Source of the DNA: a bacterium
GTDB taxonomy: Bacteria; Electryoneota; B3-LCP
Assembly (NCBI GenBank): GCA_026394195.1
Contig: JAPKYS010000023.1
Span: 540,209-604,208 of the forward strand
Direction: 5' to 3'
DNA: 64,000 nucleotides
Of this stretch, positions 1-64,000 are shown piece after piece; within the stretch, counting starts at the first letter, position 1; each line of letters starts with the position of its first letter. The notes under the pieces were generated by a model. The model did not search any database. It was not told the origin of the DNA and worked only from the letters and a program-made list of their open reading frames with translations. The translations under genes and the position numbers were made by a program.

Positions 1-324
1 TCTCTCTTCAGGGGATCGATTCGGACTGTTGGTATCAACAAGTACCTCGCTAAAAAACTGAATTTGGTTGGCGCGACAGAATTCTTCAACCAATTTCGCC
101 CGCTCATGCGCTTCGGGGCTATCAGGGTGGTGTATCAGGTGCGCGGCAACGATACCAAATGAACCGGATCTGGAAAGTTTGACGGACAAGTCCAACAGCG
201 ACATGGAATCTGCGCCCCCCGAAACTGCGATCAATAAGAGCGGAGCGGCGTTCGTCCCCTCAATTTGTTTTTCGAGAAAACGTTTTAAACTGTCCTGTAA
301 ATCAACCGGATGCTGTTTTCTCAT
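1..324 (-). CDS. tilS: tRNA(Ile)-lysidine synthase, N-terminal PP-loop part (3' end runs off the left edge)
   Basis: Not in the ORF track. My translation of the minus strand from the ATG at 324-322 gives MRKQHPVDLQDSLKRFLEKQIEGTNAAPLLIAVSGGADSMSLLDL... It stays open to position 1 and carries the SGGxDS PP-loop motif. Confidence 0.7.
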   Translation of the reverse strand, partial: MRKQHPVDLQDSLKRFLEKQIEGTNAAPLLLIAVSGGADSMSLLDLSVKLSRSGSFGIVAAHLIHHPDSPEAHERAKLVEEFCRANQIQFFSEVLVDTNSPNRSPEER

Positions 325-426
325 CTGCGCTGGACAATCTTTGGAAATTTTTTTTCGTATTTCCTATGGCTCAGGTGGTAGTTAACTAATTGGATTGACA
401 ATTCTTTCTCGTTCTATTACCGGACT

Positions 427-486
427 GGGCACAGCTCGCTGTGCCCCTACAAACGCGGCATAGTCGGGGTCGCCCCTGACCCCGAC
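427..486. repeat. Two adjacent GC-rich hairpins (gggcacag-ctcg-ctgtgccc at 427-446; gtcggggtc-gcccct-gaccccgac at 463-486)
   Basis: Perfect 8-bp and 9-bp stems read directly in the divergent tilS/MBL intergenic region. The first resembles the hairpin at 24404-24425, and both are followed by (c)taca. Confidence 0.45.
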
Positions 487-601
487 AGAGGTTAAATTAT
501 CTGGTTAACTTCCAGGTGAAGCAAACGTTAATCACTTGCAAACTTGAGTTAAATTGTTTAACTTATAGATGAAACTGCAGGCTGTAAATTCGAGGTAACC
601 C

Positions 602-1405
602 ATGCGATACGTGCTGCATTTCCTTTTTGCGTTTCTGGCTGTGATCCTGATGATCGAGGTTGCGATGACAAAAGAGAAAAATGACGTCACCATAGAGTGG
701 TACGGACAATCCTGCTTTCTGCTCACGCTCCAGAACGGCTCCAAGATCCTGACCGACCCGTATGATACAACCCGCATTCCTTATAAATTGCCAAAAGAAG
801 GTGTGGATGTGATCTTCTCTACGCACGATCACTTTGATCATAATGCCGTCAATGCCGTTCCTTCGAAATATATTCTGATAGCCAAAGGCAGGGAACCATT
901 TTTCTACGGAGTCAAGCAGGGGAAAACATTCGATAAAGAAGCCGCTCCGACCATCGATCTCAAGGGGATAACCCTGTCATGCTCCACCGTCCCCTCATTC
1001 CATGATGACAACCAGGGAGGTCAACGCGGCGCCAACGGCATCATCCGTTTTACTTTGGATGGGATGGTGTTTGTTCATCTGGGTGATATCGGTGAAAATT
1101 TGACGTCGGAACAGATCCAGAAGTTGAAGCCGGTGGACGTACTCATGATCCCGGTGGGCGGCTACTTCACCATTGAACCAGCGGTGGCACGAGAGATAGT
1201 TGCTGCTCTTGACCCAAAGCTCGTATTACCCATGCATTACAAAACGGATATTTTATCGGTGGGATTCCCTATAGTCGGAGTTGACACCTTCTTGCTGGGA
1301 TACCAGAAGGTCGATCGCTTGCCTTCCAGCGCCATGACAATATCGAAAGAAACCCTCCCCGACACACTTACCGTGGATGTGCTTAAATACCATGGTCAGC
1401 CGTAA
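602..1405 (+). CDS. MBL-fold metal-dependent hydrolase (UPF0173-like)
   Basis: Contains VTIEWYGQSCFLL, FSTHDHFDHN (HxHxDH-type motif) and VHLGDIG. The true start may be the Met at 665 (MTKEKNDVTIEW). Confidence 0.8.
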   Translation: MRYVLHFLFAFLAVILMIEVAMTKEKNDVTIEWYGQSCFLLTLQNGSKILTDPYDTTRIPYKLPKEGVDVIFSTHDHFDHNAVNAVPSKYILIAKGREPFFYGVKQGKTFDKEAAPTIDLKGITLSCSTVPSFHDDNQGGQRGANGIIRFTLDGMVFVHLGDIGENLTSEQIQKLKPVDVLMIPVGGYFTIEPAVAREIVAALDPKLVLPMHYKTDILSVGFPIVGVDTFLLGYQKVDRLPSSAMTISKETLPDTLTVDVLKYHGQP

Positions 1406-4316
1406 CACTATGACGTTATTAAAAAGAATCACCTGCATCTCCATCCTGATCGCTGCTCAGACCGCGAGTGCAGGTGGTGTGCGTATGCATCAACATGCGC
1501 TCTCGCGTTCTTGGCAAGCCATCGAACTTCCGCAAGGCAGCACGCAAAAGGAGATGGTCGAAAATTTTCTATTTCAAAATCGTCAGTTGCTTGGTCAAGC
1601 GGAAGACTCAGAAGCTGTCTTCAAATTGGACGGTATCACTGAGATTGCGGCTGGTCAGCGGTATCTTTATTCCTACCAGGTTCACGGTTTACCGATCTTT
1701 GAAACTCAGCTTGTGCTACTCGTCAAAGGGGAAAAAGTACTGACCCTCTTCAATACGCCTCCGGAAAAAATTATCCGGGCTTCCGTTCCGGCGCTCACTG
1801 CCGCACAAGCGCTCAGCATCGCTGAACGTGCGTTAAAGAATACCCAATTCCGGCGCTCCCCTCAAATTGAGTTGGGTTATACTCCCGGTGGCAGGCTCGT
1901 CTACCGGGTGAAACTGCCCGGACTGGATCCCCCGGCTGATTGGGAAGTCTGGGTTAATGCTGGAAATGGTGAAGTGTTAAAGCAGGTCGATCGCAGGCTG
2001 TTTATAGACGGAACGGGCCGAATATTCAATCCGGACCCCAAGACTGCTACCGGGCTAACGAATTTAACCGACCAGAATGATGCGAATTCCGCCATCCCCG
2101 AAGCGGCTTATAGCATGGTTATCCTGCCACTGCTTTACCCGTCAGTAGGAGGAAATTATTATCTCGACGGCCCCTTCGTCAGTACAGCTTTGACCAACAA
2201 CCGTGCTGGTGAGGTGACTCCGGATTTCGACTACCTTCGAGCTGATGATCGCTTTGAAGAGGTCATGGTCTACTACCACATCAATCGGCAGCAAGTCTAT
2301 TTTCAGGACACCCTCTTAACTCCCAACGCCAATAACCGGCAGCAGGTCTGCAATGTCAATGGCACACCCGATGATAATTCCTGGTTCAGCCCGTTTGATC
2401 ACAGCATCACTTATGGCTACGGCGGCGTCGACGACGCCGAAGATGCGGACGTGATCATCCACGAATACGGTCACGCCGTACAGGATGACGTCTGTCCCAA
2501 TTGGTACGGCGGTCACACCGGGGCTATGGGTGAAGGCTTCGGAGATTTTCTGGCGGGCGTTTACAGCCTTGCGGTGAATCCGACTTTTCAGCCGAATTGG
2601 GTTTTCAATTGGGATGGTCATAACGAATTCTGGGGTGGGCGAATCCTCAACGCTCCCTATCACTATCCTGAAAATGCCAACGGAGAAGTGCATGATTCCG
2701 GGCAGCTCTGGTCTGCCGGACTCATGGACGTCTGGTGGGAGATGTCAGACAGGATCGCTTGGGAAAGAATCGTCTTGCAGCACCATTTTCTCTTGGGCGC
2801 AGGAGCCACCATGGCGGACGCGGCCGAAGCCATCCTGGCGACGGAATCGACGCTCTATGGAGGCATCTACCGACAGATTATAGTAGATCATTTCAACCAG
2901 AGGGGTTTTATCAATTCTGCCAATTATTATCCAGCTATCGTTTCGGCTCCATTGCCTGATAGCGAGGACACCCTGCAGACGACATTCGTAATAACTGCCG
3001 TTATAACCTCTGCAACACCCCTTGATATCAACTCTTTCCAGCTATTTTGGCGCGCAGATCAAAATCCATATCAGTCCATCCAATTAGAGCCGACAGGTTC
3101 ACCCAGCGAATATTACGGCAATATTCCCGGACCATTTAGTGGCAATCTCATCAGCTATTACTTGACTGCGGCAGATACATTTGGATTAGCATCGATGCTG
3201 CCGGATAGCGCACCCAGTCAACCCTTCCAATTCTATGTGGGACCTGATCCCTACCCCCCGCATGTCGTCTGGGTCGATTCACTCGGTCCGACGGTATTCA
3301 CCACGTTGACAAAGCCCGTAAGAGCTTTGGTAACAGATAATCTGGGCATCGAAACCGTCGAATTGTTCTGGAGAACCGTTCCCGAGGAGTGGCAAAGCCT
3401 CCCCATGCAAACTGCCTCACAGGATACATTTACCGGAGCGCTGACTTATTCAAATCAAGACTTCAATCAAACGATCGAATACTTCGTTCATGCCGTCGAT
3501 GCCTCCAGCCGTCACAATAGCATCAATAGCTCGATAAAAAGCTTCCCCATAACCACCAGCATCTCTTTGGAAGATTTTGAAGGACCTCTGGGCTTTTGGA
3601 GTTTCAATGGTCAGTGGGGACTCACCTCGCAGTTCGCTCATAGCGGCAGTAATGCCATCGAAGACAGCCCAAATCAACCCTATCAACCGAACTCAAACAG
3701 CTGGGCTCAGTGGGGTGAATCCTGGGACCTCTCAAACTTGACGCGGATCTCGATCACCTTCTGGGAAATGACGCTGCTGGAAGATGGACACGATTGGGGT
3801 TATTTCGAAGTGTCCGCAGATGAAGGACCCTGGCAAATCCTCTATCAGGTCACTGGAGTCGAGGCGAATTGGCATCAGCGGGAGGTATTACTGGACGATT
3901 TCTGCGGTGGAGTTTGCCACTCGCTCAGGTTCAGGTTCCGCACTCAAACCGATCAAGGAGGAAATCTGTTGGGGTGGTGCGTTGATGACCTGGGGGTCTT
4001 CACCGAAGTCATCGTGCCGGTGACACCGGTTACTCAACCAGCTAAACTGCCGGATCACTATGCGCTGAGCTCCCCTGCACCGAACCCCTTCAACGCCCAA
4101 ACCATCATTCATTTCGATCTGCCGGTGAGCTCGAGCGTTACCATGAACGTCTATAATTCCCGGGGACAGTTAGTTTCCAGCATTCTGGACAACTACTTAG
4201 AGGCTGGCGAACACCAGGTGACCTGGTATGGTGACAATTTGAGTTCGGGCATATACTTCTGCCAAATGCAGGCAGGGTCATTCAAAGCGATCAGGAAAGT
4301 GGTATTGTTGAAGTAA
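1377..4316 (+). CDS. Secreted zinc metalloprotease (fungalysin/M36-like HExxH) with MAM-like domain and T9SS C-terminal sorting domain
   Basis: HEYGH at 2460-2474 is followed by GEGFGDFLAG. A signal peptide MTLLKRITCISILIAAQTASA suggests a likely start at 1410. The C-terminus PNPFNAQTIIHFDL...SGIYFCQMQAG...VVLLK is a typical Por/FlgD-Ig-like CTD. Confidence 0.75.
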   Translation: MCLNTMVSRNTMTLLKRITCISILIAAQTASAGGVRMHQHALSRSWQAIELPQGSTQKEMVENFLFQNRQLLGQAEDSEAVFKLDGITEIAAGQRYLYSYQVHGLPIFETQLVLLVKGEKVLTLFNTPPEKIIRASVPALTAAQALSIAERALKNTQFRRSPQIELGYTPGGRLVYRVKLPGLDPPADWEVWVNAGNGEVLKQVDRRLFIDGTGRIFNPDPKTATGLTNLTDQNDANSAIPEAAYSMVILPLLYPSVGGNYYLDGPFVSTALTNNRAGEVTPDFDYLRADDRFEEVMVYYHINRQQVYFQDTLLTPNANNRQQVCNVNGTPDDNSWFSPFDHSITYGYGGVDDAEDADVIIHEYGHAVQDDVCPNWYGGHTGAMGEGFGDFLAGVYSLAVNPTFQPNWVFNWDGHNEFWGGRILNAPYHYPENANGEVHDSGQLWSAGLMDVWWEMSDRIAWERIVLQHHFLLGAGATMADAAEAILATESTLYGGIYRQIIVDHFNQRGFINSANYYPAIVSAPLPDSEDTLQTTFVITAVITSATPLDINSFQLFWRADQNPYQSIQLEPTGSPSEYYGNIPGPFSGNLISYYLTAADTFGLASMLPDSAPSQPFQFYVGPDPYPPHVVWVDSLGPTVFTTLTKPVRALVTDNLGIETVELFWRTVPEEWQSLPMQTASQDTFTGALTYSNQDFNQTIEYFVHAVDASSRHNSINSSIKSFPITTSISLEDFEGPLGFWSFNGQWGLTSQFAHSGSNAIEDSPNQPYQPNSNSWAQWGESWDLSNLTRISITFWEMTLLEDGHDWGYFEVSADEGPWQILYQVTGVEANWHQREVLLDDFCGGVCHSLRFRFRTQTDQGGNLLGWCVDDLGVFTEVIVPVTPVTQPAKLPDHYALSSPAPNPFNAQTIIHFDLPVSSSVTMNVYNSRGQLVSSILDNYLEAGEHQVTWYGDNLSSGIYFCQMQAGSFKAIRKVVLLK

Positions 4317-4344
4317 ATCGGCAGTACTGCCACTCGACGATAAA

Positions 4345-4399
4345 AAAAGGATCAGTCTCACGGTGACATGCCACCGGGAAACTGATCCTTCTTATTTTT
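4345..4399. terminator. Bidirectional rho-independent terminator between the protease gene and rpsU
   Basis: The aggatcagt (about 4348-4357) / actgatcctt (4381-4390) stem is flanked by an A-run upstream and cttattttt downstream. Confidence 0.55.
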
Positions 4400-4472
4400 G
4401 ACGAACAGAAAATCTACGCTGACACTGGTTCCGGAAGTCGATGGAGACGCCAGTTCGCGAATCGGACCCGTT

Positions 4473-4673
4473 CTATTGCTCGTTTAAGATTCGCATCAGC
4501 TTGCGCATTTTGCGGCGAGCCTGATTGCTCTTGCGTTTGCGGGCTTCAGAGGGTTTCTCATAACGTTGATGCTTGCGGATTTCGGCCATCAAACCGGATT
4601 TTTCGCACGATTTGGTAAAACGCCGAAAGGCTCGCTCAAAGGGTTCATTATCGCGGACTTTAACGTAAGTCAT
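4473..4673 (-). CDS. rpsU: 30S ribosomal protein S21
   Basis: [28 protein letters not shown]...RYEKPSE.RKRK is the canonical S21 sequence and length. Confidence 0.95.
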
Positions 4674-4793
4674 AGTAACTGGGATACTCCTCGATTTGTG
4701 CTTTTGACTTGATTGAAGATTAGAAATATACGAATAAAGTTATCGAAAATCAAGCCTTTTCGCGAATTATTGTTGAATATCGAATCTCAATCT

Positions 4794-5135
4794 CTACCCG
4801 GGCGGCCAGGACATAACCCGTCCTCCCAGTATATGGAGATGGATGTGGAAGATCTCCTGCCCCGCATTCCGCTTGCAGTTGAAAACCAGTCGGAAGCCAT
4901 CGACGTCTACTCCCTCCTGTTTGGCCAAACGATTGGCTAAAAGAATCATCTTGCCGGCCAATTCGCTGTCATCTTGACGGAGCTCCAGGATGGTCTCAAT
5001 GTGTCGAACCGGAATAATGAGCAAATGAACCGGCGCCTGGGGTCGAATGTCACGAAAGGCGACCAGATCAGCATCTCGATGGACGACGTCGGCAGGTATT
5101 TCTCCATTGGCGATCTTACAAAATAGACAAGCCAT
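4794..5135 (-). CDS. HIT (histidine triad) family nucleotide hydrolase
   Basis: CLFCKIANGEIPA N-terminus and the HIHLHILGG histidine triad. Confidence 0.9.
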   Translation of the reverse strand: MACLFCKIANGEIPADVVHRDADLVAFRDIRPQAPVHLLIIPVRHIETILELRQDDSELAGKMILLANRLAKQEGVDVDGFRLVFNCKRNAGQEIFHIHLHILGGRVMSWPPG

Positions 5136-5164
5136 CGCTTCTACTCCTTCCTGGGAGATAATTA

Positions 5165-5869
5165 TTAAGTCTTTAAGGCCATAGCTTGAGCCAACGCCAC
5201 GATGGCGGCGATTTCTGAACGCAGACGCCGGGGACCCAGAGAAAATCGCTTAACCTTGATCTGGAAAAGCAGCTCCCTTTCAGGTTGTGCCAACCCGGCT
5301 TCAGGTCCTATCACCAGCAAACAATCCGGCGGCAGGGTCTCCAGAGTGGCTCCTTCCGGATCAGCGAGAAAGATCGCCTCAGGAGAGAACTTGGTGATCA
5401 GTTCGCTTAAGGGATAAGGACCGTAAATTTCTGTCAATTTACTGCCGCCGCATTGCTTGAGAATCTCAACAGCTTTACGTTCAGCTTTTTCCTTGCGTTG
5501 AGTGGTCCAGCTTACGACTGCATTCTGAAAGTCGATCAAATAGATACGGTTCACACCCAATTCACATCCAGTTTCCAGCGCCAGTTGCCAGCGGTCTGCT
5601 TTCAAACAGGGAAGCGCTATTGCTACAGGTAGTATTGGCTCTGGCTCATGGCAGTACGAGTCCACGATGGTCCCCAACCTCCTGCCTTGGATTTCATCCC
5701 CCAGTCTGACCTTATAGTACCACCCTCTGCCGTCGACCACTTCAATGATCTCTGATCTCGGAATTCGCAAGACAACGCTGATATGATGAGTTTCGGATTG
5801 GCTGAAGCGGACTTCTTTATCCTGAATCTCAGCCCGGTCGAGAAAGAAAGTGAATTGGTGCTTTGGCAT
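5165..5869 (-). CDS. rsmE: 16S rRNA (uracil1498-N3)-methyltransferase
   Basis: The N-terminal PUA-like region (ETHHISVVLRI) and C-terminal SPOUT region (LLVIGPEAGL...LGPRRLRSEIAA) are typical of RsmE. Confidence 0.85.
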   Translation of the reverse strand: MPKHQFTFFLDRAEIQDKEVRFSQSETHHISVVLRIPRSEIIEVVDGRGWYYKVRLGDEIQGRRLGTIVDSYCHEPEPILPVAIALPCLKADRWQLALETGCELGVNRIYLIDFQNAVVSWTTQRKEKAERKAVEILKQCGGSKLTEIYGPYPLSELITKFSPEAIFLADPEGATLETLPPDCLLVIGPEAGLAQPERELLFQIKVKRFSLGPRRLRSEIAAIVALAQAMALKT

Positions 5870-5879
5870 AAGTCCTTAC

Positions 5880-7205
5880 CTAAAACGAAATGCCTACTTT
5901 CCAGGTAAACAGCACATCCGCAAATGAATATTTGGGATTCCACGAACACTCAAGCCGGATCACGTCCACATAGGGCAAGCGCAGAATTAATCCCCCGCCG
6001 TATCCCCACATCAGCGAGCTGGAAGTTATTTCTGTCCCTTTATTATACACGTCACCTGCATCTACAAATACTTCAGCCGCCAAGCCATAGCGCAGATTGG
6101 TAAAATACTGCTTGAAATAGGGCGCATCCTGCCAGGTAAAGTAGTGTAACGGGAACAGCACGATCCGAGTTTCAAGCGACGTCAGAACCAATGATTTCCC
6201 CTCGTCGCAGAGTCGAAAACTGCGGATGGGTGTGGAATCTTCGACGATATACCAATCATAAGGAGCGATTTCGCCCCATCCGGGCTGCCAGGCGAGGCGC
6301 GCACAGAGTGAAGTGCGGCGATAGGGGACGTAAACCCTAAAATCCTCAATAAGACGGCTGAATTGATGATCGCTGTTGAGTATCCAACCGTGGGAAAAGC
6401 GGCTCAAACCATAAAATCCCCGCCGGGGAAACTGCCATAAATCTCTACCGTCCCAAATGACCCCAAAATTAGCTTCGAGGATCTGGTCGACCGCGCCGGA
6501 GGTAGCCAATTGTTGGGAATTATCCGCCTGAATGAGCCGAAAACGCACACCGACCTGCCCACTGAATTCCAGGGTCCAACGCTTGCCTACCGTTGCCTCT
6601 GCAACGGTTTGGCGATGTTCCAAGCCTTGGTCATGTACCGCCAAGTTACGGCTCGCCTGTGTAATCTGATAGACATTTATCGATCTCGACAGCGCCGGCG
6701 TCCCTTTCATCCAGGGGTTGACGTGTGAGAAGGCGAAACCATGGTTTTCACCACCCCAGAGGCTGCCGGAGAATGATTCAGCCCGCCCGCGAAAATTCTT
6801 CTGAAGATACCTGAAGCCATAGATTAATTTCGGCGGTTTCTGATCCGTTAACTGCCAGTAAGGCAGTGGGAAGATGTACCACTCTTCGGTCACCTTTATG
6901 GTTAGAATGCTGCTGATGTCTTCACGACTTAAGAGAAATTCCACTCGCCCGAACAAGTTAAGACCCTGCACCCTCAAGCGATCCCGCTCCAGAACTGTTT
7001 CAGTAACCAGCATCCCCGGCTTAATCTTCATTTCACGCAGGATTATCTCATTCTGAGTAATCTCATTGCCGGTTATCAAAATCTCCTTGATGGGGAAATT
7101 GAGCGCAGAAGAATCCGGAATACTCACCTGTGCTGCGAGCATTCCAGCACAAACGAGGACGAGAAGCATTACAGCGCCAAAAAAACTCGAGAATCGTGCG
7201 TTCAT
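5880..7205 (-). CDS. Omp85/BamA-family outer-membrane protein with a single POTRA domain
   Basis: Signal peptide, a POTRA-like IKEILITGNEITQNEIILREMKIKPGM...RLRVQGLNLF, and a beta-barrel ending in ...TWKVGISF (terminal-Phe beta-signal). The ATG at 7205 forms an ATGA overlap with the upstream stop; the track start 7211 is GTG. Confidence 0.7.
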   Translation of the reverse strand: MNARFSSFFGAVMLLVLVCAGMLAAQVSIPDSSALNFPIKEILITGNEITQNEIILREMKIKPGMLVTETVLERDRLRVQGLNLFGRVEFLLSREDISSILTIKVTEEWYIFPLPYWQLTDQKPPKLIYGFRYLQKNFRGRAESFSGSLWGGENHGFAFSHVNPWMKGTPALSRSINVYQITQASRNLAVHDQGLEHRQTVAEATVGKRWTLEFSGQVGVRFRLIQADNSQQLATSGAVDQILEANFGVIWDGRDLWQFPRRGFYGLSRFSHGWILNSDHQFSRLIEDFRVYVPYRRTSLCARLAWQPGWGEIAPYDWYIVEDSTPIRSFRLCDEGKSLVLTSLETRIVLFPLHYFTWQDAPYFKQYFTNLRYGLAAEVFVDAGDVYNKGTEITSSSLMWGYGGGLILRLPYVDVIRLECSWNPKYSFADVLFTWKVGISF

Positions 7206-9076
7206 CGCCACACAGCCCTCAATTCAAGGTTGACGATGGTATAGTTCTCCCGATTCCATTCATGTACCCAGGAAAAGTCTCCATTCATCTCCATCCGTAA
7301 TCCTGATGATGCAGGATACATCAATTGCAGGAGCGGCCCCCACCTCGAGAGATAGAGAAATGGCGTTTTAACATTCCCCTGACCGGTTTGCAGAGTGTAT
7401 TGCCACCCCTTACGTTCATAGAAAGACAGGCCGGTATTGATGATTATCCCTGACTGACTGCGGCGATTAACCACAAATGCCAACTGCTGAGTGTGATATT
7501 GTTCTGAAAGTTGTTGGATCCAATCATTCCACAGAAATCGTCCTCCATCTTCAAGATCAAGGATGTATTCCAGCGATATTGACCAACCCGTCGATGGCTC
7601 CCAACTGATTGAGTCATTGGCGGTATAGCGGCGGTATATGGTGCTCTTGATGAAAGCTGGATCGAATTCAAAATCATAGTCTGTAGTATTGGCGACTATT
7701 TCAAAGCGAGCCAGGTTGCCGACATGACGGTAAGGGATGAAAAAGACCTCCGGACTGAGCTTAAAGATACGATTCCAATGGTTTTGGTCGCTTTTTTCGC
7801 CGTAGATGTAGACCAGATGTTCCATGGTAACCTGCGTGCGGGTTGAAATCGTGAAAAAGTGGGAAAACCCATGCCAATAGCGCAAATCAAATTCATAGCG
7901 CAGGCGGTCGCGATCATCGTAGTTTGCGGTATCAGAGGTATCGTATTGCCGCTTTCGCACCGCAGTTTGAAAAGATAGCGAATCCATCTGCTGCACCTGC
8001 CAGGCGATTCCACCTTCCAGGGACGTACCACGTTCACGCTTCAAACCCGTCGCATCCTCTTGCAGACCCCAATCCATGTTTAATTTTGACCAGCCTACAG
8101 TCTTCGAGCCTCTGGTTTGCAGTGTGAAACCGTTAGCAGTATTGACCTCCTTCCGTGTAGCTTCTGCCACAGGTGATTGATCTTGATGCGTGGACCCTCT
8201 GACTTCCGTGTCCACCAGTAATCCCAACCTTGGAGACAGGTCGTAACTTAATCGATTCATCAGACTCTGTTCACTGTCCGTTCTGGTGCCGATGGAATTA
8301 CCGTTGATGACGTGATAATCATGCGCTTTGCTGCGGTAATACACAGATAGCCGATCAGCGCTCTGTTCAGTAAAACGCTTGTCCATATTTAAGGTTACAC
8401 GACCTTCCAGATTCTGGCGGGCGCCCAACTCTTCACGTTCCAGATACACCTCAAAATCGTTTCTAAATCCTTTATAAACAAGGTCACTTAGTTCTGCGGT
8501 AAAAGAGGCGGATAGACCTTTTTCGTCGAAACCCTCCCTCCGTTCCCACTGTTGCCCGCCAACCAGGGATAGCTTCAAAGACTTTAGGGGCTGGTAAGCG
8601 CCGCCAATCCCAACCAGTGAGCGTTCAATACGCTGCATAGGTTTAGGGGACACACCTGAGGAGACCATCGGAGACAGATTGGTGGGAAGTGGGATGAGTT
8701 GTTCTTGGAGTGGGGATGGGCCCGTGAAATTTTCGAAGGAGTAATAATCTCCCTGAATTATCGCCAGTAGATCGAGATCTCGACGCAGTGATCGGGTAAT
8801 ATGTCCGGTGAAATCGCCGCTGGATCGAAAATCTCCCTGAGACTCCAATGATCTGCGATAGAGTCCGTCAAATCTGCCCTGCCAGGTGGTGTTAACCGCA
8901 TTATTCCGGACTCCGAGAAAAAATGCGGAACCCCCTCCCATTTCATTCAATCCGTGATATGCGCGTACCGCCAGCGAATCGGAAGTTTCCCCAAATGAGT
9001 TCCGAAATTGAATTCCGACGCCAAGCGCCACCAGAAGCGCGGTATACGTCCACTTGAGTGCTTTAGGTCGCACCAT
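7202..9076 (-). CDS. Hypothetical secreted protein, probable outer-membrane beta-barrel
   Basis: A 624-aa ORF with an N-terminal signal-like segment and a strongly alternating aromatic/polar pattern. I recognise no family motif. It overlaps both neighbours (14 nt and 4 nt). Confidence 0.55.
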   Translation of the reverse strand: MVRPKALKWTYTALLVALGVGIQFRNSFGETSDSLAVRAYHGLNEMGGGSAFFLGVRNNAVNTTWQGRFDGLYRRSLESQGDFRSSGDFTGHITRSLRRDLDLLAIIQGDYYSFENFTGPSPLQEQLIPLPTNLSPMVSSGVSPKPMQRIERSLVGIGGAYQPLKSLKLSLVGGQQWERREGFDEKGLSASFTAELSDLVYKGFRNDFEVYLEREELGARQNLEGRVTLNMDKRFTEQSADRLSVYYRSKAHDYHVINGNSIGTRTDSEQSLMNRLSYDLSPRLGLLVDTEVRGSTHQDQSPVAEATRKEVNTANGFTLQTRGSKTVGWSKLNMDWGLQEDATGLKRERGTSLEGGIAWQVQQMDSLSFQTAVRKRQYDTSDTANYDDRDRLRYEFDLRYWHGFSHFFTISTRTQVTMEHLVYIYGEKSDQNHWNRIFKLSPEVFFIPYRHVGNLARFEIVANTTDYDFEFDPAFIKSTIYRRYTANDSISWEPSTGWSISLEYILDLEDGGRFLWNDWIQQLSEQYHTQQLAFVVNRRSQSGIIINTGLSFYERKGWQYTLQTGQGNVKTPFLYLSRWGPLLQLMYPASSGLRMEMNGDFSWVHEWNRENYTIVNLELRAVWR

Positions 9077-9812
9077 CGCCAGGCATCGTGGTGGAATTGG
9101 CAGCAGCTGCTAGATGACTCGGTGGTTTTTCCTGAATAACCTGCTCCGGAGGGATCATCCCCCCCGAGATGATTAGTTTGATCGCCTCTTCGTTGCTCAT
9201 TTCGATTTCGTGAACTTGTGAGACGGGAACGAACAGTAGAAACCCGGTTGTAGGGTTGGGTGTGGAGGGCAGAAAGAGGGGCAGGCATTTTTCACCGGTG
9301 ACTTCATCAACCTTCTCTGAGGTGTGCTGCGTTCTGAAGGCGAGCGAATAAATTCCCGGACGCGGGTATTCAATCAAGACTGGGCTGTGAAAAGCCTGAT
9401 TTTTGTTGGAAAACAACGCTTCAGAAATTTGCCGAAGGGTCTTATAAATGGTTTTAATAATGGGTATGCGATCGATGAGGAGATTAAACCAGGAGAGCAG
9501 ACGTTTTCCAATAATATTTCGGGCGATTGATCCGGTAATCACGATGATTAGGATCAGGGTGAAAATTCCAAGTCCATAGAGGATTTTATCTTCGCTTAGT
9601 GGGAGGTTTAACGCTGAAACCAGCGCTCGCGTAGCCAACCGATTCAGGATTCCATCAATAACCAGGAACAAGCGCGTTAAAATTACATAGGTCAAATAGA
9701 GCGGCAGAAGGATCAAGACTCCAGTGAGGAAGTTGGCTCTGAATTTATGCCAGAACCCGTTCCTGATCAACTGAAATCCAGCATTCTCTTGACTGCGGTG
9801 TAGGCTCGGCAT
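9063..9812 (-). CDS. DUF502 family membrane protein
   Basis: FLTGVLILLPLYLT, DRIPIIKTIYKTLRQI and LPSTPNPTTGFLLFVP are characteristic of DUF502. An alternative TTG start at 9770 would give a TTGA overlap with the nadA stop. Confidence 0.8.
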   Translation of the reverse strand: MPSLHRSQENAGFQLIRNGFWHKFRANFLTGVLILLPLYLTYVILTRLFLVIDGILNRLATRALVSALNLPLSEDKILYGLGIFTLILIIVITGSIARNIIGKRLLSWFNLLIDRIPIIKTIYKTLRQISEALFSNKNQAFHSPVLIEYPRPGIYSLAFRTQHTSEKVDEVTGEKCLPLFLPSTPNPTTGFLLFVPVSQVHEIEMSNEEAIKLIISGGMIPPEQVIQEKPPSHLAAAANSTTMPGDGAT

Positions 9813-10711
9813 CTAATCTCCTCATCGAGAATAACTTCGTTGGTTTCGTTTTCGATGCACCAGGCGACCTTGGCAAGATTGGTGAGTTTCTGAGTTGCGC
9901 AGAGGGCAGATGAGGTCAGCGGGTAGATGTTCAGGTCGGGATAAAGGGATTGAAGTTGTTCGATCAAGCCAACTTCAGTACCGATAATAAGACCTCTGCG
10001 GCGAATTTCATCCTGGTGGTCCCGCACGTACTTAACCATCCCGGTGGTAGACGTAACATAATCCGCCAGCGACAGCACGCCCAGATTACATTCCGGATGG
10101 GCGATGAAAATGGCGTCGGGACTCTCTATTCGCGCCGTCTCTACGTCCTTGACATGGAATTCATTGTGGACGTAACAATGACCAGCCCAGGGTATAATAT
10201 TCGCTCCCGTCATGTGCCGGCAGTATTCAGCGAGGTTCTTGTCCGGGGTGAACAGGATGGTCCGATTCCCCAATGATTTGATGATTTTCACGGCATTGGT
10301 GGAGGTGACACAAATATCGGAAAGCGCTTTAACGTCGGCGGTGGAGTTGATGTAGGTAACTACAATGGCGTCGGGGTATTTTTCTCGGGCTGCTGTGAGA
10401 GATGGCGCATCGATCATCTTTGCCATGGGGCAATCGGCGCGGCTATCCGGGATGAGTACTTTCTTATCAGGGTTCAGGATTTTCGCGGTTTCCGCCATAA
10501 AGGTGACACCGCAGAAGACAATCAGGTCAGCTTCAGTGCGTGCGGCTTCCTGCGCCAGTCTCAATGAATCACCCAGAAAATCAGCAATTTCCTGCACTTC
10601 GCGGCGTTGATAATTATGCACCAGTAGGACAGCATTCTTCTCTGTCTTTGCCTTGTATATTCTTGACCTCAGCTCATCAGGAGACAGCAGTGTATAATCG
10701 CGGAGATTCAT
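9767..10711 (-). CDS. nadA: Quinolinate synthase
   Basis: Full-length NadA-like protein (VLLVHNYQ..EVQEIADFLGDSL, CPMAKMI, AHPEC). Confidence 0.92.
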   Translation of the reverse strand: MNLRDYTLLSPDELRSRIYKAKTEKNAVLLVHNYQRREVQEIADFLGDSLRLAQEAARTEADLIVFCGVTFMAETAKILNPDKKVLIPDSRADCPMAKMIDAPSLTAAREKYPDAIVVTYINSTADVKALSDICVTSTNAVKIIKSLGNRTILFTPDKNLAEYCRHMTGANIIPWAGHCYVHNEFHVKDVETARIESPDAIFIAHPECNLGVLSLADYVTSTTGMVKYVRDHQDEIRRRGLIIGTEVGLIEQLQSLYPDLNIYPLTSSALCATQKLTNLAKVAWCIENETNEVILDEEIRCRAYTAVKRMLDFS

Positions 10712-10745
10712 GTTTTATTAGTAAAGATGAAATGCTGGACTTACG

Positions 10746-10757
10746 GAGTTATCCACA
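10746..10757 (+). promoter_or_regulatory. GAGTTATCCACA 12-mer (perfect DnaA-box core TTATCCACA), copy 1, next to a TTGACA on the nadA strand
   Basis: Read directly. On the minus strand, TTGACA (10766-10761) is immediately followed by the box, about 35-55 nt upstream of the nadA ATG. Confidence 0.4.
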
Positions 10758-10833
10758 CTTTGTCAACAAGCGAGGGATCCTGTAGCTTCAGTTCTTAAGT
10801 CTTTTATTTTCTGCACATCAAGAGAAATACGCC

Positions 10834-10861
10834 GAAAAGAATCACTCATGTGAATTCTTTT
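10834..10861 (-). terminator. Possible terminator hairpin downstream of the Fic gene
   Basis: Imperfect stem agaatcac/gtgaattct, followed on the minus strand by TTTTC. Confidence 0.35.
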
Positions 10862-10866
10862 ACCTT

Positions 10867-10878
10867 GAGTTATCCACA
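10867..10878 (+). promoter_or_regulatory. GAGTTATCCACA 12-mer (perfect DnaA-box core), copy 2
   Basis: Identical 12-mer in the same orientation, 121 bp from copy 1. Confidence 0.4.
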
Positions 10879-10896
10879 ATCGAATTCCCTCAATTT

Positions 10897-12357
10897 TCAC
10901 GCTTTTTGCTTGGGATCAATGACTGCTTTTTGCGTCTCGAGATATTCAACTTCAATCAGATGAAAGAAGTAGTCGAGGCTGTTGTATATGAAACTCTGCA
11001 GCGTTTTTAAATCCCACTCCTGATAGGAAGCGCCCCCCACAAGTTCTCTGATGCTCTCAGCATCCAGACGCATGATAATCTCACCGCGATTTTCCTGCTT
11101 GATGTATACCCTACCGAATTCAAATGGCAGAATGGCGGAAAACACTCCAACCATGTGATTATTGCTGATAATGGCAAAGCTCAGCAACTTCATGAAGGGT
11201 TTAAGCGATAAACCTGCCTGATTCACTGCCTCCAGATCGGGGACCAGGTGATACTCATAGAGTCCCTCATTGGGAGAAAAGCTGAACTGGTGACGATTTG
11301 CAACTTCCGAAATGAGCGGACTGTAGGTGTAGTCATTTTGCTGAAACTTTGCCGGACCGCTGAGCAGAAATTTGACGATCCGACTCTGTACTTTTTGCTT
11401 GAGGGTTTCACTGATCTCCCGACTCAACGCCAGCTTGGTCGTCTCCCTTTCTTCAGCTAACCGCCGGTCATCTTCCGTCGCCGCGCTCCCCGAGATGATA
11501 CGATCAAACATTTGCAATCGTTCGCTCAGATCAAGTGCTGGCGCCTGGTAGCGCTGCTCCAGGACGTCAAGCATCAGGTTCATGGTCTGGCAGGAAGCCT
11601 CTTCCAAGATCGAAACAAGATCGTGCAAGTTCACACTTGTGATTTCCGCCAGCCGATTTTTAGTCGGCATGTTTTGATCTTGCTGGCGGATGGCGGCAAA
11701 ATAACGGACTCGATCTTCAATGATGGCGGGTTCATAACCACCCTTCACCAGGATAAAATCATCCAATAACCGTGCGAGACGGCCATTCGCATCGCTGAAA
11801 GGGTGGATCAGGATGAACCAATAGTGCACTCTGGCTGCGATTTCGACGGGATGTATTTTCCCCCACTGGCTATGATACCAATCTAACAGCGATTTCATCT
11901 CCTCAGGGATGCATTCATGGGAGACGAAGTTTACACGGGCTCCATCCTTCGCCATGATAAAGCCATCCTGCGTTCTGAATTCACCCGGATGGTATCGGTC
12001 AGCCTGTTCGATAGGGCTGGTGAGCAGGGCATGAACCTCCTTGATTGACTTCTCGTCCAGATCCCCGCCTGATTTCAACAACTGGCGCAAGCGGGTGATT
12101 GCCTCCATAACTCCTCTGATCTGGTGAAACTCCCTTTCCAGTTTGCCGCCTGTCATCCTATTGGTCTGGATATAGAATTTCGTCTCTTCCAAAGTCAGCG
12201 TGCTATCTTCAAAGATATTGGTGAAATAGACGCGGCGGGGCACCAGCACCTCATCAACCTTTGCCTGATCCGTTTCACTCAAGGGTCGATGTGCTTCCAA
12301 TTTCACTTTTAATTGTTCGAGTTGATCATACATCGGTTCTTCTCGTTTTTTAAACAT
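10897..12357 (-). CDS. Fic family protein (putative AMPylase) with an uncharacterised C-terminal half of about 250 aa
   Basis: Fic motif HPFSDANGRLAR at 11770-11805. An N-terminal TNIFED (12205-12222) aligns with the autoinhibitory (S/T)xxxE(G/N) helix of class II Fic proteins. Confidence 0.85.
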   Translation of the reverse strand: MFKKREEPMYDQLEQLKVKLEAHRPLSETDQAKVDEVLVPRRVYFTNIFEDSTLTLEETKFYIQTNRMTGGKLEREFHQIRGVMEAITRLRQLLKSGGDLDEKSIKEVHALLTSPIEQADRYHPGEFRTQDGFIMAKDGARVNFVSHECIPEEMKSLLDWYHSQWGKIHPVEIAARVHYWFILIHPFSDANGRLARLLDDFILVKGGYEPAIIEDRVRYFAAIRQQDQNMPTKNRLAEITSVNLHDLVSILEEASCQTMNLMLDVLEQRYQAPALDLSERLQMFDRIISGSAATEDDRRLAEERETTKLALSREISETLKQKVQSRIVKFLLSGPAKFQQNDYTYSPLISEVANRHQFSFSPNEGLYEYHLVPDLEAVNQAGLSLKPFMKLLSFAIISNNHMVGVFSAILPFEFGRVYIKQENRGEIIMRLDAESIRELVGGASYQEWDLKTLQSFIYNSLDYFFHLIEVEYLETQKAVIDPKQKA

Positions 12358-12384
12358 TTCGTCGGAAAAGACTGAGGAGGCGGA

Positions 12385-12939
12385 TCAACTCGTCCGCCAT
12401 TTGATCGAGCAGCCCAGCGAGGGGATTTGTTCGGATGCAGGCTGTTTCCCATTTAAGAGAGCCGCTACCGCCTCTCTTAGATCCTGCTTTTTCACCTTGA
12501 GTGGTTCCTTCCAGTTATCATCCAGGCGTCCGTGATAGGCTAATTTGCGATCCGGTCCCCAGACGTAAAATTCGGGCGTGCATACCGCTCCGAAAGCCCT
12601 GGCAACGTCCTGACCTAAATCATGCAGGTAGGGGAATCGATAGTCTTTCTCAAGCCAGCGTTTCTTCAGATTCTCAAAGGAATCAGCGGGAACGTAATCG
12701 GGGTCATTGGAACAGACCGCTACCAATTGAACACTTTGCTGCGAAAAGTCACGCTGCAATTTGATGATACGATCCTCGACCGCCTGCGCATAGGGGCAGT
12801 GATTGCAGGTGAAAATGACGATCAGGACTTGTTTATCCTGAAAATCAGCCAGCCGGTAATTTTCCCCATCAACAGCAGGAAGATTAAAATCAGGGCATGT
12901 GGTTCCCAGAGCTACTTGGGTGCTGTCAGTCAACGCCAT
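12385..12939 (-). CDS. Thioredoxin-fold redoxin (AhpC/TSA-like thiol-disulfide oxidoreductase)
   Basis: FTCNHCPY active-site region with a redoxin-like layout. The ATG at 12939 is preferred over the TTG at 12987. Confidence 0.8.
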   Translation of the reverse strand: MALTDSTQVALGTTCPDFNLPAVDGENYRLADFQDKQVLIVIFTCNHCPYAQAVEDRIIKLQRDFSQQSVQLVAVCSNDPDYVPADSFENLKKRWLEKDYRFPYLHDLGQDVARAFGAVCTPEFYVWGPDRKLAYHGRLDDNWKEPLKVKKQDLREAVAALLNGKQPASEQIPSLGCSIKWRTS

Positions 12940-12997
12940 ATCCAATTCTCCATTTTTTATTAAGCAGGTCGGTATGATTCGCTGCAAGAGATATACG

Positions 12998-14440
12998 TCA
13001 AATGATCTCTCGCCGTAACCTCTTCACCGGGATGCCCAATTGTTCGCGATACTTTTGCACCGTGCGTCGGGCGATGGTATATCCGGCTTCCGCCAGAAGA
13101 TCCCCCAGTTTCTCGTCAGAGTAAGGATTGGATTTGCCTTCGTTATCGACGATCTCGCGCAGTCTTGCTTTGATGATCTTGGTGCTGACCTCTTCCCCAT
13201 CGTTGTTTTCCATCCGCTGGCTGAAGAAGTACTTCAATTCGAAGACGCCAAAGTCGGTCTGCACATATTTTCCGTTGGTCACACGGGAAATCGTGGCAAT
13301 GTCCATTCCGATTTCATCGGCGATATCCTGTAATATCATGGGGCGAAGGTGTTCCTTGCCGAAGCGGAAGCAATCCTCCTGTTTCTTGACAATCGCTCGC
13401 GTGGTCTTCAGCATGGTGGAGCGGCGTTGATGAATCGCGTTTACAAACCAGCGCGCCGATTCCAACTTTTTGTGCACAAAATCCTTGGTCTTTTTATCGA
13501 TCTTCTTCTTGGATAGGATCATATCCCGATATTCGGAGTTTATGTGAAAATTGGGGATATTCCCATCATTTAAAAATACCTCGAATTTATCGCCGATTTG
13601 AGTGACCACAAGATCAGGAATAACATAGTTTTGCTTCTCATCGAAGACGCCTTCTCCCGGTTTTGGGTTCAGTTTGATGACAGCTTCAAAAGCGAGTCGC
13701 ACTTGATCCATATTGATTTCAAGCTTTCTGGCGATCAATTCAAATTTCTTGCCGATAAATTCGTTGAAGCAATCCTGAAGCATCCTGAGAGCCGAAGGGT
13801 CTGGGTTCGGCAGCGCCTCCAGTTGTATCAAAAGGCATTCTCGCAGATTTCTGGCAGCAATACCCGGCGGATCGTAAGTCTGGATCTGCTTCAAAACTTT
13901 TTCGACGCGTTCAACTTCGACTTTCAAATCGTCTGCAATTTCCTGAATGGTAATATCAAGATAACCATCGCGGTCCAGGCTGCCGATGATGTATAACCCG
14001 ATTTCCAGGTCAGCTCCGATGTGGCGGTCGGTGCGCAGTTGGGTGATGAGATATTCGCTCAGTGTTGACGTTGCGGCGCGAGGTATTTCCTGGATTTCTA
14101 CGGTATTGGGCAGGGACCGAGGTTTATACTCGTAGAAATCTTCGTCGTTTAGCATCTCTTCCCAATCGACTTCAGAAGCTTCGGTCTTCAGAGGAGTTTC
14201 GAGCTTATCCTCCTCGTCTAATTCGTCGGCATCTTTGGGAACCGGGAGTTCTTCGTCTGCCTGGATCGTTTCCGGTTCCAACTCATCAGATTCAGCCAGA
14301 AAAGGATTCTCCTCGAGTTCAGATCGCACACGAAGTTCCAACTCGAGTAGCGGAAGCTGGATCAATTCCGAGCGCAGTATCTGTAAGGGTTGGATGGTCA
14401 GCTCGAGGCGCTGACGCAGGTCTTGTCTTAAAGTTTGCAT
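12998..14440 (-). CDS. rpoN: RNA polymerase sigma-54 factor
   Basis: Acidic region II and a C-terminal RpoN box ARRTVQKYREQLGIP. Confidence 0.93.
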   Translation of the reverse strand: MQTLRQDLRQRLELTIQPLQILRSELIQLPLLELELRVRSELEENPFLAESDELEPETIQADEELPVPKDADELDEEDKLETPLKTEASEVDWEEMLNDEDFYEYKPRSLPNTVEIQEIPRAATSTLSEYLITQLRTDRHIGADLEIGLYIIGSLDRDGYLDITIQEIADDLKVEVERVEKVLKQIQTYDPPGIAARNLRECLLIQLEALPNPDPSALRMLQDCFNEFIGKKFELIARKLEINMDQVRLAFEAVIKLNPKPGEGVFDEKQNYVIPDLVVTQIGDKFEVFLNDGNIPNFHINSEYRDMILSKKKIDKKTKDFVHKKLESARWFVNAIHQRRSTMLKTTRAIVKKQEDCFRFGKEHLRPMILQDIADEIGMDIATISRVTNGKYVQTDFGVFELKYFFSQRMENNDGEEVSTKIIKARLREIVDNEGKSNPYSDEKLGDLLAEAGYTIARRTVQKYREQLGIPVKRLRREII

Positions 14441-14462
14441 CTTCTCAACTTGAATCGCGGTG

Positions 14463-15194
14463 TCATCGGTCTAACTTGAAAGATTCTCCAAGGTATAGTT
14501 TTCTTGCTTCGGGATCGGCTGCCAGGAAATCCGAGGTGCCGGATTTCAAGATCTTGCCTTCATAGAGCAGGTAAGCCCGGTCGGTTATCGAAAGAGTCTC
14601 ATGAACGTTGTGGTCGGTTACTAACACTCCAATTCCGCGATTTTTCAATCCGGAAACCAGCGATTGGATGTCACCGACGGCAATGGGGTCAACTCCGGCA
14701 AAGGGTTCATCCAGCAGGATGAACTTCGGATCGGTCACCAGCGCTCGGGTTATTTCAACTCGCCGCCGCTCCCCACCGGAAAGAGTGTAAGCCTTGCGGT
14801 TCGCCAGATGAGAAATCGTCAGCTCTTCCAATAATTTTTCCAGCTTAGCCTTGCGCTCCTTCCCCGAAAGCGGGAGCATTTGCAGGATCGCCATGATGTT
14901 GTCTTTGACGGTCATCTTGCGAAATATGGAGGCTTCCTGCGACAAATATCCAATACCCAGCCGCGCTCTTCGATACATGGGCATCTGCGTGATTTCCTGA
15001 TCATCGAGGAAGATGTGACCTTCGGTGGCGCGGATCATTCCGGTCATCATGTGAAACGTGGTCGTCTTCCCAGCTCCATTGGGACCCAGAAGCCCCACCA
15101 CTTCCCCCTGAACGACGTCCAGGGATACGTGATCGACGACGGAACGGCGTCCGTAGGTCTTGACCAATTCCTGGCTGCGCAAAGAATGCATCAC
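14463..15194 (-). CDS. lptB: LPS export ABC transporter ATP-binding protein
   Basis: Walker A GPNGAGKTT, signature LSGGERRR and Walker B ILLDEP. It sits between lptA and rpoN. Confidence 0.92.
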   Translation of the reverse strand: MMHSLRSQELVKTYGRRSVVDHVSLDVVQGEVVGLLGPNGAGKTTTFHMMTGMIRATEGHIFLDDQEITQMPMYRRARLGIGYLSQEASIFRKMTVKDNIMAILQMLPLSGKERKAKLEKLLEELTISHLANRKAYTLSGGERRRVEITRALVTDPKFILLDEPFAGVDPIAVGDIQSLVSGLKNRGIGVLVTDHNVHETLSITDRAYLLYEGKILKSGTSDFLAADPEARKLYLGESFKLDR

Positions 15195-16321
15195 GGGCTC
15201 CGCCTGCCGGGAGGCAGATCTGCGGTCTGGTCTGCATCAACGCGTTGTTCCAGGTGCCGGGGATAATACGTGCCTTCCGTGCCTCCCTCAACGTAAATCC
15301 AGTTAACCCGATTCGCCAACACCTGAATGTCGATCAGATCACCAGAAACGCGATTCGCTCCCTTTTTCTCCCCATTTTCGCGGATGTAGTATACGCTGGT
15401 GGCATTCCCCCGCACATAAACGCTGTCCAGAGCTCCTTCTACAAAAGTAAGCTCCATCGTGTGACCCGTCATATGGTTGACCGGTTTCGGCAACAGCGAA
15501 TCCGCCGGAGAGGTGGCGTCCGCCTGTCCGAACATCAGGACACGCTTTAATTTCTGATTCTCAAAATAGGCGTCAATAGAATCTGCAGATAAAAGGTCCC
15601 GATTGTGCTTGATGATCGGATTTCCCAGCAGCCGGGTTTTTCCGTCCTTATTCCAATACTCCATCTTTTGTGCCCAGGCTTCAAATTGATTTCGGGTGAC
15701 GTGAACGCTGTCCGTTACGATTGAGTACTCATCCTTGAAATAGTACTCGATAATCCGTCCGATGACCACCAACGAATCGTTTCCTTCAAAATGACGGACC
15801 AGGCGCGGATCCTGAGACATGACGCCGCGATCCGTCTCATGTTCGTAAGCGCCGTGGTTACCCGTGATCACAGCGTTTTCCTTAATGGAATGAATTTCGA
15901 CATTACCGAAAAACAGAGCCTCCTGTTTGGTGTTGTTATAGATGGCGCGGTCGCACAAAATAAACATGGAATCCTGCTCAATCCGCACTTGACCCTCAGC
16001 GATAGCGCGATCTTCGCGTTCGTAGTAGATAGCCCTCTGCGCCCAGGTCTTCCGGTGAGGTTCTACGAAGTGAACCTTGTCTTCAAAGTAGAGGACGCCA
16101 GTGGTTTCTTCCCACCGGGTGTGCTCGCAGGTGATGGACAGAGTATCATGAGTGATCCAGACCTTGCCGTCGAGATACCGCACCGGACCGGAAGGTCCAT
16201 TTTCCGTGCGCATCAGATCAGCCTGCCGCAGCACAATGGGTGATCTTGCCGGTTCGGAATATACAACCTTTGCGACAGAAAGAATGAAAAAAGCGGCTAC
16301 ATAATAGCTCGAGAACTTCAT
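15191..16321 (-). CDS. lptA: LptA/OstA-family periplasmic LPS transport protein
   Basis: Signal peptide, repeated OstA-like beta-jellyroll segments, and 4-nt overlaps with lptC and lptB. Confidence 0.7.
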   Translation of the reverse strand: MKFSSYYVAAFFILSVAKVVYSEPARSPIVLRQADLMRTENGPSGPVRYLDGKVWITHDTLSITCEHTRWEETTGVLYFEDKVHFVEPHRKTWAQRAIYYEREDRAIAEGQVRIEQDSMFILCDRAIYNNTKQEALFFGNVEIHSIKENAVITGNHGAYEHETDRGVMSQDPRLVRHFEGNDSLVVIGRIIEYYFKDEYSIVTDSVHVTRNQFEAWAQKMEYWNKDGKTRLLGNPIIKHNRDLLSADSIDAYFENQKLKRVLMFGQADATSPADSLLPKPVNHMTGHTMELTFVEGALDSVYVRGNATSVYYIRENGEKKGANRVSGDLIDIQVLANRVNWIYVEGGTEGTYYPRHLEQRVDADQTADLPPGRRSP

Positions 16322-16851
16322 TTCTGCACCTGCCTGAAGGTTTGTCCCGTAGGCCTTTTCAACTGCCAGGAACTCAGATCTTCTTTCGCATCAAATTCAT
16401 ACCCCCGCAGGGAATCGAAAGCAGAGGTCATGGTGACCAACGTATCGGAGCGGATCTGGCGGTTCTTGCGGTCCCAATAAAGCCGTTCGGTGCGGAGCAT
16501 TGCGCCGCTATCTGAAATTACGATGACATTCCCTGTGGCCAAAAATATATCGTGTTTCTCCTCGATTTTAGCTGCCAGCGACGTCAACACGGAAGCATGC
16601 TGCCCCTTCTTGTTAAAAAAGTCAACCACGACTCCGCTATCCAGCAGAGTCACGCGGGTATCTTCATACAATTCGATGTGTCCGGCTTTAATAATCGATT
16701 GAGTCAAACCGTTTTCGGTGACTTCAATCGTTCCGTTCCAGATTTCCTGATCGGGCGGCTGCTTGGCTTTGGAAGCCATTTTCCCAGGCTCTTCGACGGA
16801 AGAACAGCCCAGAAACAATATACACAATACAGGAAAGAGCCTCACCTTCAT
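16318..16851 (-). CDS. lptC: LPS export system protein LptC (lipoprotein-type signal)
   Basis: Size, the LFLGCSS lipobox and position upstream of lptA. Confidence 0.65.
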   Translation of the reverse strand: MKVRLFPVLCILFLGCSSVEEPGKMASKAKQPPDQEIWNGTIEVTENGLTQSIIKAGHIELYEDTRVTLLDSGVVVDFFNKKGQHASVLTSLAAKIEEKHDIFLATGNVIVISDSGAMLRTERLYWDRKNRQIRSDTLVTMTSAFDSLRGYEFDAKEDLSSWQLKRPTGQTFRQVQK

Positions 16852-17847
16852 CTATGTTATTCCCACTTGTAAGAGATCATGCAGGTGGACTATTCCGACC
16901 AATTCGCTCATTTCATTGAGCACAATCAACTGGGTGATATTATGACTCTCCATAAGATGAATGGCGCGGGTCGCTATGGTTTCAGGATGAATGGTTTTGG
17001 GATTCAGGGTCAGGCAATCCGCGGCAGTAATCTTGGAAAGATCCGCTTCGCGTTCCAGCAATCTGCGCAAATCACCATCGGTAATGATTCCGAGCAATCG
17101 TCCGTTATCATCTACGACGCAGGTTGCGCCTAAACGTTTTGAGGTCATTTCCACGATCAGCTCTTTTAAAGAAGCATGCAGAGGAACTTTGGGAATCTCG
17201 TCGCCCTTGCGCATCACCGAATCCACCTTCAGGAGCAAACGCCGACCCAACGTGCCTCCCGGATGCAACAGAGCAAAATCTTCCTTGGTAAACCCGCGTT
17301 TATGCAATAAGGCGATGGCGAGAACGTCCCCCATGACCAGGGCAGCGGTGGTGGAGGCAGTGGGAGCCAGATCCCAAGGACAGGCTTCCTCCGCGACGGA
17401 CACGTCGATGACGAGATCGCAGCGCTCAGCCAGTGGAGATTTCGGGTCGCCAAGCAGCCCAATGACTGGTATACCCAGCAGCCGGAAAGCTGGAAGCAGA
17501 GTCGATAATTCATCAGTGCGACCCGATTTTGATATCACGATCGCCAAGTCGTAGGGACTTACGACGCCTACATCGCCGTGAATGGCTTCTACGGGGTGCA
17601 GATAGAGCGAAGGTGTGCCAGTCGAAGAGAGAGTTGCTGCGATTTTCCTCGCCACCAAGCCGGATTTTCCCATTCCGGTCAGGATGACATGACCGTTGCG
17701 TTTGTTGCACGCTTCCATGAGATCTAATGCTTTGGTGACGTTCTCACCCAATCGTGAGGTGAGCGCATTGATCGCCTGAGCTTCTATTTGTATAACTCGT
17801 CGGCACTCATCAAGCAGCACGGAGGCTGAAGGTTGCGTTGAAAACAT
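16852..17847 (-). CDS. kdsD: Arabinose-5-phosphate isomerase (KpsF/GutQ family, SIS + CBS pair)
   Basis: SIS motif TGMGKSGLVARKIAATLSSTGTPS and C-terminal tandem CBS domains. Confidence 0.9.
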   Translation of the reverse strand: MFSTQPSASVLLDECRRVIQIEAQAINALTSRLGENVTKALDLMEACNKRNGHVILTGMGKSGLVARKIAATLSSTGTPSLYLHPVEAIHGDVGVVSPYDLAIVISKSGRTDELSTLLPAFRLLGIPVIGLLGDPKSPLAERCDLVIDVSVAEEACPWDLAPTASTTAALVMGDVLAIALLHKRGFTKEDFALLHPGGTLGRRLLLKVDSVMRKGDEIPKVPLHASLKELIVEMTSKRLGATCVVDDNGRLLGIITDGDLRRLLEREADLSKITAADCLTLNPKTIHPETIATRAIHLMESHNITQLIVLNEMSELVGIVHLHDLLQVGIT

Positions 17848-17856
17848 GATTTCTTC

Positions 17857-18408
17857 CTATGGATTCTCACTCCGAATTGAGAATTGCGCCAGAACGTCAT
17901 CCCAATAGCCCTGAGCTTTTAAAATCAATTCGATGATCTCCCTGACGGCTCCTCGCCCACCCTGGTTTTGAGCAACGTAGTGCACTTGTCGACGAACCTC
18001 CGGGTGAGCATCAGCCGGAGCCGCCGAAAATCCGACTTTAAGCAGCAGCGGCAGGTCGAAAAGATCGTCCCCAACATAGGCTATTTCCCGTTCGGATAGA
18101 TTCTGTTTGCGTTTGACGTCTTCCAGAACCTTCGCCTTGTCGAAACGTCCTTGATAAACGATCTTGACGTCGAGTTCTCGGGCACGTTCGGTCACGATTT
18201 TCGATTCCCGCCCGGTGATGATACCGGACTTCAAACCGTAGATGTGCAGGAGGTAGATTCCAAAACCATCTCTGACGTCAAACGCCTTGGTTTCCACCCA
18301 ATCGGCGCTATAGTACAGCTTGCCATCCGTGAGTGTCCCGTCTACGTCCATAAGCAGCAGACGGATGGGTTTAATTCGCTCTCGGAGTTCGGTCGTAAAG
18401 TCTTCCAT
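17857..18408 (-). CDS. kdsC: KDO 8-phosphate phosphatase (HAD superfamily)
   Basis: DVDGTLTDGKLYY motif, YVGDDLFDLP, and its position in the kds/lpt block. Confidence 0.88.
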   Translation of the reverse strand: MEDFTTELRERIKPIRLLLMDVDGTLTDGKLYYSADWVETKAFDVRDGFGIYLLHIYGLKSGIITGRESKIVTERARELDVKIVYQGRFDKAKVLEDVKRKQNLSEREIAYVGDDLFDLPLLLKVGFSAAPADAHPEVRRQVHYVAQNQGGRGAVREIIELILKAQGYWDDVLAQFSIRSENP

Positions 18409-18608
18409 AAATCAGGCACTTTATTTGCACTATAAAAATAGCTCATTTACCTGTCCTTGTCAAGGGAATTCCGCCGGGTTTTTCGCGGGAGAGTCCTCTT
18501 ACTCAATCATTCTTGTATGCTGATTTTGAACCTGATACTCATGCAGCTTAACCCAAAATTGTAGGATCTTTGCGCTCCTAAATAGGTATAACTGTAAAAT
18601 CCCACTTA

Positions 18609-19832
18609 GTGGTAAAACGGATGCGGCTCAAGAGACGACAGACTTATCTCGTTGGTTTGCCTGCGGTACTGCTGGTGTTGATTTTATTCCTGGCTGGCTG
18701 TAGTTCCGAGGATAAACAACCCATCACTCCACCGCCAGACTTATCAGAAGTCCAGTGGGCCAGCAAGCTGCCCAACCTGGTCTTCGAGTCATCGAACTAT
18801 TACCTGGTACAAGCCAGAGCGATTTTTACGGTGGAGCCAGACTCAATTGTCGTTTATATCGTCGATGCTACAGGCGGAAACGTTGCCGCTTTTCACCTCT
18901 ATGACGACGCCTCAGCCTATCCACTAAGCGACGCTTTGCAATTCTGCGATACCCATTCCGGCGATTTGGTTGCCAATAACGGAATTTATACACGGTTGGT
19001 GAACGCTAAATTCGCTGATAATCAGGGGAATTACCTTCTGAAGCTCATGATGTGGGTGGGAAACAGCGAATATCAGGATGACAACGACACCCTGGTCGTA
19101 GGAACCAGCCAGGCGCCCCAGGTCAGCGGCTTGATCTGTCCGGATACGCTAAAATCCGGCTTTGCGCCGCTGCAGATTACCGTACAGGCTTTCGATCCCG
19201 ATCCACCGGCCTCGGATTCTGTGGTCGCGGTGGTGATGAAACAATATGAATTGTCCTCGGGATTGCAATATGGGGATTCCTTAACCCTGCAGCCGTCAGG
19301 AAGCACAAATTACGGAGTAACCTTAACTCCTGCTTTTGCCCTGGGACGGCTGAGCGGTTTCTATACTTTCGTTTTCCGAGCCTGGGATTCGTTCAGCATG
19401 CTCAGCGACTCGCTGGGTAGGATTGTCTACGTGGAGAATTTTGCTCCGCACCTGTCCAATCCAACTTTTCCGGATTCCATCGGCCTCCCTGAACCCGAAA
19501 ATATTATCGAAGTGCTCATCAGCATCAAAGCATTTGACGATCAGACCAATCTGGACATCGATAAAGTCTACATGTTCTCCCGCAAACCCAACGGCGAAAT
19601 GGCAAACGGAGGGAATCCCATCCCAATGGCTGATAATGGATTGCCTTTCGATCCAGCACTCTGGAGTGAAGGTTATCTCGGCGACCAGACGGCGGGGGAT
19701 TCACTCTTCTCGACAACGGCCATCCTCTACGACACCTCCATGGTTGGAACCTATACCTTCACCTTCCGGAGTTCCGATCTGGCCGGGAATCTCAGTGATA
19801 CTTTAATTACTTCAATGGTGGTGACTCCTTGA
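18609..19832 (+). CDS. Hypothetical lipoprotein with repeated Ig-like modules
   Basis: Lipobox LFLAGCSS. Three internally similar segments end in Y.F.F...D..G..SD. The start is GTG (alternative ATG at 18621). Confidence 0.55.
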   Translation: MVKRMRLKRRQTYLVGLPAVLLVLILFLAGCSSEDKQPITPPPDLSEVQWASKLPNLVFESSNYYLVQARAIFTVEPDSIVVYIVDATGGNVAAFHLYDDASAYPLSDALQFCDTHSGDLVANNGIYTRLVNAKFADNQGNYLLKLMMWVGNSEYQDDNDTLVVGTSQAPQVSGLICPDTLKSGFAPLQITVQAFDPDPPASDSVVAVVMKQYELSSGLQYGDSLTLQPSGSTNYGVTLTPAFALGRLSGFYTFVFRAWDSFSMLSDSLGRIVYVENFAPHLSNPTFPDSIGLPEPENIIEVLISIKAFDDQTNLDIDKVYMFSRKPNGEMANGGNPIPMADNGLPFDPALWSEGYLGDQTAGDSLFSTTAILYDTSMVGTYTFTFRSSDLAGNLSDTLITSMVVTP

Positions 19833-21310
19833 AACTACGATACACTTTTAGCCTGCTGCTGGCTGTTTCACTGCAAATCTTCACCGCGTCGTATCTACAG
19901 GCTCAAATCCCCGATAAAGCCGGTTTCCGATTGGTTTCCGAGGGGGGCGTTCCATTGAGTTACCTGCTCTCTAATTCCGTCATCGACATGGTCCCCTTTG
20001 GGTCGGATATTCTCATGGGAACCGGTAATGGACTGTCGATCTGGATTGCCGGATTGCAGGATTGGGAATCCTATGATGAGAGTTACGGTCTGGGGCACGG
20101 CTCGGTATCAGCTCTGGGCGCGAAAAATGGCGTTGTCTGGGCTGCCACTGCCTATTCTCAGGAGACTTCCCAGGGTTTTCTCCCTGCCGGTGGCGGCGTC
20201 GGATTTTCCACGGACGAGGGTTTGAGCTGGACCTGGTTTCAACAACCGGTCGATCCCGACACTGTCACTTTATACGATCCCACCACTACCAACATCCAAA
20301 ACGTTACCTACGATCTTCTGGTCACCGACAGCGCAGTTTGGATCGCTTCTTTCGGCGGTGGATTGCGCAAATTCAGCTTCGCCGACAGCGCCTGGCACGT
20401 CGTACCTCCCGATACGCTTCCTTTTTCATCGTTGGATTACCTGAACCACCGCGCCTTCTCCGTTACGGGTGATGACAGCATTCTCTGGGTTGGCACTGCG
20501 GCAGGAGTCAACAAATCCACCGATGGTGGGGTAACCTGGACCAACTACTCACACAACCCCAACAATCCCAACACCCTTTCCGGCAACTTCGTGACCGCTC
20601 TGGGGCGCCAGGTGTGGGGAATTCATGACGTCATTTGGGCTGCCACCTGGCCTGCAGTCGGAACCGGAGAGTATTACGGGGTTAGCAAAAGCGACGATCA
20701 GGGTCAGACCTGGCAGGTGGTACTGACCGATACGGTGCAGACTCTTAAAACTCATAATTTTGCTTTCAGCGACTCGGTGGTCTACGCTGCCACCAATCTG
20801 GGACTCTACAAGTCCATCGATGGCGGACAGCAGTGGGAAGTATTCCCGCAGATCCACGATTTTCAGACCGGTGATTCGCTCTACTCTCAGGAATTCTTCT
20901 GCGCCCTCGTGCTTGGCGATACCCTCTGGGTGGGAACCGGCGACGGCATCGCCAAAAGTTCCAATTTTGGCAACACCTGGACTGTCTATCGTTCCTTCCT
21001 GCCTCCGGACCAGAATGGACAACCCTCCACCTACGCTTATCCCAACCCCTTCTCTCCCAGGCTGCACAACGTAATCCGTTTTGCCTACAGCATGCCCAAG
21101 CCCGGCAAAGTCACCGTAAAAATCTTCGATTTTGCCATGGATGAAGTAGCTACAGTCGTCAGTGGCGAATATCATCAAACCGGCGATTATTCCGATACCT
21201 GGCATGGATTCCGCAGCGATGGCGAGGAAGTGGCTACGGGCGTTTACTTTTTCAGAGTGGAACGCGAAGGAGCCGATACAGTCTGGGGTAAGTTCGCAGT
21301 AATTTACTAA
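19829..21310 (+). CDS. BNR/Asp-box beta-propeller protein with T9SS C-terminal sorting domain
   Basis: Five SxDxGxTW-type boxes (STDEGLSW, STDGGVTW, SDDQGQTW, SIDGGQQW, SSNFGNTW). CTD YPNPFSPRL...VKIFDF...TGVYFFRVE. Confidence 0.7.
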   Translation: MKLRYTFSLLLAVSLQIFTASYLQAQIPDKAGFRLVSEGGVPLSYLLSNSVIDMVPFGSDILMGTGNGLSIWIAGLQDWESYDESYGLGHGSVSALGAKNGVVWAATAYSQETSQGFLPAGGGVGFSTDEGLSWTWFQQPVDPDTVTLYDPTTTNIQNVTYDLLVTDSAVWIASFGGGLRKFSFADSAWHVVPPDTLPFSSLDYLNHRAFSVTGDDSILWVGTAAGVNKSTDGGVTWTNYSHNPNNPNTLSGNFVTALGRQVWGIHDVIWAATWPAVGTGEYYGVSKSDDQGQTWQVVLTDTVQTLKTHNFAFSDSVVYAATNLGLYKSIDGGQQWEVFPQIHDFQTGDSLYSQEFFCALVLGDTLWVGTGDGIAKSSNFGNTWTVYRSFLPPDQNGQPSTYAYPNPFSPRLHNVIRFAYSMPKPGKVTVKIFDFAMDEVATVVSGEYHQTGDYSDTWHGFRSDGEEVATGVYFFRVEREGADTVWGKFAVIY

Positions 21311-21312
21311 TC

Positions 21313-22341
21313 ATGAGATTTACATCGCCGAATATGCAATCATTAAAATTAAAATCGCTGCAGCTCGTCACAGGGTTCGGGATACTACTCCTGACCGTAC
21401 TCAGCTTCGTTCAGCCTGCAGCAGCTGGAACCAACGCCGGAACTGCCGGAGCTTTTCTGCGGATGGGATTGGGAGCCCGAGCGCTGGCTATGGGTGACGT
21501 CGGAGTGGCCATCCCAGGCAACGGGTTCGGAATTTACTACAACCCTGCCGCTCTCCCCTACTTGAAGCAGATGACCGCACTGTCAACCTACAATTATTTA
21601 TCGCTGGATCGACATCTTAATTTCATTGGATTTGCGGCGCCGCTCCATCCTCCTGCAGGCATTCCGGGCAAGACGCTTTCCGCAGGCATGGGCGTCGGTT
21701 GGATCAACGCCGGATCGGGCGATATGGAGGCGCGTGACCCTGACGGCAAACCTCTCGGCACTTTCAGCAACTCTGAAAACGCCTTCTATTTTTCCTTTGC
21801 GCTCTGTGTCACCGAAAAGCTGGCCCTGGGAATATCGCCGAAAGTTCTTTACAATTACTTTCCAGACCTTACGTCGGGTGAATCGTTAAAGTCGACGAGG
21901 CTGGGCTTCGATGCCGGGATACTCTTCAATCCCATCGAACGTCTCTACCTGGGAGCGCAGGCTCGGCACATCAATGCTCAATATCGCTGGGATACCAGTA
22001 CCCTCTGGGGCAGCGATGGCACCGTCCGAACGGAAAAATTCCCCAGAATCTACCGGTTGGGAGCTGCCTATCAAACCGATTTTGGTCTCCTGGTGACGGG
22101 CGAATTTGAGACCAGTGATCAGAATGATAATCAAATTCATGCCGGAGCTGAGTATCTGATCATCGCCCCCAGTGAGAACAGCTTCGCTCTTCGCGCCGGT
22201 TACGACGATGAGGATCTTGCCTTCGGCATAGGTTATGGCTTTGCCCTATGGAAGGTCCGCGGACAATTTGACTATGCCTACCAGATCCAACAGATACCAC
22301 CCTTCGATTCCCAGGTGATCTCCTTCAGCGTGAGTTTCTGA
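21313..22341 (+). CDS. PorV/PorQ-family outer-membrane beta-barrel protein
   Basis: N-terminal LRMGLGARALAMGDVGVA...YYNPA signature and C-terminal ...SFSVSF. Confidence 0.65.
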   Translation: MRFTSPNMQSLKLKSLQLVTGFGILLLTVLSFVQPAAAGTNAGTAGAFLRMGLGARALAMGDVGVAIPGNGFGIYYNPAALPYLKQMTALSTYNYLSLDRHLNFIGFAAPLHPPAGIPGKTLSAGMGVGWINAGSGDMEARDPDGKPLGTFSNSENAFYFSFALCVTEKLALGISPKVLYNYFPDLTSGESLKSTRLGFDAGILFNPIERLYLGAQARHINAQYRWDTSTLWGSDGTVRTEKFPRIYRLGAAYQTDFGLLVTGEFETSDQNDNQIHAGAEYLIIAPSENSFALRAGYDDEDLAFGIGYGFALWKVRGQFDYAYQIQQIPPFDSQVISFSVSF

Positions 22342-23246
22342 TGACGAAAGTACTCAAATATACGACCTTCTTCAGCCTAATCCTTTTAGGGGTCAGCCCT
22401 GGAATCGCCGCGCCATCCGGGTCCTTTCCGCTCTTGAAGATGGCTCCTGACGCCCGATCCGTCGCTATGGGTGAAACCGGAATTGCAGGAGCAAAGGGCG
22501 CATTTTCGCTCTTCCACAACCCGGCGCTGATGACCTTCTCAGAAACCTCCCAAGCTGGGTTCGCTTATACCGACTGGCTGTTGGATTTGAGTATGCAGTC
22601 AGGCGCCTTATGTTTCAAACGTCAGAATTTGAGCATTGGACTGTCATTCAATGTCTTCAACACTCCGGGGCTGGAGAGGCGTGTGCTGCCATCGGATGAC
22701 CCTCTGGCGACCTTCTCGGCGCATGATCTGGCTGCAGGACTCAGCCTCGCCTACTTATGGCAAAACCGTCTCAGCCTGGGCATCACGGGGAGATACCTCT
22801 ACCAGCAGATCGACGTCAATGATGCTAATGGCATTGCTGGGGATTTAGGGTTGGCGTATCGACTGAATTATCGCAATATGGTTGCAGCTGCCTCCATCAG
22901 GAATATGGGACAGATGCAAGCTCTGCTGACCGAAAGAACGCCTCTACCGTCCGAAGCGTCTCTGGGACTTTCGGGGGATATTTATTCCAAGGGAGATTTT
23001 TGTCTCCGAGCTCAAGCGGATGGACAATATCTGTTAGATGACGATCTGCGCCTGCACGCGGGTTTGGAATGCGATTGGCGCAACCAGATCTTCCTGCGGG
23101 GCGGGTATCAGACCGGCAGCGAACTGCGGACTTTTTCCGGAGGCTTGGGGCTCGCCTGGCAGCGTTTCCACTTCGATTACGCCTATCAACCTCTGGCTGA
23201 AGACTTCCAGGCATCGCATCGATTCGCACTTAGCATAGATTTCTAA
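22341..23246 (+). CDS. PorV/PorQ-family outer-membrane beta-barrel protein (tandem paralog)
   Basis: LLKMAPDARSVAMGETGIAGA...FHNPA signature, ends ...ALSIDF. The start shares 1 nt with the upstream stop. Confidence 0.65.
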   Translation: MTKVLKYTTFFSLILLGVSPGIAAPSGSFPLLKMAPDARSVAMGETGIAGAKGAFSLFHNPALMTFSETSQAGFAYTDWLLDLSMQSGALCFKRQNLSIGLSFNVFNTPGLERRVLPSDDPLATFSAHDLAAGLSLAYLWQNRLSLGITGRYLYQQIDVNDANGIAGDLGLAYRLNYRNMVAAASIRNMGQMQALLTERTPLPSEASLGLSGDIYSKGDFCLRAQADGQYLLDDDLRLHAGLECDWRNQIFLRGGYQTGSELRTFSGGLGLAWQRFHFDYAYQPLAEDFQASHRFALSIDF

Positions 23247-23277
23247 ACCAAAAGGGATAAATTCAACGAGGAACGGG

Positions 23278-24393
23278 ATGGCAAAATACCGCATCGCCTG
23301 GCTGCCGGGAGACGGCGTGGGCAAAGAAGTTATGGAAGCAGCGCGTCTGGTGCTGGATAAGCTTCAACTGGACGCCCAATACATTCACGGCGACATCGGT
23401 TGGGATTTCTGGATATCCGAAGCTAATGCGCTCCCCGATAGAACCATTAAACTGTTGGGAGAAACGGATTGCGCTCTCTTCGGAGCGATCACGTCCAAGC
23501 CCAAAGATGAAGCTGATAAAGAGCTGGCTCCCCAACTGAGGGGCAAGGGACACTCCTATTTTAGTCCCATTGTGCGGCTGCGCCAGGAATTAAATCTGCA
23601 CACCAATCAGCGCCCCTGTAAAGCCTATAAGGGCAACCCGCTCAACTACCGGGACGACATCGATCTGGTGGTCTTTCGTGAGAACACGGAAGGGATGTAC
23701 GGCGGCGTCGAATTCTTTCCCTTGCCGCAATCTGTATTCGATGCTCTCTGCGTTCACCCCAAGATGAAGAAATTCGGAGAAAACCCCTTGAGCGAAATCG
23801 CTCTGTCGACCCGTATCATGACCAAGAAGGGATGCGAAAGCATCAACCGTCAAGCATTCGAATTTGCCCGCAAATTCAAGCGGCGGTCAGTGACGGTAGT
23901 GGATAAACCGAATGTGCTGCGTGAAACCGGCGGTCTGATGATCAAAGCTGCTCGAAATGTAGCTAAGGATTACCCGGAAATTCCTCTCTGGGAAACCAAC
24001 ATCGATGCTCAGTGCATGTGGCTGATCAAGAATCCGAACAATTACGACGTCCTGGTGGCTGAAAATATGTTCGGAGACATCCTCTCTGACCTCTGTGCGC
24101 AATTGGTGGGTGGATTAGGGTTCGCCTGCGCCGGCAACATCGGCGACAATTACGCCGTCTTTGAACCGACTCATGGATCCGCTCCAAAATATGCAGGTAT
24201 GTACAAAGTCAATCCCATTGCGACTATCCTGTCGGCCAAGATGATGCTGGATTGGCTGGGAGAAGTCGACAAGGGCGCTCGCCTGGAAAACGCCGTCGCT
24301 GAAGTCATCTCCGAAGGCAAAGTCCGCACCTACGATATGGATGGGAAAGCGACAACCATCGATATGGCGAAAGCTATTGCCGAAAAGGTCTGA
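23278..24393 (+). CDS. Isocitrate/isopropylmalate dehydrogenase family protein
   Basis: IAWLPGDGVGKEV N-terminus and the NMFGDILSD motif. Substrate cannot be assigned by eye. Confidence 0.85.
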   Translation: MAKYRIAWLPGDGVGKEVMEAARLVLDKLQLDAQYIHGDIGWDFWISEANALPDRTIKLLGETDCALFGAITSKPKDEADKELAPQLRGKGHSYFSPIVRLRQELNLHTNQRPCKAYKGNPLNYRDDIDLVVFRENTEGMYGGVEFFPLPQSVFDALCVHPKMKKFGENPLSEIALSTRIMTKKGCESINRQAFEFARKFKRRSVTVVDKPNVLRETGGLMIKAARNVAKDYPEIPLWETNIDAQCMWLIKNPNNYDVLVAENMFGDILSDLCAQLVGGLGFACAGNIGDNYAVFEPTHGSAPKYAGMYKVNPIATILSAKMMLDWLGEVDKGARLENAVAEVISEGKVRTYDMDGKATTIDMAKAIAEKV

Positions 24394-24403
24394 TTTTTCG
24401 ATA

Positions 24404-24425
24404 GGGACACGGCGTGCCGTGTCCC
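24404..24425. repeat. 22-nt GC-rich palindrome gggacacggcgtgccgtgtccc followed by taca
   Basis: Read directly; it is related in form to the hairpin at 427-446. Confidence 0.45.
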
Positions 24426-24445
24426 TACACCTGTAATAGTACCTA

Positions 24446-24476
24446 AAAAGCGGCTCTTGCCGCTTGATTTTTTTCA
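24446..24476 (+). terminator. Rho-independent terminator after the dehydrogenase gene
   Basis: aagcggc-tctt-gccgctt stem-loop followed by gattttttt. Confidence 0.6.
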
Positions 24477-24506
24477 TAAAGTTCATTATCTTAATAGGAT
24501 AATGGT

Positions 24507-25100
24507 ATGGCGGATGGGATGAGAAGCGTTTGGCGAATCGTGGCGGTCGGTTTCCTGGTTCTGAATCTGGCGGGGTGCGACCTATTCAAGACCCGACCCA
24601 CAGAACCGCCCAACATGGGCGGAACGCCCTGGATTTATCCCTTAAGTGTGGATCAGGTTTTCGCTAACCTGACGCAGGCGATTTCGGAAAGCAACAGCGA
24701 CCACTACCTGCGCTGCCTGTTCAGCCCGGACGATTCCAGCCATGTTTTCCTGTTCGTCCCGAACCCCAACGTTTCGGGCTGGCCCACGACCGACCCTTGG
24801 GGTTATGCCGAAGAACAGGAGACCATTCAACGGCTGTTCACTCTGGAATCTCCCGCGAACAGCGCCGTGCTGCTGCTGGAAGAGGATGGACGCCTGATCT
24901 ATCCCAATCAGGATTCCGCCTGGGTGTCACAGAATTACACGCTTACGGTTCCCACGACTGACCAGAACCTGCCGCAGCAGGTGTCGGGGCGGTCCGATTT
25001 CTACCTGGCTAAAAACGCCACTGGCTACTGGGCCATATACCGCTGGGAAGACGTGGAAGGCAATCCGTCCTGGACGGATTTAAAAGCGGGGTTGTACTAA
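24507..25100 (+). CDS. Hypothetical lipoprotein
   Basis: Lipobox LNLAGC. Weak similarity to the next gene in the region YLRCLFSPD vs YSNCLANDF. Confidence 0.55.
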   Translation: MADGMRSVWRIVAVGFLVLNLAGCDLFKTRPTEPPNMGGTPWIYPLSVDQVFANLTQAISESNSDHYLRCLFSPDDSSHVFLFVPNPNVSGWPTTDPWGYAEEQETIQRLFTLESPANSAVLLLEEDGRLIYPNQDSAWVSQNYTLTVPTTDQNLPQQVSGRSDFYLAKNATGYWAIYRWEDVEGNPSWTDLKAGLY

Positions 25101-25102
25101 GG

Positions 25103-25621
25103 GTGGCACGCATTCACAGATGCTTTACCTTTTTAGTGGTTCTGGTAACTATTCCCCTCACCGGCTGCCTGAACCCTTTCGCTCCGGCGTTAGGAGATCC
25201 GTCAGCGTCGCTGTGGACTGATCAACAGACGGTCGGCGAGCTGCTGGACAACTTTCGGAACGCCTATAATTTGCAGGATTCGCTGCGGTATTCCAACTGC
25301 TTAGCCAACGACTTCACTTTTTTATACTATGACGTCGAGAACGAACGCGAAGATCAATGGGGGTTGAACACCGATCTGAAGGCTACGGGCGGACTGTTTC
25401 GCAATTTCGAGGAAGTCCATCTGACCTGGACTGCCCTGTCGCAGATCATCCGCGATTTCGCAGCAGAAGATTCCAGCCTGGAATTCGACGCCAGCTTCAG
25501 CCTTTCGCTCTACAGCGCCAACTCATCCTATGATCTCTATGGATTTGCCCGGTTCACCGTCTTTAAGGAACCAGCCAGTCAATTCCGCATTACCATCTGG
25601 AAGGATAATTCATATTTTTAA
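25103..25621 (+). CDS. Hypothetical lipoprotein (probable paralog of the upstream gene)
   Basis: GTG start and lipobox PLTGC. Both proteins end ...W.IYRWED / ...ITIWKDN. Confidence 0.55.
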   Translation: MARIHRCFTFLVVLVTIPLTGCLNPFAPALGDPSASLWTDQQTVGELLDNFRNAYNLQDSLRYSNCLANDFTFLYYDVENEREDQWGLNTDLKATGGLFRNFEEVHLTWTALSQIIRDFAAEDSSLEFDASFSLSLYSANSSYDLYGFARFTVFKEPASQFRITIWKDNSYF

Positions 25622-25657
25622 TGGCCCAGATCACTCAGTCTAACAGGGAATCTTATC

Positions 25658-26371
25658 ATGAAATTAGGCGTCAATGTTGATCATATCGCCACCATCAGGC
25701 AGGCTCGAAACGGATCTGATCCAGACCCGGTGGCTGCAGCAATTCTGGCTCTGTTAGCCGGAGCGGACAGCATCGTCTGCCACTTGCGGGAAGACCGCCG
25801 TCACGTTCAGGATCGCGACGTCGATTTACTCAGGCAGGTGGCGCACAACCGCCTGAATTTGGAAATGGCGGCAGCTCAGGAGATCATCGAGAAAGCCTTG
25901 ATTATCAAACCGGAAGTCGTGACCCTGGTCCCGGAACGGCGCGAAGAGCTGACCACTGAAGGCGGTCTCGACGTAGTCCTGCAATCCACCAAACTAAAGG
26001 GTGTGATTGAGACGTTTAACAGCGCCGGAATAGAAGTCAGTCTGTTTATCAATCCGGAAATGGCTGCGATTCGGGAAGCGGCGAAAATCGGCGCGCAAGC
26101 GGTTGAACTGCATACGGGGATATACGCCGAAAGCCGCTCAGAGAACGCTCGCCAATTGGCGTTAGATGAATTGACCAACGCCGCCATCGCGGCAGCGAAG
26201 ATGGGGCTATTCGTCGCAGCCGGTCACGGTCTGAACTATTTCAACGTTCGTCCTGTCGCTCAAATCCAACAGATTGAAGAGCTCAATATCGGACATTCCA
26301 TCATAGCTCGAGCGGCTATGGTCGGAATGACCAAGGCTGTGGAAGACATGCGATACTTAATCGATCGATAA
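25658..26371 (+). CDS. pdxJ: Pyridoxine 5'-phosphate synthase
   Basis: MKLGVNVDHIATIRQARNGSDPDPV and EELNIGHSII are canonical PdxJ. Confidence 0.93.
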   Translation: MKLGVNVDHIATIRQARNGSDPDPVAAAILALLAGADSIVCHLREDRRHVQDRDVDLLRQVAHNRLNLEMAAAQEIIEKALIIKPEVVTLVPERREELTTEGGLDVVLQSTKLKGVIETFNSAGIEVSLFINPEMAAIREAAKIGAQAVELHTGIYAESRSENARQLALDELTNAAIAAAKMGLFVAAGHGLNYFNVRPVAQIQQIEELNIGHSIIARAAMVGMTKAVEDMRYLIDR

Positions 26372-26394
26372 TACAACTTAGATAGGGAGAAATC

Positions 26395-27552
26395 ATGCGC
26401 GTGGATGCTCGCTTAATCGGAACTATCCTCAGCATAGCGCTCTTAGGGGCTATACTGGGTTGCAGCAAAGGCGGAGGCGATGGGGGAACCAATCCACCTC
26501 AGAGTCATGCACCCACTATCGCCATTCAATCAGGTCCGGCGGATACCATCGCCGTAACAGATACCGCCGTATTCGTCTGGCACGGCGCGGACCAGGACGG
26601 TAACCTGGCGGGGTATTACGCCGGATTGGACGGAAACTATAGCTGGACTCTCGATACGACTGCAACGTATACGAACTTTACGGCTGGCACCTCTTATACC
26701 TTCCGAGTCTTCGCCAAGGATTCCAACAATGCGTTCTCTGACACAGCCTCATGGGCATTCGTGATCCGGCAACTGGTCACCAACGTAACGCTGCATGCTC
26801 TCGGTATAGGCATCACGGATGCTGACGGAGACGGATTCTGGACTCAGTTCAACGTCAAATGGTCGCCGGTAATCAACACTCCCAATGCGGAAGATCTGCG
26901 TTTGTTTGTGGGCGTCAAACCGACCTACGGTTCCTGGCCTGAGTGGACGGACAGTACAACCTTGATCAACAGAAATCCGGGGCAAGTGGATTCGTTGACG
27001 TACTCTCTCCCCCTCTTCGCCAAAAGCTACTACAACATCCGTCTGGAGGTGCACGATGCTGAAGGAGTGGTATTGGCGGAGATTCCTTATAGTCCTCAAG
27101 GCAGTCTGGCCAAGGTGGGACTGGAAGACATTGATGGATTCTTCGCCTGGTTCGACGACGCCTGGACCGCCAATGGGATCGACTCATTGCCACAGGGCAA
27201 TCCGGATGGATATTATGAGTCAATCGAGCTCTGGTGGAACGTGGATGCCTATCCCGATGCCGGGCGCGTAAAGGTAGTCGTTTACGAGCGCAATTCAGCC
27301 AACGAGGAGAGATACCTGACCCAGTCTTTTCTGTATGACGTAGATGGTTTCGGCAACTCCGACGCCATGGGTACGCTGATCCATGCTGGGATAACTTTCG
27401 ATCATTACGATTACCGGCTGGAGTTGCTGGATCAGGACAACAATTTTCTGGGTGAACTCGATTACGGCGCAGATCCCGATTTAATGGAAATCCCCCTGGG
27501 ATCACCTGTCAGCCTGACTTCAAAACCCGAGGCGGTTATGATCAATCGTTAA
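26395..27552 (+). CDS. Hypothetical lipoprotein
   Basis: Lipobox ILGCSKG and an Ig/FN3-like segment TSYTFRVFAKDSNN. No family recognised. Confidence 0.55.
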   Translation: MRVDARLIGTILSIALLGAILGCSKGGGDGGTNPPQSHAPTIAIQSGPADTIAVTDTAVFVWHGADQDGNLAGYYAGLDGNYSWTLDTTATYTNFTAGTSYTFRVFAKDSNNAFSDTASWAFVIRQLVTNVTLHALGIGITDADGDGFWTQFNVKWSPVINTPNAEDLRLFVGVKPTYGSWPEWTDSTTLINRNPGQVDSLTYSLPLFAKSYYNIRLEVHDAEGVVLAEIPYSPQGSLAKVGLEDIDGFFAWFDDAWTANGIDSLPQGNPDGYYESIELWWNVDAYPDAGRVKVVVYERNSANEERYLTQSFLYDVDGFGNSDAMGTLIHAGITFDHYDYRLELLDQDNNFLGELDYGADPDLMEIPLGSPVSLTSKPEAVMINR

Positions 27553-27593
27553 ATTCGATGAGGTAATTCACCTCAATTCAGAAGGACGAATGC

Positions 27594-28130
27594 ATGAAAG
27601 ATAAACTACTCGAACTGTTCCCCGAAATTGGGGAAATTAATGACGCAGAAATCAAAGACAAGACGCTCGATACGCTGATAGATGCTATCCGAATCGGAGG
27701 CTGGACACTGGAGGATTTAGATCAAGTCCCGTTTACTCTGCTGATCAAGGGGACCAAGGTTTCCTACCGCCAACACACCCGCGCCGTCACACAGATGGCG
27801 CTGGCTTGCGGGAAGATCATGGATCAGAACTACCGTGATAGTTTCAGGATTAACTTCGATCATCTAATTTCAGGCGCTATCCTGCATGATGTGGGTAAGC
27901 TATTGGAATTCGGCAAGAATGACGCCGGGTTTGTCAAGACACATTCCGGCAAATTACTGCGTCATCCCTTCTCCGGAGCGGGCCTCTGCGTCAAGCACGG
28001 CTTGCCTGACAAGGTGGTGCACATCGTCGCGGTTCATGCCAAGGAAGGTGAAGGTGGTTATCGCTGCCCGGAAGCAGTGGCAGTCCACCATGTGGATTTC
28101 GTCAATTTTGAGCCGTTGAGAGATCTTTGA
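27594..28130 (+). CDS. HD-domain phosphohydrolase
   Basis: AILHDVGK HD motif plus a downstream His cluster (HIVAVHAKEGEG). Confidence 0.75.
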   Translation: MKDKLLELFPEIGEINDAEIKDKTLDTLIDAIRIGGWTLEDLDQVPFTLLIKGTKVSYRQHTRAVTQMALACGKIMDQNYRDSFRINFDHLISGAILHDVGKLLEFGKNDAGFVKTHSGKLLRHPFSGAGLCVKHGLPDKVVHIVAVHAKEGEGGYRCPEAVAVHHVDFVNFEPLRDL

Positions 28131-28825
28131 TAGAAGACCTGCAGAGATGCTTCAAGGCTATCCTCTTTGATCTCGACGGCGTACTGATCGATTCTATGCC
28201 GCACCATGTGGCTGCCTGGCAGCGAATCTTCGCTGAGTTGGGGATTGAAGTCCCCAGCGAAATTCTGCGTCGCAGCGAAGGCGAAAAAGCCAAGATCACC
28301 ATCCGCAGACTGGCAAAGCAGCACGGTTTGGATCTGACCGAAACCCAACTGGATGATCTGATCAACCGAAAACGCGCCATCTACAGGCGCTCCGCACCTA
28401 AGGGGATGCGGCAAGTTGCATATACGCTCCTACAAACTTGTCGGACCGCTGGGCTTAAAGTCGCAATCGTCACGGGTTCAGTTCGATCCAATCTGGAATG
28501 GACACTCTCGTCAGACGAGTTACAGTTATTCGACCTTGTTATCAGTTCTGAACAATACCAGAGCGGCAAACCACATCCTGAGCCCTACCTGAAAGCTGCG
28601 AATATACTCGGAATCGATCCACTCCATTGCCTGGTAATCGAAAATGCGCCGCTGGGGATACAGAGCGCCAAAGCCGCTGGAATGACCTGCGTCGCCATCA
28701 CGACCACGTTGCCGCCGGAAGTTCTGAAGGAAGCCGATTTTATCCTGACGGATCTCGATGATCTGCTCAACCGGAAGATTGATTTCTCAACCGTTAAACC
28801 GGGAGACTCCCAATGCCGCACGTAG
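28127..28825 (+). CDS. HAD-superfamily hydrolase (beta-phosphoglucomutase-like subfamily IA)
   Basis: Motif I ILFDLDGVLIDS, a TGS motif, and KPHPEPY...ENAPLGIQSAKAAGM. Confidence 0.85.
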   Translation: MIEDLQRCFKAILFDLDGVLIDSMPHHVAAWQRIFAELGIEVPSEILRRSEGEKAKITIRRLAKQHGLDLTETQLDDLINRKRAIYRRSAPKGMRQVAYTLLQTCRTAGLKVAIVTGSVRSNLEWTLSSDELQLFDLVISSEQYQSGKPHPEPYLKAANILGIDPLHCLVIENAPLGIQSAKAAGMTCVAITTTLPPEVLKEADFILTDLDDLLNRKIDFSTVKPGDSQCRT

Positions 28826-28883
28826 ATATCGTGACCATTGAGCGGCATACGCTATGATAAGAAAACTTCGCCAATTGCGCGCG

Positions 28884-28911
28884 GAAAAAGCGGTCGAATG
28901 ACCGCTTTTTC
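28884..28911. terminator. Bidirectional terminator between convergent genes
   Basis: gaaaaagcggtc-gaat-gaccgcttttt is a perfect stem with A and T runs on either side. Confidence 0.65.
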
Positions 28912-28947
28912 TCTGTATAGATAGCGCCTCTTGGGATGGCAGTTATT

Positions 28948-29970
28948 CTATTTTAGCTTGGTTTTCAGCTCCTGAAGCTCCTTTTTCAGCTCTTCAATTT
29001 GTACCTTGAGCTCTTCTGTCGGCACCTCAACCTGGATCCTTAACTCCTTCAGCGATTGACCTAATTCTTCCATGTCGATATCAGGCGCCACCATTCTAAG
29101 CTCCTTGATTTTTTCCAAACCTTTGCCCCAATCCGACCTGCTGCCGAAGCTCATGCAATCGGAACAAGAGCTGCAGTCCTTGGCCATTTCATCCAACTGA
29201 GCTTTAAATTTCTTCTCTTTGCCGTCTCGAATAGCAGTAATCTCAACCTCATCCCCCTTTTTCTTATCCTTAAACGCTTTTCTCAGATCTGACCGATCTT
29301 CGACTTCGCGATCACCCACCTTCACGATGACGTCGCCGGCTTTCAAACCAGCCTTCTGCGCCGGAGAATCCTTTTCAACTGAGGATACCAGCAGTCCATC
29401 ACCTTCCTTGACCTTGAAATACTCTGCGAGCTGATCGGACAGTGGCTGCAACTGCACCCCAAGGAAGGCGCCTGGCTTTCCGTAACCCTTCATGATTTTG
29501 ATACACTTCTTGGCGTTGGGAGAATCGCAATCTCCGCAGCCTTCTGAAGAAGCGATCATCACGGTTTTATCAGGAGCTTCACCCATGGTGACTTTCAGGG
29601 ATTTCTCTGCTCCGGAACGCATGACCACCAAGGTGGCTTCATCGCCCGGTTTGCACTTGGCGATCAATTTGCGCAGATGATCTGAATCATCGACTTTTAC
29701 GCCGTTGAATTGGGTGATCAGGTCATCCTCGATAATACCAGCCTTTTTTGCAGGACCATTATCAACAACGTCACCAACCAAGGCACCGGAATCCTGCTTT
29801 TTCTCGCCTTGTTCCGTCTTGATTATGGTTTCCTGCAGATACACCCCCAGATAGGCGTCCTTGGATGGTTCTGCCTGAGCCGATTGGATGAGGATAGTCC
29901 CCAGTCCTGCCAGCATTAAGATGGAAATTCCCAACATCGGAATTAAAATCCGCTTTTTCATGACATTCAC
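28948..29970 (-). CDS. Secreted double-PDZ protein with Cys clusters and a C-terminal coiled coil (no protease domain)
   Basis: Two PDZ-like segments (GALVGDVVDNGPAKKAG; GLLVSSVEKDSPAQKAGLKAGD). Cys clusters CGDCDSPNAKKC and CSSCSDC. Heptad-like tail ELKVQIEELKKELQELKTKLK. Confidence 0.7.
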   Translation of the reverse strand: MNVMKKRILIPMLGISILMLAGLGTILIQSAQAEPSKDAYLGVYLQETIIKTEQGEKKQDSGALVGDVVDNGPAKKAGIIEDDLITQFNGVKVDDSDHLRKLIAKCKPGDEATLVVMRSGAEKSLKVTMGEAPDKTVMIASSEGCGDCDSPNAKKCIKIMKGYGKPGAFLGVQLQPLSDQLAEYFKVKEGDGLLVSSVEKDSPAQKAGLKAGDVIVKVGDREVEDRSDLRKAFKDKKKGDEVEITAIRDGKEKKFKAQLDEMAKDCSSCSDCMSFGSRSDWGKGLEKIKELRMVAPDIDMEELGQSLKELRIQVEVPTEELKVQIEELKKELQELKTKLK

Positions 29971-30081
29971 CTCACATTTATTTCTTCATTTGGAGTAACT
30001 TTCATGCCTCTATTAATTGGACGATAATCAAAGGCAGAAGTTTCACCGGAATTTAAGAATTTTCAATGATTTTAATAAAAT

Positions 30082-30957
30082 TCAGGCGGGGTATTCCAGG
30101 ACGAGCCCCTGATCGATGTTCAACAGGGTAGTTTTGAGAATTTTTCCGGCGAGGCTCAGGTCAAAGGTATTATTTTTTGGGTAGGAAACCTGAGTCGACG
30201 CGATATCAGTTTGGGAGGGGATCAGAAGAGTTGAATCCAGGTGCAGATGCTCTGCCAACTTGTGAGCAAAGGTGACTCTGTCGGTGGGCTCCGATCCTCC
30301 AAGATGGAGCAGCCCCTTCCAGTCGCTCTGCGCCAGTTCCCAAACGCATTGCGACAGGTTGGTCACCGACATGAAATTACGGAATTGATCAGCGAAGAGA
30401 AAATACGGTTTTCCACCCTGGACACGCTGGATAACCTCCTCAGTGAAGGAAGTACCACCGATAGCGGGCTTACCGTAACTCAGATTAAGGCGAATCACCA
30501 CCAGGTCGGAACAGGTTTCCTGCACACGCCGTTCGGCTGCCAGCTTGGTACATCCGTAAAAGTTGACGGGCTGCGGCAGATCCGTTTCGCTGTAATTGCC
30601 CTTGGACCCATCAAAGACCATGTCGCTGGAAAAGAAGATCAATCGTATCCCATATTCGACGCAGAGTTCAGCCAATTGTCCAGTAAACCAGCTGTTCATC
30701 TCCCAAGCGGCAGTCGGAGCATTCTCGCAGAATGCAACGCTTGAATACCCGGCGCAGTGGATGAGCAGATCGGGTTTGATCCCCTTTAGGATAGCGTTAA
30801 CCGCATTCAAATCTCGTAAATCAACGCGCAGCGTGCGCGAAGAATTCTCGCGCACGTTGTTATCAAGGTAAGTACCCCAGGTTTCTATATCGGTAGGAGC
30901 GTCAAGAAAGAGGCGGCCCCCAATGAATCCGGATGCACCGGTAATTAATGCTCTCAT
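30082..30957 (-). CDS. SDR-family NAD(P)-dependent reductase, dTDP-4-dehydrorhamnose reductase (RmlD)-like
   Basis: ITGASGFIGG Rossmann motif, SSDMVFDGSKGNYSETD and YGCTKLAAE (YxxxK). Confidence 0.72.
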   Translation of the reverse strand: MRALITGASGFIGGRLFLDAPTDIETWGTYLDNNVRENSSRTLRVDLRDLNAVNAILKGIKPDLLIHCAGYSSVAFCENAPTAAWEMNSWFTGQLAELCVEYGIRLIFFSSDMVFDGSKGNYSETDLPQPVNFYGCTKLAAERRVQETCSDLVVIRLNLSYGKPAIGGTSFTEEVIQRVQGGKPYFLFADQFRNFMSVTNLSQCVWELAQSDWKGLLHLGGSEPTDRVTFAHKLAEHLHLDSTLLIPSQTDIASTQVSYPKNNTFDLSLAGKILKTTLLNIDQGLVLEYPA

Positions 30958-30999
30958 TGGCTGATTTCACGCGAAGGCTGGTTATCTGGAGCCATGGTC

Positions 31000-31794
31000 T
31001 CAGAAGCCGGCGGTCAGAACCAGGCGAATCTCATTGGAGGAATTGGCAAAAGTGGGTTCAACGCTCAAACCAAGCTGTCCCGTTTTCTGACGCTTCAACA
31101 AGGCGGAGGCTTTTTTCCCTGTATCGACCAGTGAAATCAGGCGGTTGAGCGCAGCCGCACCTATGAAGAAGTACATGCGGTTCTTGGCTGAACGGCTTTG
31201 AATGCGAGTGTGATCGTACTCAAGGCGGTTTCCCTCCGCATCCCAGGCCCAAAAATAGGATGGGTCATTATAAAGCGCGTCGAAATCTCGATTCAGCAGC
31301 TTCGCCTGATTGTATTCATCAGTGTTGTTGTAATTCCCTATATCTGCATAGTATTTGTCTGACCTGCCCGACATGTGAGCTCCGGAGTGCGTGGCGGCAT
31401 AGGAGATAAACTGGTCTTCACGCCATTGACCATACACGTATTGAGTAACTACCCCCGTCCAGATGGCCACGTCGGTCCAGAAAAATGCTCGCCCTGTGTT
31501 TTTGTATCCTAAGTATGATTCTCCCCAACCGGGCATTATCAAAGATCGCAACAATGCTCCCTGCCGATTGAGCTTCCTCTCCGTGCCTTGACTATCCTTG
31601 AACACTCCGCTCGTTTGATCCGCGGCGAACTGGTTGGACATAGCCATTCCAAGCTGGGAATTTTGATAGACCAGTTTGGAGTATCGTCCGTTAGCAGCGA
31701 TTTGAGCAGTTGACCCCTGCGTTTGGGCGTTGGCAGCGGATCCTGCCAAAGTCAACAGCAGGAGTATGATTATTGTAGATTTTACCGGATTCAT
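31000..31794 (-). CDS. Hypothetical membrane protein, DUF5683-like (PGWGESY hairpin)
   Basis: Signal peptide, then LLRSLIMPGWGESYLGY...FFWTDVAIWTGVV. Shares YAATHSG and KYYADIGNYN motifs with 31812-32777 and 57906-58862. Confidence 0.5.
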   Translation of the reverse strand: MNPVKSTIIILLLLTLAGSAANAQTQGSTAQIAANGRYSKLVYQNSQLGMAMSNQFAADQTSGVFKDSQGTERKLNRQGALLRSLIMPGWGESYLGYKNTGRAFFWTDVAIWTGVVTQYVYGQWREDQFISYAATHSGAHMSGRSDKYYADIGNYNNTDEYNQAKLLNRDFDALYNDPSYFWAWDAEGNRLEYDHTRIQSRSAKNRMYFFIGAAALNRLISLVDTGKKASALLKRQKTGQLGLSVEPTFANSSNEIRLVLTAGF

Positions 31795-31811
31795 CAGAAG
31801 AATTGAGACGA

Positions 31812-32777
31812 TTAGAAGTTCAGCCTGAAAACACCCATGGTGACCTGTTCGTTGTCATAGCGGCGTGATTCCAGCCTGAAGGCGCCTTCGACGGCATGTT
31901 CTTTTGCCAGTTTACGGTTGTGAACGGATACTGCGAATCCTGCGTGCAACGCTGACAGCAGATGATTCGCCATCACTACCATGGTAAAGTCCTTGGATGA
32001 ATTGAGGGCGTCGTTGGATTCTTTACGCATGTTCAGGTAGGTTTCTCTGAAGCTATTCTTGGTCTCCCATTGCCAGGTGGTGCGGGTTGCGGCGCGGTAG
32101 TTCAAATCACTGTCACCCAAAGTGGGCCAACCGGCGCCGAACTGATTGTACTTGCCGATCATTTCGTAGTACTGCTGATCATTTTTGTTAGGATCAAGCT
32201 CATGTGTAAACCCATCGCTGGGCAGATAGAGTAACTTCTCAGTCCAGGATAGCGACTGCCATTCGTCGATAAGGCCAGTATATCCCGGATCACCACCGGT
32301 TTGACCATCTTTCCCGAAGATGGTGGCAGCCCAGTATTCATAGTGCGAGTAATCGTTGAATTCTGCGAGCGTATTCGGCTGTATGGCGTCGCGATTATAA
32401 GCCCAATGTTGCTCGGCGTATGTGTGGAATTCATCATCCTTATTCATGCCCTTCTGATGATAGACCGCCACCCCAGCCCAGGCTCCCACTTCCACCGCCA
32501 TGAATAGCGCTCCCCATAGCGGACTCTTGGCGTAGATCTGCCCGGTTCCAGGTAGAATCATCGACAGCAACAGAGCCTTGCCGGGAACCAGTTTACCGGC
32601 GATTTCCGGGGCAGCTGTGGTTGAATCGGCTGGCGCCGGCTGTTCCGGCGTCTGGGTCATCGCCTGTGCCAACTGCAGGCGCATGGGGTTATAATTTAAT
32701 CTGGACTCACCATTTGGATTGGCGATCGCAGCAACTGCCAACAACAAAACTGATAATGCGATGCTTATCCAGCGCAT
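31812..32777 (-). CDS. Hypothetical membrane protein, DUF5683-like (PGTGQIY hairpin), paralog of the downstream gene
   Basis: LLLSMILPGTGQIYAKSPLWGALFMAVEVGAWAGV, plus the EYWAATIFGKDG..GGD and QQYYEMIGKYNQFGAGWP motifs. Confidence 0.5.
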   Translation of the reverse strand: MRWISIALSVLLLAVAAIANPNGESRLNYNPMRLQLAQAMTQTPEQPAPADSTTAAPEIAGKLVPGKALLLSMILPGTGQIYAKSPLWGALFMAVEVGAWAGVAVYHQKGMNKDDEFHTYAEQHWAYNRDAIQPNTLAEFNDYSHYEYWAATIFGKDGQTGGDPGYTGLIDEWQSLSWTEKLLYLPSDGFTHELDPNKNDQQYYEMIGKYNQFGAGWPTLGDSDLNYRAATRTTWQWETKNSFRETYLNMRKESNDALNSSKDFTMVVMANHLLSALHAGFAVSVHNRKLAKEHAVEGAFRLESRRYDNEQVTMGVFRLNF

Positions 32778-32946
32778 TTTCCACCTCGTTCCTTCGGAGT
32801 TCTTGTACGGATTAGGCTTTTATTGATCAGGAAATCGCAGAGGTCACTTTCCCTGGACCTTGATCCTGTCAGGATGACTGAGGATACTTAGTTATTACAT
32901 TCCTCAAATGTTTTAAAGATCCCACTATTGGCAGATTTTAGGCTGT

Positions 32947-35900
32947 CTATCTGCCGATAAAAGGTATATCGCTGCGCCTGAGATTAAAGTTAAACAACAG
33001 CGTTAGATAATACCGCCATTCCCGGCCGTATTCGTGTACGCCGTTGTCATCGACGATATTAAAACGATTGAATCCGTAAGCTGCGTCTATGGTCAGCGCG
33101 CTGGGAAAGGTGGTAAAACTGAAGAATTGTACCTTCAGAGCTGCTCCGGCGTCCGTCTTCAGATCTTCCTTTTGAAATTCACCCGTCCAGGAATTGCCGA
33201 CGTCGCCGTAGCCCTGAAGATAAACTTTATCGAGGCTGATGATACCCAGATTGCCGGCAATGTCACGCCAGATCGGAAGGGTATAAATTCCACGCAGAAT
33301 TCCTTTGCGGGTGCCTCCCATGCTGTAATAGGAGTATCCTTTCATGCCGTCAAGCCCCCCCGCATAGAGGTAGAAGAAAGAATCGACCGTGTGATCCAAG
33401 TAGCCCAGATCCGCTGTAAATGTAAGACTGTGACCCTTCATCAATGGCGACTTGAAATAGCGGTCAGCCAAGAGTTGGAAGCGATTGTACTTATAGGGGG
33501 TGTAGACTTCCTGGATGGTTCCTTTGCCGGCGTTGACGGTGAAGCCATCGATAAAGTAATTTTGTTCATGGGCGATCTCTCCCTGCAGGAAGTAACCACC
33601 GCTGGGGCTGATGTCCTGATTTCTACCGGCCAGACGGTGGTCATCCGTCACGGTCAATTCAGCGGTTTTACCCTTGAAGTAGGTATAGCCAAACACCGTC
33701 CCATCATCAAAGGTCACGTTGGTGCGGTAGCGTGATAATACCCCTGCCAGGCGGACGGTGACCACATCCATAATCTTGAACCGGATCCCGGCATCGACTT
33801 CCAGCAGGTTAAAGCTGTACTTGCTGGTGTAAGTATCGTAAAGCGGCACGGCATTCCCGCCGCTGCCGCGCTCGCCGATGATCTTGTATTGATCTTCAAA
33901 GGTCTGCTGGGTGTGACGGCGTAGATTGTAAGCTTCGATAAAAAGTGTGGGCGGGAGTCTCTTGTATTCGATCAGAGCGAAGAGGTCATAATCCTTAGCT
34001 CCATTCATGGCGAAGCCGCCGAAGGCATTCATCTGTTCCAGAATGTCCTGCGAATAAAAGTAGAGACCCGGCTTGAATTTCCCGTAATCGAAAGCGATCC
34101 GTGGGTAGATAAAGGTTTTATCGAACGTAGGCTTGTAGGGGCGTGACGGAGCATCCGGCGCCGGGACGTCGCTGTAATTCACCGGCGGAATGGTGTTCAG
34201 GTAATCGGGTTGATATACCATCCAGGTAGGATCGATAGAAACCACCGAATCCATCAACGCCATCTTATAGCCGGTCGCACGGTAATCCGCGTAGGCCATT
34301 CTGCCATCAGGGGAAACGGCAGGCATGAAAGCACCGCCAAGAACGTTGGTTACAGCGCAGACCGCTCCGGTGGAAAAATCATAACGGTAAATATTAAATA
34401 TGCCGGTGCTGTCAGATGAGAAGTAGAATTGGTCGCTGCCACTCCAATACGGGTCCCGTTCATCCGCACGGGTACTGATGACCTTATTGATTTCACCGGT
34501 TTCCAGATCGGTCAGCATAATGTCCCGATCATTATCTCGGCTGAAGGCAAATAAAATGCGGTTATTATCATCAGACCATCGAGGAGCATAGACCTGTTCA
34601 CCGTTGGAATATTGAGTCAGCGCGCGTTCAGCACTCAGTTTGGTATCTTTCTTTACCTTCCACCATTCAGGATTCAGGTCGGCGACCCAGAGATTCTGAG
34701 TGCCGTCGGAACTGACGACAAAACAAACCTTCTTGCCATCAGGCGATACGTCGACGTCGGAAGCTCTGCGGCCGGTGGTTATGCGTCTGACTTTCTTGTC
34801 CACGCAATCCCAGGCGGTGAGATCGTCGAAATGCGATCCGTGAGTTCCGGGTCCAAATTGCATATTGAAAAAGATAAATCGGCCATCGGGGCTGTAGGAC
34901 AACGGGGAATCGACCCCGGAGTACAATTGCTTCAGTTCCTTTTTCTCCAGATCGTACCGATAGAGAGCTGAGTGCATGAAATAATCGCCGCCCTTGTTGG
35001 AGGTGAACGCCAGGAATTTGCCATCGGGGCTGAAGGCTGGATGCAGATTGGCAAAACCTTCCGGTTCGATTAGGCTGCCCTCGCGGCGGTGCGTCTGTAT
35101 TTCAGCTGAACGAGTGGTGTAGGTAGCTTTTAAACTGTCGAGCCATTCTCGATGCAACTGCCCGCCATTCATACCGAGATTGCGCTTCAGAGATTGATCA
35201 AAAGTGAAGTAGAACGGTCTCTTCATGTCGGCGCTGAGACGCTGCAAGACGTCCACTCCCCAGCGATCGGCGATATAGCGCACCAGCGTAAAACCGTGGT
35301 CGTAGACTCCTTCGGCGTCGAGACTGGTCTTGCCGTAATATCCCATTTCGGTATAGGTCAGGGGCTTGCCTTCCAGAACTCGCATGCGCAAGATCATGTC
35401 GCGATGAGAATCCCAGTGGTCGTATCCAAAATCGGGACGCTGGAACTGAGAGCAGCCTTCCGCAAACCAGGGCGGGATGATGGTCAGGGGCAGCGGATAG
35501 GAAGCCAGGACATTGGGATACCCGTACAGAACGTCCGGCCGCTTCTCTTCTTCGTAATCGATCACCTGCAGATAAAACGCCGGCAACCAGCGGGGACCCT
35601 TGCGTGAAGCTCCCAATTGGATAAGGTGTGTAAATTCGTGAGAAACCACATTGCGCAGCCAGTTGTGGGTGCCGCGCAAATCGAAATCCAGGGGCTTGGC
35701 CCAGATTACGATCTTATTGTCATAATAGTATGCACCGCCGTTGGAATAGTCGTCGGTGTCGCGGACGATGATGCTGATTTTGGTATCGGGTTTGTAGTCG
35801 TAGAGGGAGGTAATGGGCTGGTAATCTTCTTCGGCGATGCGCAGAATTTCGCGGGCGGTTCTTTCGGCGCCCTGATGGTACATGATCTTGAAATGATCCG

Positions 35901-36021
35901 ATTCGTAGACTTCCCATTTCAGTTCGGGGTGGTTGTACTCTTCCGGTTGAGCCAGAAGTGATGCCGGGGCTGAAATCAACAACAGAGCAAATACGATCAG
36001 AACATTCAACCGGAATTTCAT
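32947..36021 (-). CDS. Large secreted protein: N-terminal HExxH metallopeptidase-like domain + PD40/TolB-like beta-propeller repeats + C-terminal region that may be an outer-membrane beta-barrel
   Basis: Signal peptide MKFRLNVLIVFALLLISAPASLLA. HEFTH at 35626-35640. Repeated P.FSPDG+...F.S motifs (PAFSPDGKFLAFTS, LSYSPDGRFIFF, DVSPDGKKVCFV, PAVSPDGRMAY). The barrel call rests only on an alternating-residue impression of the C-terminal 450 aa. The ATG at 36021 overlaps the upstream TGA (TGATG), so the track N-terminal extension to 36126 is discounted. Confidence 0.6.
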   Translation of the reverse strand: MKFRLNVLIVFALLLISAPASLLAQPEEYNHPELKWEVYESDHFKIMYHQGAERTAREILRIAEEDYQPITSLYDYKPDTKISIIVRDTDDYSNGGAYYYDNKIVIWAKPLDFDLRGTHNWLRNVVSHEFTHLIQLGASRKGPRWLPAFYLQVIDYEEEKRPDVLYGYPNVLASYPLPLTIIPPWFAEGCSQFQRPDFGYDHWDSHRDMILRMRVLEGKPLTYTEMGYYGKTSLDAEGVYDHGFTLVRYIADRWGVDVLQRLSADMKRPFYFTFDQSLKRNLGMNGGQLHREWLDSLKATYTTRSAEIQTHRREGSLIEPEGFANLHPAFSPDGKFLAFTSNKGGDYFMHSALYRYDLEKKELKQLYSGVDSPLSYSPDGRFIFFNMQFGPGTHGSHFDDLTAWDCVDKKVRRITTGRRASDVDVSPDGKKVCFVVSSDGTQNLWVADLNPEWWKVKKDTKLSAERALTQYSNGEQVYAPRWSDDNNRILFAFSRDNDRDIMLTDLETGEINKVISTRADERDPYWSGSDQFYFSSDSTGIFNIYRYDFSTGAVCAVTNVLGGAFMPAVSPDGRMAYADYRATGYKMALMDSVVSIDPTWMVYQPDYLNTIPPVNYSDVPAPDAPSRPYKPTFDKTFIYPRIAFDYGKFKPGLYFYSQDILEQMNAFGGFAMNGAKDYDLFALIEYKRLPPTLFIEAYNLRRHTQQTFEDQYKIIGERGSGGNAVPLYDTYTSKYSFNLLEVDAGIRFKIMDVVTVRLAGVLSRYRTNVTFDDGTVFGYTYFKGKTAELTVTDDHRLAGRNQDISPSGGYFLQGEIAHEQNYFIDGFTVNAGKGTIQEVYTPYKYNRFQLLADRYFKSPLMKGHSLTFTADLGYLDHTVDSFFYLYAGGLDGMKGYSYYSMGGTRKGILRGIYTLPIWRDIAGNLGIISLDKVYLQGYGDVGNSWTGEFQKEDLKTDAGAALKVQFFSFTTFPSALTIDAAYGFNRFNIVDDNGVHEYGREWRYYLTLLFNFNLRRSDIPFIGR

Positions 36022-39000
36022 CACTTCACCACCGCGATCTTGATAAATGCCGTCTCCTTTTGTCCGCCGGCTGAGGCTTCGACTCTGCCAATGTAGACTC
36101 CGGACGATACGCCGTCCAGATTCCAATGCAGTTCGCCTTCAATACCTGCCTCGGAAGAACCCGTAAGCTCCTTAACCAGATCTCCTGAACCATCAAAGAT
36201 GCGGACGGATATTTTCCCGGATTGCCCCATCTTATAACGAATATGGCTGACGTCCGTAGCCGGGTTAGGCCAGGGATAGACTTTGGACTTCACCAGGACA
36301 CTATGATCCGGCGCTGCGACGGTAACCGGGTCATAGGCGATGCTCTGGCGATAATTGCCGTTTAGATAGCCGTTCCAGGGGTGTCGTTGGTCGTCGAAAT
36401 TACCTGATTGATTCAAATGCCAGGCGTACAATATCCCCGAATCATCGACAGCGACGAGTTCAGCTTCCGGGTCATCATCCATGTTGACGACTATGGGAGA
36501 CCATAAAACTGTTCCCGCAGTCGTCTTGGGGAAACCCTTGGCGGTAGAGCTCAATTCTCCACGCGTATCAATCGAACCATCTGGCCAACCGAAAATAACC
36601 CGAAGCTCAGGTGTCAAACCCAGTTCTGAGATTATAGGGTAGCCAAAGATGGAGGTGTTGGTTTTTGACGCATCGATCAACATGGGCCAATTTGCGGCTA
36701 ACACACCATTATTTTGCACGGCAACGATGCGGTTGTCTCCGACGAGGACCAGCTCGAGCCTGCCATCGTTATCCAGATCCGCCGCAATGGGCGCAATCGG
36801 ATTATCTATCCCCGTCGACATAGGAAATCCGGGTCGATAAACACCCGTAGCGGGGTCTAATAAAATGACATTTCCACTTCCGCTGACTACGCCCAGATCG
36901 ATCCGATCTGAAAGGGTATGGATTAGTGTCAGGGGATACCGAGGAATATTAAATGGAAGATTTATTTTCCAGGTAATCTGTAAATCCTGCGTAACCAAAG
37001 CAGCTTGTCCGCTGCTATAAACGATAAAAATAGGCGCATCTACCGTTGTATCGGCCAGACACATACCGCTAACCGTGCCGATGGAATCAAATACTGTGAT
37101 CTGTCCGATAAGGTTCAAACCACTTTGAAAAGCGGCAATTCCGTTTTCCGTGGTTGCGTACCATTTATTATTAATCCCACCCTGCGTAATTAACGGTGTA
37201 CCGTTGTCCAGCCCGGGAACTGAGAGCGAGTCATGTTCAACCATTCCCGTGGAGAGGGTGTATTGAAAACTGTGAGCGTATTCGTCGTTTGAAGTAAAGA
37301 AAGCGATAAAACCATCATCAGTTTGATCGACTGCAGGGATTGAGTTGATTCCACTGATTTTAGCTAAGAGCGTGTCCTGTGTGGTGGTGATCTCACCCAT
37401 CAGGCTGGTATCGGTCCGAGTGGAATAAACCGAACCGATTGAGTGACCGTCAGTATCGAAAAGCTGAATCGCTCCATTAGTGGAAAACACCAGAAGAAAA
37501 TCGATTCGGTTGTCGAGATTAACATCAAGCGGGCAGGGTGGATAAATACTGCCCTCGCCGGCTAATTTTTTGGGGAATCCGACCTGCGCCCAATCGCTCT
37601 TGACCCAGAAGCTCATGACGGAGTCTATTGAAGAAAATCCACCGATCTTCAGACCGGTACTGGAATTGTCCTGCGAGCGCGTCCCCGGATGGGAATCGTC
37701 GTAAAACAGTACGGTGTGGCTCAGCAACTGTGGATTTGCATTCAGAAATTGTTGATTTCCTGCGAAGAAAAAGTCTCCAGCCCATCCGAATTCGGTCCCA
37801 TAACCGACGTCGAGGAAACTGTATCCCTTGCCGATATCAGGAGCGCCGTCTGCTTCAATCAGGGAAACGCCTCTTTTTTCCGGGTCATTATTTACGGTAT
37901 TGGAGGCATAATTCTGATAGATAACCTGATCGTTCACATGCCAGATCAAGATCCCTTCCCCGGGCAGACCAAAATCGTAGTTGTCGACTCGGACGATCAC
38001 CTTAAATCCACTGTCCGCTTCGACGGTGTAATCGTCCTTGATTTTCAGTTTTCTGCCGTCGCGGTCGTAGGCATAGGTATAGCCCAGGGAATCGGGATCC
38101 CAGGACCGGTTCTCGATCAGGTAGTATTCCGATTCGTTGAGATTGAGGCGATAGATCTCATGTTGCGCTGTATCAGTGGGAGTTCCTCGCCCGGTAAGAT
38201 TCACCTTGAAGGTGTCCTCAACGGCAGCAGGCGTGATCAGGAGTGGTTCTTCCCATCCCATGAATACCCTCGACCAGGCACATGGTCTTGATGGGATCAT
38301 TCCGGCAAAGTTGCCGGAACCCTGATCCATCAGATCGAATCGTCCCACGCCGGAAGCCCCGGTTTCGGTATCATAGAGGGCGGGCAAACCGATCCACTGA
38401 GCAAACAGCAGCGTCGCGGTGCCATTCAGGGCGATCTCGACGTCCACTTCAAATTGGCGCTCGGTTTCCGGTAAGAGCATTCCGCCGGTCACAAAAATGT
38501 TGCCTGCGGGAATACCCGGAAAGGTGGGATCATCTAACGACTGACGCAGATCGTCCAGAGTGAAGTAGGCTGAGGGTATGTCATGCGGAGTTTCGTCGAA
38601 ACCGACGGTGAAATCCTGTCCGGTTCCGGCGTGAAAGATGACGAAGGTGTCCCATTGGGTGAAATCGATGCCGGTATCTGCTGCGGCGGCTTTCCAGGAA
38701 TCTTGAAACAGTTCCGCCAGCCGTTTGTCCAGGTCTTCCTTGCCCAGATTGTAGTTGTAATGCCACATCTGGTTGGGCAGCCGGTAGGCGCTGTCAGCTT
38801 GCTGGGGATAGACGGCGAAGGTATCGATGCTTATCTTGCCCTTGGAAACCTCTCCGAAGTAATTCTTCAAGAAGCTGAGGTGATCCTCAAAATAGGCTCT
38901 GTCATGTGGAAGTGGATCTACTGAGGCGGAGGCGGGATACCCGGATTCAAATAGTCCGTTTCCCGTCGTAGTTGAAATGCTGTCCGGTTGGAAATCCACC

Positions 39001-39179
39001 CTGATTGCGAGGATTTTGTAGTGTCGGACCGGGAGTGTCGCCACAGGAAGCGCCTGTCGTCCAGCGTGAAATAGAGCCGGATTCAGCAAGGGGATCTTCC
39101 CGGCGGCAAAAGCAGATGCGGATAGGAAAAGCCCCCAAAGAATGGGGGCAACGAGCCATCTTTTCAGGTTCCGTCGCAC
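36021..39179 (-). CDS. M6/InhA-like domain protein with a degenerate zinc site, FG-GAP/VCBS-like repeats and a T9SS C-terminal sorting domain
   Basis: KILAIRVDFQPD and FVIFHAGTGQD match the M6 domain pattern. LLFAQWIGLPALYDT (38370-38411) sits where HEFGHxLGLPDxYD is expected. FG-GAP-like DLDNDGRLELV and VNMDDDPEAELV. CTD YPWPNPATD...SGVYIGRVEA...KIAVVK. Confidence 0.65.
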   Translation of the reverse strand: MRRNLKRWLVAPILWGLFLSASAFAAGKIPLLNPALFHAGRQALPVATLPVRHYKILAIRVDFQPDSISTTTGNGLFESGYPASASVDPLPHDRAYFEDHLSFLKNYFGEVSKGKISIDTFAVYPQQADSAYRLPNQMWHYNYNLGKEDLDKRLAELFQDSWKAAAADTGIDFTQWDTFVIFHAGTGQDFTVGFDETPHDIPSAYFTLDDLRQSLDDPTFPGIPAGNIFVTGGMLLPETERQFEVDVEIALNGTATLLFAQWIGLPALYDTETGASGVGRFDLMDQGSGNFAGMIPSRPCAWSRVFMGWEEPLLITPAAVEDTFKVNLTGRGTPTDTAQHEIYRLNLNESEYYLIENRSWDPDSLGYTYAYDRDGRKLKIKDDYTVEADSGFKVIVRVDNYDFGLPGEGILIWHVNDQVIYQNYASNTVNNDPEKRGVSLIEADGAPDIGKGYSFLDVGYGTEFGWAGDFFFAGNQQFLNANPQLLSHTVLFYDDSHPGTRSQDNSSTGLKIGGFSSIDSVMSFWVKSDWAQVGFPKKLAGEGSIYPPCPLDVNLDNRIDFLLVFSTNGAIQLFDTDGHSIGSVYSTRTDTSLMGEITTTQDTLLAKISGINSIPAVDQTDDGFIAFFTSNDEYAHSFQYTLSTGMVEHDSLSVPGLDNGTPLITQGGINNKWYATTENGIAAFQSGLNLIGQITVFDSIGTVSGMCLADTTVDAPIFIVYSSGQAALVTQDLQITWKINLPFNIPRYPLTLIHTLSDRIDLGVVSGSGNVILLDPATGVYRPGFPMSTGIDNPIAPIAADLDNDGRLELVLVGDNRIVAVQNNGVLAANWPMLIDASKTNTSIFGYPIISELGLTPELRVIFGWPDGSIDTRGELSSTAKGFPKTTAGTVLWSPIVVNMDDDPEAELVAVDDSGILYAWHLNQSGNFDDQRHPWNGYLNGNYRQSIAYDPVTVAAPDHSVLVKSKVYPWPNPATDVSHIRYKMGQSGKISVRIFDGSGDLVKELTGSSEAGIEGELHWNLDGVSSGVYIGRVEASAGGQKETAFIKIAVVK

Positions 39180-39183
39180 TTAG

Positions 39184-40245
39184 TTATATACCCAGCGTCA
39201 AGGAAAACATCATCGTGTCTGTCAACGGGTGTCCTTCGCCGGCGGAAACGTATCCGAAATCAAAGCGGTAGGACGAATAGGCGAGCGAAAAACCGAAGGT
39301 AATGGGTTTGCGGTCACCCAATTTGTCGTAGTAGTATCCCATCCTCAGACCAACCAGATTCGAATACCAGTACTCGACGCCGAAGTTGGGGATGATTCCG
39401 TCAATTTCGTTCGCAATGGGATTATTGGACCATGCGCTGAAGAGCGCTATGTAGAACGGTACGGCGCGTCCGTCATCGTAGCGATCGACAAGTTCTTTCT
39501 GCGCGTCAAGGTTGAAGATCAACCGGTTGAACTCGTTATCGATCAATTTATAGGAAGCTCCGATGCGGATGGTCATCGGCAAGGGGTCAGCCTGAGCGCG
39601 GTCGATGTAGGAGATCGCCGGACCCATGTTGGTCAGAGTAGCGGCAAGCGAGAGCCCTCTGGTGAACGCTTCACGGTACATTACGCCGACGTCCACAGCA
39701 AGGCTGGTGCCGACGCCGGAACCTTTTTCCGCGCCTGCGCCCTGATCGGACAGGTGGCTGTAGATAAATTTCGCTGCAACCCCAACCCCAAGTTTGTTAT
39801 TGACCGGCGATCCATATGCCCCGGTAAATGCAACGTCATAACTATGGAAATTCCCGGTCACCTGGTTGTTTTCGTCCCGTCCTTCAGTCTCACCATAGTT
39901 GGTGAAGATTACGTTGCCGCCGATGGTGCCCCAATCGGGGACGTGCTGAACGTACGAAAGGAAGCTGTAGTAAAGATCTGACAAGTGAAATTGAGGCAGC
40001 AGGTTCACGTACATCAAAGCGACTTCCTGCCTCTCGATGAACGCCATGCCTGCCGGATTCCACCAGGTCGCCGTGGCATCATCGGCTTGAGCCACGAAGG
40101 CTTCACCCATTCCAGCCGGTCTGGCTCCCGGCACCAATTTCAGAAAGATAACACCTGATTCTGAGGGGCCATCAGCCTGAACCATCACCGGCCAGATCGA
40201 GAGACCAATTAGAATCGCCATCGCAGCAGCCAAACGCCGGATCAT
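39184..40245 (-). CDS. porV: T9SS outer-membrane shuttle protein PorV (PorV/PorQ family)
   Basis: LKLVPGARPAGMGEAFVAQADDATATWWNPAGMAF signature, about 350-aa barrel, immediately downstream of the porU-like gene. Start chosen at MIRRLAAAMAILIG (signal peptide); alternatives are 40278 or 40335. Confidence 0.7.
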   Translation of the reverse strand: MIRRLAAAMAILIGLSIWPVMVQADGPSESGVIFLKLVPGARPAGMGEAFVAQADDATATWWNPAGMAFIERQEVALMYVNLLPQFHLSDLYYSFLSYVQHVPDWGTIGGNVIFTNYGETEGRDENNQVTGNFHSYDVAFTGAYGSPVNNKLGVGVAAKFIYSHLSDQGAGAEKGSGVGTSLAVDVGVMYREAFTRGLSLAATLTNMGPAISYIDRAQADPLPMTIRIGASYKLIDNEFNRLIFNLDAQKELVDRYDDGRAVPFYIALFSAWSNNPIANEIDGIIPNFGVEYWYSNLVGLRMGYYYDKLGDRKPITFGFSLAYSSYRFDFGYVSAGEGHPLTDTMMFSLTLGI

Positions 40246-40489
40246 TTTGCCCCTCCCAAGGGATTTGACATACGTCATGAGATTTGTACGCCTCCAGAAA
40301 CGATTTGAGGACTTGCAACTACATATTAAAATCAAAATAGGGCTGTGAGGTTTCCAACAAATTCACTTTTTTACTGCAAAAGATGCCAAAATTCGGATTC
40401 TGGATAAATCTGGTCGATGTGTCGCTTCACGAAAGAATATTGGCGAGAGGTTGAACGAGTTGGGATCAGCGGTTATGATCGCAATCTCT

Positions 40490-43400
40490 TCATCGCATCA
40501 CGACTAATTTACTGGTTTGTAAAACCTCTTTCCCGGAAATGCCTTTCGCGATCACCTTATAGAGATACACACCGTTGGAAAGCAAATCACCTTCGCTATC
40601 CCGCCCATCCCATTGCAGGTGAGGGTCATCATAGTTAAATGAGGCGTTGCCGGGTATATCCGATAACACCCTGACCATCCTTCCGGCCACGGTGTACACT
40701 TTGATGGTCACCTGGGCAGGTTCGGTCAGGTAGAAAGTGAAACGGGTCTGATCTTTGAAGGGATTTGGGTAGTTCAGCAATTGTGTCAGTTGCAGTTCGC
40801 CCGAGGATAGCAGGTTGAAGACTACTTCCGTAACGCTGGGATTGTTGGCGGCATCCCAGGCGATGGCATGAGCCGTATGCTGACCTGCTGAGAATTCGCC
40901 GGGGGTCAGTTGATATTCAGCTCGACCAGTGGTATGACTATTGAGATAATAACTGAACGAACTGGTCAGGTTGATAGGATTTAGATCGTCGATCGTGACC
41001 ATCAGCGCGTGCCCCACGCTTCCGGTAATGTTCACGCCATTGCTGTCGGCAACTTCAACGTAAAGCACCGATTGTGATCCGACCGGATCTCCGCTGCGGA
41101 ATCCTGGATTATCAAAGTAGACTTTTAGCTGCGGCGGAGTGCTGTCTTGCAGAGCCACGGCGGAAGCTCCGAAAGTGACGCTGTCCACGTATCCTATACC
41201 GTCCGTCACGTCTGAGTAAGCATAGACGGAGACTCGCCCGCCGGATTCCCCGTAGCTGATATCCACCGGCACAATGAAATTGCTGACAAACTGGCCATCC
41301 TGAACGGATACGTCTCCGCGGAAGATCAAATTACCCGGGAGTATGTAGGTTGGAGTCGAAGGCGGTGGACCGTTATTAAAGCCGTAAAACACCGGTATCC
41401 TGACGTCAATTAATTGTAGCCGCGCGACGCCTTGAAAACCGGTGACCGGCAAACCGGATGAGGTGGTCAGTCTGCCACTGACGGCAACCTCGCCAAGCGC
41501 GTTAACGGTATCAACCTGGCTTGAGTCCAGCGCGACTTTCAACTGAGGCATCGCCAAACGCATGTAGGGATCACCCAACAGATGGTACTTTTCGGTATTG
41601 CTGTTGTTGATATAGCCGTTCCCAGGGTTATGAACAAATACGCGAGCTTTTGATCTCATCAGAGCTTCGCCCAACCTTTGACCTGTTTCCTCCCAGAATA
41701 GTTCAGTGTAGAAGTTATTGACAAAAAGCGCGTTAGAGCTGGGTCCCGTCGTGCGCGTTGCAGCAATCGCAGCGATGGCGCCTGCATCCGGCATGGTCAA
41801 CATCACTTCAGGCATGCTCTGACTGAAAGGGCTATCCCAATAAGCCCAATCGCAGGTGGCGGCAAGAAACAGCGGCAAACGGTTTTCGTTGCGCAACAGA
41901 GGAAGATCGCGGCTCTGCAGAAAAACGTGTTCGTGCGTCCAGACGGTGGGATTGCCGTGCCCCATAAAATTGATCAGTAATCTGCCATCGTTGATCGCAT
42001 TGATCAGATCCCTGGTGGCATCGGGTTTCTGTCTTCCTCCTGAGGGATCCCAGACAAGCGGATATTCGGTGAGATAGATCTTTTGTTCATTGAAGAACTT
42101 GGGGACGTAATGTTCAGCCAGATTTTCTGTATATTGAATGTGAAGGGTTTCAGAAGATGAGTATTGCCCATCCTTATACTCATCATCCGCCACGAACGTG
42201 ATCTGATCCCTCCATGGACCGAAATCGGGATTACTTTCGTAACTAATCAAGCGGGAGATAAAGGTATTGACGTCCTCGACTGACCGCGCGGTCCAACGAC
42301 CCGAAGCGACTTCGGGATAGGCATAAGCATCATTAGCTTGGGGAGTAAAATAGGAATACCAATCGTCCGTACATTCCGATCCGGATACATAGGGGATCAC
42401 GAAATTGTCATTCGTTGCAGACAGAGAGTTCTTGTAATCGAAATCACCGTCACCGACAAACAGCACGTACAGCGGCGATACTGCCCAATTATAGATTGGC
42501 AGCGTACTCTTTAAGAAATCCCGAATGGCAGTCGGATCCTGCAATCCCCAGCCATATTCATCGAAGATATCGCTCATGCGAACACGCAAAACTTCTGCCG
42601 GTGTGGGCGCGGAAGTCTCCCGATAATCCTCATAGGCTTTCATGGCATCGTAGAACTCATCAGCGACGATAACGAGAATATCTGCCCCCAAAGTGGAACG
42701 CAGATCAGTATACTCATCTCCACTCCGTTGATCTTTGTTGATCGACTGGGGGGTTAAAAGAGCATTATCATCGCAGGCGATGTAACGTTTCGGAGAGTAT
42801 GTGTGAATTTCATCGGTGAAGCTGGGAGCCTGGATGGTTTTCACGTCGCTGAAGCTGGTTACGTCGAAAATGCGAGGATTGACGAATTGCTGCAAATTGT
42901 ATTGAGCATATCCATCCACAGCAGGACTGATGAAATCTTCCCGTCCCGAACTTGCAGTCAGGCTCCGAGCGTATTCGAGTTCATAATAATCCAAATAGGC
43001 TGCACTGGCTGAAACGTGGTCCAGGCGTAGTGTATTGATCCCATTGTTAAGGGTACCAGGTGAGATATCAATTTCGATCGGCGTTGAGGTATTACTGGAA
43101 CTCAACAACGGCTCATTATTGAGGTAGATGTTGAATAGATGACTGCTGCTATCTCCCGACTGAAGTTTAAGTTTTAGATGCGCGTTGGCAGAGGCATAGA
43201 CATTGCTTAGACTGATGGTAAACGTTCGACTCGACGACCCCGAGAACAAGTCTCCAAACAGGTTGGGCATGTAAACGGGTAGATCGTAGTCATCGTAGAT
43301 TGCGTAATAACTCTTCTCTTCAAAGATATAGGCTCTGGTGTACACTGGATTATTTGTGGGTGTAGTCTGGAGCCCCAACGGTAACATTCTTTTCCCCTGA

Positions 43401-44545
43401 GGACCATTGGAATTGATACTCAGCCAGTAGACATTCGAGTCGGTATATGGGTTGAGATAGTGCTCATATCGCCCTTGTCCGCTATTCCAATTGGGGTTCC
43501 ATTTCCACTCGTTCACCGACTTGCCGTAAAAGATGATTTCGTCATCGGAGTCGAACTGGTTATTTTGGTTCTTATCCAGAACTAAAATGGCATTTTCGAT
43601 CGGACCACTGGGTCTGGGAGTCACTAAATCCTTGGGTAGTTGCTCACCGCCGTTATTGAATATCCTGATGGTGCGAAGATCCAGCCCCTGCGGGTTGATG
43701 CCGGCGCTGACCAGATCCGAATAGGTCAGATGGTACATTCCGCTTTCTGAGGTGCGTATTTTGTAAAAATCCCCTGCGGGCCATGGATCTACCAAATTGG
43801 CTTGCTGGAGTTTCTGGGCTTTCCAATTCCGGGCGACTCCGCTCCAGTTAGCGATCAAACCTCGGTAATAATCATCTTCGATCGGTCTGGGAAAAGACTG
43901 GCTAACTTGCTGTCCACCTTGGAACTCGACCCGGACGTCAATTGAATCCAGAGCAAGCAGACCGCTGTTATTCCCAGCAAACCGGAATGGATAGATCAGA
44001 AGTCTTATGGTGTTAAGGTCCCGATACGTTTGGGGTCCCTGCAACTCCACCCAGGAGCCGGGAAGCGGGCTGGAATTTGAATAATATGCCGGCGATTCGC
44101 GGTAGACCGGAATGACGTTTCCATCCGGGGTAACGGAATCTGCCGGAACGGGCGCGGGTACGTAGGGTAGACTGGCAATTCCGGCCGGAGTACTAACCGT
44201 AAGCCGAGCGGTAGCTTCGGGAGGAATTGCCAGCCAGATCACCCGCACAGGTATCTGTGGCGCTCCTTCCGGGTAGGCGTATGAAGTTCCGAGTACGATG
44301 GGCGAGCGGTACTGGCGTCCGGAGGCGTTGAGGTCGATCCAGGTAACTTCGGGTGTGCGATAACGCAGGTTAATTCCAGATGAGCTATTTTGTAAAATCT
44401 GCACATCTGCGGCAGGACCAGCGGCAGCAAAAGCGGATTTCGCCATCGAGATCAATAAAAAGAGAACGAGAATCCCCATGAGTATCCTCTCAATAGTGAT
44501 TTTTGACCTGATCCGAGAGGGGTTGTTCAGGTATTTTCCCATCAA
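40490..44545 (-). CDS. porU: T9SS C-terminal signal peptidase/sortase PorU (peptidase C25 family)
   Basis: Gingipain-type dyad context: [12 protein letters not shown] (His codon 41957-41959) and [12 protein letters not shown] (Cys codon 41854-41856). Size 1351 aa, own CTD ([16 protein letters not shown]...[10 protein letters not shown]). Followed by porV as in Bacteroidota. The ATG at 44542 is the likely start (the track start is TTG at 44545). Confidence 0.75.
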
Positions 44546-44706
44546 AATGACTCCGCCTCTTCGATCAGAAAGTTGGGAATGTCATCCTTGACCGAATATT
44601 TTAATTTACAACTGTTGCAAACCAGTTGGTGCGGATCAGTCTGGTACTCTAAATCGCCTTTGCACTTGGGGCAGGCGAGAATTTCCAACAGTTCCTTACT
44701 CAGCAT
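44542..44706 (-). CDS. Trm112/UPF0434-family small zinc-ribbon protein (54 aa)
   Basis: Below the ORF-track cutoff. My translation is [54 protein letters not shown]. It has CPxC...CxxC and the DxIPxxL tail typical of Trm112/YcaR. The stop TGA overlaps the porU ATG. Confidence 0.72.
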
Positions 44707-44829
44707 GTAACCTCCATCGAAGGTATTACGTAGCGCGGCGGGAGGATTATTGATCAGCCGCCGGATATCTATTAGATCAACTCAGCCCCGATGGAAGATG
44801 TTCCGTTTTGATTAGTGTTTATCAGATGG

Positions 44830-45312
44830 TCACACCCGAGCGAACAAGACGACCTTGTTGCTGCCTGACTGTTTGGCGCAGATGGGACAGCTCACGTGCC
44901 AGTAATAGATCGCACTGGGACCGATATGCGTCCGATCTTCTGCGTAAGCGACCAATTCCCCGACGCCCTTCTTGATCCCGCCTAGCGATCCTTTGTAGAC
45001 CCTGGTCAGAATGCGGGCGTTTTCAAAGAAATCGACGTTGGCATCGTATTGGTCAGGATTTTCGATCTCGACCAGTATTCGTCCACTGAAAGATCCGGAA
45101 AGATGAAGGATGATCTCAGGGTTAATCATGGTGTAACCTTTGCGCTCGATTTGATGCTTCATCTCGCTTAGTTTTTTTCCCATCCCAATAGGTTTGCCCA
45201 ACAGATGAGGCACATCCTCAAAGTAGAAATACTTTCCAGTGTAATCCAGATCCTTCATGTGCCAATCCTGATCCTTAATTTTCGGACAGTGGCAGCTTTT
45301 GGGGTCAGTCAT
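44830..45312 (-). CDS. Hypothetical protein with N-terminal CHC and C-terminal CPIC motifs
   Basis: A 160-aa ORF with SCHCPKIKDQDWH and YYWHVSCPICAK. Family not recognised. Confidence 0.5.
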   Translation of the reverse strand: MTDPKSCHCPKIKDQDWHMKDLDYTGKYFYFEDVPHLLGKPIGMGKKLSEMKHQIERKGYTMINPEIILHLSGSFSGRILVEIENPDQYDANVDFFENARILTRVYKGSLGGIKKGVGELVAYAEDRTHIGPSAIYYWHVSCPICAKQSGSNKVVLFARV

Positions 45313-45369
45313 GTTATAGTACTCCCTTATGATAAGGATACCGAATGTATTGAGGTTTTGATTTAATGA

Positions 45370-46683
45370 TTACGATTTTGATTTCTTCTTGAAGGCAACA
45401 CGCAGCGGCACACCTTCAAAACCGAACTCCTGCCGCAGATTTCTTTCCAGAAAGCGACGATAGGAATCGGAAATATCCTGGGGGTGGTTGCAGAAAATGC
45501 CGAAGAGCGGCGGGGTAGTCGAAAGCTGCGTCATGTATTTAATATTTATGTACTTACCCCGCATAGCCGGGGGTGGAGTTTTCTCAATGATTGCCAACAT
45601 TTTGGCATTTAACTGCGAAGTGCTGATCCGCTTGGATCTTTCCTCAAATATGATCTGGCTTGTCTCCAGCGCTTTTAATAGTCTCTGACGCTTCAATGCA
45701 GAGACGAACATGATTGGTAGATGACCATATTCTCCCAACAGGATCTTAAGCTGTTTGCTCCAACTATCCGTAGTACGATGATCCTTCTCGATGAGGTCCC
45801 ATTTATTCATCAAGAGCAGGATGCCTTTTCCTGCAGTATAAGCGTCGGTTATGATGCGCTGATCAGCGCTGACCAACCCAACGGTCGCATCCATAACCAC
45901 CCAGACAACATCGGATCGTTGGATTGCCATGGCGGTGCGCAAGGTGCTGTAAAACTCGACGGCTTCCTTGGTGCGTCCCCTGCGTCTCAACCCGGCAGTA
46001 TCGACTAAGGTAATCGAATTTTTATTGAATTGTATCTGGGTGTCCACCGCATCACGAGTCGTGCCGGGAATTTCCGAGACGACCATGGTATTCCTGCCTG
46101 TCAGAGCATTCACGATGGACGATTTGCCGACATTGGGTCTGCCCAGAATGGCAATTCTCAGCCCGGCGATTTCCGGCTCATCCTCAGTGATGGGAAAATC
46201 GATGATCTGGTCCAGCAGGTCGCCAATACCGCGTCCCCTCATCGCTGAGATGGGAATCGGGCGGCCAAATCCGAGTCGCTCAAAATCTTTGAAGTCAGCT
46301 TCACGGGCGTCATCATCCGCCTTGTTGATCACCGTCAAAACCGGTTTATCAAGCCTCTGCAAATACTTGGCAATGTCGAGATCCAGATCCGTCACGCCCG
46401 TTTCCCAATCAACGAGGAAAAGAATGCGATAAGCTTCATCGGCAGCGAACTGGACCTGCTCTTTCACCGCCTCAAGAAGAGGGTCATCCGTGTGGGGTAG
46501 GAGACCGCCGGTATCGATCAAGGCGAAACGACGTCCGTTCCAATCGCTGACAGCATAGATGCGGTCGCGGGTGATGCCAGGCTTATCGTCGACAATGGCG
46601 TGGCGACGCCCGAGGATCCGATTGAACAAGGAAGATTTGCCGACGTTGGGTCGTCCCAGGACGACGATCGAATGTAACTTCAC
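45370..46683 (-). CDS. der: Ribosome biogenesis GTPase Der (EngA)
   Basis: Two tandem GTPase domains (GRPNVGKSSLFN/DTGG/NKAD and GRPNVGKSSIVN/DTAG/NKWD) plus a KH-like C-terminus. Confidence 0.95.
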   Translation of the reverse strand: MKLHSIVVLGRPNVGKSSLFNRILGRRHAIVDDKPGITRDRIYAVSDWNGRRFALIDTGGLLPHTDDPLLEAVKEQVQFAADEAYRILFLVDWETGVTDLDLDIAKYLQRLDKPVLTVINKADDDAREADFKDFERLGFGRPIPISAMRGRGIGDLLDQIIDFPITEDEPEIAGLRIAILGRPNVGKSSIVNALTGRNTMVVSEIPGTTRDAVDTQIQFNKNSITLVDTAGLRRRGRTKEAVEFYSTLRTAMAIQRSDVVWVVMDATVGLVSADQRIITDAYTAGKGILLLMNKWDLIEKDHRTTDSWSKQLKILLGEYGHLPIMFVSALKRQRLLKALETSQIIFEERSKRISTSQLNAKMLAIIEKTPPPAMRGKYINIKYMTQLSTTPPLFGIFCNHPQDISDSYRRFLERNLRQEFGFEGVPLRVAFKKKSKS

Positions 46684-48035
46684 CTTCTACCTTTCTTCAT
46701 GCCCGTCAGCATGGCTTTCCAATCACCATCGAAGACTGCGATTGGAATTTGATGATCTTCGGTCAATCTTTCCGGGGTCCATTCGTCAAGCATTATGCCA
46801 TCGTTATTCACGCAGTCAGGGGGAAGGTAGACGGCGTCGATCTCTTTGATGGAGCGCCCTTTGAGAAAAGTTTCCAGCGCGGCATGGACGTCGTTCCCGC
46901 CCAGCAACCCTGCCACCGTTACCGTTTCTCCCAACAGATGATTCGTCACAGGTAAAAGCTCAATTTCCAGATTTTGTATCCGCTTCTCGATATCCCGGGC
47001 AAGTGGTTTTAATACCGCTTCGGCTGACCTGCCGGTGACCCAGAGGATTCTTCGGGATGAAGGGAATTTCTGCGGTAATTTTTTTATCACTTCATAAGCC
47101 CGACTAAGCGTCCACCGCACCAGTCCAACACCATTTTCGATCTGCGGATAATCCTCATACTCCTGGTCCGCTGGAAAATCGCGTCCGGCTAACAACAACA
47201 GTTCATCGGCGGGGAATATCCAGCGGCTTCCTTTCTCTCGCAGCATTCTATCTTGAAACTGGTCTATCAAAGCAAGCGTTTTCACGGCATCATCGCGCCG
47301 GAGCAAATGCAATTCGTATAACCCCATCCGAAACTGAGTCAATCCCACAGGAACGATAGAAAGCGAAGCTAACCCCGGGTACAACAACGCCAATTGGCTC
47401 ATCGAATTTCGCAACGCCTCACCGTCGTTGATACCTGGAACCAGCACGATTTGTCCGTGGATCATGATCCCGCCGGAAATCAGTTCCTGCAATTGGGGAA
47501 GAATGGGCGCTGATTTGAAACCGAGTAGTCTTCCGCGAATGATTGGATCAGCAGCATGGATGGATACGTAAAGGGGCGATAGGCGTAGACGAAAAATGCG
47601 TTCAAGGATATGGGAGTTTAAACCGATCAATGTCAAGTAATTACCGAACAGGAAGGAAAAGCGGTAATCCTCATCTTTAATGTACAGCGGAGGGCGCAGC
47701 CCCGCAGGAAGTTGACTGACAAAACAGAAAGCACAATTACAGCGGCAGCGCAGAACCTTTAGAGGTTCAAAGGTCCAGCCGGGATTTTTTCCGGGTTCTG
47801 CGAGCAGCCAGAGTTCAAAAGTCGCGTCTTGCCGCCGGATTTCCAGATCGGCTTGCTCGCCGTTAAAATAAAATTGCAAGTCAAGAAGGTCTTCGATGGG
47901 ATGACCGTCGATCTTGACCAGGCAATCGCCGGCTCTGAGTCCGGCACGATCTGCGCTGGAATTCTTTCTGACTGCTTTTAATACCGCCCCAACCGCGGTG
48001 TCATGATTGGCTATGGATGAATCTTGCGCTGTCAC
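46680..48035 (-). CDS. DUF512 protein (PDZ + radical-SAM-like Cys cluster)
   Basis: N-terminal PDZ-like GLRAGDCLVKIDG and Cys cluster CRCNCAFCFVSQLP. Has a 4-nt overlap with der, a frequent pairing to my knowledge. Confidence 0.78.
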   Translation of the reverse strand: MTAQDSSIANHDTAVGAVLKAVRKNSSADRAGLRAGDCLVKIDGHPIEDLLDLQFYFNGEQADLEIRRQDATFELWLLAEPGKNPGWTFEPLKVLRCRCNCAFCFVSQLPAGLRPPLYIKDEDYRFSFLFGNYLTLIGLNSHILERIFRLRLSPLYVSIHAADPIIRGRLLGFKSAPILPQLQELISGGIMIHGQIVLVPGINDGEALRNSMSQLALLYPGLASLSIVPVGLTQFRMGLYELHLLRRDDAVKTLALIDQFQDRMLREKGSRWIFPADELLLLAGRDFPADQEYEDYPQIENGVGLVRWTLSRAYEVIKKLPQKFPSSRRILWVTGRSAEAVLKPLARDIEKRIQNLEIELLPVTNHLLGETVTVAGLLGGNDVHAALETFLKGRSIKEIDAVYLPPDCVNNDGIMLDEWTPERLTEDHQIPIAVFDGDWKAMLTGMKKGRR

Positions 48036-48060
48036 AGAATGCAGAACCTATAAGAGTAAA

Positions 48061-48082
48061 CCCCCGACGACGGGGTCGGGGG
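48061..48082 (-). terminator. GC-rich hairpin just 3' of tRNA-Gly
   Basis: cccccgac-gacggg-gtcggggg is an 8-bp stem. On the minus strand it is followed by TTTACTCTT, a weak T tract. Confidence 0.35.
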
Positions 48083-48086
48083 CCGG

Positions 48087-48159
48087 AGCGGCTGACGGGG
48101 CTCGAACCCGCAACATCCAGCTTGGGAAGCTGACACGCTACCAATTGCGTTACAGCCGC
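48087..48159 (-). tRNA. tRNA-Gly (anticodon CCC)
   Basis: Folded by hand. Acceptor GCGGCTG/CAGCCGC, D arm ACGC-AATTGGTA-GCGT, anticodon arm TCAGC-TTCCCAA-GCTGG, 5-nt variable loop, T arm GCGGG-TTCGAGC-CCCGT, discriminator U. It is 73 nt with no encoded CCA. Confidence 0.9.
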
Positions 48160-48240
48160 ATTTGGATACATCATGGGAAGAGATTCTATTCGTCGGTGGT
48201 GCGCCCCCCGGTAAGCGTAATGATCCTAACCGTCCTCACC

Positions 48241-49122
48241 TTACAGAGTGATCAGTTCACCTTCCATGGGAGTAAGAATTTCCAGTTTGCTTTTGAGAGC
48301 TTCCACTCGCTTGCGGCACCCATCGGCAAGAATGTCGATTTGGTTATCCGTGCGCATGGGTTGATGATGGAAGAGAACCAGCTTTTGCGCCATGGTTGAC
48401 ATCGCCAGTTTCAGCGCTTCAGCCACCGAGCTGTGCCCCTTGGTGACATTCTCGGAAGTCATTTCCTCATCAGAATATGCCGCGTCGGAAATCAGCAAGT
48501 TGGCAGAACGAGCAAAATGGACGTTCTCACGATCAATGCGCGCCAGGAACGTATCATCTTCCTGATCGCGCACCAGCGGTTTGTTGGTGATGCGGTAAGG
48601 CTCGTTGTCCGGCATATACACCAAGACCTTGCCTTCATGCTCGACCCGGAAACCGATGGTCAAACCCGGATGATTCAGATAGTGATAGCCAACGACTACA
48701 TCGCCGATTTCGGTCTTCTCTTTCAACTCCTGAAAGATGATCTCGCAAGAAGGCTTACCCAAGGGAACGGGAAAATATTCTCCGGCTTCAGCGCCCTGAA
48801 AAAGGCTGAGTATCTGTTTTTCAGTCCCTGCAACACCGTACACCGTAATCTTGCCGGGAGACTGATACACCGGCGTGAAAAATGGGAGACCCATGATATG
48901 ATCCCAGTGCACATGGGATAAGAAGAGGTGAGCATCCAATCCACCGTTCTCCGCTTCAGCCATCAGCGAGAGACCCAGGTTGAACATGCCTGATCCTGCA
49001 TCCAAAATGATCAAGGTCTTGCCGCAGCGAACCTCGACACAGGCGGTATTTCCACCATAACGGCTGGTTCCCGCTCCAAAAACGGGTAGACCGCCACGCA
49101 TTCCCCAGATACGGACTTCCAT
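48241..49122 (-). CDS. MBL-fold metallo-hydrolase
   Basis: LSHVHWDHIMG (HxHxDH) and a downstream conserved His/Asp pattern. Confidence 0.8.
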   Translation of the reverse strand: MEVRIWGMRGGLPVFGAGTSRYGGNTACVEVRCGKTLIILDAGSGMFNLGLSLMAEAENGGLDAHLFLSHVHWDHIMGLPFFTPVYQSPGKITVYGVAGTEKQILSLFQGAEAGEYFPVPLGKPSCEIIFQELKEKTEIGDVVVGYHYLNHPGLTIGFRVEHEGKVLVYMPDNEPYRITNKPLVRDQEDDTFLARIDRENVHFARSANLLISDAAYSDEEMTSENVTKGHSSVAEALKLAMSTMAQKLVLFHHQPMRTDNQIDILADGCRKRVEALKSKLEILTPMEGELITL

Positions 49123-49131
49123 TGGTGATTC

Positions 49132-49494
49132 CTAATTTAATAACTGCCGGACTTTTTCCATCAGCTCGGTGATTTCGAAGGGTTTGGAAATAAACAGATC
49201 AGCGCCTTCCAGGCGAGCTTTTTCTGCGTCGCGCTTGTAAGATTTGGCGGTAAGCACGATGATCCTGGTCTGCGCACACTGCGGATTAGAGCGGATCCAT
49301 TCGATGAGTTGGAATCCGTGCATCTTGGGCATCATCAGGTCGCAAATGATCAAATCGAATGTCTCTTTGCTGATCCAGTTTTGCGCGGCTTTGCCATCAT
49401 AAGCTCGGCGAATGGTACGGTCATCCGCCCCGAGCGCATTGATGAGCAAATCCACGATGGTCTGATCATCATCAACGATGAGTATCTTTTTCAT
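49132..49494 (-). CDS. Single-domain response regulator (CheY-like receiver)
   Basis: KILIVDDD, DLIICDLMMPKMHG (phospho-acceptor Asp context) and LTAK...K. Confidence 0.9.
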   Translation of the reverse strand: MKKILIVDDDQTIVDLLINALGADDRTIRRAYDGKAAQNWISKETFDLIICDLMMPKMHGFQLIEWIRSNPQCAQTRIIVLTAKSYKRDAEKARLEGADLFISKPFEITELMEKVRQLLN

Positions 49495-49516
49495 ATGATT
49501 TATATGGCTGATTAGG

Positions 49517-49999
49517 CTAAAGGTTTCCTTTAATTGCAGTTAAAACGTTTTCCAATCCTTCGCAATCCTCATCTGCCCATGCGTCCAATTCGGTCGAATC
49601 CAGATCGAGAACCGCAATCAATCGGTCTTGCTGATCATAAACCGGCAGGACGATTTCGGAACGCGATCGGGAATCACAGGCGATATGGTCGGTAAAATCT
49701 TCAACGTCCGGCACTATAACCGGAAGCTCCTTTTCCGCGCAGAGCCCGCACACACCTTTCCCGAAGGGGATGCGCAGACAACCAAAGGTTCCCTGGTAAG
49801 GACCAACGACCAACTCATTGCCTTTATTCGGATCAACGCGGTAGAAGCCAACCCAATAGGCATGCGGCAGGTTGGTTTTCAGCACACAAGTTACACTCGA
49901 CAGCACCGCAATGAAATCTGTCTCGCCGCGAACCACTTCACGTACCTGTTGAAGACAGAGTTGGTACAGCTTCTCTTTATCTTCCGGGTTTGGTATCAC
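49517..49999 (-). CDS. GAF-domain protein, free methionine-(R)-sulfoxide reductase (fRMsr/YebR)-like
   Basis: WVGFY, FGKGVCG and DHIACDSRSRSEIVLPV match the fRMsr pattern. Confidence 0.78.
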   Translation of the reverse strand: MIPNPEDKEKLYQLCLQQVREVVRGETDFIAVLSSVTCVLKTNLPHAYWVGFYRVDPNKGNELVVGPYQGTFGCLRIPFGKGVCGLCAEKELPVIVPDVEDFTDHIACDSRSRSEIVLPVYDQQDRLIAVLDLDSTELDAWADEDCEGLENVLTAIKGNL

Positions 50000-50183
50000 A
50001 GCGATAGTCAGGCAGGAATGTAACGTATTGCTTCAAGTATTCTAAAATAATCACCCTAAGGCAAGATTGCAACAATTTTTACGGGAAAGTTCTGAGGTCG
50101 ACTCCGAAGTTACCGATACATAGATACCTTCCCATGAATTGACACTCGCTCGATGACGTCGCTAATCAGTACCTGGTTACTTT

Positions 50184-52784
50184 TTATTTCACCTCCGCCG
50201 TCCCGACATTTACCAGCGAATAATTCTTGATTCCCAGATATTTCCGGGCTGCTTTTTCCACCTCAGGCAGAGTGATCGCCTCTATTTTCTTGGGGAGATC
50301 ATAGAAGAATTGATACCCCAAGCCGACGGTCTCCCAGTATCCCATTTCCTGCGCCATCCCCAGGTTAGTCTGGTAGATCATCTTGTTCAGTGTAATTTCC
50401 TGTTGTTTCGCTGTGGCAAGCTCCTCTACCATGAAAGACTTATCGAGGAAAACACCCAGGTCATCTAAGATGCCTTCCCTGGCAATCGGGAAGTTCTTAT
50501 CGGAAACGCCCATCTCGAAGTAGAAACGGCTCTGCCCTATTCGGGGAAACATACGCGTCCACATGCGGTAAGCAATCCCTTTATCATAGATGTATTTGTA
50601 GAATAACCGGGTCGAAAGGAGTCGCTTGGTCAACACCATGGGCAGATAATCGGGATGAGCAACGCCAACCGACAGGAAGGAGATATCGAAGGTATTCTGA
50701 TCCTTCTTCTTGTAAATCAAACGAGCCTTTACGGCTTCCAGAGATTTATCATTGACTAGTTCAATGGCGGGTGGATCAATCTTGGGCAAATTATCCCAAC
50801 GATCTTTCAAGTTCTGATTCATGAGGTGACCCGCTTCATCGCCGACGGTTACCACCACGATATTGCCGGGGACAAAAGCTCTGCGGTAGTAAGCCTTCAC
50901 GTCCTCCAGAGTCAATTTTTTGACCGATTCCTCTGTCCCCACCACCAGATTGCGATAGGGGCTTTTCTGATAGAGATCTTTAAGGGCTTCGCGATGGGTG
51001 TATTCCCAGGGTTGATCTTCCACGGATTTCGCTGCCTGAATTTGATCCTCCTTGGCTTTCTTGAACTCATCCGGCGAGAAGGTTGGGTGGAAGAGCATCT
51101 GATCGATCAGATTAAGGCTCTCGTCCAGATTCTTTCCTAACCCTCGCATACCAATCTGCAGATAATCTTCCGAAGCGTAGTTCCAGAGATCGATGCTGAG
51201 CTTTTCTTTTTGAGCTAAAAGATCCGCTCGGGTATATTTTTCCGTTCCTTTATCCAGCATTTCCGCCGTTAGATAGGCGACACCCTCCTTCCCCTTCGGT
51301 TCCAGCCACTGACCACCCTTGATGAAAATTGCCATCGATACCGTGTGCGATGCTCCACCGAATTTGGATACCAGTGTCATGCCGTTGGAAAGAACCATTT
51401 TTTGAGGGTCAGAATTGACAACTTCAATTTGGATTTCATCTGTTTTTTTGCCCGTATATTCTTTGGCAATGGCGGAGTAGTCTCGAATCGGCTTGCCTCG
51501 GGGTTCAATCAGAGATAGATTTGCCTGGGTGGCATCCAGGTAAAAATAGGGTACGTTGAGTACCTCCCAGCGTTCGACGGATTTGATCAGGTGTTGATAC
51601 TGATCCGCCAGAACAGCAGCCTGACTGATGGCAAAGTGACAGAGTGTTTCCGCCTGTCCTCGGTAGGTTTCATTGGCGAGAATGTCATCAGTGATCAGCT
51701 TCTTTTTGGCTGACGCAATTTCTTCATCACCGGGAGGATCTTTCTTCAAAGCATTGATGGTGGCAAAGACCTTGCGAACAGCGGCTTCTTCTTTATCGGG
51801 TTCGCACTGCAAACCGATATACAACAATGATTGATCGCGCAGAAAATCAACGTAACAGTAATAGCTTGACACGAGGTTTTCATCGATTTTCAGAGCTTTT
51901 TCCAAGCGAGAATTAGCGCCGCCGCCGAGAATCTGGGTCAGGACGCGAATGGCGGGCATGTCCTGCGACGTCATCGGCGGAATATGATAGCCGAAGAGTA
52001 CGTAGCTGGATGAAACGTCCAGCGAGTCGGCTATCTGGTGAAATTCCTGCTGTTTGGGTTCAACAATGCCTTGTTCGAAGCTGATACGACCCGGAGGATA
52101 GTGACCGAACTGTTCTTTGATCTGAGCAATCAGTTCATCGGTTTTGAAATCGCCGACCAGTACCATGACGATCTGATTGGGAACGTAACGCTCCTGGTAA
52201 AATGTCTTCAATTTATTCAGATCAGCCGTTTTAATCACCTCCGGCAGTCCAATTGTGGTCGGATAGTAAGGATGCTTAGAAAAAGCGATTTTAAAGAGGT
52301 TTTCAAACGCCAGGCCATCCGGGTTGTCCGCCACGCTCATATTGTACTCTTCCATCACAATGGTGCGCTCCTTCATGATGGAAGCCTCATTGGGCTTCAG
52401 GTCCAACATGAAGTCAGCCAGCCGCCAGATAGCTTCGGGAAAATTCTCTTTGGGAACGGTAAAGCCGTACGCCGTACCGTCGTCGTAAGTATAAATATGC
52501 TCTTCCCCGATGACCGCCATGCGGCGGCGAAATTCGGTTTCACCCTGCTTGGCTGATCCACCGCGAGCGATCAGGTGCTCATAGAAGTGCGACAACCCCG
52601 CGATATCCGGAGTTTCGGTGCGGCTGCCGCCATCCACGATAGAGAACAGCGAGATCAGCGGGCGCTGGTGATCTTCGCGAGTGTAGATGCGCAGACCGTT
52701 ATCCAGGATGGTGAGCTGAGTATCTACTGCAACGGCCCTGCCAGCAAGGAGCAGTAGGGTGAAGAGAAGGGTGATAATTTTCAT
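50184..52784 (-). CDS. Secreted M16 (pitrilysin/insulinase) family zinc peptidase, fused active + inactive halves
   Basis: Signal peptide, inverted zinc motif HFYEH in the N-terminal half, and a second M16-like half without the motif. Confidence 0.85.
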   Translation of the reverse strand: MKIITLLFTLLLLAGRAVAVDTQLTILDNGLRIYTREDHQRPLISLFSIVDGGSRTETPDIAGLSHFYEHLIARGGSAKQGETEFRRRMAVIGEEHIYTYDDGTAYGFTVPKENFPEAIWRLADFMLDLKPNEASIMKERTIVMEEYNMSVADNPDGLAFENLFKIAFSKHPYYPTTIGLPEVIKTADLNKLKTFYQERYVPNQIVMVLVGDFKTDELIAQIKEQFGHYPPGRISFEQGIVEPKQQEFHQIADSLDVSSSYVLFGYHIPPMTSQDMPAIRVLTQILGGGANSRLEKALKIDENLVSSYYCYVDFLRDQSLLYIGLQCEPDKEEAAVRKVFATINALKKDPPGDEEIASAKKKLITDDILANETYRGQAETLCHFAISQAAVLADQYQHLIKSVERWEVLNVPYFYLDATQANLSLIEPRGKPIRDYSAIAKEYTGKKTDEIQIEVVNSDPQKMVLSNGMTLVSKFGGASHTVSMAIFIKGGQWLEPKGKEGVAYLTAEMLDKGTEKYTRADLLAQKEKLSIDLWNYASEDYLQIGMRGLGKNLDESLNLIDQMLFHPTFSPDEFKKAKEDQIQAAKSVEDQPWEYTHREALKDLYQKSPYRNLVVGTEESVKKLTLEDVKAYYRRAFVPGNIVVVTVGDEAGHLMNQNLKDRWDNLPKIDPPAIELVNDKSLEAVKARLIYKKKDQNTFDISFLSVGVAHPDYLPMVLTKRLLSTRLFYKYIYDKGIAYRMWTRMFPRIGQSRFYFEMGVSDKNFPIAREGILDDLGVFLDKSFMVEELATAKQQEITLNKMIYQTNLGMAQEMGYWETVGLGYQFFYDLPKKIEAITLPEVEKAARKYLGIKNYSLVNVGTAEVK

Positions 52785-52800
52785 GGGAGGCTCAGTTTTT

Positions 52801-52840
52801 TCAGTGCCTTCAGTGTAATCAGTGGTTCAGACAGTTTTTT
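52801..52840 (+). repeat. 40-nt repeat unit, copy A (tcagtgccttcagtgtaatcagtggttcagacagtttttt)
   Basis: Read directly; 37/40 identical to copy C1. It lies 17 nt upstream of the M16 start codon. Confidence 0.8.
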
Positions 52841-52988
52841 AGTAATCTAAGGTTCAGGTGGTTCATTCGAGCACATTATCAGAATTGAACTTTATCCCAG
52901 CGGCTTTCAATTCTTTGCTTAGTTGGTTTTGTTTCCCTCTGATCCATTTTCTCTTCCTAACTAATTGATAATATTTTGTTTTTAAATT

Positions 52989-53020
52989 GTCTGAACCACT
53001 GATTACACTGATGACACTGA
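52989..53020 (-). repeat. Repeat copy B, inverted orientation
   Basis: The reverse complement tcagtgtcatcagtgtaatcagtggttcagac is 31/32 identical to 53479-53510. Confidence 0.8.
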
Positions 53021-53067
53021 TTTCGCTGATAATATTCTGTCGGTGTTAATTGCTCAGAATCTGGGTT

Positions 53068-53472
53068 TTATTTGATATCGTTGATGAACCTTTTGATTAT
53101 AACCTGCTCGCCGCCAAAATTGATTAATAATCCGATTTCCAATTTGAAGGCTTCCAGATAGTTGATTATTTGCGCAAAATGTGCGTTATCCAAGGCGCTG
53201 ATCGCTTTCAGCTCGACCAAAACACGATCTTCAACAATGAAATCGGCTCGACGAGTCCCTACATCCTGTCCCTTGTAGTGGATTGGGATTTCGGCTTCTC
53301 GCCGAAAATGCAGCCCAGTAGCCTCCATTTCAATTGCCAAGCACCGCTGATAAATCACCTCCTGAAATCCACATCCCAACTCGTTGTGCACTTTGATGGC
53401 GCACCCGATGATCTTGCCGGTAATGTCAGAGTATTTGTACTTGGTGTTCACGTTTGATTCGGGATGATTCAT
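53068..53472 (-). CDS. GxxExxY protein (PD-(D/E)XK-like fold)
   Basis: GCGFQEVIY (the GxxExxY motif) and ADFIVEDRVLVELKA (D...ExK). Confidence 0.88.
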   Translation of the reverse strand: MNHPESNVNTKYKYSDITGKIIGCAIKVHNELGCGFQEVIYQRCLAIEMEATGLHFRREAEIPIHYKGQDVGTRRADFIVEDRVLVELKAISALDNAHFAQIINYLEAFKLEIGLLINFGGEQVIIKRFINDIK

Positions 53473-53478
53473 TTTTTA

Positions 53479-53518
53479 TCAGTGTCATCAGTGTAATCCG
53501 TGGTTCAGACAGTTTTTT
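53479..53518 (+). repeat. 40-nt repeat unit, copy C1
   Basis: tcagtgtcatcagtgtaatccgtggttcagacagtttttt, read directly. Confidence 0.8.
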
Positions 53519-53554
53519 CAGTGCCTTCAGTGTAATCCGTGATTCAGCTTTTTT
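53518..53554 (+). repeat. Repeat unit, copy C2 (tandem to C1, more diverged)
   Basis: tcagtgccttcagtgtaatccgtgattcagctttttt. Confidence 0.75.
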
Positions 53555-53616
53555 AGGGTACTCCGCAATTTCTAAAAAAATAGGCGGGGAATTGCTCCCC
53601 CGCCTCAGGTATACTT

Positions 53617-54951
53617 TTACCCTTTCATCGCTTCGACCAGCCGATCCATCTCTTCTCGAGACCGTTTCTCGGTCACAGCGACCAGGAAGAGGTCGTTCCA
53701 GGCTTTATCAAAGCGTCCTAATTCGGGTCCGACCAGGAAACCCTGCTTGGTTAACTTTTGCAGCAATGCTTTTACATCGCCTTTATAACGAACGGGGAAT
53801 TCCTTGAAGAAGGGTTGATCGTAGGCGATGTCAAACCCGGGGATAGCCTTGATCTGATCTGCCAGATAGTGCGCCTTCTGCAGGCAGAGATCTGCCATTT
53901 GCTTTACGCCCTCTTCCCCCAACAATTCCAAGGTCACACAAGCGGCTAAAGCGCACAGAGACTGATTGGAGCAGATATTGGACGTTGCTTTGTCGCGGCG
54001 GATGTGCTGTTCACGTGTCTGCAGCGTCATCACGAAGCCGCGCCGACCCTCGTTGTCCTGTGTCACTCCGATCAAGCGTCCCGGCACCCGGCGAACCAAC
54101 GGTTGTTTGACTGCGAAAATACCAAGATAGGGACCTCCAAAGTTCACAGTATTGCCAAACCCCTGCCCTTCGCCGGTGACGACGTCAGCGCCAAGTTTCC
54201 CGGGCGCTTCCAGCAGCCCCAGCGAAACCGGATCGACTGAGACGCCCAGCAGACCGTCCGATTTGTGTGCGAGGTCTGCGAAAGCGCGGACGTTTTCCAC
54301 AAATCCTAAGAAATTGGGATTTTGAATCAGAATGCCGGCGCCGCTTTCCAGATAGGCCTGGCTGATATTAGAGTCAGTCACCCCATTCTTCAGGGGTAGC
54401 AGCTTTATTTCGATTCCGGAAGCGTGGGCGTAGGTCGCCAGGACTTCACGGTAATGTGGATGGATCCCCTGGCTGACCAGAATTTTGCTGCGTTCGGTCT
54501 GGTTGCAGGCGAGATACATCGCTTCTGCCAGCGCCGTGGCGCCGTCGTAATGCGAGGCATTCGCAACATCCATGCCGGTCAGTGCGCAGATCAGCGATTG
54601 GTATTCATAGATGGCCTGCAGCGTCCCCTGACTGACTTCAGCCTGGTAAGGGGTATACGCTGTATAGAATTCACTGCGGGAAAGGATGGCGTCCACCGCC
54701 GCAGGAATAAAATGATCGTATGCGCCTCCCCCCATGAAGGTGGTGTAGCACTCTTCGGAACGGTTGGCGTAGCTGATGCGCTTCAATTGCCCCATCGCTT
54801 CAGGTTCAGAGAGCCCTTTGGGGAGATTCAGTTTCTTTTTAAGCAGAATTTCCGGGGGAATGGTGGACAGAAGTTCGGAAAAATCCTTGATGCCGATTTT
54901 AAAGAACATCTCCGCCAGATCCCGATCGGTCTGCGGAAGGTAGTGGTCCAT
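53617..54951 (-). CDS. gcvPA: Glycine dehydrogenase (aminomethyl-transferring) subunit 1
   Basis: Full-length GcvPA-like protein (MDHYLPQTDRDLAEMF..., YTPYQAEVSQGTLQ). Confidence 0.92.
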   Translation of the reverse strand: MDHYLPQTDRDLAEMFFKIGIKDFSELLSTIPPEILLKKKLNLPKGLSEPEAMGQLKRISYANRSEECYTTFMGGGAYDHFIPAAVDAILSRSEFYTAYTPYQAEVSQGTLQAIYEYQSLICALTGMDVANASHYDGATALAEAMYLACNQTERSKILVSQGIHPHYREVLATYAHASGIEIKLLPLKNGVTDSNISQAYLESGAGILIQNPNFLGFVENVRAFADLAHKSDGLLGVSVDPVSLGLLEAPGKLGADVVTGEGQGFGNTVNFGGPYLGIFAVKQPLVRRVPGRLIGVTQDNEGRRGFVMTLQTREQHIRRDKATSNICSNQSLCALAACVTLELLGEEGVKQMADLCLQKAHYLADQIKAIPGFDIAYDQPFFKEFPVRYKGDVKALLQKLTKQGFLVGPELGRFDKAWNDLFLVAVTEKRSREEMDRLVEAMKG

Positions 54952-54955
54952 CGAT

Positions 54956-55339
54956 TTATTCCTTGCTGATGAGCTTGCCGTAATCTGCGGCGGAGAGAAG
55001 GTTTTTCTTCTCGCCGGGATCGGACATTTTTATTTTTACCATCCAGCCATCACCGAAGGGGCTGTTGTTGATTTTTTCGGGGGCGCTTTCCAGCGTCGAA
55101 TTGATTTCGCTGATTTTTCCGCTCATTGGCGCAAAAAGATCGCTGACCGCCTTGACGGCTTCAATCGTTCCGAAAGATTTGCCCTGGCTGACGTCGGCGC
55201 CCTTCTTGGGCAGCTCCACGAAAACGATATCTCCCAATTCACCCTGCGCATATTCGGTGATGCCTATGGTGACAGTATCGCCCTCGATTTTTGCCCACTC
55301 GTGATCTTTGGTGTACAGCAGATCTGCTGGTACGTTCAT
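54956..55339 (-). CDS. gcvH: Glycine cleavage system H protein
   Basis: YTKDHEWAKIEG and the lipoyl-lysine context TIEAVKAVSDLFAP. Confidence 0.93.
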   Translation of the reverse strand: MNVPADLLYTKDHEWAKIEGDTVTIGITEYAQGELGDIVFVELPKKGADVSQGKSFGTIEAVKAVSDLFAPMSGKISEINSTLESAPEKINNSPFGDGWMVKIKMSDPGEKKNLLSAADYGKLISKE

Positions 55340-55357
55340 GGTTACCTCCGTATGGTT

Positions 55358-56698
55358 TTATTTCAGAAATTGCGTTAAAAATCCTGTATTGACATTCCCG
55401 GCGATGAAGTCCGGGTGTTGGAGTACTTTTTTATGGAAGGGGATGGTGGTTTCAACCCCTTCGACCACCATTTCATCAAGCGCACGGCGCATGCGCACGA
55501 TGGCTTCAGAACGATCCCGGCCGTGCGTGATCACTTTGGCAATGAGCGAATCGTAATTGGGTGGGATCGTGTATCCGGAGTAAATGTGTGAATCGATGCG
55601 AACTCCCGGACCTCCCGGGATGTGCAATTCCGTGATCTTCCCCGGTGATGGCAGGAAATTCTTCTCAGGATCTTCCGCGTTGATGCGGCACTCGATCGAG
55701 TGCCCCCGAGGCTGCATCTCCCGATCGGTTAGTTCAATCGCTTCCCCGGCTGCTGCCTGGATCTGCATTTTAACCAGATCGATGCCAAATACCATTTCAG
55801 TCACCGGGTGTTCCACCTGGATGCGCGTATTCATCTCCATGAAATAGAAATCGCCGTTTTGATCCAGCAGAAATTCCATGGTGCCGGCGTATAAGTATTC
55901 GACGGATCGAGCTCCCTCAACGGCAGCCTCGATGAATTTCTTGCGCAGTTTGGGCGTAACCGCGGGCGAAGGACTCTCTTCGATCAATTTTTGATGGCGG
56001 CGTTGGATGGAACAGTCGCGTTCTCCGAATGCCAGGACTCTACCATCTTTCAACCCCATGACCTGGATTTCGATATGACGCGGATTTTCCAGATATTTTT
56101 CGATGTAAACTTCGCCAGACCCAAAGGCGGATTCAGCTTCAGCGCAAGCCATCTCGAAATTAGACTCCATCTGTTCGGCGCCGCGCACGATGCGCATCCC
56201 GCGCCCTCCCCCACCCGCCGAAGCCTTTACGATCACCGGGTATCCGATGGTCTGAGCCAACTGCAGTGCCTCAGCAGCATCCTTGATGACGCCATCGCTG
56301 CCGGGAACCGTCGGTACTTTGGCTGTTTGCATGGTACGTTTGGCCTGGGCCTTATCGCCCATAAGTGAGATTGTCTGCGGCTTGGGTCCGATAAAGATGA
56401 TACCATTCATGGCACACATTTCAGCGAAATCAGCCGATTCCGCCAGAAAGCCGTAACCGGGATGAATGGCGTCGGCGCCGCTGATTTCGGCAGCAGCGAT
56501 CAAACGAGCAGGTTTGAGATAGCTGTCCGATGCCAGCGGGGGACCAATGCAGACCGATTCGTCCGCGAAAAAGACGTGGAGACTATCCCGGTCCGCTGTG
56601 GAATACACCGCGACCGTCGGAACTCCCAGTTCCTTGCAAGCGCGGATGATACGCAGGGCTATTTCTCCGCGATTGGCTACCAATATCTTTTTGAACAA
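55358..56698 (-). CDS. accC: Acetyl-CoA carboxylase, biotin carboxylase subunit
   Basis: [25 protein letters not shown] and an ATP-grasp region. Full length at 446 aa. Confidence 0.95.
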
Positions 56699-56736
56699 GG
56701 TATTATCCTACAGATTTACCGGCGGTGAAGACGTGC

Positions 56737-57249
56737 CTATGCAACTTCAATCGTAAAGAGTGGATGATCAAATTCAACGGGTTGCGCATTTTCGACCATG
56801 ATCTCCACCAGCCTGCCTTCAAACTCAGATTCGATTTCATTCATAAGTTTCATCGCTTCCACAATGCAGAGCACCTGCCCCTTTCGCACCTGGTCCCCGA
56901 CCTGCACGTAAGGTTCAGCATCAGGCGAGGGAGCGGCATAGAACGTCCCCACCATCGGCGATTTGATAATCTTGGTGTTTCGCCCGGCTTTGGCATCGGT
57001 CTGTGGCGATGGAGCGCTCCCGACTGAGGCCGCCTGCTGTGCTGCCATTGCTTGAGCATATTGCGGCATCATCTGGGCAAAGGTCACCTGTCCGGACTGG
57101 CTATCTTTGACAGACGCTTTGGCCAGACGTATCTTGCGATCCTTGTCGGATATTTCGATCTCAGTGATTTCACTATTTTCCAGCAATTTCACCAACCTGC
57201 GCACTTCGGCGAAATCGAACATGGGTCCTCCTGATTTGTTCTGGCTCAT
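56737..57249 (-). CDS. accB: Acetyl-CoA carboxylase biotin carboxyl carrier protein
   Basis: C-terminal biotinyl domain with VEAMKLMNEIE. Confidence 0.9.
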   Translation of the reverse strand: MSQNKSGGPMFDFAEVRRLVKLLENSEITEIEISDKDRKIRLAKASVKDSQSGQVTFAQMMPQYAQAMAAQQAASVGSAPSPQTDAKAGRNTKIIKSPMVGTFYAAPSPDAEPYVQVGDQVRKGQVLCIVEAMKLMNEIESEFEGRLVEIMVENAQPVEFDHPLFTIEVA

Positions 57250-57809
57250 GCTTTTACCCGTTCCAAATAAGTATTGGTCCGAGTATCGACCCGGATCAGT
57301 TCGCCCTCCTCCACGAAGAAAGGCACCATCACCATCGCTCCTGTTTCCAGAACGGCGGGTTTACCGCTGCCGGAAACGGTGTCTCCCTTTGCCCCGGGAT
57401 CAGTTTTTATAATGCGGAGTGTGATGAAATTGGGCATTTCAAAGGTGACGGCTTCCTTCTCCATCAAGCTCAGCGTGCAGATTTCATTTTCTTTCAGATA
57501 TTTTTTACCCTCACCGACCGTTTCCTGCGGAACGTGATACTGCTCGTAGGTTTCAGTATCCATGAAGACGTAGTGATCGCCGTCCTGATAGAGGTACTGC
57601 ATCTTCCGCTCCTGCAAGCGCACGACCTCAATGGTCTCACCCGATCTGAAGGTGTTTTCGACCACGCGGCCGGTCTTTAAATTTTTCAGCTTGGTACGCG
57701 TAAAAGCAGTGCCTTTGCCGGGTTTAACATGCTGAAATTCAACGATAGTATTTAGTTCGTCCCTGAATCGCATCACTAATCCGTTGCGAAAATCAGAAGT
57801 GGTCGCCAT
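57246..57809 (-). CDS. efp: Translation elongation factor P
   Basis: FRNGLVMRF...VEFQHVKPGKGTAFTRTKLKNLKTGR. Confidence 0.95.
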   Translation of the reverse strand: MATTSDFRNGLVMRFRDELNTIVEFQHVKPGKGTAFTRTKLKNLKTGRVVENTFRSGETIEVVRLQERKMQYLYQDGDHYVFMDTETYEQYHVPQETVGEGKKYLKENEICTLSLMEKEAVTFEMPNFITLRIIKTDPGAKGDTVSGSGKPAVLETGAMVMVPFFVEEGELIRVDTRTNTYLERVKA

Positions 57810-57905
57810 GATTTACTCCGATGAACTTTATTTTATGCTATTTCTTTACTAAGTTTCTGTGATTACTTTATTTATTAGGCGCAGTGAGCTGGATAATTAC
57901 TGAAA

Positions 57906-58862
57906 TCAAGGTGCCTCTTCAAACAACTGTACGAAAGTATCATGCATGGTGTTCTGCAGCTGCCAGGCAGGGTTGGAACTGTCGGCAACGCCTATGTTGG
58001 CAACACCAGGCCATCCGGCGCCGAATTGAAAATGCTTATAAGCCAGGAGGTAGTAATCCTGGTATGCCCCGGAAAGATTGAGATCATAGTTCATGAAAAA
58101 GGGCAGGTATTGGAATTTGGTGTTGTAGTTCAGCGCCTGCCAGGAGTTGAACGATGCAAGGTAAATATCGCCCCCCGCGAGCATCCCGTCAGCTCCGAAA
58201 TGGGTGGCAGTATAGTACTCGAACTGATCGTATTGATCCAAGCTGTAATTCTGATAGGCATACTGCACATAGGGTGTATTGTTGGCAGGGGTCGGGTAGT
58301 TGGAAATGATCGTCCGCACGTCACCGAAACTGCTGATCGCCCCGGCGGTCAGAAAAATTCGATAGATGCCGTCAGACAGGTAATTGCCGGCAGAGTCGAT
58401 GCCGGTCCAGGTCAGCAGGTGTTGACCACTCGGCAATGTGTTACCGACCAGAGGTATCACCACTTCTCCCGATTCATCTTCGAGCCAGATATTCAGCAGG
58501 ACTGACTGAGGTAAATTCAGCACCATAATCATACGCCCGGCTCTGGGAATAAAGGGATTGGGAAATACACCAATGGAAAATACGCTGTCATTCGGAGGTA
58601 GAGGCTCAGAACGCAATTGTGCATCCAGTGTAACCATCAGTCCGGGGAAATGGCTGGGAGTAAAATACGGTCCATCTCCACCGGGCAGGGTGGTGATGAC
58701 CCAATCCGTCGTATCGACCGACAGCGTATCGCCCCATTCGTTCCTTTCGGTGATGCCGCTGAAGGTTCGACCGTTGGTGGAGTTGGTCGACGAATCTTTG
58801 TCGGAACACCCTGCTGTCATCAGCATCGCGGCGATGAGCGCTACCGAATTACAGAGTTTCAT
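57906..58862 (-). CDS. Hypothetical lipoprotein with an internal CTD/FlgD-Ig-like domain and a C-terminal domain shared with 31000-32777 proteins
   Basis: Lipobox LMTAGCS. Internal VFPNPFIPRAGRMIMVLNL...HLLTWTG...SDGIYRIFL. C-terminal EYYTATHFGADG..GGD and YKHFQFGAGWPG. Confidence 0.55.
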   Translation of the reverse strand: MKLCNSVALIAAMLMTAGCSDKDSSTNSTNGRTFSGITERNEWGDTLSVDTTDWVITTLPGGDGPYFTPSHFPGLMVTLDAQLRSEPLPPNDSVFSIGVFPNPFIPRAGRMIMVLNLPQSVLLNIWLEDESGEVVIPLVGNTLPSGQHLLTWTGIDSAGNYLSDGIYRIFLTAGAISSFGDVRTIISNYPTPANNTPYVQYAYQNYSLDQYDQFEYYTATHFGADGMLAGGDIYLASFNSWQALNYNTKFQYLPFFMNYDLNLSGAYQDYYLLAYKHFQFGAGWPGVANIGVADSSNPAWQLQNTMHDTFVQLFEEAP

Positions 58863-58874
58863 GATGGTCTCACG

Positions 58875-60914
<2,040 letters not shown>

Positions 60915-61011
60915 CTAAGTCCAAATCAATGTAAATCCGGGTAAATTTAAGCAATTCTCAGTCGATATTCAAGCAATTTTACCACTTTTAGCCGTTTTTC
61001 CGCCGAGGATG

Positions 61012-61043
61012 CAAATAAAAAAAAGACGACCGTGCGGTCGTCT
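61012..61043 (-). terminator. Rho-independent terminator downstream of the small Zn-ribbon gene
   Basis: aagacgacc-gtgc-ggtcgtctt is a 9-bp stem. On the minus strand it is followed by a T run (the plus-strand A run at 61017-61023). Confidence 0.65.
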
Positions 61044-61074
61044 TGTGTGAAGATATATCCGTTATCCGTTCATT

Positions 61075-61323
61075 CTACCAGCTCGCCAAAGTTTCAGACT
61101 CACCCTCACCGCCCTCAGCATCCTCTGTATAAGTATCCGCAAAGAGGGGTACTTTGTTTTTCGCCGCTTGAACGGTGCAATCCCAGCACAGCTTATCTAC
61201 AGACACCCAGCGAGTTTCCTTGTGGCAGTTGGAACAGAGGTGGAGTGCGCTTCTATGACTGTCCGTAGAGTGCGTCTTTTTTCGGCGCCAATTGATTTGT
61301 CCTTCATGTACAGCTGCCATCAT
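61075..61323 (-). CDS. Small hypothetical zinc-ribbon protein with an acidic tail
   Basis: CSNC...x12...CWDC (C30, C33, C46, C49). It has its own terminator and lies 86 nt downstream of the J-protein gene. Confidence 0.5.
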   Translation of the reverse strand: MMAAVHEGQINWRRKKTHSTDSHRSALHLCSNCHKETRWVSVDKLCWDCTVQAAKNKVPLFADTYTEDAEGGEGESETLASW

Positions 61324-61409
61324 GCCCTCCCCTTTGAATTTGTCATGTCTGGCTTACAGGGTTACTTTTGGAATATAACTGCTTGAATTTCTCTGATAGG
61401 TGACGCGAA

Positions 61410-62447
61410 TCACTGGTTTAGTTTTTTCAATGCTTCGTAAAATTGTTTCTGCTCAATAGTCAATTGATCCGGGACGATGACTAAAAGAGTGACGATTAGA
61501 TCTCCGAACCCACCTTCACGCCTGGGAAGTCCCTTGCCTGATATCTTCAATTTCTTGCCGCTGTTCGATCCGGCAGCGAGTCGCAGGATCAAACTGCCTG
61601 AGGGGGTTGAAAGCGCAACGACGCCTCCCAGGGCAGCAAGGTAATCCGGAATAGGAAGCTCAGTCAATAGATCCCTGCCATTATTGCTGAAGCCATCGCT
61701 TTGATCGATTTTTATCCTGATGCGAAGATCGCCTGAGGGACCCATACTTTTCGGTGCAGGATTACCCTGTCCGAACAACTTGAGGATTTCGCCATTCTCT
61801 ACACCGGGAGGAATCTTCACGTTCAAAGTACGGTTTTGGTTAAAATGCCCTGCGCCTGCACATTTTGCGCAAACAGACTTGGCAGAATGCCCTGTCCCCC
61901 CGCAATCTTCACAGACCAGATCTGGGGCGATGGCAACCAGCCGGGGTTTCGAATCATATAAATCGGTAAGGCTTAAACGCAACTCAACCTCAACGTCTGA
62001 GCCACGTGTGCGATCGTGATTTTCCTGAAAGGGGTGGGACCCGTTGGCGCCTTGGGAACGACGGTTGAATCGATTTAAAATTTCATACAGCATGACATCA
62101 AAGCCACTCAATCTTGAATTGTCGCGATCGAAAAAGGTCGGATCGAGATCATTGAAGCTCACACTTCTTGCGGCTGCCTGCCAGCCGGGCGGCGGCGCAT
62201 AATCCCCACCGACTGAACCGTAGAGGTCGTATTGCTGTCGCTTCTGCGGATCAGACAAGACCCGGTAAGCCTCGCCCACTTCCCCGATTTTTTTATCGGC
62301 TTCAGGGTTCGAGGAGCTACGATCCGGGTGCAGCTCCCTCATCCGGCGAGTGTAGGCTCTCTGGATTTCGAAGGTATCTGCATCCCGCCGGATACCCAAG
62401 ATGTTGTAATAGTCTTTGCTAATCATCTTACTCTGCAGAAATTGCAC
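61410..62447 (-). CDS. DnaJ-family J-domain protein with a single CxxCxGxG pair
   Basis: J domain DYYNILGI...LHPD (HPD motif), one zinc centre CEDCGGTG...CAKCAGAG, and a DnaJ-like C-terminal beta domain. The likely start is the Met at 62426. Confidence 0.8.
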   Translation of the reverse strand: MQFLQSKMISKDYYNILGIRRDADTFEIQRAYTRRMRELHPDRSSSNPEADKKIGEVGEAYRVLSDPQKRQQYDLYGSVGGDYAPPPGWQAAARSVSFNDLDPTFFDRDNSRLSGFDVMLYEILNRFNRRSQGANGSHPFQENHDRTRGSDVEVELRLSLTDLYDSKPRLVAIAPDLVCEDCGGTGHSAKSVCAKCAGAGHFNQNRTLNVKIPPGVENGEILKLFGQGNPAPKSMGPSGDLRIRIKIDQSDGFSNNGRDLLTELPIPDYLAALGGVVALSTPSGSLILRLAAGSNSGKKLKISGKGLPRREGGFGDLIVTLLVIVPDQLTIEQKQFYEALKKLNQ

Positions 62448-62688
62448 TGTAGATACAGATTGTACTAACCTATTTTTTGAGACGATCTGCTCGCTACGAG
62501 ACCAAGTTTTTCAAGCACACTGGATATTTTTATTTAATTAACAAATCTGCATCCAACAATTGCTGTTTCTTCAGCCGCATGCTGTTGGTCATTATTACAA
62601 AAAGCGTGCCCGATGGGAAGAAGGCTTGACTGTTCGGAGTTCTGATGAACTCATGTCGAATTAGAGATTTTGTCATGATCCTATCCAA

Positions 62689-62720
62689 TAAAAAAAACCG
62701 CGCTGGGCAGCGCGGTTTTT
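62689..62720 (-). terminator. Rho-independent terminator after the CTD-protein gene
   Basis: accgcgctg-ggc-cagcgcggt stem. On the minus strand it is followed by TTTTTTTT. Confidence 0.65.
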
Positions 62721-62739
62721 CGAAAGGACTTTGTTGCAG

Positions 62740-64000
62740 CTATTTTATATAGAGCAGTTTCTGGGCTTGCTGATTGCCTTCTTGCGAGAGAACTGCGAAG
62801 TAAACTCCCGAAGCCATGCCCGCAGCATCAAAGGTAACTTGGTGCATCCCCTCCTCTGCCGGCCCATCGAACAGTGTCGCAACAGTGCGCCCTGAAACGT
62901 CCACAATCTCAAGACGGGTTGGAGATTCCACCGGCAGGGAAAAACTCAACACCGTTGCTGCGTTGAACGGATTCGGATGGGGAGGAAAGAGCGTAAACGT
63001 CGCCGGCTGGGCGGCAGGGTCTGGTGTTTCGACGCCGACAGACCCTTCGGGAGCGTAGATGCAGACGTCATCGATATACCACCCTTCTGCCTCAGTGCCC
63101 TGATCCGAACCGAAGCGGAAACGGATCTGCTGGTCGCCGCTATAAGAGTACAGATTGACTTTCGCAGCTGTCCAGTTGAAATTATGCGAATAGCAGTCAG
63201 TACCGATCTGAAACGGAGATCCCGAATGCTGAATTTGATCGGGGTATCCTCCGGTGGGCGTCAACTGCGTCCAATCAGTTCCCGCGCTGATTTCGACAAT
63301 TCCACCGTCCCAATCAGGTTCACAATTCAGTCGGTGCCAGAAGCCGATTCGGGACCCTGAAGGCAAGGTGATCTGAGGACTGACCAACGCTGCATTAAGC
63401 CTTGACCAGTAACTCCCATAACCGTTTTGTCCGCACTTCCAGGACATATGACCGTTGCCGGTATGATTTCTTTGCTGGGATAAGTGCCACTGATCATTGT
63501 AGCTCCCGAACGCTACCCCATGAGTCCAAAACGTCTGAACTCCCTCCATGTTGTCGGAAAAAACAGCATCCCAACCGATTTCCAGGGGAACCGTCACCGC
63601 GTCGGCGCCTCCATTCCAACTGACGATCAGATTGAGTTCTGCATCATAGGCTGCAGGGCACCCAGGCAGCACGCTCACCCGGAAGGCAGCGCTGTTCTGA
63701 GCGATCAGGGTACAACCGATGTTCGGGAAAGCTGCGGTTGAACTGGTAACCTGCAGGTAGGGATCGGTACTTGAAAGCGTCCCGGTCACACCGGTGGCTT
63801 CGAGGCTGCCCGAATTTCTGATGGTAATGTAAATGTCCCCTTCTTCGCCGGCATCGAGGAATTGATCGTTGTCACCTCCATCGTTGACGACTTGAGCGCC
63901 ATTGAATACTAAGCTGGGCGTTCCAGAGGTGAAGCTGAGATCGAAGGTCATCAGAGGACCGGAGTTGCTGATGTTGCTGAAGAAGATGCCTGAAGGAGCA
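62740..64000 (-). CDS. Secreted protein with MAM-like domain and T9SS C-terminal sorting domain (5' end beyond the right edge)
   Basis: The frame stays open from 63951 to the window edge (APSGIFFSNISNSGPL upstream of the first Met). GWYIDDVCIY resembles GWCVDDLGVF of the 1377-4316 protein. CTD HPNPFNAATVLSFSL...SGVYFAVLSQ. Confidence 0.7.
   Translation of the reverse strand, partial: APSGIFFSNISNSGPLMTFDLSFTSGTPSLVFNGAQVVNDGGDNDQFLDAGEEGDIYITIRNSGSLEATGVTGTLSSTDPYLQVTSSTAAFPNIGCTLIAQNSAAFRVSVLPGCPAAYDAELNLIVSWNGGADAVTVPLEIGWDAVFSDNMEGVQTFWTHGVAFGSYNDQWHLSQQRNHTGNGHMSWKCGQNGYGSYWSRLNAALVSPQITLPSGSRIGFWHRLNCEPDWDGGIVEISAGTDWTQLTPTGGYPDQIQHSGSPFQIGTDCYSHNFNWTAAKVNLYSYSGDQQIRFRFGSDQGTEAEGWYIDDVCIYAPEGSVGVETPDPAAQPATFTLFPPHPNPFNAATVLSFSLPVESPTRLEIVDVSGRTVATLFDGPAEEGMHQVTFDAAGMASGVYFAVLSQEGNQQAQKLLYIK

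Follow-up and report, generated by a model that had tools for sequence, protein, structure and literature searches.

The window, a stretch of 64,000 nucleotides of contig JAPKYS010000023.1, contains five minus-strand orfs between 44706 and 32947, all at the positions given to them in the initial annotation, which in 5′ to 3′ order encode a Trm112-like protein, PorU, a PorV/PorQ-family barrel, an M6-like protein (M6i) and an Omp85-zincin (g5). The description of five same-strand genes with particular overlaps and motifs is borne out by the orfs, the junctions and the family searches. Direct reading of the sequence places the TGA of the Trm112-like gene over the ATG of porU (TGATG at 44544-44540) and the TGA of M6i over the ATG of g5 (TGATG at 36023-36019), and confirms the gap of four nucleotides between the PorV gene and M6i (TAA ending at 39184, spacer ctaa, GTG start at 39179). 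The gap from PorU to PorV is 244 nucleotides if PorV begins with the ATG at 40245, which is most likely its start codon, judging from the GGGAGG just before it. In this genome the core of the cluster is one gene string behind the genes for the Trm112-like protein and PorU; it reaches approximately 2 kb further downstream than first described, through two paralogous DUF5683-like genes (32777-31000), and an RmlD-like gene often joins this end of the cluster. All envelope proteins of the cluster are predicted to have signal peptides.

The Trm112/YcaR-like zinc ribbon of 54 residues (44542-44706, minus strand; Pfam Trm112p 50.4 bits versus a cutoff of 22) has homologs immediately 5′ of PorU in eight related loci and of PorV in six. 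PorU (40490-44542, minus strand; NF033707 717.7 bits versus 420) is a T9SS C25-type sortase with a signal peptide, a Propeptide_C25-like N-terminus, a C25 domain (Peptidase_C25 E = 1e-78) and its own C-terminal sorting domain (CTD; Por_Secre_tail found, TIGR04183 32.5 bits versus a cutoff of 23). Thus, NCBIfam and Pfam uphold the earlier recognition of a C25-type protein with its own CTD as PorU, the length being corrected from 1351 to 1350 residues counted from the ATG. The catalytic dyad context (41846-41968, minus strand) was also correctly noticed: it comprises FMGHGN with His862 (41951-41968) and AATCDW with Cys897 (41846-41863), and residues G861, H862, G863 and C897 are invariant among 18 homologs of 24-65% identity. 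The protein is a true PorU, a point on which the initial annotation had made its proposal depend. The 353-residue outer-membrane barrel encoded next (39184-40245, minus strand) matches the PorV/PorQ family model NF033709 with 272 bits versus 90 and is closest to PorV (PorV equivalog 186 bits versus a cutoff of 250, PorQ 104 versus 220), in agreement with its first description as PorV-like.

M6i (36021-39179, minus strand; 1052 residues with a GTG start and a signal peptide) is, judging from its sequence and predicted structure, a CTD-bearing M6-like pseudo-metalloprotease with a beta-propeller. It scores 558.9 bits versus 600 on NF052323, its M6 domain matches TIGR03296 (E = 9e-19), and its type A T9SS C-terminal sorting domain (36024-36272, minus strand) matches PF18962 at residues 970-1038 and TIGR04183 with 28.6 bits versus 23, the CTD scoring 31 bits against a cutoff of 27. 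The degenerate zinc site LLFAQWIGLPALYD (38370-38411, minus strand) lies at the presumed position of HExxHxxGLPDxY in active M6 enzymes. HExxH is found neither in the window M6i nor in any of 60 M6i family members, a loss that is family-wide, although many polar columns are still invariant. The AlphaFold2 monomer (pLDDT 86.6) has a C-terminal half that a fold search likens to Cake8 and BamB, a propeller of approximately eight blades. Therefore, the CTD, the M6-like domain and the absence of HExxH noted earlier are all corroborated, and of the FG-GAP repeats only the propeller fold is retained, the Pfam score of the window protein (21.6 versus 26.9) being below threshold.

The ATG that overlaps the M6i stop codon begins g5 (32947-36021, minus strand), for which domain searches and an AlphaFold2 monomer (pLDDT 88, pTM 0.84) give 1024 residues in the order signal peptide, HExxH...E zincin domain, TolB/PD40 propeller and 16-strand Omp85-type barrel. 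The putative zinc site (35455-35640, minus strand) consists of HEFTH at residues 128-132 and WFAEG with Glu188; H128, E129, H132 and E188 do not vary across 60 sequences, and HExxH is present in 99 of 99 full-length cluster representatives. Peptidase_MA_2 matches 18 of 21 family members and PF01103 matches seven of 21 (best E = 6e-8, with a strong match in the ortholog at related locus L086), the window g5 itself being below the Pfam thresholds for Omp85 and Peptidase_MA_2. A sequence search of the PDB finds no relative of the zincin domain, and this N-terminal domain is nearly always found at the start of proteins of 1000-1200 residues. The propeller (34252-35076, minus strand; PD40 66 bits) matches TolB in a PDB profile search (E = 5e-16) and in Foldseek (E = 2e-11). 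The C-terminal region, previously guessed to be a barrel, is modelled as 16 strands at residues 633-1009 (32995-34125, minus strand); it resembles TamA barrels (E = 0.003-0.008), and in the loop that joins strands 11 and 12, GGLDGMKGYSYYS (33322-33360) is like the L6 motif of Omp85. The HExxH and PD40 assignments of the initial annotation hold as well. Neither a POTRA domain nor a passenger-linker helix separates propeller and barrel in the model.

Downstream of g5 on the minus strand are D1 (31812-32777), a DUF5683-like envelope protein of 321 residues (PF18935 27.2 bits versus 26.7), and its paralog D2 (31000-31794; 264 residues; BLASTP versus D1 E = 3e-10). Both have a signal peptide and a C-terminal phenylalanine, with the motif PGTGQIY in D1 and PGWGESY in D2. 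The RmlD-like SDR that follows (30082-30957, minus strand; 291 residues; RmlD_sub_bind E = 3e-48, rmlD equivalog 148 bits versus 224) is possibly a further member of the cluster: by tblastn such a gene lies within 3.5 kb downstream in 18 of 57 loci, and three loci reached from M6i homologs (L086-L088) likewise contain an epimerase/RmlD-like SDR gene.

The arrangement is not due to chance, as nearly all of the related loci examined have the same order. The sample consisted of 80 loci from different species (LCP-89, Calditrichota, KSB1, Marinimicrobia, Ignavibacteria, Kryptonia and others), the closest 80 of at least 585 matches, with g5 37-66% identical to that of the window. Among these closest 80, M6i is immediately 5′ of g5 in 72 of 73 loci, PorV is upstream of g5 in 59 of 60, a D1 homolog is immediately 3′ of g5 in 69 of 70 and D2 is downstream in 49 of 64, but PorU is adjacent in only 30 of 55 and unlinked in about 45%; in KSB1 the housekeeping genes efp-accB-accC-gcvPA adjoin PorV in place of PorU. 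These counts define a conserved core of PorV, M6i, g5 and the DUF5683-like genes. The stop/start overlap of M6i and g5, or a near-zero spacer, is kept in most loci, and in 47 of 69 the M6i stop is within 206 nucleotides of the conserved N-terminal motif of g5, leaving room for barely more than a signal peptide. Two further samples covered relatives more distant than the closest 80. The same order was found in three of three look-ups that started from M6i homologs (L086-L088), with g5 adjoining each time, and from a PorU homolog of 32% identity; a PorU locus at 28% identity has porU-porV alone. One distant lineage keeps the order with an M6i of only 333 bits on NF052323 and a PorV-like barrel in the cluster that has an inserted PorZ-like segment (NF052228 E = 5e-11). 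The exception is L067, with g5 but neither PorV nor M6i, and in L085 g5 adjoins an AsmA-like gene. The efp-accB-accC-gcvPA surroundings also keep their synteny from phylum to phylum, and inheritance, not selection, could therefore account for some of the conserved order. The initial annotation proposed that M6i and g5 are partners of PorU and PorV in this lineage; the two genes are indeed linked to porV in nearly all of these loci, but the linkage to PorU is much looser, and the arrangement is not particular to one lineage, as it spans many FCB phyla.

Because so many phyla of the FCB group share the gene order, M6i and g5 are probably unrecognized partners of the secretion machinery. With a probability of about 0.5, PorV, M6i, g5 and one or two DUF5683-like proteins form a functional accessory unit of the T9SS; the specific mechanistic steps that we infer for M6i and g5 are considerably more tentative. 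The T9SS would export M6i by way of its type A CTD, and M6i might then stay bound to the PorV-family barrel whose gene precedes its own, by analogy with PorU and PorZ of P. gingivalis, which keep their CTDs. In that position the dead protease cleft and the propeller of M6i could act as a platform at the cell surface to which cargo or the anchoring glycan binds. The N-terminal domains of Omp85 proteins are normally on the periplasmic side; by the same logic g5 would be held in the outer membrane by its barrel, with the zincin and the TolB-like propeller most probably in the periplasm. It might trim or clear CTD-bearing polypeptides (stalled cargo, released CTDs or M6i itself), perhaps with the propeller as a partial barrier to the active site, as it is in tricorn and S9 peptidases. 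PorU, where linked, would perform CTD removal and attachment, and the DUF5683-like pair may be membrane accessory subunits.

An unlikely alternative is that lineages without PorZ and PorQ have M6i and g5 as functional analogues of them in the attachment complex, M6i carrying the anchoring glycolipid to PorU and g5 being the membrane anchor. PorZ has two propellers and is not known to include a protease-like domain, and the barrel of PorQ is like that of PorV. A CTD and a propeller occur together in M6i as they do in PorZ, PorU stands first in the cluster in the 30 loci counted above, a sugar-nucleotide enzyme gene of the RmlD type recurs downstream, and the PorV-like barrel of the distant lineage contains the PorZ-like insert. 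However, the PorZ model matches only the CTD of M6i (17.5 bits versus 260), the 50 best fold matches of M6i do not include PorZ, and g5 has no PorQ match, its barrel being of the Omp85 and not the PorV/PorQ type; homology of the two proteins to PorZ and PorQ is accordingly unsupported by HMM and fold searches. A PorQ role would also leave the conserved, active-looking protease of g5 unexplained.

It is rather improbable that the proteins act outside the T9SS, with g5 as a general factor of outer-membrane biogenesis or quality control resembling a fusion of BamA, BamB and BepA, and M6i as the gene of a very common T9SS cargo that neighbours PorV by inherited synteny. The Omp85 barrel with its L6-like motif, the propeller and the zincin would fit such a factor, as would the BamA-BamB-like role that Heinz and Lithgow proposed for WD40-Omp85 proteins, the conserved housekeeping synteny, and the loci L067 and L085. 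Nevertheless, the overlapping PorV-M6i-g5 order lasts to 37% identity and into the distant lineage while the surrounding genes change, g5 adjoined M6i in every look-up from the M6i side, and all loci but one pair g5 with a PorV-family barrel and a type A CTD, both of which are specific to the T9SS. Least probable is that g5 resembles the type Vd (PlpD) proteins as a surface protease that exports itself, its own barrel threading or releasing the zincin-propeller passenger to act with M6i and PorU, which as surface proteins would be sensible partners: the enzyme domain does precede an Omp85-family barrel as in patatin-Omp85 proteins, but the passenger of approximately 600 residues with a propeller is large, the model lacks a POTRA domain or linker helix, and BamA/TamA Omp85-type barrels are closed to the outside (PMC4104836).

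The statement that no equivalent has been described is partly overturned, as both families already have names; a literature search found no publication on their conserved linkage to porV and none on the NF052323 family. For the WD40-Omp85 subfamily (Heinz and Lithgow 2014, PMC4104836) the authors speculate on a BamA-BamB-like role; like g5 it has an N-terminal TolB-like beta-propeller and an Omp85-type barrel without POTRA, but the sections consulted mention neither an N-terminal HExxH zincin nor a link to porV or the T9SS. The "Metallo-Omp85" class in the same paper is defined by PF00149 and is unrelated to g5. NCBIfam NF052323, "T9SS-dependent M6-like inactivated metalloprotease", is the same family as M6i, with HExxH lost and a type A CTD; a syntenic Ignavibacteria ortholog scores 885 bits over its full length versus the cutoff of 600, whereas the window M6i and the LCP-89, KSB1, Marinimicrobia and Caldithrix orthologs are below it (397-559 bits), and the family name denotes cargo where a machinery partner is proposed here.

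In the PorU-PorV-PorZ-PorQ complex of P. gingivalis (PMC8545088, PMC5562754, PMC12365241), as here, a CTD-bearing PorU and a PorV-family barrel are encoded side by side and accompanied by another CTD-bearing propeller protein and another barrel protein of the outer membrane. In contrast, the second pair in this cluster shows no supported homology to PorZ and PorQ, with a dead M6 protease and one propeller in M6i, and a 16-strand Omp85 barrel, a zincin and a TolB-like propeller in g5. All genes here are in one string that includes the DUF5683-like genes, and the linkage dispenses with PorU in about half of the lineages. BepA is a periplasmic HExxH protease that works alongside BamA and BamB, with zinc protease, propeller and Omp85 barrel acting together on the periplasmic side of the outer membrane. 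The likeness suggests, by analogy, a quality-control logic for g5, in which, unlike BepA and the BAM proteins, the three elements are one polypeptide and the genomic partners are parts of the T9SS.

The five genes transcribed in the same direction from 44706 to 32947 were claimed by the initial annotation to form a single run on the minus strand, and this run is indeed uninterrupted. The junctions also read as described: the stop codon of the Trm112-like gene overlaps the start codon of porU (TGATG), the TGA of the gene for M6i (the 1052-aa CTD-bearing M6-like pseudo-metalloprotease, 36021-39179, minus strand) overlaps the ATG of the gene for g5 (the 1024-aa protein with a zincin domain, a TolB/PD40 propeller and an Omp85-type barrel, 32947-36021, minus strand) in the same manner, and the 4-nt gap after porV, which ends at 39184, is the spacer ctaa before the GTG start of M6i at 39179. 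The sole sizeable gap inside the run separates porU from porV and measures 244 nt if the ATG at 40245, with GGGAGG ahead of it, is the start of porV. GC content is even (47-54%), and base composition gives no sign of a foreign insert. Matches to sigma-70 promoter-like sequences (22, versus 17.2 ± 4.1 after shuffling) and to terminator-like sequences (15, versus 15.8 ± 4.6, none of them sited between genes) occur at about the shuffled frequency, so the scan is silent on operon structure. Rfam has no match inside the cluster; a tRNA-Gly(CCC) gene at 48085-48159 (minus strand) is the single Rfam or ARAGORN match in the window. Elsewhere in the window, a 486-aa protein (10897-12357, minus strand) that weakly resembles the XopAC/AvrAC family of Fic-type effectors (E = 1e-11, residues 85-230) adjoins rpoN (12998-14440).

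When one genome per species was scanned, at least 585 genomes were found to encode a relative of g5, and the best 80 loci were kept; their records place them in LCP-89, Calditrichota including Caldithrix, KSB1, Marinimicrobia, Ignavibacteria, Kryptonia, Delongbacteria, Electryonea and other MAGs, some of the automatic taxon labels appearing unreliable. Neighbours were counted by tblastn with the window proteins at those of the best 80 of at least 585 loci that had enough flanking sequence. On this basis, M6i is directly upstream of g5 at 72 of 73 loci, PorV is upstream of M6i at 59 of 60, a DUF5683-like gene is directly downstream of g5 at 69 of 70, a second DUF5683-like paralog is present at 49 of 64, PorU is adjacent to PorV at 30 of 55, and an RmlD-like gene is found within 3.5 kb downstream at 18 of 57. 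In terms of linkage, the expectation that M6i and g5 would accompany porU and porV therefore holds for PorV but not for PorU, which is a frequent, not obligatory, neighbour; at six of the best 80 loci PorV is immediately preceded by the Trm112-like gene, PorU being absent from between them. The M6i stop codon and the conserved NHPELxW motif of g5 are at most 206 nt apart at 47 of 69 loci of the same set, which leaves room for little beyond a signal peptide, and overlapping M6i stop and g5 start codons recur across loci. Chance co-location of the cluster genes is ruled out by the neighbour counts together with these short distances. PorV, M6i, g5 and the DUF5683-like genes are, we conclude firmly, a unit conserved in evolution and tied to the secretion system of type IX (T9SS).

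Searches begun from individual homologs are in agreement. All three M6i homologs that were looked up lie between PorV and g5, one PorU homolog (32% identity) stands at the head of the full cluster, and the locus of a PorU of 28% identity has porU and porV only. The gene of a distant g5 (P0420) still comes after those of a PorV-like barrel and an M6i-like protein (333 bits on NF052323), the barrel having an insertion of ~360 residues in which there is a PorZ-like piece. The closest of the best 80 loci come from MAGs of LCP-89, a phylum of the FCB group, and from a MAG labelled Calditrichaeota, with identities of 62-63% for g5, 73-81% for PorV, 53-55% for PorU and 50-53% for M6i. About 9 kb upstream of the cluster, at 53617-57809 on the minus strand, are efp (57809-57246), accB (57249-56737), accC (56698-55358) and gcvPA (54951-53617), and at KSB1 loci, L036, L037 and L045 among them, this quartet lies immediately next to PorV; the synteny of the wider neighbourhood is therefore ancient, PorU and other genes having been inserted between.

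The sole locus among the best 80 with a g5 gene lacking PorV, M6i and DUF5683-like neighbours (L067:10001-13201) has as its flanking genes arsA, tatC and one for a multihaem cytochrome with a T9SS CTD. On a short contig (L085:715-7090), a distant 1207-aa relative of g5 is followed by an AsmA/YhdP-like rather than a DUF5683-like gene, the upstream side falling beyond the contig end. In a distant lineage (L083:4344-6536 and L084, GCA_001787835.1) the PorV-like barrel of the cluster has 730 aa, about 360 of them inserted behind the first strand; the insertion carries Reg_prop-like and PorZ-like sequence (NF052228 E = 5e-11, residues 341-426), so the protein may represent a fusion of a PorV/Q barrel with a PorZ-like piece.

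The first three proteins of the run belong to known families. The 54-aa protein exceeds the gathering threshold of Trm112p (PF03966, 50.4 bits versus 22) and carries the CPKC and CNSC pairs of a CxxC...CxxC ribbon. What had been described as a 1351-aa C25-type protein is PorU (NF033707, 717.7 bits versus an equivalog cutoff of 420, residues 257-1349), with a length of 1350 aa; it has a Propeptide_C25-like N-terminus, a Peptidase_C25 domain (E = 1e-78) and, as proposed, its own CTD, which is of type A (TIGR04183, 32.5 bits versus 23). The proposed His/Cys dyad is borne out by the invariance of the Gly-His-Gly motif (His862) and Cys897 in 18 homologs of 24-65% identity, and a CTD-cleaving/transpeptidase activity is putative. 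The search for PorU homologs was insensitive, yielding 76 matches of which none is labelled KSB1. The 353-aa barrel protein matches the PorV/PorQ subfamily (NF033709, 272 bits versus 90) and the Pfam PorV family (83 bits versus 27); PorV is its best model, PorQ scoring 104 versus 220 and PorV2 48 versus 325. It falls under the cutoff of the PorV equivalog NF033710 (186.3 bits versus 250), and its orthologs in five other lineages score 169-243 bits.

M6i contains an M6 domain (TIGR03296 E = 9e-19) and scores 558.9 bits, under the cutoff of 600, on NCBIfam family NF052323 ("T9SS-dependent M6-like inactivated metalloprotease"). Because an Ignavibacteria protein taken as its ortholog from syntenic position scores 885.4 bits, and the orthologs of LCP-89, KSB1, Marinimicrobia and Caldithrix score 397-545 bits, M6i is a divergent member of this family. 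The HExxH motif is missing from all 60 family members compared, in agreement with the initial annotation, and in M6i the presumed M6 zinc-site position is occupied by LLFAQWIGLPALYD, where active M6 enzymes have HExxHxxGLPDxY. Many polar columns of the M6-like half stay invariant, which suggests that a binding function was retained. The CTD is of type A (PF18962, 31 bits versus 27; TIGR04183, 28.6 bits versus 23). The AlphaFold2 model is confident (pLDDT 86.6, pTM 0.84), and its C-terminal half resembles eight- to nine-bladed propellers in Foldseek (Cake8, TM-score normalized to the target 0.82; BamB, 0.70-0.75). In the public gene call for M6i (P0121, 1007 aa) the start is placed 45 codons too late, after the GTG, and the signal peptide, to which all full-length homologs align, is thereby cut away. 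A separate 979-aa protein at 1377-4316 (plus strand) is probably a further cargo of the T9SS; the only NCBIfam match it has is at its C-terminus (residues 902-977), which is like a T9SS type A CTD.

At least 3175 database proteins are related to g5 at E ≤ 1e-5, the top 120 being full-length matches of 40-74% identity, and g5 has no curated family, only PD40 and TolB-like repeats and a weak match to Peptidase_MA_2 (16.5 bits versus 32.4). Among 21 family members, 18 have a Peptidase_MA_2 match with E ≤ 0.01 (best, 6e-10); the member at L067 exceeds the cutoff with 37.4 bits. The HExxH motif seen initially is invariant among 60 sequences (H128, E129, H132), as is E188 within WFAEG; the motif is on helix 121-139 and the glutamate on helix 184-192, as in gluzincin-type members of the MA clan, and HExxH is present in 99 of 99 full-length representatives of 50% clusters found with a profile of the N-terminal domain. 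This domain is found almost exclusively at the start of proteins of 1000-1200 aa, and a PDB profile search with the zincin domain alone gave no meaningful match.

The AlphaFold2 model of g5 (pLDDT 88.3, pTM 0.84) has three regions, the first being the mixed alpha/beta domain that bears the HExxH and glutamate helices. The other two are in line with the PD40 repeats and the presumed C-terminal barrel of the initial annotation: the PD40 repeats (66 bits) form a propeller at residues 316-590 that is TolB-like (PDB profile search E = 5e-16; Foldseek E = 2e-11, top matches TolB), and a 16-stranded barrel follows at residues 633-1009. Foldseek with full-length models is dominated by propellers and therefore silent on the zincin, M6-like and barrel parts. 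The barrel resembles that of TamA in a PDB profile search (E = 0.003-0.008); PF01103 (Omp85) is matched by seven of 21 family members, g5 of the window having no match at E ≤ 0.01, and POTRA families are absent from the Pfam and NCBIfam matches. In the model GGLDGMKGY is between strands 11 and 12, and the invariant GGLDGMKGYSYYS in the long loop joining them corresponds in place and character to the Omp85 L6 motif, of which the strict form (V/M)(R/K)G(Y/F) occurs in only 49 of 99 distant representatives. Another protein of the window (443 aa, 5880-7211, minus strand) resembles BamA in the barrel part alone (TIGR03303 E = 7e-15, model positions 324-698) and looks like an Omp85 protein whose N-terminal domain is very small or missing; the barrel of g5 has no similarity to it by BLASTP.

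Downstream of g5, after a gap of 169 nt, D1 (321 aa, 32777-31812, minus strand) is marginally above the threshold of DUF5683 (PF18935, 27.2 bits versus 26.7), and D2 (264 aa, 31794-31000, minus strand) has no PF18935 match and is a paralog of D1 (BLASTP E = 3e-10). Both have a signal peptide, a PGxG(Q/E)xY motif and a C-terminal phenylalanine, and both are members of the conserved unit. An RmlD-like SDR gene follows the pair (30957-30082, minus strand), and an epimerase/RmlD-like SDR is also present in L086-L088; the RmlD-like gene of the window may be part of the unit, and the recurrence of such genes is a hint of some sugar-nucleotide step connected with the cluster.

The boldest reading, with a probability of roughly one in four, is that PorV, M6i, the Omp85-zincin and the DUF5683-like proteins make up an ancestral post-translocation complex of the FCB-superphylum T9SS, for sorting, attachment and CTD clearing, that was later replaced by PorZ and PorQ in Bacteroidia. 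In the mechanism judged most likely, M6i would be exported and then stay docked at PorV, where it would offer a platform for binding at the cell surface, and g5 would be anchored in the outer membrane, its zincin and propeller trimming or clearing CTD-bearing polypeptides on the periplasmic side. A true PorZ/PorQ-like role in glycolipid delivery is unlikely. As to identity with those proteins, M6i scores 17.5 bits versus 260 on the PorZ model NF052228, through its CTD only, and PorZ is not in its top 50 Foldseek matches; g5 matches neither PorQ (NF033711) nor PorV, and its barrel is of the Omp85 type; neither identity is supported. General quality control in the manner of BAM or BepA, unrelated to the T9SS, is slightly more doubtful; the unit has two T9SS-specific features, the PorV-family barrel and the type A CTD. 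A type Vd-like surface protease is improbable.

If an ancestral post-translocation complex is the right reading, an Omp85-family barrel that includes its own protease would serve as a functioning component of protein secretion machinery, which to our knowledge is not a known role for the Omp85 superfamily. As far as we know, understanding of the T9SS comes nearly all from a few Bacteroidia, and many other FCB phyla carry the system too. Four candidate components can now be named (a CTD-bearing pseudo-protease, an Omp85-anchored protease and two DUF5683-like proteins), with a linkage to porV about as conserved as the porU-porV pair, and Ignavibacteria and Calditrichota offer cultivable organisms in which to test them. 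Should the module stand in for PorZ and PorQ, it would reveal the way in which the sorting and attachment of cargo evolved.

The separate parts of the cluster are known families and architectures, and their conserved association with porV was not found in the accessible literature: searches on the T9SS in Ignavibacteria, Calditrichota and Marinimicrobia gave nothing specific on the cluster, those on PorU2, PorV2 and DUF5683 nothing relevant, and those on Omp85 proteins with PD40 or HExxH nothing specific beyond one survey (Heinz and Lithgow 2014, PMC4104836). The "Metallo-Omp85" class of that survey, which in its accessible text is defined by PF00149, was rejected as the family of g5. The architecture of g5 fits instead the WD40-Omp85 subfamily as the accessible text describes it, both having a TolB-like propeller and a 16-strand Omp85-type barrel without POTRA domains; that text leaves the function of the subfamily unassigned, as it has been since 2014, and mentions no zincin domain, whereas g5 has one. 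The subfamily gains a concrete, testable context from the cluster, and the proposed complex, if real, would give this orphan class its first function.
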